The translations under genes were made by a program, and so were the position numbers. The notes under the pieces are model-generated. The model was given only the letters and a program-made list of their open reading frames with translations. It searched no databases and was not told the DNA's origin. From the IMG/VR virus record IMGVR_UViG_3300036987_000451, positions 1-34,448 of that record: a stretch of DNA of 34,448 nucleotides; one strand, 5' to 3'. This document shows positions 1 through 34,448 of the stretch, in pieces. This DNA comes from a virus. Lineage: Duplodnaviria; Caudoviricetes. Position 1 is the stretch's first letter, and each line of letters starts with the position of its first letter.

Positions 1-41
1 AACTGGGTGTCGATCAGCAGCGCGCAGCGCTCCACCCGATC
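1..41 (-). pseudogene. Host flank, probable 3' continuation of the interrupted lipoprotein gene
   Basis: Lies outside the left TG end. The minus frame DRVERCALLIDTQ has GC-rich third positions, but the frame register with the right flank is unresolved. Confidence 0.45.
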
Positions 42-100
42 TGTAGCCGGCAAGAAGGTATGCGCGAGAAATGGCAACATGGATGCGCGAGGTTTTGGCA
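42..100 (+). repeat. Left end: terminal inverted repeat and transposase-binding-type repeats
   Basis: TGTAGCCGGCAAGAAGGTATGCGCG vs right end reverse complement TGTGACCGGAAGGATGGAATGCGCG (19/25 identical). ATGCGCGAG-N3/4-TGGCA occurs at 60-76 and 83-100. Confidence 0.85.
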
Positions 101-273
101 CAGTCCTTGCGCAGCGATTCGATGCACCAGGACAGGCAATGCGGTCATTGAGGTGCCATTGTGCATCGCACAAACCGCATTAGCTGACTCAAGACACACC
201 AATCGGGTCCAGAGCAATGCCCTGTCCCCGACCGATTCAGCGATCAGTCAATGATCGAACGAATCGATCACGT

Positions 274-846
274 CTAGTCCACTTCACCTCCCATCATCAC
301 GATCACGGACAGTCTCACCTTGCCAGAATCATCCGAGGGCGGCCCATTCGCTGGCGTGCCTGCGATGGCACCAGAGTCGGCGTTGCCGCCGGCGTGAGAT
401 GCAGGCACGGACAGCTCAAGGCCGAACACCCTGCCGACATCAGCACGCATGGAGTACTCAGAGACGTACACTCGCCGGTAATCACCGAGACCAGACACGG
501 TGGCGACAATGATCAGCCTGTCCATGTAGCCTTCGACGGTGTCACCAGCGAGGCGGAATGAGTACAGTCCAGACCCGAGATTGCTGATCGGGTATTCTTC
601 GTGAAACCCGACGCCGGCGAGCAGTTCGAGAGCGCCTTCTGCCAGCTTGAAATATCCATTGGCGACCACGGGGAAGGCCAGGGCAGGCACTAGCGCATCC
701 ACCCGTTCCTTCAGCCACTTGGTTCGGCTCGCGAGCTGGCGAGCCTGGACGTTGCTCACGCCATTGGCGCCACCCTCGACCGGATCGGTCGTCTCGAGCT
801 GATAGATTCCTGCCTCATAAGTCGCTGACTCAGTGACGTGGGCCAT
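274..846 (-). CDS. Short tail fibre protein (190 aa)
   Basis: N-terminus E..YEAGIYQLETTDPVEGG..G.SN.QA.QLA.RT.WLK is typical of tail-fibre anchors. Last gene of the tail operon. Confidence 0.75.
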   Translation of the reverse strand: MAHVTESATYEAGIYQLETTDPVEGGANGVSNVQARQLASRTKWLKERVDALVPALAFPVVANGYFKLAEGALELLAGVGFHEEYPISNLGSGLYSFRLAGDTVEGYMDRLIIVATVSGLGDYRRVYVSEYSMRADVGRVFGLELSVPASHAGGNADSGAIAGTPANGPPSDDSGKVRLSVIVMMGGEVD

Positions 847-855
847 GGGTCCCTC

Positions 856-1293
856 TCACAGGTAAATCGACCACGTCCCCTGGAGCGTGGTCTCGTTGTC
901 CTTGGGGATGCCGGCGTGCACCTTGCGTGCGAACAGGGTCCCATCGGCACTGAGCAGGCCGAACTCACGGATGATGATCCCGTTGCTTTCGCCAGCGCTG
1001 ATCGACCAGTGGAAGTCGACCCGCTTGCCTTCCTGCGGCGAGCTGTAGCTGTAGCTTGCCAAAGACTTCGACCACTGATTGGTCAGAGCTTCGTCTTCAG
1101 GATCCGGCCCATCACCGTGGGTGCCGATGGCGATGTGGGTCAGGTGCCGATCAGCACCGTCACCGGCGATCAGCTTGAGAATGGCGTCCTTCCCCAGCTC
1201 TACGATCATGTTCGGATCTTCATACTGCGTGACGATTCCACGCCTGCAGATGTTGACCTTGAAATGGCCACGAAGCATCACATGATCGTTCAT
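856..1293 (-). CDS. Tail-collar/baseplate-fibre attachment protein (145 aa)
   Basis: Motifs IAIGT and IREFGLLSADGTLFARKV. ATG at 1293 overlaps the gpI-like stop (ATGA). Confidence 0.75.
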   Translation of the reverse strand: MNDHVMLRGHFKVNICRRGIVTQYEDPNMIVELGKDAILKLIAGDGADRHLTHIAIGTHGDGPDPEDEALTNQWSKSLASYSYSSPQEGKRVDFHWSISAGESNGIIIREFGLLSADGTLFARKVHAGIPKDNETTLQGTWSIYL

Positions 1294-2006
1294 AGCTCCA
1301 GCTCCTGAGGCACGTCGTCGACCGTGACGGTCAACGCAAGGCTGTCTCTGCGATGGAAATAGTACGTGTCGCCGTTGTATCGACGCCCCGCATTGTGCAC
1401 TGTCCCGCCGGGCACGGGGTCTGCCTGAAGGAAGGCCGGCGTGAGCGCCCAACCCTCGGTGGGAATAATCACCTCCTCCACCTCATGCCGCCATCCGAGG
1501 TCCAGCAGGGAGCAGCGCACGGGGGCCCGGGTGGCGATCAGGGCCCGCACGAGGTCGGCCCCACCCAGCGACTGGTCCTCCGCGCCGCGCCCCCCCCAAG
1601 CCGACAACAGGACACGGAAGCAGGCCCAGCGCGCCCCACCGTGGCGAGCATGGCCATCGTAGGCCTGCTCTGCGTCGTACCGCAGTGGGGGGAAGCGCTC
1701 GAGCAGCGCGTGCACCCGGTACCCGACCTGCTCGAGCACCGCGCGCACCGCCCCGGGGGTGCCGGAGCTGCGATGCAGCTCCAGTGCCTGCGAGACCAGC
1801 CCTCGTCGTGCCGTGTCGTCGGTCGCCAGCCGCCAGCCCTCGAGCCCCATGACGTGCCATTGCCGCGCCAGGGCGACGAGCACGTCCTCGGGCACCTCGG
1901 CGATCCGGTGCACCGCCAGGGCCGTCAAATCGAGCGCGCTCAAGCGTTCGAGCAGCGCGCTCCACCCGAGGCGCCGGACGTCGGGCAAGCCGAGCAGCTC
2001 AGCCAT
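1290..2006 (-). CDS. Baseplate/tail protein, P2 gpI-like (238 aa)
   Basis: LA.QWHV...EGW...R.LV..ALELHR..GTP.AV motif and YD...YDG repeats. Follows gpJ-like gene. Confidence 0.85.
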   Translation of the reverse strand: MAELLGLPDVRRLGWSALLERLSALDLTALAVHRIAEVPEDVLVALARQWHVMGLEGWRLATDDTARRGLVSQALELHRSSGTPGAVRAVLEQVGYRVHALLERFPPLRYDAEQAYDGHARHGGARWACFRVLLSAWGGRGAEDQSLGGADLVRALIATRAPVRCSLLDLGWRHEVEEVIIPTEGWALTPAFLQADPVPGGTVHNAGRRYNGDTYYFHRRDSLALTVTVDDVPQELEL

Positions 2007-3099
2007 CTTCGTGCCCCACGATGGCGACATCGACCGCAGTGCAGAGACCCCACTCGGCCGGGGAGAGGACGCGGGCGGTCGGGCTCACGACGAGGGCACG
2101 GTAGACCCCGGCGATGGTCTGCAGCGCCGCCCCGAGCTGCTCCGGCACCAGGTCCCGTCCCAGCTTGGTCCGCTGCCAGGCGATGAACGCCGCCGCCCTC
2201 GCCGACGCCTCCGTGGCCACGGCCTCATCGTCGGCCGAGGAGTACAGGGTCAGCCGGACGTCGATCTCGTACTCCACCACCTCCGGCGGATGCACCTGCA
2301 CCAGGTCGCACAGGGGCCGCACGCGCTCGGCCGAGCAGGCTGCCGCCACGGCGTCGAGCAGCTCCTGCCCGGGCGCGCCGGTGGCCAGCAGGACGTACAG
2401 GTCGACCACCCCCGGCGCCGAGCTGAGCACGGCGACGTCGGTGATCAGTTGCGAGGCGCCCATCGCATGGTAGCGGTAGGCCCCGGCAGGACCGGCGACG
2501 CTGAGACGCTCCGGGGCGGCGAGGATCCGCTGCCGCAGCCGCTCCACCTCCTCCTCGGGCGCGCCACCGGCAGAGGTGGTGGTGTTGGTCCAGCTCGCCA
2601 CTCCGGGAAGCGGTTCCATCGGCGTGATGATGTCGCCCGGGATGTAGCCGTTGCCCACCACCCCCACGGCCTCGCATTCCGCCGTGGCGGCCCCGCTGAG
2701 CTGACCCGGGAGGATGGTGAGGGGGTCCAGCGTCCTGAAGACGGCACGGCCATCCTTGGACCGCACGCGGGCACCGGCACCGATGACCCGGGGCTGGGCC
2801 GACGACTGAACGAGGGTGGCCTCCAGGGTCGTACGCGCTGCGGCCGGGGGCAGGGGCACGACTCCGAGCAGCCGCCCCAGCTCGACCAGCGCCGGCCGGC
2901 GCGCATACGCGACCAAGTTTTGGCTGGCTGCGTCCTGGATCGCCAAGCGCACCAGGGTCTCCCGGTAGGCCCAGCGGCGGATCAACACCCGTTCGGGTTG
3001 GGCCGGTGCCAGGGGGCGACCCGTCGCCGCCTCGTACTCGGCCAGGAGCTCCCGCTCGATGACCTGCGGATCGCGCTCGATGAAATCGGGCGGGGTCAT
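1999..3099 (-). CDS. Baseplate wedge protein, P2 gpJ/Mu gp47-like (366 aa)
   Basis: SVAGPAGAYRYHA and VRPLCDLVQV motifs. ATG at 3099 overlaps the gpW-like stop. Confidence 0.92.
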   Translation of the reverse strand: MTPPDFIERDPQVIERELLAEYEAATGRPLAPAQPERVLIRRWAYRETLVRLAIQDAASQNLVAYARRPALVELGRLLGVVPLPPAAARTTLEATLVQSSAQPRVIGAGARVRSKDGRAVFRTLDPLTILPGQLSGAATAECEAVGVVGNGYIPGDIITPMEPLPGVASWTNTTTSAGGAPEEEVERLRQRILAAPERLSVAGPAGAYRYHAMGASQLITDVAVLSSAPGVVDLYVLLATGAPGQELLDAVAAACSAERVRPLCDLVQVHPPEVVEYEIDVRLTLYSSADDEAVATEASARAAAFIAWQRTKLGRDLVPEQLGAALQTIAGVYRALVVSPTARVLSPAEWGLCTAVDVAIVGHEDG

Positions 3100-3452
3100 C
3101 GCACCTCCAGGCTGCGGGTCTCTCCTCCCGCGACGGGCTGCCAGTCCAGCCGAATGGTGAGCCGACCCGGGGCGCGCTCCGTGACCACGGCGATCACCGC
3201 CACCCGCGGCTCCCACTGCTTCACGGCGTCGGTGATCTCCGCGAGGATCCCCGCCGCAGCGGTGGGGCCCGGTGCGTCCAGCCAGCGCCAGACGTCCGCA
3301 CCGAACGTCGGTGCGAGCTCCACCGACCCCTTGGGCGTCGCCAACAGCAGCCGCAGGCTCTGCTCGATCTCCGCCACGTCCTCAACCACCTCGCCGTGCT
3401 GGCCCAGGTCCAGCGACCAGGTGGCGGCGGTGAGCGTCTCGACCCGCCTCAC
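3096..3452 (-). CDS. Baseplate protein gpW/gp25 family
   Basis: IEQSLRLLLATPKGS...P.FG...WEPRV motif. Confidence 0.92.
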   Translation of the reverse strand: MRRVETLTAATWSLDLGQHGEVVEDVAEIEQSLRLLLATPKGSVELAPTFGADVWRWLDAPGPTAAAGILAEITDAVKQWEPRVAVIAVVTERAPGRLTIRLDWQPVAGGETRSLEVR

Positions 3453-3757
3453 GACAACACCCCATCGAGCAGCACCGGCACGATCGGCGCCGTGGTCACT
3501 GCAGGACCGCCGGGGGACGCATAGGTCTGCAGCCCCCCCACTGCGATGGTGAGCGTCGCCTCCTGCACCTCGGCGACCACCGCCTCCGCCACGGCAGCGG
3601 CCACGGCGGCCACCAGCTCGCCCACGAGCACCTCGAGCAGGGGCTGGCCGGACACACCCTCCCCGGCAGCGGCCATCCCGGCCTGAATCGCCGACGCGAC
3701 CGCCGCCGCGTCCACCTTGGCCGCAATGTCCGCCCGCAGCCGCTCACTGGAGAGCAT
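3449..3757 (-). CDS. Hypothetical baseplate-associated protein (102 aa)
   Basis: Translationally coupled at both ends between the spike and gpW-like genes. Ala/Val-rich. Confidence 0.65.
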   Translation of the reverse strand: MLSSERLRADIAAKVDAAAVASAIQAGMAAAGEGVSGQPLLEVLVGELVAAVAAAVAEAVVAEVQEATLTIAVGGLQTYASPGGPAVTTAPIVPVLLDGVLS

Positions 3758-4239
3758 CACAGCCCCTTGTGGGCGAGCACGGTGCTGCTCGCCTCGGGGT
3801 GCGCGACGCCGGTCAGCGCGCACACGCACTTCCGCGTGACGACCCCGTCCAGCGCGGCCAGCAACCCCGGACCGGCGAGCTGCAGGGTCGCACCCTGGCC
3901 GATGACGACACGCACATCACCCACACTGGTGATGGTGAGCAGCCCGGCCGTCCGGTCGTAGACCACGGAGGAGCCGTCTTCGAAGACCACCGCGTCTGCC
4001 GCCGGCGGAGTGGCCGCGGCGCGGTAGAGCCCACAGAGCACGAAGCCCTCGTCGGCCCGGTCGTCAACCAGGCAGAGCACCTGCTCGCCCACCTCGGGCG
4101 TCCAGTTCGTCTGGCGCCCCGCGGTCCCTGCCTGACCGACCTGGAGCCAGCCCGAGAGCAGGTCATCCAGTGCCGGGAAGCGCACCCGCGCGGCGCAGCG
4201 AGCGCGGTCGATCTGGTCGACGACGCCGACGCTATGCAC
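3757..4239 (-). CDS. Baseplate spike, P2 gpV-like (160 aa)
   Basis: ARVRFP...SGWL, P.VGEQV.CL and FEDG..V.YDR motifs. GTG start overlaps the gpD-like stop. Confidence 0.88.
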   Translation of the reverse strand: MHSVGVVDQIDRARCAARVRFPALDDLLSGWLQVGQAGTAGRQTNWTPEVGEQVLCLVDDRADEGFVLCGLYRAAATPPAADAVVFEDGSSVVYDRTAGLLTITSVGDVRVVIGQGATLQLAGPGLLAALDGVVTRKCVCALTGVAHPEASSTVLAHKGL

Positions 4240-5215
4240 GACGCACCTCGCAGCTCGTGCGGTACCCCGCGCCACGGCTCACGCTGTGGCGGGAGCTCTG
4301 GACGGTGTAGGTGCCGTCGAGTCGGCCCAGCCCCAGCAGACCCAGCCGCACGCCGGCGACGACCCGGGCATCACCGGGGAACTCCACGCTGCCCTCGACG
4401 CGACGTCGGCTCGCACCGGCCAGCGCGGCCACCGCCAGCGCCTCGGCCTGCGCCGGGGACTCGGCGCGCACCTCCAGCCGCAGCGCATCGGGGGCGCCCG
4501 CCTCGCCGGCGGCGACGTGGCGACGCAGCTCGCCGCTGTGCGGGTCCTGGTAGCGGACCTCGGCGGCCTGGTAGGCCGTGCGGCTCTGATCGCGCAGGGA
4601 GTAGTTGAGCAGGTCGCTGCGACGCAGCACCAACACCTCGGCGGACGCCTCCAGCGCCTCCAGCCGGTGGAACACCAACTGGCGCCCGCGCACGCTGAAG
4701 CAATGACCGTAGGCCGCGGCCACCCGCCCGAGGAAAGCCAGGTCCGTCTCCCGGAGCTGCGTCAGGCGGCCCACCTCGATGTCGGCGACCTCGCCGACGA
4801 TCACGAGGTCGAGTGCCCGCGCCACGTCCTCGACGATCGCACGCAGCGTGGTCGCCTCCCGCGCCCGGCTGCGGGTGGTGCGCGCAGCCTTGGTCACCCC
4901 GGTGGCCAGCGCCCGCAGGTGGACCTGATCGGGCGGCCCGGACAGCTCCACCTCGTCGACCTGGAAGATCCCGCAGTCTCGCAACCCACGGTCTTCGTGG
5001 CCCAATGACAACTCGATCTGGTCCCCCTTCTGGGGATACCACGCTGACCGCCACCGACCGTCGGCGTCCTCGAGCACGACCTCCACCTGGTCCGATTCTC
5101 CGTGCAGGTGGTCCACGTATGAGACGGAGAGCGCGTAGGGGGTGACGTGGGCGGTGATGTCCCGGCCGGCGTAGACCAGCCGGAACAGCGGGCGGGGGAC
5201 GCTCAGCGCTTCCAT
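4232..5215 (-). CDS. Baseplate hub / late control protein D-like
   Basis: SYVDHLHGESD, F.VDEVELSGPPD and Q..ETDLAFL motifs. Confidence 0.92.
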   Translation of the reverse strand: MEALSVPRPLFRLVYAGRDITAHVTPYALSVSYVDHLHGESDQVEVVLEDADGRWRSAWYPQKGDQIELSLGHEDRGLRDCGIFQVDEVELSGPPDQVHLRALATGVTKAARTTRSRAREATTLRAIVEDVARALDLVIVGEVADIEVGRLTQLRETDLAFLGRVAAAYGHCFSVRGRQLVFHRLEALEASAEVLVLRRSDLLNYSLRDQSRTAYQAAEVRYQDPHSGELRRHVAAGEAGAPDALRLEVRAESPAQAEALAVAALAGASRRRVEGSVEFPGDARVVAGVRLGLLGLGRLDGTYTVQSSRHSVSRGAGYRTSCEVRRA

Positions 5216-5415
5216 GGCGGGGCTCCCATCACGGTCTCGGGGGCCCGGGGCAGCTCGGGGACGACCAACGACAGCCCACCGGACAGGACCGGGGACGGCG
5301 TTACCTCCGGGTTGGCCTCGACGAGCGCGCCGAAGGCGTACGCGTCGCCGTAGAAGCGGTGCGCCAACAGGTCCCAGCGGTCACCGGCCTGCGTCACGTA
5401 GCGCCGCACGGCCAT
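5203..5415 (-). CDS. Tail protein X (LysM-like)
   Basis: Y.T..GDRWD.LA.RFYG...ANP...L..P...PPWKR. Confidence 0.92.
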   Translation of the reverse strand: MAVRRYVTQAGDRWDLLAHRFYGDAYAFGALVEANPEVTPSPVLSGGLSLVVPELPRAPETVMGAPPWKR

Positions 5416-6008
5416 CAGTCCACCTCCGGCAGGGGCGGGGGCTCCGCGCCGAACAGCGCGTCCCAGAGCGCATCTGCCCCCGGCGGGGTGGGATCCGGCG
5501 GCAGGAACGATTGGGGGTACAGCTCCTCGTCGCCCCAGTGGTCATCGACGGACTGGCACGGCTCGCCCTCGGCGGGCAGCGCGCCGCGGGCACGGCCTGC
5601 GGCACGGCGGGCCTGCAACTGGACGACCAACAGCGGGTCGGGCGGGACGTACTCACGCAGCGTCAGCCGCACGTCGACCCACTCCACGGCGCCGTCCTCG
5701 CGGAGATGACGGTGGGTCTCGACGAGCCCTGTGAGCACGAACGTCCCCACCTGCTCATCGGCGACCGCCAGGGGCAACGCGGTGTGTGCCTCGCCCAGCT
5801 CGCGCAGTGCCGCGCAGGTCGCCTCGGGGTCGCCGAAGGCACGATGCAGCGTCAGCTCCAGCGTGCGCTCCTCGAGGTTGCTGGCCAACCATTGCAGTCG
5901 GGGCTTGCCCTCGATGACCCGGTGTTCCTCGTACTCCCAGCCAGACTGGCGCTCGGAGCCGGCCAGGGAGGCGCCAAACCGGATGTCACCGAGGCGCACG
6001 GGGACCAT
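5415..6008 (-). CDS. Tail tube initiator, P2 gpU-like, with Pro/acidic C-terminal extension
   Basis: LGDI.F, EH.VIEGKPRLQW and LTLREY motifs. Follows tape measure gene. Confidence 0.85.
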   Translation of the reverse strand: MVPVRLGDIRFGASLAGSERQSGWEYEEHRVIEGKPRLQWLASNLEERTLELTLHRAFGDPEATCAALRELGEAHTALPLAVADEQVGTFVLTGLVETHRHLREDGAVEWVDVRLTLREYVPPDPLLVVQLQARRAAGRARGALPAEGEPCQSVDDHWGDEELYPQSFLPPDPTPPGADALWDALFGAEPPPLPEVD

Positions 6009-8305
6009 CAGTACCTCCCTCGATCACGCTTGGCCTGTGCGGCCTCCAGCGCCCGCAGCAGCCAGTCCGCGTGCTCCTGCAGCAGCCGACGGAGGGATGC
6101 CTCGTCGCCGCCACCGGAGAGCTGCAGCACCGGCGCGTAGCTGATGGTGATGGGCGCGCTCCCCCGGCCGCCGCGGCCGCCCGAGGCGCCGGGCCCCCCC
6201 ACCGCAGCGCCCACCGCCCGCTGCATCCCGTGCACCAGGGGCTCCGGTCGCACGGCGGCGGCGATCGTCTCCACCAGCCGGACGCGATGGAGGTCCGCCA
6301 GGGGGCCCTCCTTTGCCGGCGAGTAGGGCAGCAGCCGGCGGACGCGGGCGACGACGGCCTTCATCGCGTCCACGGGCAGGTGGGCGGCACGACGGATCCC
6401 TTGGGCCACCTGACGCACGAGGTGATAGCCGGCCGCGACGAAGGATGGCCCGGCGAAGAAGAGGAACCGGATCAGCCGGGCGACGGTGACCCCAACGAGC
6501 AGCACCGCCTGCACGAACCGCCAGGCATTGACCAGCGCACGGCCGAACAGGTGGCCGGCGACCTGACCTGCTGCGCGGAGGATGCCGCCCAGCGGGAAGA
6601 CGCGGCCAGTCAAGCGTTGGAGCCAGGCGCCGATCATCACGACGAAGCGCTGCACCAATCCGACCCAGCGCAGCACCTCGGCGCCGACGACGCGCAACAT
6701 GGGCAGGATGGGCTCCAGTGCGATCGCAAACCCCTCCCAGAGTCCGGACAGGAATTGGGAAAGCGGCCCCCAGGCCTTGTACGCCAGGATCGGCACGATG
6801 AAGAAGGTGTACCAGACCAGCTTGGCGAGCCCGCCCAGCAGCCCGATCATCGGACCGAACGTGCGGCCGAGACTGGCGCCCATCCCCACGAGCGACTTGT
6901 CACCGTCATTCACAGGCGTGAACAGCCGGCGGAGGATCTGCAAGTAGACCCGGGCCGGCCAGACGATGTCCCGCAGCCCCTGGACGATCGCCTTCCGACT
7001 CGCCGAAGACTCCATGCCGGTCCAGAAGCCGCTGAAGAAGCCCTTCAGGGGCCGCCAGTAGCGCCACACCAACAGCCCGCCGGCAGCGAGCGCGAGCGCG
7101 GCCCAGCCGAGGGGCGAGGCGATCAGTGCAGGACCGATGCGCGTCAACAACGTGCCGACGGAGGCCAGGCTGGTGCGCAGCGCAGGGAGCGCCTCGGCGA
7201 GGTTGCCGACGCCACCCGCGGCCTGGAGCAGCCCCCCGCCGAGCTGCGCCAGGGGAGAGAGCAGCCGGGGCACCGTCACCAACCCGACGCCGGCGAGCAG
7301 CGCGCGCAGCGGCCCGAGCCGTTCGAGCAGCGGCCAGATCATCGGCACCGCCTGGCGCAACCAGCGCACGAGCTGCACCAGCCCCCGCACGAGATCGTCG
7401 ATCCCGCGCACGAAGAAGCGCCCCACGGACTCGGCCCACCGCTGCAACTGGCCCGACGCAGACAGCCGATCGAGGACGCGCAGCACCTCCTGCAGCCGCG
7501 CCTTGAGCCGCTCGAAGGGGCCGGACTTCATCACGAGCACGGCGAAGCGGGTCAACTGGTCCAGCACGTTCGACAGCACGCCGGTCCAGGTGCGGGAGAG
7601 GCGGTCCATTGACCCCCCGTACCGCTCGCTCATGATGCCCATCAGGGCCCGCTGGATCGCCGCCCGATCCCCGGCCATGACCCGCACGGTGCGCTGCAGC
7701 CCGGCGCGGTCGGTGAACTCGTAGGCGATCGTGCCGGCCCCCTTGCTGGCGCGGATGCCGAACTCCTTGAGCCGCTCGTTCTCGCCCGTGACCGCATCCG
7801 CCATCGCCTCGACGGCCGCGGTGAGATCCTTGCCCATGGCCGCGGAGGTGTCGCCCAGGGCGGCCAACAACCCACCGGTGGGGTCCAGGCCATAGGCACG
7901 CAGCTTGACGAACGCGTCGGTGACCTGCGCCAGTTCATAGGGAGTCTTGGATGCGAAGTCCCCGACCCACGCCATCGCGCGGCCAGCGGCAGCGGCCGAC
8001 CCCTCCGTGGTCTGCAGGATCGTCTCGAACCGCTCGAACTGCGCCGCGGGCGTCAGGAAGGCACGGCCGAAGCCATAGCCGGCCGCTGCGCCCAGTGCCG
8101 ACACGACCATCAGGGCGCGGCCGGCCTCCGCCCCGAGGGCGGCGGCGCCGGCCGTCACGCGATCGAGGCTCGCACGCAGGTTCAGGGAGCGATCGGCCTC
8201 CGCTGCGGCGCCGCGTACCTTGCCCACCTGCTGCTGCAGCTCTCGCAGGGGTGCCGTCGCCCGGTTCACCATCCCCACGAGCAGTTGCAGATTCAGGTCA
8301 GCCAT
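6008..8305 (-). CDS. Tape measure protein (765 aa)
   Basis: FA.KTPYEL..VT.AF..LRAYG domain, hydrophobic Ala/Gly/Leu repeats, C-terminal SPAKEGPL. Position after the chaperone genes. Confidence 0.92.
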   Translation of the reverse strand: MADLNLQLLVGMVNRATAPLRELQQQVGKVRGAAAEADRSLNLRASLDRVTAGAAALGAEAGRALMVVSALGAAAGYGFGRAFLTPAAQFERFETILQTTEGSAAAAGRAMAWVGDFASKTPYELAQVTDAFVKLRAYGLDPTGGLLAALGDTSAAMGKDLTAAVEAMADAVTGENERLKEFGIRASKGAGTIAYEFTDRAGLQRTVRVMAGDRAAIQRALMGIMSERYGGSMDRLSRTWTGVLSNVLDQLTRFAVLVMKSGPFERLKARLQEVLRVLDRLSASGQLQRWAESVGRFFVRGIDDLVRGLVQLVRWLRQAVPMIWPLLERLGPLRALLAGVGLVTVPRLLSPLAQLGGGLLQAAGGVGNLAEALPALRTSLASVGTLLTRIGPALIASPLGWAALALAAGGLLVWRYWRPLKGFFSGFWTGMESSASRKAIVQGLRDIVWPARVYLQILRRLFTPVNDGDKSLVGMGASLGRTFGPMIGLLGGLAKLVWYTFFIVPILAYKAWGPLSQFLSGLWEGFAIALEPILPMLRVVGAEVLRWVGLVQRFVVMIGAWLQRLTGRVFPLGGILRAAGQVAGHLFGRALVNAWRFVQAVLLVGVTVARLIRFLFFAGPSFVAAGYHLVRQVAQGIRRAAHLPVDAMKAVVARVRRLLPYSPAKEGPLADLHRVRLVETIAAAVRPEPLVHGMQRAVGAAVGGPGASGGRGGRGSAPITISYAPVLQLSGGGDEASLRRLLQEHADWLLRALEAAQAKRDRGRY

Positions 8306-8492
8306 CGTCCCGGGTCGCCTCCTGCTCCCGTTGCAGCTGCAACTGGAGCTGCTCCGTCCACCAATTCAACTGGACCGGCGTGAGATCGAGCACGAACCCG
8401 ATGTCCAGCCGTCCGTGACGGGTCAGCGAGAGGACGGCTTGTCCGACAGCGCCGCCAGGTGCGAGGTCAGACACTCGCACAGCCCGAAAAAA
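8298..8492 (-). CDS. Tail assembly chaperone -1 frameshift extension (gpE'/GT-like)
   Basis: -1 frame opens at slippery T TTT TTC (8492-8486) and reads ...LDLTPVQLNWW... to a stop overlapping the tape measure start. Confidence 0.7.
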   Translation of the reverse strand, partial: FFRAVRVSDLAPGGAVGQAVLSLTRHGRLDIGFVLDLTPVQLNWWTEQLQLQLQREQEATRDDG

Positions 8493-8701
8493 TCACGGGG
8501 GTCGAGCTCCTGGATGTCCTCCGGAGGCAGAGTGGCGCCGTCGAACTGGCACACCAGGGACATCAGGGCGACGATGTAGCCCAACCCTTCGACCTTGCCG
8601 GACTGCTGCTCCGCCTGCACGAGGTCGCGGACCGTCACGGGCCGGACGGTCACGACCTGGTAGGTGCGCGAGGACTTGGTTGGCGCCAGCTCGATTCTCA
8701 T
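8423..8701 (-). CDS. Tail assembly chaperone (Mu gp41/P2 gpE-like, 92 aa)
   Basis: R..TVRD and EDI.ELD..DF motifs. GGAGG RBS before ATG 8701. Lies between tube and tape measure. Confidence 0.85.
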   Translation of the reverse strand: MRIELAPTKSSRTYQVVTVRPVTVRDLVQAEQQSGKVEGLGYIVALMSLVCQFDGATLPPEDIQELDPRDFFGLCECLTSHLAALSDKPSSR

Positions 8702-8715
8702 GGTCCCTCCCTGCT

Positions 8716-9240
8716 TCATCCGCCGATGTGACGACGATAGGTGGCGATCTGATCGACCCCATTGGCCCGGTAGATATTGGCCATCAGGTCGATCTCGATG
8801 ATCTCCTGCCCGCCGATGGTCAGCTTGACGTAGCTGCCCGAGAGCTCCGTCTCGCACTCGACGCTCTCGTGCTGCTTGAACACCCCCATCGGCAGCTTCT
8901 TGAACGTCCCGGTGAGCTGGACCTTCACCGACTGCTCCTCGACCAGTCCGGCGCCGGTGTGGGTCTCCAGCGATCCCCGCACCTGGAGCTGCACGGAGCG
9001 CCGCATCACCGCGGCGCGACGCAGCACCTCGGGATAGAAGCTGGACCACTTGATCTTGGTCTCGAACTTCTCGAAGCCGGCCGGCAGCTCGATGGCACCG
9101 AGCATCCCCAGCCCCTTGTGCTCGACCATCTTGGTCTTGATCTCGGGCAGCGTGATCTCCTCGGCCCGACCCAGGAGCGAATTGCCATCCAGATAGATGT
9201 TGCAATTCGTCAGACGGTTGATCTTGATGGTCTCACCCAT
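8716..9240 (-). CDS. Major tail tube protein (P2 FII-like)
   Basis: N.NIYLDG.SLLGRAEEI.LP and EID..NIYR.NGVD motifs. Confidence 0.93.
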   Translation of the reverse strand: MGETIKINRLTNCNIYLDGNSLLGRAEEITLPEIKTKMVEHKGLGMLGAIELPAGFEKFETKIKWSSFYPEVLRRAAVMRRSVQLQVRGSLETHTGAGLVEEQSVKVQLTGTFKKLPMGVFKQHESVECETELSGSYVKLTIGGQEIIEIDLMANIYRANGVDQIATYRRHIGG

Positions 9241-9241
9241 C

Positions 9242-11047
9242 TCAGTCCTCCGACGCGGTGAGCAGGTTGATGTTGAGCCGGGACTGGAACGTCACCCGCT
9301 CCGCCGGCGGCGGCGGCATGAACTCCAGGTCGAACACGACGTGGCCCAGCGCCAGCGCCGTCGGTGGATTGGCCCCGGGGTCGAAGGTGCAGCTCCCCCC
9401 GACCAACGCGCCGCGACCGATCAGGGTGCGGATGAACTCGTTGACCGACTCCGTGACCGCGTCGAAGTACGGCTCGCCCAGGGGCCGATCCATGAACTGC
9501 AGCATCGCCTGCTCCACCGATTCGTGGAGCACGTCGGCGGTGCGCTGCACGGGGATGAAGGTCTCCGGGCCCGTCGCCGACGGCCAGGCCGCGGTGCGGT
9601 TGCCCCAGACCCGCCGCCCGGTGCCCCAGGCGTTGAACAGCGTCACGATCCCCGCCTCGTTGAGCAGGTTCGCCTCACAGGTGGAGTCGCTCAGCTCCGC
9701 GGAGATCGGCCGCTCCTGGCCGATCACGCCCCGCAGCTCGACGTTGCTCGGGCTCCACCAGTACCCCTCGGCCAGGTCGCGGGCGGCGATCGCCCCGGCC
9801 AGCCGACTGCTGTAGGGCTCCGCGCGCTCGAGGCCGGTGGCTGCGTCCAGGACCTTCAGCGCGGGGTAGCAGAGCACCGCACGGCCGCTCGAGGTCGCGA
9901 AGGCCGCATCCCCGCCCCGGGCCGCGATGGCCTGGCTGACCGTCTGCCCCGCGGGCGCGTCGAGCAGCGCGAGGCCCCGCACCCGCGCGGCCACGGAGAC
10001 CAGCTCCGCGGCCACCGCCGTCTCCTGCGAGTAGCCCGGCGCGATCAGCAGCTTCGGCCGGAAGCCGAACAGCGCGCCGGCGTCCAACAGCGCCTTGATG
10101 CCGCTGCGGCGACCATCGACCACCGTCCCGATGATCTCGTTGGCGGTCACCGCGTCGGGATCGGCGCAGCTGTAGCTGGCCGTGACGGTGGCCTCCGCGG
10201 GGAGGGCGCCGGTCGTGAGGCGCCGCACCACGCCGCTGCCGGCGTCCAGCTCGTAGTCCACCCCGGCCTGCAGCGGCAGCAGCGTCCCCGCGGGCGAGCG
10301 CACGACCAGCGACCCGACCACCGGAGCGATGTCCACCTGATCCGCGGAGAAGTTCGAGCGGAAGGTGAGCCGCACCGTGGCCTCGGCCTCGATCCGCCCC
10401 TCTGCGACCCGGTGAATCACCGTCCCGTTCTGCACGGTGTAGTCCGCATCGAGGTCGTAAATCACCGTGCCGGCCGCGTTCGCCACCTCCAGGTTGCTGT
10501 GGTAGCCGAGGGCGATCTGCCCACCGACGCTGAACTGGGCGGCCTGCACGACCTCGACCGCCCCCGCCAGCGGGATGCGGCCGCTGGCCACCCGCAGCAG
10601 CAGGCCGGTCACCGGCTCGACGACGTAGTCGACGCCCGCGACGTACAGCCGCTGGATCGGCCCGGTGAGCACCAGGCTGCTCACCCCGACCCGGCCCAGC
10701 GCGAGCAGGTCGTCCGCGCCGAAGGTGTGCTCCTCCCCCTGCACCGCCTCGTCGTGCTCCGCCGGATCGTAGGCGTTGACCACGATCGCCAGCGCCGCGC
10801 CGTGATCGAAGAGGGCGGACAGCGCCTGCGGGATGCTGAAGCCGGCCCGCTCGCGGCCGAACAGCCGCTCGGCCTCCCGCTCCGAGCTCACCAGCACCGG
10901 CACCCCGACCGTGCGATCGGCGGCCGCCACGTCGAACAGCGGCGCGGTCCCCACCACCCCCACCACCGCGCTCTTCACCACCCGGACGGGCCGGGCCCCC
11001 CGCTGCACCTCGATGACCTCGACCCCGTGCAGGAACGATGCGGCCAC
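9242..11047 (-). CDS. Contractile tail sheath protein (601 aa, GTG start)
   Basis: FLHGVEVIEV N-terminus; GYWWSPSN, WGNRTAAWP and PPPPAERVTF motifs. The ORF-track start at 11194 overlaps the gp37-like gene and is unlikely. Confidence 0.93.
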   Translation of the reverse strand: MAASFLHGVEVIEVQRGARPVRVVKSAVVGVVGTAPLFDVAAADRTVGVPVLVSSEREAERLFGRERAGFSIPQALSALFDHGAALAIVVNAYDPAEHDEAVQGEEHTFGADDLLALGRVGVSSLVLTGPIQRLYVAGVDYVVEPVTGLLLRVASGRIPLAGAVEVVQAAQFSVGGQIALGYHSNLEVANAAGTVIYDLDADYTVQNGTVIHRVAEGRIEAEATVRLTFRSNFSADQVDIAPVVGSLVVRSPAGTLLPLQAGVDYELDAGSGVVRRLTTGALPAEATVTASYSCADPDAVTANEIIGTVVDGRRSGIKALLDAGALFGFRPKLLIAPGYSQETAVAAELVSVAARVRGLALLDAPAGQTVSQAIAARGGDAAFATSSGRAVLCYPALKVLDAATGLERAEPYSSRLAGAIAARDLAEGYWWSPSNVELRGVIGQERPISAELSDSTCEANLLNEAGIVTLFNAWGTGRRVWGNRTAAWPSATGPETFIPVQRTADVLHESVEQAMLQFMDRPLGEPYFDAVTESVNEFIRTLIGRGALVGGSCTFDPGANPPTALALGHVVFDLEFMPPPPAERVTFQSRLNINLLTASED

Positions 11048-11048
11048 G

Positions 11049-11543
11049 CTACTCCTCCGCTGGCACCTCGACGGTGCCGAATGGGCCCCGGGCGACGCCG
11101 CGGGACAGGTACACCGGCTCGCCGACGTCGACGTCGGCCTCCTCGACGGCCGGCAGCGTCGTCGACGCGCGCAGCCCATGCCGCCATTCGCCATCCACCT
11201 CGGCGACGAAGTCGTCCCGCAGCAGCCGGAGCTTGCCCGCCCCCGGCAGCTTCAGGCCCTGCACCGCCCGACGCAGCGCCTCCAAGTGCGCGGTGAGCTC
11301 CAGGTGGTCACGCAGGCCGCGTACCAGCAGTGCGAACTCGAACGTCGCCGTGCGCTCCTGGACCATCACGCCCACGTCGGACGGGGGCCCGTACTGACTG
11401 CCGACATAGCGCACCAGCACGGCGCCCACCGGGTGGACGCAGCGGTAGTTCCGTGGGTCGGCCGGCCACGGCTCCACCGCGAGCTCCTGCAGGCGGGCGT
11501 CCACCCGGTCGACCAGCGCAGCCTCCAGCTCCGCCACGCCCAT
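11049..11543 (-). CDS. Mu gp37-like tail terminator/completion protein
   Basis: Y...HP.GAVLVRY.GS.Y motif. Synteny gp36-gp37-sheath. Confidence 0.85.
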   Translation of the reverse strand: MGVAELEAALVDRVDARLQELAVEPWPADPRNYRCVHPVGAVLVRYVGSQYGPPSDVGVMVQERTATFEFALLVRGLRDHLELTAHLEALRRAVQGLKLPGAGKLRLLRDDFVAEVDGEWRHGLRASTTLPAVEEADVDVGEPVYLSRGVARGPFGTVEVPAEE

Positions 11544-11977
11544 CAGAACCCCCTCAGCGTCGTCGGCGAGAACAGCCGATCCGCGTCCGTCTTGGCGCCA
11601 CGCGGGCCACCGTCGGTCGCCGGCGGCGGCTCGGCCGGCGCGGCCACGCCGAGGTTGATCCGGCCGTCCCCGATGCGCTCGAGCACCCGCACCGCATCCT
11701 CGTAGCGCCGGCGGGCGTCCTCGATGTCCCCGGCGGGGCGCAGCCCCATCAGTCGGTAGAGCGCGATGTCGCAGGACAGGCGGGTCAGCACCACCGGCGT
11801 TGAGGCCAACGGCAGCGCGTAGCGCCCGACGAGGTAGCCGTTGATCTCAGCCGCCGCGTCCGCGAGGGCCCGGCGGGCCACCTCGGGCTGGTAGGCCTGC
11901 CCCGCCTCGTCGGTGAGCTGGGCGAGTAGCCGTTGCGGGTAGCGGGAGAGCAGATCGTCGGGCGTCGCGTAGTCCAT
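11543..11977 (-). CDS. Mu gp36-like head-tail connector (DUF1320)
   Basis: YAT..DL, A.AEI.GYL..RY.LPL, CDIA.YRL and RYEDA motifs. Confidence 0.92.
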   Translation of the reverse strand: MDYATPDDLLSRYPQRLLAQLTDEAGQAYQPEVARRALADAAAEINGYLVGRYALPLASTPVVLTRLSCDIALYRLMGLRPAGDIEDARRRYEDAVRVLERIGDGRINLGVAAPAEPPPATDGGPRGAKTDADRLFSPTTLRGF

Positions 11978-11994
11978 CGTGTCCCCTCCGCGGA

Positions 11995-12044
11995 GCTCCG
12001 GCGGCCGGGCGGGGAGGGACCGTCACCGCCCGGCCGGCCGGAGC
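11995..12044 (-). terminator. Long GC hairpin after the capsid gene (attenuator/mRNA stabiliser)
   Basis: GCTCCGGCGGCCGGGCGG (11995-12012) pairs with CCGCCCGGCCGGCCGGAGC (12026-12044) with one bulge. No U-tract. Confidence 0.55.
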
Positions 12045-12052
12045 GCCGGGAA

Positions 12053-13000
12053 TCAGGCCGGGTTCTGGATCAGGTACCCGGCGTCCTGGCCCGAGAGGAT
12101 CGCCGCGCGCTCGTAGCTGCAGCCGTACAGCCAGGAGCGGCTGTCCGCGTCCCACCGCCCCGCCTCGACGAGGGGGTGCCCGTCCATCACGTAGGTGTAG
12201 CCGTAGCTCGGGCGGGCGCGGTTGCGCTGCACGCCGGCGGAGGACGGCGCCACGTAGGCCAGCACCGCGTTGTTCCCCCAGACGTCGCTGTTGACGCCGG
12301 CGGCATTCGCAGTCACCGCACCGCCCACCACCACCTTCGGGATGTCGAACAGTTGGCCGAGCATCTCCGCGGTGATCGAATCACGGCCGGTGTACTTGAA
12401 GCGCTCGACGACCGCGGGATTCGAGCGCAGCGCCTGGTAGGCCGTCGCGCTCAGCAGCAGGGTGTTCGGGTAGAGCCCCACCGCCCGGCGGATCGCCTCG
12501 CGCCCCGCGTCGATCTCCACCGCGGGCCGGCCGTTCTCGTGGGACCACTTCACCTTCCCCTGCGCGGTCAGGTCCACCTTGTGGGTCTCCGCGTAGTTCG
12601 TCGCCGTGATCGCCAACTGCGCCTGCTCGTACTCGATCGACAGGTTCAGCAGGTCCAGCACCATCTCCACCGCGCCGGTCGCCAGCTCGACGCCGGGCCC
12701 CTGCTGCGCGTCGCGGACGAACTCCCGGGGCACCACCGCGTCGAGCGACTCCCCGTGGACCGCGTAGTCGCCGGCCTCGTAGCCGAACATCACCCGCCGC
12801 GCGGCCGACCCCGGCGCACGGCGCATGTTGAAGAGCTGGAAGTGCTCCTTGCCGAACTTGATGATCTTCCCGCCGGAGACGTAGACCGTCACGTGCGGGA
12901 ACAGGTGATGCCCGACCCGCTCGGGGTTCACGTAACCCTGGGCGAAGGCCGTCAGGATCGCGTCCACCACCCGGGCCGACGCTGGATTCAACGGTGCCAT
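12053..13000 (-). CDS. Major capsid protein (315 aa)
   Basis: VD.ILT..AQGY.N...G..LFP, FGKE.F, DVWGN, PSYGYTY and AGYLIQN motifs. Follows protease and decoration genes. Confidence 0.88.
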   Translation of the reverse strand: MAPLNPASARVVDAILTAFAQGYVNPERVGHHLFPHVTVYVSGGKIIKFGKEHFQLFNMRRAPGSAARRVMFGYEAGDYAVHGESLDAVVPREFVRDAQQGPGVELATGAVEMVLDLLNLSIEYEQAQLAITATNYAETHKVDLTAQGKVKWSHENGRPAVEIDAGREAIRRAVGLYPNTLLLSATAYQALRSNPAVVERFKYTGRDSITAEMLGQLFDIPKVVVGGAVTANAAGVNSDVWGNNAVLAYVAPSSAGVQRNRARPSYGYTYVMDGHPLVEAGRWDADSRSWLYGCSYERAAILSGQDAGYLIQNPA

Positions 13001-13013
13001 GCGCTTCCCTCCA

Positions 13014-13049
13014 CCGGTTCAGTGCCCGGTTCAGTGCCCGATCAGTGGC
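13014..13049. repeat. 12-bp tandem repeat CCGGTTCAGTGC x2 plus a degenerate third copy
   Basis: Copies at 13014-13025 and 13026-13037, then CCGATCAGTGGC containing the upstream gene's stop codon. Confidence 0.8.
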
Positions 13050-13593
13050 GGAGCAGGACCTCGACGAACTCACCGGCCCCGCCAGAGGCCTCGAGCGCGT
13101 CGGCGAAGACGAACTGGGGCAGCTCCCCGCCGGACAGCGCGGCCTGCGCCGTCGTGATCGGCAGCACCCCGGCCGCGCTGAGGGCGACCAGCCCCTCTGC
13201 CGCGCTGATCACGGCCCCGTTGGCCGCGGCGCTGGTGACCGGGGTATCCCCGGCGTCCACGGTCAGCTTGGTGTCGTCCACGGTGACCGCGATCTGGGTC
13301 AGATCCGTGGCCGCCGTCACCGCCGCGGCCAGGCTGTCCGCCGCGACCGCCCGGCCATGGGCGTCGACCCGGAGCGCTGCGCCCCGGGCGAACGCGCCGC
13401 CGGTCTCGATGATCGCGGTGCCCTTGGCCACCACGGAGGCGTCCTGCCCGTCCGCCACCCCGAAGGTGGCCACGCCCATCACCTTCTGCCCCGCGGACGA
13501 GGCCTGCGCCCCGTCGAAGCCCACCGCCCGCAGCGCGGCGATCGCTCCACTCGCCATCACCGTGAGCGTCAGCAGACTGATTGCCTGTCGCAT
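13042..13593 (-). CDS. Capsid decoration/cement protein (DUF2190-like) with internal insertion (183 aa)
   Basis: GTAIIETGGAF..G..L..DA.GRAV and ALEA..AGEFVEVLL motifs. ATG at 13593 follows the protease stop. Confidence 0.8.
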   Translation of the reverse strand: MRQAISLLTLTVMASGAIAALRAVGFDGAQASSAGQKVMGVATFGVADGQDASVVAKGTAIIETGGAFARGAALRVDAHGRAVAADSLAAAVTAATDLTQIAVTVDDTKLTVDAGDTPVTSAAANGAVISAAEGLVALSAAGVLPITTAQAALSGGELPQFVFADALEASGGAGEFVEVLLRH

Positions 13594-13594
13594 C

Positions 13595-14749
13595 TCAACC
13601 CTCCTCACCCACAGCCGCCAGCGCGGTGTGGAAATCCACCTGGTGGGCGGCCATGTGGGCCCGGATCCGGTGTGCCCGCGCCGCGCCGACCACGCTGTAG
13701 CCCGAAGGGACGGCGAATGCGGCCGTGGCGCCGTCCGCCTCGGGGGCGGACAGCTCCCCGTAGTGCACCTGCACCGGCAGTCGGCCGCACCAGTCCTTGA
13801 ACCACGCCAGCGCGGAGGGCGCCTCGCCGCCGGCGAACTGCACGGTCTGCGCGTCGTCCAGGGACGCGGCGAAGGCCACCAGCCCGGGGCTGTCCGCGGG
13901 CAGCAGCACTCCCCGCTGGACCAGCTCGGCGGCGAAGGCCGCCATCTCGTCCAGTCGGCGCCGCACCGCCTGGCGCGCCTGCTCCTCCCGCTGCGCCGTC
14001 TCCCGGGCGGCCAGGGCCTGCTCCCGCTCGGCCAGCGCCTGCTCCCGGGCGGCCAGCGCGTCCCCGTCGGGCTCTGCGGCGGGCGGAGTGGGCTGCGGCG
14101 GGGCGGGCGGAGGGGGCGGGGGCGTCGCGTCCGGGGACGCCGCGTAGGCCGGCGCCGGCTCGGCCGCCGCATCGGGCCGCAGCGCCTCCTCCTGGAGCTG
14201 GTCCACCTGCCAGGAGGGGATCACCTCGTCCGCCGTCTCCATGCCGAACTTGGCGACGAAGAACTCCCGCAGCCGACGCCACATCCCCGCCTGCTGGCGA
14301 TCCATCCAGTCGCCGAACTCGATGAGCTCCCCGGCGTCGTCGCCGGCGAAGGCGGCCGAGCGGAGCCCGAGCACCGCGGGCGGGGTCGCGCCCAAGAAGC
14401 CCACGTGGCGCAGCGAGTACTGCCCGGGGCGGGGGTTGCGGGGATGGTTCGGTGCGAAGAACGCGACGCTGAGGTGCTTGAAGCGCCCTTCGTTGACCAG
14501 CGCCGCGAACTGGGGGTCGACCTGCTGCGGCTCTGCCTCCAGCACGCCGTCGACCACCCGCAGCCCCCGCACCCAGCCATAGGCCGGAGCGTCGGTCCGT
14601 GGGTGGCCCACCACCAGCGGGGCCTCATAGCTCGTCGGGTCGTAGCCGGCGGCGATCTGTTCGAGCTGCTCCACCGAGAACGTCAGCTCCCGACCGTCCA
14701 TTGCCCGATGCGTGCCTGCCTTGAAGATCTGCAACATCGCACTCCTCAC
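13595..14749 (-). CDS. Mu gpI-like prohead protease/scaffold
   Basis: IFKAGTH, APLVVGHP...PAYGWV and LRHVGFLGA.PPAV.GL motifs. Pro-rich linker and coiled-coil C-terminal half. Confidence 0.92.
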   Translation of the reverse strand: MRSAMLQIFKAGTHRAMDGRELTFSVEQLEQIAAGYDPTSYEAPLVVGHPRTDAPAYGWVRGLRVVDGVLEAEPQQVDPQFAALVNEGRFKHLSVAFFAPNHPRNPRPGQYSLRHVGFLGATPPAVLGLRSAAFAGDDAGELIEFGDWMDRQQAGMWRRLREFFVAKFGMETADEVIPSWQVDQLQEEALRPDAAAEPAPAYAASPDATPPPPPPAPPQPTPPAAEPDGDALAAREQALAEREQALAARETAQREEQARQAVRRRLDEMAAFAAELVQRGVLLPADSPGLVAFAASLDDAQTVQFAGGEAPSALAWFKDWCGRLPVQVHYGELSAPEADGATAAFAVPSGYSVVGAARAHRIRAHMAAHQVDFHTALAAVGEEG

Positions 14750-14760
14750 CGTCGGAGTGC

Positions 14761-14802
14761 ATTGTCCTGGGCCGGGGCGTTCACATCCAAGGACCGTTGT
14801 CC
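14761..14802 (-). promoter_or_regulatory. Late promoter of the head/tail operon with putative Mor-type activator box
   Basis: Minus strand GGACAACGGTCCTTGGAT (14802-14785), 18 nt, then GACAAT. 16/18 identical to the box at 26063-26080. Confidence 0.75.
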
Positions 14803-14807
14803 ATTCT

Positions 14808-15083
14808 TCAGGGGGTGTACAGCGACAGGGCGGACGCGTTCAGCTCGCTCAGGCGGGTCAACAGCTCCCGCTGCTGCTGAAGCTGCTGCTGCAGCTCCCG
14901 CAACAGCAACCCCATCGCCAGCACGTCCTCCGCGTACTCGGCCGGCGTCGGCCGGTAGTCGCCGCGGCGGACGGCGCGGACCCGCTCCCGCGTCCGCTCC
15001 AGCGTACCCTGACAGGTCGGCCGGGGAGGCAGGACGGTGGGCAGCAGCGCCCCCACCGGCCGAGGCCCGTCGATCCCTCGCAT
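14808..15083 (-). CDS. Hypothetical protein (91 aa), FlgM-like C-terminal motif
   Basis: TGATG coupling to the upstream gene. ERTRERVRAVRRGDYRPTPAEYAEDVL resembles the FlgM I..G.Y.....IA..ML pattern. Confidence 0.55.
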   Translation of the reverse strand: MRGIDGPRPVGALLPTVLPPRPTCQGTLERTRERVRAVRRGDYRPTPAEYAEDVLAMGLLLRELQQQLQQQRELLTRLSELNASALSLYTP

Positions 15084-15316
15084 CAGGCCGCCGCCTCCAG
15101 CTCCGGGCACCAGCCCCGGGCGATCGCCGCGGCCAGCACGACGTGCTCGCTGCCCGCGTCGGTGTCGCCCCGCGACAGCTCGAGCAGCGCCGAGACCCGC
15201 ACCTCCGGGGTCGGCGGCTTCGCCACCGGCACTCCGCGGGCCCACAGCCACCAGCGCACGGAGGGCTGATCCAGCGCACCCGTCTCCACCAAGCGATCGA
15301 ACTGCTCCTCGGTCAT
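15083..15316 (-). CDS. Hypothetical protein (77 aa)
   Basis: GGAGG RBS. Coupled to neighbours at both ends. Confidence 0.7.
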   Translation of the reverse strand: MTEEQFDRLVETGALDQPSVRWWLWARGVPVAKPPTPEVRVSALLELSRGDTDAGSEHVVLAAAIARGWCPELEAAA

Positions 15317-15813
15317 GGGTCCCTCCTGTCGGGGCGCAGCTGCCGCAGCGCCCGGTCTCGATGTGCGGTGTGCAGCGCGGCCTGTTCGAGCTGCCGCACC
15401 CGCTCCCGCGTGAGGCCGAACAGCGCCCCGATCGTCGCCAGCGGCAACCCCCCGGGGTACTGGTCGGCCAGGTCCAACGCACAGCTCCGGTCAGCCGGCA
15501 GCTCCTCCGGCCGGCAGGGGCGGGCCAGCCGCAGCTCCCCGCGGCCGTTCACCTCCATCCACAGATGAAAACGACAACCAACAAACGGACAGGGCCGGGG
15601 GACCGCGGTGCAGTCGCCTCGGGTGCAGGGGCGCAGCGCGGCCGCGGCGAGCAGCTCCTCCCGCTCCGCAACCGGCTCCGCGGCCAGCTCGTCCAGCACC
15701 GCAGCCGCGGCCAGCCGCCGGCGGATCCTGAGGCGACCGCCCTCGTGCAGCGGCGCGGGCCGAGGGCGCGTGAGCAGCGCGGCCACTGCCCGGCGGGCCG
15801 CCTCGCGGCTCAT
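15313..15813 (-). CDS. Cys-rich protein with sigma-70 region-4 HTH (166 aa)
   Basis: TR.DC..PRPCPFVGCRFHL...SCALDLA, then L..IG..FGLTRERVRQLE..AL. No sigma region 2. Confidence 0.85.
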   Translation of the reverse strand: MSREAARRAVAALLTRPRPAPLHEGGRLRIRRRLAAAAVLDELAAEPVAEREELLAAAALRPCTRGDCTAVPRPCPFVGCRFHLWMEVNGRGELRLARPCRPEELPADRSCALDLADQYPGGLPLATIGALFGLTRERVRQLEQAALHTAHRDRALRQLRPDRRDP

Positions 15814-16433
15814 CGGAGGGTCTCCGGCACCACGAGCCACCGCAGCTCCGGCGCGCGGCTCGCCGTCGGCCGACGGTGCCAGTGCGCGGCCATGATGTCC
15901 CGGGTGTTGCCCCAGCCCTGCCCGCGGGGCCGGCGGGGTGAGATCAGCACCCGCGCCGGCGGCTGCGCCCGCCACCACTCCGCCCGCGCATCGCCCCCCA
16001 GGTACGCCAGCGGACCGATCGCCACGAGGTCGCCCCCGGCCGCCAGCAGCGCCAGGCAGCGCGTCACCCACTCCGTCCAGCGGGAGAACGGCGGGTTGGT
16101 GACGATGACGTCCCAGCGGAGCCCGGCCTGCTCTGCCTGCTGCGACCAGCGGAAGAAGTCCGCGTGGATGCCGGTCCAGTGCGAGGGCCAGGCCCCGCGC
16201 CGCTCCTCAAGCGCGTCCAGCGCGGTCACCACCGGCGCCTGCCCCGCAGTCCGCTGCCAGCGCTCCACCTCCCGCCCGATCGCGCCCGTGCCCGCACCCG
16301 GATCCAGCACCCGGCTCGCGCCGTGCACGGCCGGCACGTGGGCCAGCACCGCGTGCACCAGCCAGGCCGGCGTCACCGCGTGCTCACCCTCCGGACTCGC
16401 GGCATCCCCGAAGAACAGATCGGGCTGGTGCAT
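15810..16433 (-). CDS. Orphan N6-adenine DNA methyltransferase (207 aa)
   Basis: Motif I LDPGAGTG precedes motif IV VIVTNPPF. N-terminal TP.WL. Confidence 0.85.
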   Translation of the reverse strand: MHQPDLFFGDAASPEGEHAVTPAWLVHAVLAHVPAVHGASRVLDPGAGTGAIGREVERWQRTAGQAPVVTALDALEERRGAWPSHWTGIHADFFRWSQQAEQAGLRWDVIVTNPPFSRWTEWVTRCLALLAAGGDLVAIGPLAYLGGDARAEWWRAQPPARVLISPRRPRGQGWGNTRDIMAAHWHRRPTASRAPELRWLVVPETLR

Positions 16434-16447
16434 CGCGTCCCCCAAAG

Positions 16448-16500
16448 CCCCTCCACCGGGCCCCCCCGGAGGAGACTGGATGCGGGGCCCGGTGGAGGGG
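16448..16500. repeat. Perfect 17-bp inverted repeat upstream of the methyltransferase RBS
   Basis: CCCCTCCACCGGGCCCC (16448-16464) and GGGGCCCGGTGGAGGGG (16484-16500), 19-nt loop. Confidence 0.9.
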
Positions 16501-16504
16501 AAGC

Positions 16505-16702
16505 TCACGCCGCGACCCCGACGCCCGCGGACCGTCCGGTGGACTGCGCCGCCGGCGCAGCGCAGCAGCGGTGGAGCGCCTCCTCGAGGTCGTACTGGCG
16601 GCAACGCTTGAAGTGACGGAAGAAGCTGATGCCCCGCACCTCGCGACCGCAGCAGACGCAGCGGTGGATGCGGCGCATGTTGACCGGGCAGCGCTCAGCC
16701 AT
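16505..16702 (-). CDS. Small Cys/His-rich protein, possible zinc finger (65 aa)
   Basis: AAGGAGG RBS. Sequence CVCCG...RHFKRC. Confidence 0.6.
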   Translation of the reverse strand: MAERCPVNMRRIHRCVCCGREVRGISFFRHFKRCRQYDLEEALHRCCAAPAAQSTGRSAGVGVAA

Positions 16703-17186
16703 GGCTGCCCTCCTTCGTCCCGTGCCAGATCGGCAGCCGCAGCTCCCACAGTTGACGGAGACGCGCGAACGACCGGCGCTCCGCCGCACCCGCCTGCGCC
16801 TCGGCCGCGAGCAGCGCCGCGTAGGCCTTGCGGTGCTTGGCGACCTTCCAGTCGGCGATGGAGACGTCCCAGTGCGCCGAGGTCGCCTTGCTCGCCTCGG
16901 TCGCCCGCGCCAGGGCCACGCCGTGGGCCGCGTGGCGCACCTCCGACTCAAACTGGATCAGCGGCTCGATGCCCAGGTGGAAGCGGCACGCGCGCACGAG
17001 CCGCTGCAGCGCCTCCTTGCTGCACAGCGCGAGCACCTGCTCGAACTCCGCCTCGGGCAGGCGCGGCCACAGCGGGCGCACGCCACGGAGCGGCCACGGG
17101 ATCTCCGAGGTGTCCGTGACGCCCGGGTACATGCCGGCGCAGTGGTCGCAGGCTGAGCAGTTGATGGGGCAGGCGGGCGCGGCCAT
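16695..17186 (-). CDS. Hypothetical protein with N-terminal C-x3-C-x2-C-x2-C (163 aa)
   Basis: TGATG coupling. Begins MAAPACPINCSACDHC. Confidence 0.65.
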   Translation of the reverse strand: MAAPACPINCSACDHCAGMYPGVTDTSEIPWPLRGVRPLWPRLPEAEFEQVLALCSKEALQRLVRACRFHLGIEPLIQFESEVRHAAHGVALARATEASKATSAHWDVSIADWKVAKHRKAYAALLAAEAQAGAAERRSFARLRQLWELRLPIWHGTKEGSHG

Positions 17187-17473
17187 CACTGGGCACCGTC
17201 GGGCGCCGCGCCCCCGTCGAGCGCCTGCTTGCCCTTCAGCGTCAGGAAGTACAGCGGCGGGCCGTCGGGCGGGGCGTAGCGCAGCACGAGCGTCCGCCGC
17301 AGCAGCAGGAGCAGCAACGGCGTCGTCACCAGCGCGGCCGCCCACCGGTCGTTCAACCCGAACGCCCGGTGGCCGATCTCCTCCACGGTCAGCCCTTGGG
17401 GTGAGCTGACGGCCAGCGGCAGCACCCGCAGGATCTTCAGCTCCCGCTCGGCCCGTTCCTGATCGATGGTCAT
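17186..17473 (-). CDS. Winged-helix DNA-binding protein (95 aa)
   Basis: GGAGG RBS. GLTVEEI helix and YFLTLKG wing motif. Confidence 0.7.
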   Translation of the reverse strand: MTIDQERAERELKILRVLPLAVSSPQGLTVEEIGHRAFGLNDRWAAALVTTPLLLLLLRRTLVLRYAPPDGPPLYFLTLKGKQALDGGAAPDGAQ

Positions 17474-17535
17474 CGGCGGTCCCTCCGACGTCCGTTGGGG
17501 GTGCCGGGCGGGACGCTCCGCCCGGCGGTCGTGGT

Positions 17536-17655
17536 TCAGGCCAGCGTCGGCCACGTCAGCGCGGCCACCGCCCGCAGCGACGGTGGCCTCTTGGTGGTGC
17601 AGGCCGTTGCCCCGGCGGCCCGCTCATGGGATTTCAGTGCACCGTGCGCGTTCAT
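17536..17655 (-). CDS. Small ORF (39 aa, MNAHGALKSHE...)
   Basis: ATG overlaps the upstream stop (TGATG). Below the ORF-track size cut-off. Confidence 0.4.
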   Translation of the reverse strand: MNAHGALKSHERAAGATACTTKRPPSLRAVAALTWPTLA

Positions 17656-17903
17656 CACACTTCAGCCCTCGGCACTGTAAGCCAGTATCGCCGACCCACA
17701 GTCTTCACTGAATGGCTCACCACTCCCTCACGAATCAACTGGATCAGCACCCTGCGGGTCCAACCACGACACTCGGTACGAGTGCTCTGGAACGCGACCA
17801 ACGTCAGCACGTTGGCTGGCAGCCCCCATTCGGGTCCGTCCGGCATCGCGTCGAGCACCCGCTGCCGGCGTCGCTCCCGCTCCATTGGGTCCAGTCGCGC
17901 CAT
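17655..17903 (-). CDS. Winged-helix DNA-binding protein (82 aa), paralog of 17186..17473
   Basis: L..LIREGVV...RRYWLT. TGATG coupling at both ends. Confidence 0.65.
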   Translation of the reverse strand: MARLDPMERERRRQRVLDAMPDGPEWGLPANVLTLVAFQSTRTECRGWTRRVLIQLIREGVVSHSVKTVGRRYWLTVPRAEV

Positions 17904-17993
17904 CAGCGCCACCCCCCATCGACGAACGTCCCCCTGCCGAGGTAGCCTGGAGAGGCACCACACCGCGCCGGGCTACCCGGCAGGAGGGAATCC

Positions 17994-18194
17994 ATGGACG
18001 AAAAGAAGAAATTGGCCCTGCAACTTGCCGCCACACTCACCAGTGGCATGTTCCCGGGCCAAGTGCTTGGAGCCCCTGAGACCGGCAAACTGACCACCAT
18101 GGCGGGCGTGCAGGCGGACGACGTCGTCAAGCGATGGCGGGCCCTGATCCCCATGGTCGAGGCCGCGCTGGACGAGTTGGACCCGCCGGACTGA
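17994..18194 (+). CDS. Small hypothetical protein opposing the leftward operon (66 aa)
   Basis: GGAGGGA RBS before ATG and protein-like composition. Converges on the next gene with a 1-bp gap. Confidence 0.65.
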   Translation: MDEKKKLALQLAATLTSGMFPGQVLGAPETGKLTTMAGVQADDVVKRWRALIPMVEAALDELDPPD

Positions 18195-18195
18195 A

Positions 18196-18480
18196 CTACA
18201 GCCCGTACACCTGCTTCCGCAACGCAGCAATCTCCTCCTGCGTGATCCCGTCCGCCAGCAAGGCAAGGACCCTTTCCCTCGCCTGCCGCAGCAGCGTCTC
18301 GTCGGGCGGGGCGGTCAACTCGAGGATCTTCTCGAGCGCTTGCTGCTTTTTGCACGGCCCGCACTTGATCTCCTGCATGAACAGCGACAGGTCGACGATC
18401 ACGGCCGGCGTCATCGTTTGCATCGCCTGACGGACAGCGTCCTGTCGCTCCGGGGAAAGATCCGCGAAATACTGCGCCAT
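18196..18480 (-). CDS. Hypothetical protein with CxxC (94 aa)
   Basis: AAGGAGG RBS before ATG 18480. Contains CGPC. Confidence 0.75.
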   Translation of the reverse strand: MAQYFADLSPERQDAVRQAMQTMTPAVIVDLSLFMQEIKCGPCKKQQALEKILELTAPPDETLLRQARERVLALLADGITQEEIAALRKQVYGL

Positions 18481-18696
18481 CGGTCCCTCCTTGCAACATC
18501 CCGTTTTCACCCATCATTCGAGGGCGAAAAACAAGAAGACCCCCAAACAGCGCGCGCCTCCCACCGACCGTTCGGAGCTTTTCGGGCGCGAACGCCACCT
18601 CTCTCCGCCGGGCCGGGCACACTGCCGTAGTCGTCGTTCCGTGGTCTTGGACACCGCAGAGTGAACGACCATGTGGTGCAAACGGCGCTCGCATCC

Positions 18697-18945
18697 TCAA
18701 GCCACCCGCGCCGCCGACGACGCGTCCGGCTCCATCCGCGCACCCGCAGGCAACCCCTCCGGGTACAGAATCTCAGCCACCGACACCTCGCCACCCGTCG
18801 CCGCGGAGATCGCGGCGGCAGCCTGGGGCGTGGCGCGCTTCTTCTGTCGAGCCACATAGTCCAGGTGCTGCGGGCTGAGCTTGACCTTGGCAGCCAACTC
18901 GGCCCGCCTTCCCCTGCACTGCTTCATCCAGACGATCAGCTTCAT
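18697..18945 (-). CDS. Cro/YdaS-like HTH regulator
   Basis: AELAAKVKLSPQHL...AAAISAATGGEVSVAEI..P pattern. Divergent from the XRE repressor. Confidence 0.88.
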   Translation of the reverse strand: MKLIVWMKQCRGRRAELAAKVKLSPQHLDYVARQKKRATPQAAAAISAATGGEVSVAEILYPEGLPAGARMEPDASSAARVA

Positions 18946-18952
18946 GTGGTTG

Positions 18953-18982
18953 AATCTAACAACTCGGGGTTGGAAGTGTCAA
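18953..18982 (-). promoter_or_regulatory. Leftward early promoter with operator in spacer
   Basis: TTGACA (18982-18977), 18 nt, TAGATT (18958-18953). Operator CAACTCGGGGTTG at 18960-18972; a second operator CAACCGCGAATTG at 18980-18992 overlaps the -35. Confidence 0.75.
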
Positions 18983-18998
18983 CCGCGAATTGCAGAAG

Positions 18999-19027
18999 TT
19001 GCGCTGTACGTCCCGCGGTTGTAGTTT
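18999..19027 (+). promoter_or_regulatory. Repressor-gene promoter (probably leaderless mRNA)
   Basis: TTGCGC, 17 nt, TAGTTT; ATG 6 nt later with no RBS. Degenerate operator (reverse complement CAACCGCGGGACG) at 19009-19021. Confidence 0.6.
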
Positions 19028-19033
19028 CCAGGG

Positions 19034-19387
19034 ATGAGCATCGGAGACCGCATCAGAGTCGAAAGGCTGCGGCAGCGACTCACCCAGAAGGATCTCGGGG
19101 AACGGGTCGGCGTCACTGGCCAGCAGATACAGAAATGGGAGTCGGCTGATCGGATCGAGGTGCACCGACTGCTGGCGATAGCGGAGGCGCTCGGCGTAGC
19201 CGCTGGGTCGCTGGTACCCGAACTTGGCGTTCCGACCGTCCCGACCAGCGGGCTGCAGCCTGATGAGCAAGAGTTGCTGGCTTGGTACCGGCGACTTGGC
19301 CCCGGCCACCGGCAGCGCTGTGTCGGTCTCGTGCAAGGGATGGCGCTGGCCTGCCACGAGGGGCCGGCACTTGCATCGGGCAGCTAG
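19034..19387 (+). CDS. XRE-family prophage repressor
   Basis: IGDRIR..R....LTQKDLGERVGVT.QQIQKWES HTH and DEQELL.WYRRL C-terminal helix. No S24 autocleavage domain. Confidence 0.9.
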   Translation: MSIGDRIRVERLRQRLTQKDLGERVGVTGQQIQKWESADRIEVHRLLAIAEALGVAAGSLVPELGVPTVPTSGLQPDEQELLAWYRRLGPGHRQRCVGLVQGMALACHEGPALASGS

Positions 19388-19395
19388 CCCGCCCT

Positions 19396-19432
19396 GACGC
19401 AGCCCGTGTGGTCGGCTGCGTCCTGCCTTCTG
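19396..19432 (+). terminator. Hairpin downstream of the repressor gene
   Basis: GACGCAGCC (19396-19404) / GGCTGCGTC (19414-19422), with only a weak pyrimidine tail. Confidence 0.4.
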
Positions 19433-19580
19433 CTGTGCGGGCGATCGTCAAGTCGCTCGGGCCTGGCGCGACTCTCCTTCTAGTCGTCGCATGCCAACAA
19501 GACCGCGTGTTGGTGCCCATTCGGGCGCCTTGGTGGCGTTCCGTGCACTGCCCAGTTCTCGCTGCCGAACGCGAAGAGAG

Positions 19581-19609
19581 TTGACACTCTCAACCGCGAG
19601 TTGTACCGT
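19581..19609 (+). promoter_or_regulatory. Rightward early (transposition operon) promoter with operator in spacer
   Basis: TTGACA (19581-19586), 17 nt, TACCGT (19604-19609). Operator CAACCGCGAGTTG at 19591-19603. Confidence 0.8.
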
Positions 19610-19651
19610 ACAACTGCCGGACGGAAGAGCGGCCCCGTCAGGGAGGAGTTC

Positions 19652-20575
19652 ATGCGGTACACCGACCACACCAAGACCCACATCGTCGATGCCTTCCTGA
19701 CCACCCCGCGGGAGCGCTCCCAGCGGCGCCGGATCCTGGCCTTCATCGCCGCCTACAACGCGGGCGACGTCGAGGTGCCGGCCGACGTGCGCGGAGAGTG
19801 CCCGAAGCTGGTCGAGACCACCCTCGCCCTGTGGGTGCGGGCGCGGGCGGCCGTCGAGGCGGAGCGGGCGGCGGTCGCGCCGTCCCCGGACCTGCCGGAG
19901 CCGGCCCCTGCACCGGCACCGGCGCCGGCCCCCGAACCGGCTGTCCTGCCCGTGACCGCGATCCACCGCTTCGAGGGCCAGCGCCTCACCACCGTCGAGC
20001 ACCAGGGACAGCCTTGCTGGGTCGCCCGGGAGGTCGGAGCGGCGCTGGGGTACGGCGACGAAGGCGGGGGCTTCAGCAAGAAGGTCGCGGCGGACTGGGC
20101 GGAGGACTTCACCGAGGGCGAGGACTTCTACCGCGTGACCGGGGATTGCCTTGCTGCTCTCGGTCAACTTGGTGGGGGCGAAACGCCCCCACCAAACCCC
20201 CGCGGCGGCAACCACCGCGACCTCCTCCTCCTCACCGAACAGGGCGTGTGGCTGGGCTGCATCCTGAGCCGGAAGCCCGCCGGGCGGCGGCTGCGCCGCT
20301 GGCTGGCTCGTGAGGTGCTGCCGTCACTGCGGTCGACGGGGAGCTACGCGCTGGGGCCCGGGGGGGCGGTCGCGCAGACCAAGCCGCCGCGGCGGGTGCC
20401 GGCGGACCTGGAGACGATGGCGCCCGAGGACCGCTGGTGGCGGGTGCAGCAGTTGCGGGAGCTGACGGGGCACCAGGCTGCGCTGGGGCTGCTGAGCCGT
20501 GAGGAGCAGCAACTGCGGCTGGACCTGGCTGCGTCGATCACGGCGGGCGTGGCGGTGGGGGGGTGTCATGGGTGA
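19652..20575 (+). CDS. BRO-N (antirepressor-like) protein with extra N-terminal transposase-like domain (307 aa)
   Basis: GGAGGAG RBS. F.G..L..V...G.PCWVA.EVG.ALGY, LLTEQG...SRKP...RRWLA.EVLPSLR.TGSY motifs, and a PAPAPA linker. Confidence 0.88.
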   Translation: MRYTDHTKTHIVDAFLTTPRERSQRRRILAFIAAYNAGDVEVPADVRGECPKLVETTLALWVRARAAVEAERAAVAPSPDLPEPAPAPAPAPAPEPAVLPVTAIHRFEGQRLTTVEHQGQPCWVAREVGAALGYGDEGGGFSKKVAADWAEDFTEGEDFYRVTGDCLAALGQLGGGETPPPNPRGGNHRDLLLLTEQGVWLGCILSRKPAGRRLRRWLAREVLPSLRSTGSYALGPGGAVAQTKPPRRVPADLETMAPEDRWWRVQQLRELTGHQAALGLLSREEQQLRLDLAASITAGVAVGGCHG

Positions 20576-21344
20576 GCGACGACCCTGCTTCCTGACCCCG
20601 GAGGAGCTGCAAGAGGCGCGGGAGCGAATCGGGCCCTGGGTGGAGCCATGGATGGCGTGGTTGCACGATCCCACACCGGACGATCTGGCTCGCCGGGCGG
20701 CATTTGACCGCAAGTACGGTTATCATTGCCCGAACCGATGTCACGGAGAAGGCGATGATCACCAACCCCGGATTTGGAGAGCGAGTCCGTCTGCTGCGGA
20801 AACGCTTGTTGCTGTCGAAGGCGGAACTCGGTCGCCTTCTGACGACGAGCGAGTTCGAGGTCGCCCAGTGGGAACAGGGCAGTGTCCCGACCCGAAAGAT
20901 CCTTCTCCGGATCAGCAACTTCTTCGGGGAGACGCCGGACTGGCTGCTGACCGGGAAGGAATCGGAGGGCTTCAGGCTGGCCCGGCACGAACTCTGGATC
21001 CTGACTGCGCTGGAGAACCTGCCGGAGGAAGACCGACGGGAAGCCTGCGAGCGGATGTGCTATTGGCTCGGGCACCTGGTCAGGACCGGAGAACGCCTCA
21101 CGGATCGCTGAGCCGGCGCCGCGGCATTCCGCCGCTCCCCACCAAAACGATGACCCGCCTCTTCGGCGAGCTGGCCGGGGCGCTGCTGGAGCAGCCCGAG
21201 TCGCCGGTGCTGCTGCCCGTCGACCTGGAGCGCCACCGGGAGCTGGCGCAGGGCCTGCGCCACACGGCCATTCAAGATGCGGCGGTCTCCCTGCGGATCG
21301 CCTTGGCGATCGACACCTTGCTCAATGAGGGGTGTGGGCGATGA
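20568..21344 (+). CDS. Hypothetical frame (258 aa) enclosing the second XRE gene; may be expressed only as 21150..21344
   Basis: ATG overlaps the BRO stop and the stop overlaps the next ATG (ATGA). N- and C-terminal parts look protein-like. Confidence 0.45.
   Translation: MGERRPCFLTPEELQEARERIGPWVEPWMAWLHDPTPDDLARRAAFDRKYGYHCPNRCHGEGDDHQPRIWRASPSAAETLVAVEGGTRSPSDDERVRGRPVGTGQCPDPKDPSPDQQLLRGDAGLAADREGIGGLQAGPARTLDPDCAGEPAGGRPTGSLRADVLLARAPGQDRRTPHGSLSRRRGIPPLPTKTMTRLFGELAGALLEQPESPVLLPVDLERHRELAQGLRHTAIQDAAVSLRIALAIDTLLNEGCGR
20755..21111 (+). CDS. Second XRE-family HTH regulator (118 aa)
   Basis: GGAGAAGG RBS. FGERVRLLRKR..LSKAELG...VAQWEQG..P....L.RI..FFG.T.DWLLTG. Confidence 0.88.
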   Translation: MITNPGFGERVRLLRKRLLLSKAELGRLLTTSEFEVAQWEQGSVPTRKILLRISNFFGETPDWLLTGKESEGFRLARHELWILTALENLPEEDRREACERMCYWLGHLVRTGERLTDR

Positions 21345-21706
21345 TCGACCAACCCTGGCCGGTCCGCGGTCGCGGTCCGGAGGTGATCCCCCACCTGGTC
21401 GCCCGGCTCGACGCCGGCGAGTTCGCCGAGACGATCCGCATCAACTACCCCCTCGACACGCGCGGCCGGGCGCGGCTGGAGCTGCTGCTTAAGGTCCAGC
21501 TCGTGGTGAGCGCGGTGCTGGCGGAGGAACTCGGGCTCGACCTGCGGACCGAGCTGCTCGGGCGCCACGCGGTGGGGCAGGAGCGGTACGGCATGGCGCT
21601 GCGGCCGGGCAACGGCCGCAACGCGCTGCGCGATGGCCTGGAGGAGGGGCTCGACCAGTGCGCCTACCTGCAGCAGGCGCTGCTGGAGCTGGAGGGACGT
21701 CGATGA
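21341..21706 (+). CDS. Phage protein with possible all-alpha NTP-pyrophosphatase (MazG-like) motif (121 aa)
   Basis: G.ERYG..L...NGR.AL.D..EE.LD...YL. Coupled to the transposase by ATGA. Confidence 0.55.
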   Translation: MIDQPWPVRGRGPEVIPHLVARLDAGEFAETIRINYPLDTRGRARLELLLKVQLVVSAVLAEELGLDLRTELLGRHAVGQERYGMALRPGNGRNALRDGLEEGLDQCAYLQQALLELEGRR

Positions 21707-23649
21707 GCGCCGCGGCCCAGCTCCCCCAACTGCCCGGCGAGGCGACGGTCAACGCACGAGCGGCGATCCTGACGGCCTGGTTGGACTTCCACCGGGGCGC
21801 GGGGCTGTCGGTCTACGCGTCGATGACCCGCTTCGCCGAGCTGTACTCGACCGGTGCGATCGAGGTCGCGCCGGCGGAGGTGCGGGCGGAGTACCCCGAC
21901 GTGAGCCGGGGGACGTTGGCGCGGTGGTACGAGGCGCAGCAGGCCGGCGGGGTGGCGGCGCTGAAGCCGGCCTACGGCAATCGGCTGGGCCAGGGGATCA
22001 TCGACCGGCAGCCGGAGATCCGGGACTGCGTCATCGGGGAGCTGGTGACGCGGCCGCACGTGCGGGCTTCGCAGGTGATGCAAGCGCTGGTGGCCCGCTT
22101 CGGCCGGGGGCGGCGCCCAGACCTGGAGCTGCCGTGTGATCGGACGCTGCGGGGCTGGATCGCGGAGTACCGGGCGCAGCACGCGGCGACGCTGCTGTCG
22201 ATCGCCAATCCGGACGCCTGGAAGTCCAAGTACATGGTGGCGCTCGGCGACGCGGCCGGGGGCGTGGTGCGGCTGAACCAGCGCTGGGAGCTGGACAGCT
22301 CGCCCGCGGACGTGATGCTCGAGGACGGCCGCCACTGCCTCATCGGCGTGATCGATGTCTACAGCCGGCGGCTGCGCCACCTCGTCGCCAAGACCTCGCG
22401 CTCGACCGCGATCGGGCTGCTGCTGCGGCGGGCGCTGCTGGACTGGGGGACGCCGGAGCAGGCGGTCACGGACCAGGGGCAGGACTACGTCAGCGTCTAT
22501 CTGACCCGGGTGCTGCTGGATCTCGGCATCGAGCAGAAGCTCTGCACGAAGTTCTCGCCGGAACAGAAGCCCTTCATTGAGCGGTCGTTCCGCACCCTCG
22601 CCCACGACCTGGTGGAGCTGCTGCCGGGCTACGTCGGCCACAACGTGGTCGACCGCAAGGCGATCGAGAGCCGCAAGTCGTTCGCCCAGCGGCTGTGCGA
22701 GCGGGACGGCGCGCCGGTGGAGCTGCCGCTGACCGCGGCGAAGCTGCAGGAGTTCTGCGACACCTGGGACAACGACCTCTACGCCCGGCGGCCCCACGAG
22801 GGGCTGAACGGCCGGACCCCCTTCGAGGTGGCCGCGGCCTGGCGTGAGCCGGTGCGCCGAGTGACCGACGCGCGGGCCCTGGACCTGTTGCTGGCGGAGC
22901 CGGCCGACGGGGGGGTGCGGGTGGTTCAGAAGAAGGGTGTCCGTGTCGAGGGCGCGTGGTTCGGCGCGGTCGACCAGCCCGAGGTCGGCACCGAGGTGCG
23001 GGTGAAGCTGGACCCGACCGACATCGGCCGGGTGATGCTCTACTCGACGGCCAACGGGACGTTCCTCTGCGTGGCGCAGAACCTGGACCGCCTGGGCGCG
23101 ATGCCCCGCGCGGAGCTGGCGCTGCGCGCGAAGCAGCACCAGCGGCAACAGACCAACGCCCGTCGCCGGGAGGCCAAGATCCTCGCGCAGGCGGCCGGCA
23201 GCGCCCACACGGTCGAGCTGATCCTGGAGGACGCCCGCCGGGAGGCGGCGAAGCTGGTCGCGCTGCCGGGGCCGAGCACGGCCCACGAGACCCCGGCGCT
23301 GGCCGCGGCGGCGGCCGCCGCGGACGCGCGGGAGCAGGAGCAGGCTCGCCGCGCGGCGGCGCCGGTGGCGGTGCAGGTGGTCAACGAGCCGGCCAACGTG
23401 GTCGGCGCGGACGAGCTGGCCCGCCGTCGGGCGCTGCAGGTGCCCGCCGCGCCGCCGCGCACGCGGCGGGAGGACTGCGAGACGGAGTGGGCGCTGGCGC
23501 TGTGGTGCGCCGAGGAGCTGGCGGACGGGCGGGCGCTCGAGGCGGAGGACGCGAGCTGGTGGACGGCCTGGCGTCGCCGCTACCCCGAGCGGGCGGCCGG
23601 TGTGGACGAGGTGATCGAGCAGCGCTTCGGGAGGTGCGCGGCTCGGTGA
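21703..23649 (+). CDS. Mu A-like DDE transposase (648 aa)
   Basis: Catalytic triad in WELDSSPAD, VTDQGQDY and KPFIERSF. Y..RPH.GL.GRTP and Mu-type C-terminal domain. Confidence 0.95.
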   Translation: MSAAAQLPQLPGEATVNARAAILTAWLDFHRGAGLSVYASMTRFAELYSTGAIEVAPAEVRAEYPDVSRGTLARWYEAQQAGGVAALKPAYGNRLGQGIIDRQPEIRDCVIGELVTRPHVRASQVMQALVARFGRGRRPDLELPCDRTLRGWIAEYRAQHAATLLSIANPDAWKSKYMVALGDAAGGVVRLNQRWELDSSPADVMLEDGRHCLIGVIDVYSRRLRHLVAKTSRSTAIGLLLRRALLDWGTPEQAVTDQGQDYVSVYLTRVLLDLGIEQKLCTKFSPEQKPFIERSFRTLAHDLVELLPGYVGHNVVDRKAIESRKSFAQRLCERDGAPVELPLTAAKLQEFCDTWDNDLYARRPHEGLNGRTPFEVAAAWREPVRRVTDARALDLLLAEPADGGVRVVQKKGVRVEGAWFGAVDQPEVGTEVRVKLDPTDIGRVMLYSTANGTFLCVAQNLDRLGAMPRAELALRAKQHQRQQTNARRREAKILAQAAGSAHTVELILEDARREAAKLVALPGPSTAHETPALAAAAAAADAREQEQARRAAAPVAVQVVNEPANVVGADELARRRALQVPAAPPRTRREDCETEWALALWCAEELADGRALEAEDASWWTAWRRRYPERAAGVDEVIEQRFGRCAAR

Positions 23650-23666
23650 ACGACGGAGGAGGGACC

Positions 23667-24377
23667 ATGAGACACGCAGTGGCGATGGTGCGCAACGTGA
23701 CCCGGCTGGCCGAGGCGGTCGACGGATTGCGGAGCCGGGACGCCGGGACCCCGGGGATGGGGTTGGTCTATGGCTACACGGGGGTCGGCAAGAGCACCGC
23801 GGTCGCCTGGATGCTGAACCAGGTGAACGGGCTGCAGACCCGCGCCGCGGCCTGCTGGACGCCGACCGCGATGCTGGGTGCGCTGATGCACGAGCTGGGG
23901 GCGGCCCCGCTCTCACGGGCGATGCGGATGGTGGACCACATCGTGGGCGAGCTGCGCCGCACCGGGCGGCCGGTGTTCGTCGATGAGGCCGACTATCTGC
24001 TGCAGGACGGGCGGATGCTGGAGACGCTGCGAGACATCCACGACCTCTCGGGCGCGCCGGTCATCCTGATCGGGATGGAGGGCATCGAGCGTCGGCTGGT
24101 CCACCGGCCGCAGCTCGCCGGGCGGGTGTCCCAGTGGGTCGAGTTCCGGGCCGCGGGGCGGGATGACGCCCGGATCCTGGCGGACAAGGTGTGCGAGGTC
24201 CAGATCGCGGAGGACCTGCTGGAGCGGCTGTGGACGGCCAGCAAGGGGAGCATGCGGTTGATGGTCGTCGGCCTGAGCCGGATCGAGGCCTACGCCCGGG
24301 CGCAGCGGCTGGCCGCGGTGGACGAGGAGCGGTGGGGCAACCGGCAGCTCTTCCTGCCCCAGCCGGAGGGACGATGA
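23667..24377 (+). CDS. Mu B-like AAA+ transposition ATPase (236 aa)
   Basis: Walker A GYTGVGKS, Walker B VFVDEAD, LRDIHD and ILIGM motifs. Confidence 0.95.
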   Translation: MRHAVAMVRNVTRLAEAVDGLRSRDAGTPGMGLVYGYTGVGKSTAVAWMLNQVNGLQTRAAACWTPTAMLGALMHELGAAPLSRAMRMVDHIVGELRRTGRPVFVDEADYLLQDGRMLETLRDIHDLSGAPVILIGMEGIERRLVHRPQLAGRVSQWVEFRAAGRDDARILADKVCEVQIAEDLLERLWTASKGSMRLMVVGLSRIEAYARAQRLAAVDEERWGNRQLFLPQPEGR

Positions 24378-24721
24378 GCCCCGGCCGCAAGCGGATGGTG
24401 CAGCTCGCCGGGCTGCGGCAGCGGGCGTGGAACAGCATGCGCTACCTGGGGCGCTTCGAACTCGGCCAGCTCGTGGCGACCAGCGGGTTGGACTACGAGA
24501 ACAGCCAGGAGTACGTGCGGCGCTTGACCGGCGCCGGGTTTTTACGGCTGGAACGCCCAGCGTGGGGCAATCGCCCCGCGGTCTGGCGGCTGGTGCGCAA
24601 CAGCGGGCCGGCCGCGCCCCGGGCCAAGGAGCGGCAGGGCAGGTGGTACGTCTTGGATCCGAACGATCAACGCATCTACGGCGACAACGGAGAGCCGGTC
24701 GAAGGAGGTGGTGAGGCATGA
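24374..24721 (+). CDS. Conserved transposable-phage wHTH protein (115 aa)
   Basis: RQRAWNSMR...F...L...Y...L..AGFL...WRL..NSGP.AP...DPN pattern. ATGA coupling. Confidence 0.75.
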   Translation: MSPGRKRMVQLAGLRQRAWNSMRYLGRFELGQLVATSGLDYENSQEYVRRLTGAGFLRLERPAWGNRPAVWRLVRNSGPAAPRAKERQGRWYVLDPNDQRIYGDNGEPVEGGGEA

Positions 24722-25242
24722 GCAAGACGATGAAGGTCAAGAGCGAGTCCACGGGGGAGGTCCCCCAGAGCAAGGAGCAGGTCTCCGAGGCGATCGGCGA
24801 GATCGGCCGGTTGCAGCGTGAGCGACAGCGGCTGGAGACCGCGATGAACGACGAAATGGCACTGATCAAGGCCCGCTATGAGGCCGAGGCCGGACCGCAC
24901 GGCGACCGCATCAAGGTGCTGACCCGGGGCGTGCAGGCGTGGTGCGAGGCGCACCGGGCCGAGCTGACGACAAACGGCAAGACCAAGACCGTGGCGCTGG
25001 CCGACGGCGAGGTGCGGTGGCGGACCTGCCCGCCGCGCGTGACGATCAAGGCGCAGGACGTGGTGCTGGCGACGCTGCGCCGGCTGGGGCTGACCCAGTT
25101 CATCCGGGCGAAGGAGGAGGTCAACAAGGAGGCGCTGCTGCTGGAGCCCGAGGCGGCCTCGTCGATCAAGGGGATCACCATCAGCCAGAAGGAGGAGTTC
25201 ATCATCGTCCCCCACGAGTCCCAGCTCGAGGAGGTGGTCTGA
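24718..25242 (+). CDS. gam: Mu Gam-like host-nuclease inhibitor
   Basis: WCEAHRAELT..GKTKT..L..GEVRWR..PP and FIR.KEEVNKEALL motifs. Confidence 0.95.
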   Translation: MSKTMKVKSESTGEVPQSKEQVSEAIGEIGRLQRERQRLETAMNDEMALIKARYEAEAGPHGDRIKVLTRGVQAWCEAHRAELTTNGKTKTVALADGEVRWRTCPPRVTIKAQDVVLATLRRLGLTQFIRAKEEVNKEALLLEPEAASSIKGITISQKEEFIIVPHESQLEEVV

Positions 25243-25243
25243 G

Positions 25244-25693
25244 ATGGCCGCCCGGCCCGACCCGCTGCGGCGGCGTGAGCTGGCGGCGATCCACGCCGCG
25301 GTGAAGCAGCTCGGCCTGGACGACGACACCTACCGCGCCCTGCTGCGGCAGCAGTGCAACGTGGACTCGGCGGCCGGGTTGGACGGGCCCGGGCGGCACC
25401 GCATCCTCGACGCGCTGCGGGCGCGGGGCTGGCAGCCGCCCAAGAGCCCCCCCCGCAGCGGTCCGGGCGCGGCCCAGGCGGCGAAGATTCGGGCGCTGTG
25501 GGGAGAGCTGGAGCGACGGGGGCTGGTGCGGGACGGCAGCGTGAAGGCGCTGCGGTCGTTCGTGCGGCGCATGACCGGCGTGGAGGAGGGCGAGTGGCTG
25601 GACGGCCCCCGGGCCAACGTGGTGATCGAGGCGCTCAAGGGCTGGCTGCACCGAGGGGAGCGGCCGCGGGAGGCGAGCGATGGCACGGCCTGA
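25244..25693 (+). CDS. gemA: GemA/gp16-like regulator (DUF1018)
   Basis: IH.A.KQLGLDDDTYR.LL, KIRALW, AL.SFV.RMTGV and VIEALK.W motifs. Confidence 0.92.
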   Translation: MAARPDPLRRRELAAIHAAVKQLGLDDDTYRALLRQQCNVDSAAGLDGPGRHRILDALRARGWQPPKSPPRSGPGAAQAAKIRALWGELERRGLVRDGSVKALRSFVRRMTGVEEGEWLDGPRANVVIEALKGWLHRGERPREASDGTA

Positions 25694-26018
25694 ATACCCC
25701 AGGGTGCTGGAGGACCTCGCGACGGACATCACGCTCGCGCTGATGGACGCCGGCATCGACGACCCGCTGGCAGCCCGGGTGGGCGTGGCCGCGGTGGAGT
25801 CGCTGCGGCGGCTCTGGGGGGGGACCCAGATCTACGTCCCCCGCGGCAGCCGGGTCGCCGTCGCGGCGCGCAACGCGGAGATCTTCCGCGAACTCGCCGC
25901 GGCTGATACCGTGGAGGCGCGGGCGGAGCTGGCCCGGCGCCACGGGATCTCCGAGCGGCACCTGCGCCGGTTGATCGGTGCGCTCCAGCTCGATCCAGCA
26001 GCTCACGAGTCCAAGTAA
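25680..26018 (+). CDS. mor: Mor/C-family transcription activator
   Basis: WGG.QIYVP.G, RN.EIF and ELARRHGISER...RLI motifs. Confidence 0.92.
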   Translation: MARPEYPRVLEDLATDITLALMDAGIDDPLAARVGVAAVESLRRLWGGTQIYVPRGSRVAVAARNAEIFRELAAADTVEARAELARRHGISERHLRRLIGALQLDPAAHESK

Positions 26019-26062
26019 CCCCGCCCGTTCTCCTCAAACAGCGGAATCAGAATACGAATCAA

Positions 26063-26105
26063 GGACAAGGATCCTTGGATCTCCGCGCCCTCACGCTCAT
26101 ACAGT
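26063..26105 (+). promoter_or_regulatory. Late promoter of the lysis/packaging operon with putative Mor-type box
   Basis: GGACAAGGATCCTTGGAT (26063-26080), 19 nt, TACAGT (26100-26105). No consensus -35. Confidence 0.75.
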
Positions 26106-26122
26106 GTGTGCGGAGGTCGGAA

Positions 26123-27043
26123 ATGCAGCGTCGATGGCTGGAATTCACCGTTGCCCTATTCATCGTCGTTGCGAATCACCTGATCAATGGAGGAATCTCT
26201 CATGCAGATCGACTGGAAGAACAGCCTGCTGCGCGTCTGGCCCTGGATGGCCCTGGCGCTGGTGACCCTGGCGCTGATGGCGCTGCTGGTCCCCCATCAG
26301 TTGCCCGCCCTGCTGTGGAACCTGGGGAAGGTCTCGCTGGGGGTGCACCTCGGCTACTGGGCGGACCGGCACCTGTTCCCCTACGCCCGGCCGCACCGGC
26401 CGGTCATCGCCTGCAACCGTTCGACCGCGATGATCCGGCGGGCGATCTTGGTGGCTGCGGTGGTGATCGCGCTGGGGCTCGGGGTCTGATCCCCACCGGC
26501 GCCCGGCGCCACCGCCGGGAGCTGACGCGGCTGGCCGCGGTGTACTGGGGGCTGGACGCGCCGGTGGCCCGGATGGCCGCCCAGATCCACCTCGAGTCCG
26601 CCTGGCAGCCCGCCGCCCGCAACCCCATCGCCAGTGGCCTCGGGCAGTTCACCGCGGGGACCGCGGCGACGATGGCCCGCCTCTACCCCGAGCTACACCC
26701 CGCGGCTCCGTTCGACTCGGGGTGGTCGCTGCGCGCAGTGGTGATCTACGACCTCCACCTCCACCGGGGGCTACGTCCCCGGGGCGCCGCGGCGCTCGAC
26801 GACTGCGCCCGCTGGGCGATGGTGCTCGCCGCGTACAACGGCGGCCCCGGCTGGATCGAGCGGGACCGCACCCTGACCACCCGGCGCGGCGGGGACCCGG
26901 ACCGCTGGTGGGGGCACGTCGCCGCGCACTCCGGCCGGGCGCCCCACCACCACCGGCGCAATCGCTGGTACGTGGTCCGGGTGCTCTGCGAGTTGGAGCG
27001 CCGCTACCTCGTCGCCGGCTGGCCGGGGGAGGGCTGCCCGTGA
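26123..27043 (+). CDS. Endolysin, lytic transglycosylase (SLT), with N-terminal signal-like segment (306 aa; start uncertain)
   Basis: AQIHLES (catalytic Glu), GLGQF and AAYNGG motifs. GGAGG RBS before ATG 26123. Confidence 0.85.
   Translation: MQRRWLEFTVALFIVVANHLINGGISHADRLEEQPAARLALDGPGAGDPGADGAAGPPSVARPAVEPGEGLAGGAPRLLGGPAPVPLRPAAPAGHRLQPFDRDDPAGDLGGCGGDRAGARGLIPTGARRHRRELTRLAAVYWGLDAPVARMAAQIHLESAWQPAARNPIASGLGQFTAGTAATMARLYPELHPAAPFDSGWSLRAVVIYDLHLHRGLRPRGAAALDDCARWAMVLAAYNGGPGWIERDRTLTTRRGGDPDRWWGHVAAHSGRAPHHHRRNRWYVVRVLCELERRYLVAGWPGEGCP
26202..26489 (+). CDS. Putative 2/3-TM holin (95 aa), nested in the endolysin frame
   Basis: GGAGG RBS, hydrophobic helices, GYW.DR.LFPYARP and MIRRAI.V motifs. 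Confidence 0.88.
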   Translation: MQIDWKNSLLRVWPWMALALVTLALMALLVPHQLPALLWNLGKVSLGVHLGYWADRHLFPYARPHRPVIACNRSTAMIRRAILVAAVVIALGLGV

Positions 27044-27459
27044 GCCGCTGGCTGCTCCAGCGCCTGATCGTGGCCCTCGGCGCCGCGCTGCTCGTCGCGA
27101 TGGCCGTGGTCGCCGCGCGTCAGCAGCTCGAGCTCGCCGCGCTGCGGGGTGCGGTGACCGAGTGCGCGGGGCAGCGCGACGCGGCGCAGGCCCGGGTCGG
27201 GGAGCTGCACATCCGCCTGGGCTCGCTGGAGGCCCTCCAGGCCGTGCAGGAGGCCGCGCTGCGGGAGCAGACGGCACTGGCCACCGAGCAGCGCCAGCGG
27301 GCCGCCAGGGCGACGAGCGAGGCCGGAGCGGAGCGACGACGGGCGGAGGCACGGGTGGCCGCGTTCCGGGCGATGCCGGTGCCGTCCGGCTGCGAGGCGG
27401 CGGTCCGATGGGGCGCGGGGCAGGGACGAGCCTTCGGGCTCGACTGGAGCGGGCAGTGA
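27040..27459 (+). CDS. Inner-membrane spanin (Rz-like, 139 aa)
   Basis: N-terminal TM helix, long coiled coil, C-terminal Cys. GTGA coupling. Confidence 0.75.
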   Translation: MSRWLLQRLIVALGAALLVAMAVVAARQQLELAALRGAVTECAGQRDAAQARVGELHIRLGSLEALQAVQEAALREQTALATEQRQRAARATSEAGAERRRAEARVAAFRAMPVPSGCEAAVRWGAGQGRAFGLDWSGQ

Positions 27460-27761
27460 GGCGGGTCGTGACGCTGGCCCTCGTCGCAGGGGTCGCCCTG
27501 ACCGCCTGCGCCCCGGCGACCCGGCCGCAGCCGGCCCCGCCGCCGGAGCTGCGGGTGGTGCGCGTGCCCGTGCCCGTGCCCTGCGTCGCGCCCCCGCTGC
27601 CGCAGCGTCCGCGCCTGGCGCTCGCCTCGCTGCCTGCGGAGGCCGGCCCGGCGGAGGTGCTGCGGGCCTACCTGATGACGTGCGAGCAGCTCGCCGGCTA
27701 CGCCCGGGAGCTGGAGACGATTGCGGGGGCCTGCGGCACCCCGACAGAGGAGGGGCGATGA
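27456..27761 (+). CDS. Outer-membrane spanin lipoprotein (Rz1-like, 101 aa)
   Basis: Lipobox LTAC, Pro-rich V.VPVPVPC and C-terminal Cys. Confidence 0.8.
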   Translation: MRRVVTLALVAGVALTACAPATRPQPAPPPELRVVRVPVPVPCVAPPLPQRPRLALASLPAEAGPAEVLRAYLMTCEQLAGYARELETIAGACGTPTEEGR

Positions 27762-28072
27762 ATAGCTGGCAGGTCGTGGCCGTCGTGGTCGCCATCGTGA
27801 CGCTCTACAGCGCGATCGTGATCTGGGCCGTGAAGTCGATCACCCGGCTGGCGATGACGGTCTATGACAGGCGACTCGACGCACTGGAGGGACGCCAGGA
27901 TCGCCACGAACGACAGGATGCGGAGTTCAGGGAGCAGCTCCCTGACCGCTTCATGCTGCGGGAGGACTGGAACGCGTTTCGCGATCAGGTGCTCATGATG
28001 ACCTCGATCGTGGACCACAAGCTGGACGTCCTGCTCTCCCGAATCCCACGCAAGTTGGAGGACGACGAATGA
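27758..28072 (+). CDS. Membrane-anchored coiled-coil protein at the Mu gp25 position (104 aa)
   Basis: N-terminal TM helix, LP.RF..REDW and KLD motifs. Synteny. Confidence 0.7.
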   Translation: MNSWQVVAVVVAIVTLYSAIVIWAVKSITRLAMTVYDRRLDALEGRQDRHERQDAEFREQLPDRFMLREDWNAFRDQVLMMTSIVDHKLDVLLSRIPRKLEDDE

Positions 28073-28389
28073 GCGACGACGAGCTGACCCCGAACCAGAT
28101 CCGCGCACTGGCCCGCCGCATGAGCCGTTGGCGGATTCTCCGCATCCTCTACATGGGCCGGCCGATCGGCGCGAACGAAACGATCATCCTCCACGCCCTG
28201 TCCAGGGGCGACTTCGAGGTGACGAAGCAAAGCGTGCGCAACGAGCTGGAGTACCTCGCCGGCCTGAAGTTGATCTCGCTCGCCCAGGGGCACACTTGGC
28301 TGGCAGAGATCCTCCCCGACGGCGTGGACGTAGTCGAGTACACCACCGAGGCGCCGGCCGGCATCCTGCGGCCCGAGCAGCAGGGCTGA
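28069..28389 (+). CDS. Mu gp26-like wHTH protein
   Basis: RW.IL..L...RP.GA.E, VRNELEYL and GVDVVEYT motifs. Confidence 0.8.
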   Translation: MSDDELTPNQIRALARRMSRWRILRILYMGRPIGANETIILHALSRGDFEVTKQSVRNELEYLAGLKLISLAQGHTWLAEILPDGVDVVEYTTEAPAGILRPEQQG

Positions 28390-28913
28390 TGCCGCCGCGC
28401 AGCAAGGTGCTCAGCCTCCCCGAGGAGGACCGGAAGTGGCTGGACGCCGCGCTCGTCGCCGGCCACTTCCAGGACTACCGGGCGCTGGCGGAGGAGCTGC
28501 AGCGTCGCGGCTATGAGATCTCCCACGCCGCGGTGTGGCGCTACGGCACCGAGTTCGAGCGAAGCCTCGGTGCGGTCAAGCTGGCCACCGAGCAGGCGCG
28601 GGCGATCGCCGAGGCCGCCGGCGACGATGAGGGAGCGCTCAACGATGCGGTCATCCGGCTGATCCAGACCAAGTCCTTCGAGGTGCTGACGAAGTTGGCG
28701 ACGGAGGACATCGACGAGTCCTTCGTCGACCTCGGCACGATGCTCTCCCGGCTGGGCAAGGTGGCGATCGACCAAAAGAAGTGGGCGGCCACCGCGCGGG
28801 AGAAGATCGCCAAGAAGTTGGAGGCGCTGGAGGAGCAGGGCAAGCAGGGCAAGGGATCCATCGACCCGGAGACGGTGCGCCGTGTCCGGGAAGAGATCTA
28901 CGGGCTGGTGTGA
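28389..28913 (+). CDS. Mu gp27-like small terminase (DUF3486, 174 aa)
   Basis: MPPRSKV..LP, GYEIS..AV.RYG and REEIYGL motifs. Confidence 0.88.
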   Translation: MPPRSKVLSLPEEDRKWLDAALVAGHFQDYRALAEELQRRGYEISHAAVWRYGTEFERSLGAVKLATEQARAIAEAAGDDEGALNDAVIRLIQTKSFEVLTKLATEDIDESFVDLGTMLSRLGKVAIDQKKWAATAREKIAKKLEALEEQGKQGKGSIDPETVRRVREEIYGLV

Positions 28914-30352
28914 TGGCCGCCCGACGCACGCGCAAGGACGCCACCCTGCCCGCGGCCGCCGTCCCGACGGGGCCAGCGGTGCCCCTGTTCGCCTACCAGA
29001 GGACGTGGTTCAGCAACCGCAGCCGGTTCAAGGTCGGAATGTTCTCCCGCCAGACCGGCAAGACCTTCACCTCCACCCTGGAGATCGTTGACGACGTGAT
29101 GGAGGCCGAGGCGCACGGCCGGCGGGCACGCTGGGTGATCCTCTCCCGGGGGGAACGGCAAGCCAAGGAGGCGATGGATGAGGGCATCAAGCGCCACCTC
29201 GCCGCCTACTGCCAAGCCTTCGAGAGCTTCGGCTACGATTGGTCGGCGGACTGGACCAACGGCGTCAAGTACAAGGCGCTCGAGGTCGTGTTGCCCGGGG
29301 GCAGCCGCATCACCGCGCTGCCCGCCAACCCGGACACCGCCCGTGGATTCAGCGCCAATGTGCTCCTGGATGAGTTCGGCTTCCACCAAGACTCCCGGGC
29401 GATCTGGAAGGCGCTGTTCCCCGTCATCACCCGGGGCTACCGCATCATCGTGATCAGCACCCCAAACGGGAAGAACAACAAGTTCTATGAGCTGATCACC
29501 ACCAAGGATCCCCTCTGGTACAAGCAGACGGTGGACATCTATCAGGCCGTGGCCCAGGGCTATCCGGCCAACGTCGATGAGCTGCGGCGCGGCCTGGCCG
29601 ATGAGGACGGCTGGGCCCAGGAGTACGAGCTGCAGTTCCTGGACGAGGCGACCGCCTGGCTGCCCTTCGACCTGATCACCGCCGCCGAGCACGAGCAGGC
29701 CGGCCAGCCCGAGCTCTACCAGGGGGGGCCCTGCTTCGTCGGCGTCGACATCGGCCGCCGCAACGACCTCTGGACCTGCTGGGTGGACGAGCAGATCGGC
29801 GACGTCGCCTGGTGCCGTGAGCTGATCGAGCTGCGCAACGCCCCCTTTGAGCAGCAGGACGCCGAGCTGGACCGGGTGTTCGCCAGCTACAACGTCGTCC
29901 GCTGCTGCATGGACCAGACTGGCATGGGGGAAAAGCCGGTGGAGGACGCGCAGCGCCGCTACGGCAGCGAGCGCGTCGAGGGCGTGCTCTTCACCGGGCC
30001 CAACAAGCTGACCCTCGCCGTCCAGGGCAAGCAGCGCTTCCAGGACCAGCGCAAGCGGATCCCGATCAGCGACGTGCTGCGGCGGGACCTGCACAAGCTG
30101 CGCAAGGTGGCCGGCCCGACGGGCGCTCCCCGCTTCGTGGCCGAACGGGACGACGCAGGCCACGCCGACCGGACCTGGGCCTGCTTCCTCGCGGACAACG
30201 CCGCAGCCGGGACGGTGATCCCGATCGAATTCCAGGCGCTGGGGCACCTCCGCCTGGCCGCGACCGGGGACCATGAGTTGGGCGGCTACCACACCACCGA
30301 CACCGGCTGGGGCACCCTCGCCGGCGGACGGCTCGACCTGCGGGGCTTCTGA
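28913..30352 (+). CDS. Terminase large subunit (479 aa)
   Basis: SRQTGKT, VLLDEF, ISTPNG, GVDIGR and GHADR.WA motifs. Confidence 0.95.
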   Translation: MAARRTRKDATLPAAAVPTGPAVPLFAYQRTWFSNRSRFKVGMFSRQTGKTFTSTLEIVDDVMEAEAHGRRARWVILSRGERQAKEAMDEGIKRHLAAYCQAFESFGYDWSADWTNGVKYKALEVVLPGGSRITALPANPDTARGFSANVLLDEFGFHQDSRAIWKALFPVITRGYRIIVISTPNGKNNKFYELITTKDPLWYKQTVDIYQAVAQGYPANVDELRRGLADEDGWAQEYELQFLDEATAWLPFDLITAAEHEQAGQPELYQGGPCFVGVDIGRRNDLWTCWVDEQIGDVAWCRELIELRNAPFEQQDAELDRVFASYNVVRCCMDQTGMGEKPVEDAQRRYGSERVEGVLFTGPNKLTLAVQGKQRFQDQRKRIPISDVLRRDLHKLRKVAGPTGAPRFVAERDDAGHADRTWACFLADNAAAGTVIPIEFQALGHLRLAATGDHELGGYHTTDTGWGTLAGGRLDLRGF

Positions 30353-31809
30353 TGGCCGACGACGAGCGCGACGCACCGCCCGAGTTCCGGGAGATCGCCA
30401 CCACCCGGGATGGACTCGACATCACCCGCGGCTACGTCGAGGGCCTCGGCCTGCTGGCGCCCGGCGACAGCGTGCTGCGAGAGCACGGCAGCGACTACGA
30501 CGTCTACCGCGACATCCTGCGGGACGACCAGGTCAAGCCGGTCTGGGAGCAGCGGCGCCTCGCCGTCGTGTCGCGGGAGTGGGAGGTGATCCCCGGCGGC
30601 AAGCGGGCCGTCGATCGGGATGCGGCTGATGCGCTGCGGGAGGACCTCGAGCAGCTCAACTGGGACGCGGTGACGGACAAGATGCTCTACGGCGTGGTCT
30701 ATGGCTACGCCGTCGCCGAGTGCCTCTACGCCCCGGGCCGCGGCCGGGTGCGGCTGGCCGGGATCAAGGTGCGGCGTCAGAAGCGCTTCGCCTTCACCCC
30801 AATGGGCGACGAGCTGCGCCTGCTCACCATGACGGCGCCGCAGGGCATCGCGCTGCCGCCGAGGAAGTTCTGGACGTTCACGGTCGGATCGGACCACGAT
30901 GACGAGCCTTACGGACTCGGACTCGGCCATTGGTGGTTCTGGCCGGTGTTCTTCAAGCGCGGCACGACCCGGCTGTGGCTGTACGCGCTGGAGAAGTCCG
31001 GTGCCCCGACCGCCGTCGGGGAGTTCCCGCCCAATGCGCGGCCCGAGGAGAAGGCCCGGCTGCTGCGCACCCTCGAGGCGCTCCAGCGCGACAGCGGCGT
31101 CATCCTGCCCCAGGGCTTCAGGATCTCGCTGCTCGAGGCGCTGAAGTACGCCAGCACCGAGCACGCGGCGCTCTATGACCGCATGAACGCCGCGATCAGC
31201 AAGATCGGCCTGGGCCAGACGATGACCACGGACGACGGCAGCAGCATGAGCCAGGCGCAGGTGCACTGGAGCGTGCGTCAGGACCTCGTGGCGGCCGACG
31301 CTTCGGTGCTGTGCGAGAGCTTCAACCGCGGCCCGGCGCGCTGGCTGACGGCATGGAACTTCCCCAACGCCACGCCCCCCAAGGTCTGGCGGCGGCTGGA
31401 TGAGGCCCCGGATCTCAAGGCGCTCAGCGAGGTCCAGGCGAACGTCTACAGGTTCGGGTACCGGCCGACGCTCCCGGCTGTGATCTCGACCTATGGCGGG
31501 GAGTGGGAGCGCGTCGACGCCCCGGCCGCAGAGCCCCCCCCCGGACCTGCCTTCGCCGGCGACGAATCGGATCCGGACCCCGTCGATCCGCTCAGCGACC
31601 AGCTCGAAGAGGCAGCCCGTCCCCTGATGGATGGGCTGCTGGAGCCCGTGCGGGCGCTGCTGGCGCGTGCCGGCTCGCTCGAAGAGTTCCGTGACGGGCT
31701 CCTGGATGCCTACGCGCAGCAGCCGATCGGCGAGCTCGGCGCCTTGCTCCAGCAGGCGCTGACCGTGGCGGAGCTGACCGGGCGCTGGAAGGTGGATCGT
31801 GGCGAGTGA
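30352..31809 (+). CDS. Portal protein (Mu gp29, DUF935)
   Basis: D.QV...EQRRLAV, YGYAV.E, PYGLGLG, ISK..LGQTMTT and A.VH..VR motifs. Confidence 0.93.
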   Translation: MADDERDAPPEFREIATTRDGLDITRGYVEGLGLLAPGDSVLREHGSDYDVYRDILRDDQVKPVWEQRRLAVVSREWEVIPGGKRAVDRDAADALREDLEQLNWDAVTDKMLYGVVYGYAVAECLYAPGRGRVRLAGIKVRRQKRFAFTPMGDELRLLTMTAPQGIALPPRKFWTFTVGSDHDDEPYGLGLGHWWFWPVFFKRGTTRLWLYALEKSGAPTAVGEFPPNARPEEKARLLRTLEALQRDSGVILPQGFRISLLEALKYASTEHAALYDRMNAAISKIGLGQTMTTDDGSSMSQAQVHWSVRQDLVAADASVLCESFNRGPARWLTAWNFPNATPPKVWRRLDEAPDLKALSEVQANVYRFGYRPTLPAVISTYGGEWERVDAPAAEPPPGPAFAGDESDPDPVDPLSDQLEEAARPLMDGLLEPVRALLARAGSLEEFRDGLLDAYAQQPIGELGALLQQALTVAELTGRWKVDRGE

Positions 31810-33109
31810 GGCCTCCCCCATCGGCGTCCCCTTCGACGAGGCGATCAAGGCCTTCGAGCAACGCAAGGACCTGCTCCCCACCCGCCACTGGACGGATCTC
31901 TGGGAGGGGATGCACGCCCGCGCCTTCGTCGTCGCCGGCGCCACCGACGGCGAGCTGCTCGCCGGACTGCGCAAGGCGGTCGACGACGCGATCACCAAGG
32001 GCACGACGCTGGAGCAGTTCCGCCAAGAGTTCGACCAGCTCGTCAGCAAGCACGGCTGGAGCCACTCCGGGACGCCGGGCTGGCGCTCGCGGGTCATCTA
32101 CGAGACGAACCTCCGCACGGCCTATCAGGCGGGACGGTGGAAGCAGCAGACCTCGCCGGAGATGCTGCAGCGCCGCCCCTACTGGGAGTATGTGCACGGC
32201 GACAGCGTGCACCCGCGCCCGGAGCACCGACGGTGGCACGGCCAGGTGCTGCGCTGGGACGACCCCTGGTGGGCGGAGCACTACCCCCCGAACGGCTGGG
32301 GCTGCAAGTGCACCGTCTACGCGCTGAATGAGCGGGACCTGAAGCGACGGGGCAAGGACGGCCCCGACACTGCGCCCGCGGTCACGCGCCGGGACTGGAC
32401 TCCGCCCAACCCGATGCCGGGGAAGAAGTCCATCTCCGTGCCGGAGGGCGTCGATCCGGGGTGGGCGTACAACCCGGGTGAGGCGGCTTGGGGGAAGGAT
32501 TGGGCTCAACAGCTCATCGACCGAGGACCGTACAAAGAGGAGTCTGGATTCCTGCCCAAGGATCTGGAGCTGGAGCTCAAGCCCAAAGCCACCCGCCCGG
32601 CACCGGCCACGCTGGGACCACGTGCTCACACGCCGGAGCAATATCGGGAGGCGATTCGTCCGGTGCTCGGCATGTACACCGACCCCACCGGGGCGGTCAT
32701 CAACGTCACCGACGCGCTCGTCGACCACATCCTGGCCGATCCGAAGCGGATGGACGACCGAGCGCGGGAGCGGTACTTCCCATGGATCCCCGACATCATC
32801 CAGGCTCCAAGAGAGATCTGGCTGGGATTCCTGCGCCACGACTCGGGGTACTACTCACTCCGGCGTCGCTATTTTGCCGTGTACCAGATGCCCGGTGGGG
32901 AGGATCAGGTCGCTGGGGTCGTGGTGGACACGGTCAACAACCAGTTCGTTGCCCTGACTGCGTTCCAGGCGACTGACCCGACCGGTGGAAGGCTGCGCTA
33001 CGGAAGGCTGCTGTGGCAGGAAAAAGGCCGCACCGTCGCCGACCCGACGGCCGCCCCACGCCCCCCGGTTGGGGTCGGCCCCGGGAAGGCTGGCATGGGT
33101 GAAGAGTAG
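31799..33109 (+). CDS. Mu gpF (gp30)-like head morphogenesis protein with C-terminal extension (PBECR2-like nuclease fold)
   Basis: RAFVVAGA, IYETNLRTAY.AGR and YPPNGWGC.C.V motifs. C-terminal DPTG...RERY..I..P.EIW...RRRY...TAF. Confidence 0.88.
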   Translation: MASEASPIGVPFDEAIKAFEQRKDLLPTRHWTDLWEGMHARAFVVAGATDGELLAGLRKAVDDAITKGTTLEQFRQEFDQLVSKHGWSHSGTPGWRSRVIYETNLRTAYQAGRWKQQTSPEMLQRRPYWEYVHGDSVHPRPEHRRWHGQVLRWDDPWWAEHYPPNGWGCKCTVYALNERDLKRRGKDGPDTAPAVTRRDWTPPNPMPGKKSISVPEGVDPGWAYNPGEAAWGKDWAQQLIDRGPYKEESGFLPKDLELELKPKATRPAPATLGPRAHTPEQYREAIRPVLGMYTDPTGAVINVTDALVDHILADPKRMDDRARERYFPWIPDIIQAPREIWLGFLRHDSGYYSLRRRYFAVYQMPGGEDQVAGVVVDTVNNQFVALTAFQATDPTGGRLRYGRLLWQEKGRTVADPTAAPRPPVGVGPGKAGMGEE

Positions 33110-33111
33110 CC

Positions 33112-33657
33112 ATGTCCGGCACCTCGATCAAGATCGACGTCGATGACGCAGAGTTCAACGCGGCCATCAGACAGCTGCTCGAGCGCCTGGAGAGCCCGCG
33201 GGCAGCCTTCGCCGACATCGGGGAGTACCTCGTCCGCAGCGTCGAGGAGCGCTTTGAGACCGAGATTGCGCCCGACGGCACACCGTGGGCTCCACTCCAC
33301 GCCGGCACCAAGGCGGCGAAGAAGCACCCCAAGATCCTGACGGAGAGCCGGGAGCTGCGACGCTCCATCGTGCATCAGGAGACGGACACCGCGCTACTGA
33401 TCGGGACGAACAAGATCTATGCCGCCATCCACCAGCTCGGCGGCACCACCAAGGCGCACGAGATTCGCCCCCGTCATAAGAAGGCCCTGGCCTGGCCCGG
33501 CATGATGGGCGGTGGGGACGACGCCCATCCGGTCGGCGCCGTCCAGCACCCCGGCTCCAAGATCCCGGCGCGGCCCTTCCTCGGGCTAAGCCCCGCGGAT
33601 CGCGAGGAGGCCCTGGCGATCCTGGCCGACTATCTGAACCCGGACGCTGGACAATGA
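33112..33657 (+). CDS. Mu gpG-like virion morphogenesis protein
   Basis: RF..E.APDG.PWAPL, IGTNKIYAAIHQLGG and IPARPFLGLS motifs. Confidence 0.93.
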   Translation: MSGTSIKIDVDDAEFNAAIRQLLERLESPRAAFADIGEYLVRSVEERFETEIAPDGTPWAPLHAGTKAAKKHPKILTESRELRRSIVHQETDTALLIGTNKIYAAIHQLGGTTKAHEIRPRHKKALAWPGMMGGGDDAHPVGAVQHPGSKIPARPFLGLSPADREEALAILADYLNPDAGQ

Positions 33658-33790
33658 CGAAATTCATGGTGCGCTGCAACAAGGAGCGTCGTCCGAGGAA
33701 TGTCCAGCCAGACGCTGGCGTTGGTCGCACCCCCTCTGGCGCCATGGCCCGACGGGGCGGCCGAGCCTGCGCACACAAAATATTTCTTCG

Positions 33791-33803
33791 TAATAACTTG
33801 AGC
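33791..33803. promoter_or_regulatory. Possible IHF-binding site near the right end
   Basis: TAATAACTTGAGC is close to YAANNNNTTGATW and is preceded by an AT-rich tract in otherwise GC-rich DNA. Confidence 0.4.
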
Positions 33804-33855
33804 GATTTCATGGCATTGGCGGAATGTGTCAAAAACCTGACAGATTGGCATCTTG

Positions 33856-33962
33856 GGATGCGCGACCACACCCCCGGACGAGCCCCGGACCCGCATCACG
33901 CCTAGTCGCGAGTCACCTCGCCTCGTCGCGCTTGGCGCGCGCATTCCATCCTTCCGGTCACA
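33856..33962 (-). repeat. Right end: terminal inverted repeat and internal end-type repeat
   Basis: 33938-33962 is the inverted match to 42-66. GGATGCGCGA at 33856-33865 is identical to 81-90 in direct orientation. Confidence 0.85.
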
Positions 33963-34295
33963 GATCGAGGGCAGCAGCAGCCAGCGCAGATCGAGGCGGA
34001 TCAGCCCCTCGTCCGCGGCCTCGCTCGTCGGCTCGACCCGCAGCAGCTCGACCTCGCTGAAGGAGAGGAGCGCCCCCCGCGCCATCAGCTCGTCGAGGGT
34101 GGGGCGCAGGGAGGGATCCAGCCAGCGCTCGAGCTGCTCCCAGCTCTTCCAGCGGATGCCCTCCTGCAGCTCACGAGCCACCTCGGCCAGCGCGCGCACG
34201 CGGCCGGCGCGCTGGGGGGCCGCGCAGGCCAGCGGCGCCAGTCCGCCCAGGAGGAGCAGCAGCGCGAGGAGCCGAGCGGTGGCGCCGGGGGTCAT
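33963..34295 (-). pseudogene. 5' part of host lipoprotein gene interrupted by the prophage
   Basis: Signal peptide with lipobox-like PLAC. Protein-like sequence ends at WLLLPSI, exactly at the CA end. Confidence 0.8.
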
Positions 34296-34447
34296 GGCCG
34301 TCGCCGGGCGAGCACCGCACGCAGGCGGTCGAGGTCGGTACGCCCCACGCCGCCGGTCGCGAGCAGCCCGAGGAGGTACACCACCGGCGCGCCGGCGGCC
34401 AGCGCCAGCGCAACAGGCAGGGAGGGGCGCGGCAGCAGCGCCGTGGC
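34292..34447 (-). CDS. 3' end of a host membrane protein (possibly polysaccharide flippase-like), partial
   Basis: Frame ATALLPRPSLPVALALAAGAPVVYLLGLLATGGVGRTDLDRLRAVLARRRP*. Stop overlaps the lipoprotein ATG. Confidence 0.55.
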   Translation of the reverse strand, partial: ATALLPRPSLPVALALAAGAPVVYLLGLLATGGVGRTDLDRLRAVLARRRP

Positions 34448-34448
34448 C

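Follow-up and report, generated by a model that had tools for sequence, protein, structure and literature searches.

A putative holin gene lies within the endolysin reading frame of a Mu-like phage, between a predicted export signal and the catalytic domain

The window, the whole 34,448-nucleotide stretch of DNA that was analyzed, belongs to a Mu-like transposable phage, with profile matches for DDE transposase, AAA ATPase, Gam, GemA, Mor, gp27, terminase, portal, and MuF. The gene order runs from the transposase, ATPase, Gam, GemA, and mor genes through the lysis genes to Mu gp27, terminase, portal, and MuF, and the tail sheath and baseplate genes are on the opposite strand to the lysis genes. 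Unlike in Mu, the late genes form two divergent arms: baseplate, tail, tape-measure, sheath, and scaffold genes occupy 2002-14172 (minus strand), and lysis, terminase, portal, and MuF genes occupy 21658-34448 (plus strand). An Ant-like anti-repressor gene (19601-20575) lies 5' of the transposase gene. The lysis cassette and its surroundings comprise the following features.

25680..26018, plus strand: Mor-family late transcription activator gene (PF08765, E=6.8e-17), directly upstream of the lysis cassette
26061..26105, plus strand: likely Mor-type late promoter, with a dyad AAGGA..TCCTT at 26061-26076 (palindrome 26066-26077) and a -10-like TACAGT at 26100-26105
26112..26116, plus strand: ribosome-binding site (RBS) GGAGG of the long endolysin frame, Shine-Dalgarno (SD) duplex -10.2 kcal/mol
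26123..27043, plus strand: endolysin long ORF of 306 aa (leader, linker, and lytic transglycosylase), ATG to TGA with zero internal stops
26123..26206, plus strand: leader of 28 aa, with a basic n-region, a hydrophobic helix, and a GG-I-S-H-A end; predicted export signal (cleaved or SAR-like)
26189..26193, plus strand: holin RBS GGAGG, SD duplex -9.3 kcal/mol, doubling as Gly-Gly codons near the leader C terminus
26202..26489, plus strand: putative holin of 95 aa, PF13272 Holin_2-3, ATG to TGA in the +1 frame of the endolysin ORF
residues 29-122 of the endolysin ORF (94 aa), plus strand: linker, the other reading of the holin gene
26486..26491, plus strand: junction CTG-ATC overlapping the holin TGA, candidate coupled re-initiation site
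26489..27043, plus strand: lytic transglycosylase domain, Glu158 invariant and Cys228/Cys305 nearly so
27040..27459, plus strand: likely inner-membrane spanin, with an N-terminal hydrophobic segment and an Ala/Gln/Arg-rich body
27456..27761, plus strand: likely outer-membrane spanin lipoprotein, with a lipobox-like LTAC, Pro-rich

The central feature of this cassette is the placement of the putative holin gene wholly within the endolysin ORF, between the leader and the catalytic domain. A sequence-only reading of the stretch had claimed such nesting, and it is borne out by the 306-aa frame, uninterrupted by stops, and the PF13272 match in its +1 frame. The match has E=3.5e-16 and 59.8 bits, versus a curated cut-off of 27, and the protein also matches phrog_1528 and has hydrophobic windows at residues 8-39 and 73-95. 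PF13272 is only a putative holin family, and the function in forming membrane lesions is predicted. Read in the endolysin frame, the same DNA encodes a linker dominated by Gly (21%), Ala (19%), and Pro (16%).

Both ORFs of the nested pair have their own start signals, as in layouts of the Rz/Rz1 type. The claim that ATG 26123 carries a GGAGG near the late-promoter start also holds, with transcription inferred to begin near 26111-26112. SD duplexes further along the frame are weaker (CTG 26486 and ATC 26489, -4.7 kcal/mol each; GTG 26540, -3.5 kcal/mol), all energies being computed against an anti-SD motif. The earlier statement that no RBS-backed start follows the holin is correct in this respect, but two further candidate start codons lie in the endolysin frame: TTG 26075 (SD -5.1), which precedes the inferred start of transcription, and GTG 26315, within the holin gene. 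The ATC codon at 26489 specifies the Ile of the family-conserved Ile-Pro core start and shares one base with the holin TGA. A public gene call (P0004) starts the endolysin at GTG 26540, with loss of the first core helix. There is no sign of an assembly error at the junction: a 45x contig in run X1, which may be the source of the window itself, shows zero differences across 25600-27600, and a 151-nt piece of run X2, from a second study, covers the junction, again with zero differences.

The C-terminal part of the endolysin is assigned to the SLT-type lytic transglycosylases, with an MltF-like character and a predicted activity of peptidoglycan cleavage. Residues 122-298 match phrog_669 (E=6.8e-34), the PF01464 score of 20.1 bits falls just under the cut-off of 21.3, and the profile matches include MltF and Slt70. 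In an AlphaFold model, residues 2-23 form a helix, residues 27-120 are of low confidence and mostly without secondary structure, and pLDDT exceeds 90 from residue 121; a Foldseek search with this model returns MltF as top matches (E 2e-5, lysozyme-like fold). Glu158, at the end of the first core helix, is present in 58/58 aligned rows and is followed by S159, and the SLT motifs G172-L-x-Q175-F176 (GLxQF) and Y238-N-G240 (AYNxG) are also present. Cys228 and Cys305 occur together in 55 of the 58 rows, and this pair suggests folding in the periplasm.

The two genes that follow are probably spanins and overlap by 4 nt. The first has zero Pfam or PHROG matches, so its identity is taken from sequence and position; the second has weak PHROG matches, to families of unknown function. 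The next gene (27758-28072) encodes a 104-aa protein with a single N-terminal hydrophobic segment, in the same position as the DUF2730 (releasin-family) gene of phage JBD25; its sole match among Pfam and PHROG profiles is phrog_462, with none to DUF2730.

We gathered SLT loci from phage, viral, metagenome, and genome collections, three scans contributing the best 80 of 424, 375, and 556 matches. Among the matches listed, 267 loci were examined, the window included and 7 junction-pattern matches left out, and 237 of these have a holin match. Within the 237, the SLT core abuts the holin stop only in the window and in L030, L121, and L126; L030 and L121 are identical over the 450 nt compared, which leaves three distinct abutting cases. 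In L040 the core follows the holin stop by 15 nt, and the gap in the other 232 loci among the matches listed is at least 56 nt and typically contains a start and a signal. Dropping duplicates, rows without a clear holin start, and rows with short flank kept 130 of the 237 loci. An [AVST]-x-A signal end is found in 118 of the 126 distinct ordinary loci among the matches listed, and in 75/126 the SLT gene is already in the -1 frame of the holin.

The abutting loci are set apart by what lies in front of the holin. All of them (3/3) have an in-frame start upstream whose 11-residue hydropathy is 2.2-2.8, versus 0/126 ordinary loci among the matches listed (Fisher p=3e-6 if the loci were independent, which they are not); a hydrophobic upstream start in the other alternative frame occurs in 5/126 of the same ordinary loci. 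Conservation of the open frame in relatives had been proposed as a check, and it was found: L121/L030 and L126 lack stops in the linker frame and have hydrophobic leaders of their own. The L126 ORF, of 299-302 aa, opens with a predicted signal peptide and contains the holin in its +1 frame, and the public gene call P0093 already has the 299-aa long form. Its leader SD sites are weak (-3.3 and -6.8), a canonical GTG overlaps its holin TGA, and its holin RBS, as in the window, is also read as Gly-Gly codons of the leader. In L121 a leader of 21 codons, basic and then hydrophobic, occupies the same frame and has a GGAGG and a GTG start; zero in-frame ATG/GTG/TTG codons occur between this leader and codon 156. 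The L121 cassette follows tail-like genes rather than mor, a non-Mu context.

The three loci share 40-48 identical residues of 93-95 in their holins and 87-103 of ~182 in their SLT cores (about 50% identity). Given this divergence and the non-Mu context of L121, the layout has persisted. A quick tree places all three in one SLT clade (SH-aLRT 95), so they may have a single origin. P0006, which also falls in this clade, seems to retain a short leader of its own. P0005 (62%) is the closest protein and, known from the protein alone, is called with Met at the junction Ile; the clusters of P0005-P0008 and P0071 are singletons. L121 and L126 come from Myxococcota metagenome-assembled genomes. G001 and G002, the only two genomes of their Myxococcota class among those searched, both carry the nested cassette, and 399 of the 401 genomes searched in the phylum of G001 gave no match. 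Among the loci compared, L126 gives the best scores for the Gam, GemA, gp27, and 28069 genes of the window (45-55% identity), which hints at a related host for the window phage.

Searches of viral sequences yielded no further case. A single-sequence scan gave no match; scans of viral contigs for the junction pattern and motifs gave 0/7 further abutting loci in the first, 0/47 in the second (43 with a holin match), and 0/119 in the third (60 with a holin match, 39 with too little flank). A search of plasmids likewise gave no match. An annotated "membrane protein" ahead of the YPCBV-1 holin (L002:1605-2176) was considered as a leader and rejected, being a duplicated 5' part of the holin around an N, likely an assembly artefact.

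Several variants of these genes were seen along the way. The nested endolysin of L121:2111-3544, L030, and P0071 adds a C-terminal GDSL/SGNH-like domain, possibly a de-O-acetylase that would help the transglycosylase. In L040:2677-3570 an in-frame GTG comes immediately after the holin TAG and opens an SLT that lacks a signal, which would be either a cytoplasmic form or a read-through fusion. P0158 and P0245 (297 and 298 aa), known from proteins alone, are natural in-frame Holin_2-3 and SLT fusions, in which the last holin helix may serve as the export signal; such fusions would be another solution in the same family.

The window leader has a maximum 11-residue hydropathy of 2.54 and a net charge of +2, and n-region and h-region features of an export signal are found in 3/3 leaders (window, L121, and L126). 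Just 2 of 1617 candidate starts in the window, those of the leader and of the inner-membrane spanin, pass filters on SD, hydrophobicity, and charge that were chosen after the leader had been seen. In base shuffles of each leader, 0.6-1.8% of trials are both open and hydrophobic. A cleavage matrix trained on the family separates the three, with scores of -4.5 for the window (110 of 207 null N termini as high), 1.5 for L121 (30/207), and 10.3 for L126 (1/207). By sequence the L126 leader reads as a textbook signal peptide, ending V-Y-A. The window and L126 leaders both terminate in an S/V-x-A site; at the corresponding position L121 has no Ala, and its composition fits the SAR type.

The SHA cleavage-like site noted earlier is present in the window, but part of it is fixed by the RBS and ATG of the holin, which overlap it, so it is weaker evidence than it seems; Gly plus Ala at the GG..xA position also occurs in 15/126 ordinary loci among the matches listed. 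The helix contains Glu and Asn-His. Leader GC3 is 0.56, versus 0.88-1.0 at 13 of 14 other gene starts, and so resembles recently recruited or non-coding DNA. On balance, cleavage after GGISHA seems slightly likelier than SAR-like retention.

The late promoter is placed by geometry, since the family motif itself has no match in the window, where the dyad scores below 0 against the family Mor-box. The dyad centre lies ~32 nt before the -10 hexamer, the spacing of the family promoter in 54/126 ordinary loci among the matches listed, and no sigma-70 consensus promoter was found. The family promoter, present upstream of the holins in those 54 loci, consists of a conserved dyad CTGAA-N3-CTTCA and a TAACCT-like -10. 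In several ordinary loci the holin ATG lies ~6 nt after the -10, a spacing that suggests leaderless holin mRNAs.

How far does the open linker frame exceed chance? The sequence-only reading had proposed dual coding on the strength of a frame open back to ATG 26123. The frame is indeed without a stop, but in the window alone this is not beyond chance: it stays open in 0.47-0.78 of synonymous resamplings (GC3 near 0.97), and the same frame is open in 14 of 28 ordinary holins above 68% GC and in 2 of 61 under 62% GC. We therefore discarded the window's open frame as evidence, and the case rests on the leader and the relatives. L121 is equally uninformative (P 0.5-0.8). L126, at 54% GC, is the locus in which selection on the linker frame is visible, the other two frames carrying no information on it. 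There, 0 of 12 at-risk holin codons have the T that would put a stop into the linker frame, versus 3.4-4.7 expected, and the linker frame is open (P=0.014 with neighbor-gene codon usage, 0.001-0.004 with SLT-core usage). The same test on ordinary loci is calibrated and shows no depletion (T at 251 sites observed versus 259 expected).

Could the enzyme be made without the leader? Ribosomes that end at the holin TGA might re-initiate at the NTG or ATC of the junction and produce a 185-aa cytoplasmic endolysin, released through the holin lesions, with the upstream frame incidental or regulatory. An NTG overlaps the holin TGA in all three loci (CTG 26486 in the window, a canonical GTG in L126), an overlap that is not independent evidence because it is forced by the Val-stop end of the holin (GTN-TGA). 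P0005 is called from a Met at the junction position, L040 has a signal-less SLT with a GTG right after the holin stop, the codon usage of the window leader is atypical, and the junction lies within a predicted stem (z -1.76); coupled starts often lie in stems. Against this, CTG and ATC are poor starts (SD -3 to -4.7), the Cys pair in 55/58 rows points to periplasmic folding, and neither the hydrophobic leaders (3/3 abutting versus 0/126 ordinary loci among the matches listed) nor the stop avoidance in L126 is explained. We consider a purely cytoplasmic enzyme unlikely. Perhaps a re-initiated short form is made alongside the long one, a doubtful proposition but one compatible with the preferred reading; the junction Met of P0005 and the start in L040 indicate that a short form can exist in the family.

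A -1 ribosomal frameshift near the holin end would instead fuse holin to transglycosylase, with the last holin helix as the export signal. The in-frame fusions P0158 and P0245 are natural counterparts, and the junction leaves exactly this helix before the Ile-Pro core, but the X-XXY-YYZ heptamer is absent from the window and L126 holins, its one occurrence in L121 is ~230 nt before the stop, and a shift at the holin end needs neither an open frame through the whole holin nor an upstream leader, so that we hold this to be very improbable. Read-through of the holin TGA was dismissed as a route, as it would not enter the SLT frame. The long frame might also be mainly regulatory, its leader damping holin translation or acting as a membrane-anchored antiholin, with the enzyme a by-product or dependent on proteolytic release from the linker. 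The strong leader SD at the extreme 5' end of the inferred transcript, the weak hydrophobicity of the window and L121 leaders, and the constraint that the holin places on linker sequence would all suit such a role, which nevertheless appears highly unlikely: conserved RNA structure was not found over the leaders (z 0.03, -0.62, and 0.43), and the window and L121 have no other strong SLT start. That the cassette is simply defective, its endolysin start and signal deleted, would account for the missing signal-bearing gap of the 232 other loci among the matches listed, but it is scarcely credible given the same junction in three ~50% diverged loci, the intact catalytic Glu and Cys pair, and the selection on the L126 linker frame.

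We thus favor, with reasonable confidence, a functional dual-coded holin/endolysin cassette whose endolysin is predicted to be Sec-exported on a disordered linker. The dual coding first proposed from the window is supported by the shared junction, open frame, and leaders of the relatives, rather than by the window's open frame, which is at chance level. Because the window and L121 have no other strong SLT start, the enzyme most likely comes from the long form. Under this dual-coding reading, ribosomes would start at two sites on one late mRNA, ATG 26123 giving the 306-aa transglycosylase and ATG 26202, in the +1 frame, the holin. The leader would take the enzyme to the periplasm on its disordered linker, and the Cys pair would form a disulfide there. 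Like known exported endolysins, the enzyme would be kept in check until the membrane potential is collapsed by the holin, and the products of the spanin-like genes (27040-27761) would then break the outer membrane. Leader ribosomes would cross the holin RBS ~66 nt downstream of their start and could damp holin initiation.

The layout could have arisen when an SLT gene lost its own start and signal and recruited an upstream start. The path would be short, since the SLT of 75/126 ordinary loci is already placed in the -1 frame relative to the holin, and the holin GGAGG...ATG, read as Gly-Gly...His/Tyr-Ala in the leader frame, would supply a ready-made peptidase-like site. More tentatively, this may be the first bona fide holin nested in its cognate endolysin, with the holin's other frame as spacer, its RBS and ATG as peptidase site, and ribosome traffic setting holin dosage and lysis timing without an antiholin; we regard this fuller proposal as possible.

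The nested layout, so far confined to a single small lineage of phages, extends the range of lysis cassettes past the adjacent, fused, and spanin-embedded ones, and it shows how overprinting can yield a signal peptide and linker by a short path. It also provides a clean test of whether overlapping-frame translation times lysis, in that single-base changes silent for the holin would abolish just the long endolysin. Endolysins of this kind are cut short by gene callers (P0004; perhaps P0007, P0008, and P0071), so exported enzymes are misread as cytoplasmic. The phages of the relatives' Myxococcota class are barely sampled.

In the full-text literature searched, mostly outside subscription journals, the nested layout in this holin/SLT family is not described, and a holin inside an endolysin does not appear in the accessible portions of PMC3111421, PMC12894885, PMC12596118, PMC3118219, PMC4411677, and bioRxiv 10.1101/2025.11.12.688109. 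The same holin and SLT families occur in B3-like Pseudomonas transposable phages such as JBD25 (48% SLT identity), which also has spanin-like genes and Mu gp27 downstream. The SLT of these phages carries a start and signal of its own behind the holin stop; in the window the signal precedes the holin, with a 94-aa linker. The transglycosylase type of Pseudomonas Mu-like siphophages is judged SAR-bearing in the available text of PMC9239132. Among exported endolysins, fOg44 Lys44 has a cleaved signal, and P1 Lyz and phage 21 R are of the SAR type (PMC6116005, accessible sections). The window endolysin resembles these in its predicted N-terminal export signal, and its activation would likewise follow holin depolarization, but its spacer of ~95 residues is predicted to be disordered and is encoded by the holin gene itself, unlike theirs as far as these sections describe them. 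Long and short endolysin forms are described for Mycobacteriophage Ms6 (lysA384/lysA241; PMC3111421, same portions), a model for a possible start at the junction; the short form there uses an in-frame internal start with its own SD and has no holin inside.

The embedded spanin genes Rz/Rz1 of phage lambda are established (PMC6116005), and, to the extent covered there, the window layout is similar in that the inner lysis gene lies wholly within the outer one, in the +1 frame and with its own RBS. It differs in its partners: lambda Rz and Rz1 are spanins that form a complex, and the window pairs a holin with an endolysin, its own spanin-like genes overlapping by no more than the 4 nt noted above. 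The sequence-only reading had named Rz/Rz1 as the established embedded lysis genes, which misses S. aureus phage 187, where a holin-like gene is reported to lie out of frame inside ply187 (Loessner, Gaeng, and Scherer, 1999, J Bacteriol 181:4452, PMID 10419939). According to the available section of a later review (PMC6023083), Ply187 is most probably a virion-associated lysin, and the true phage 187 holin and endolysin are Orf63 and Orf16. The layout described here is a new form of embedded lysis genes, with this one contested precedent. Compared with phage 187, the nested gene of the window encodes a full-length PF13272 protein and belongs to a complete late lysis cassette with spanin-like genes, and the holin's other frame serves as a dedicated linker from leader to catalytic domain, a layout that recurs in three diverged loci.
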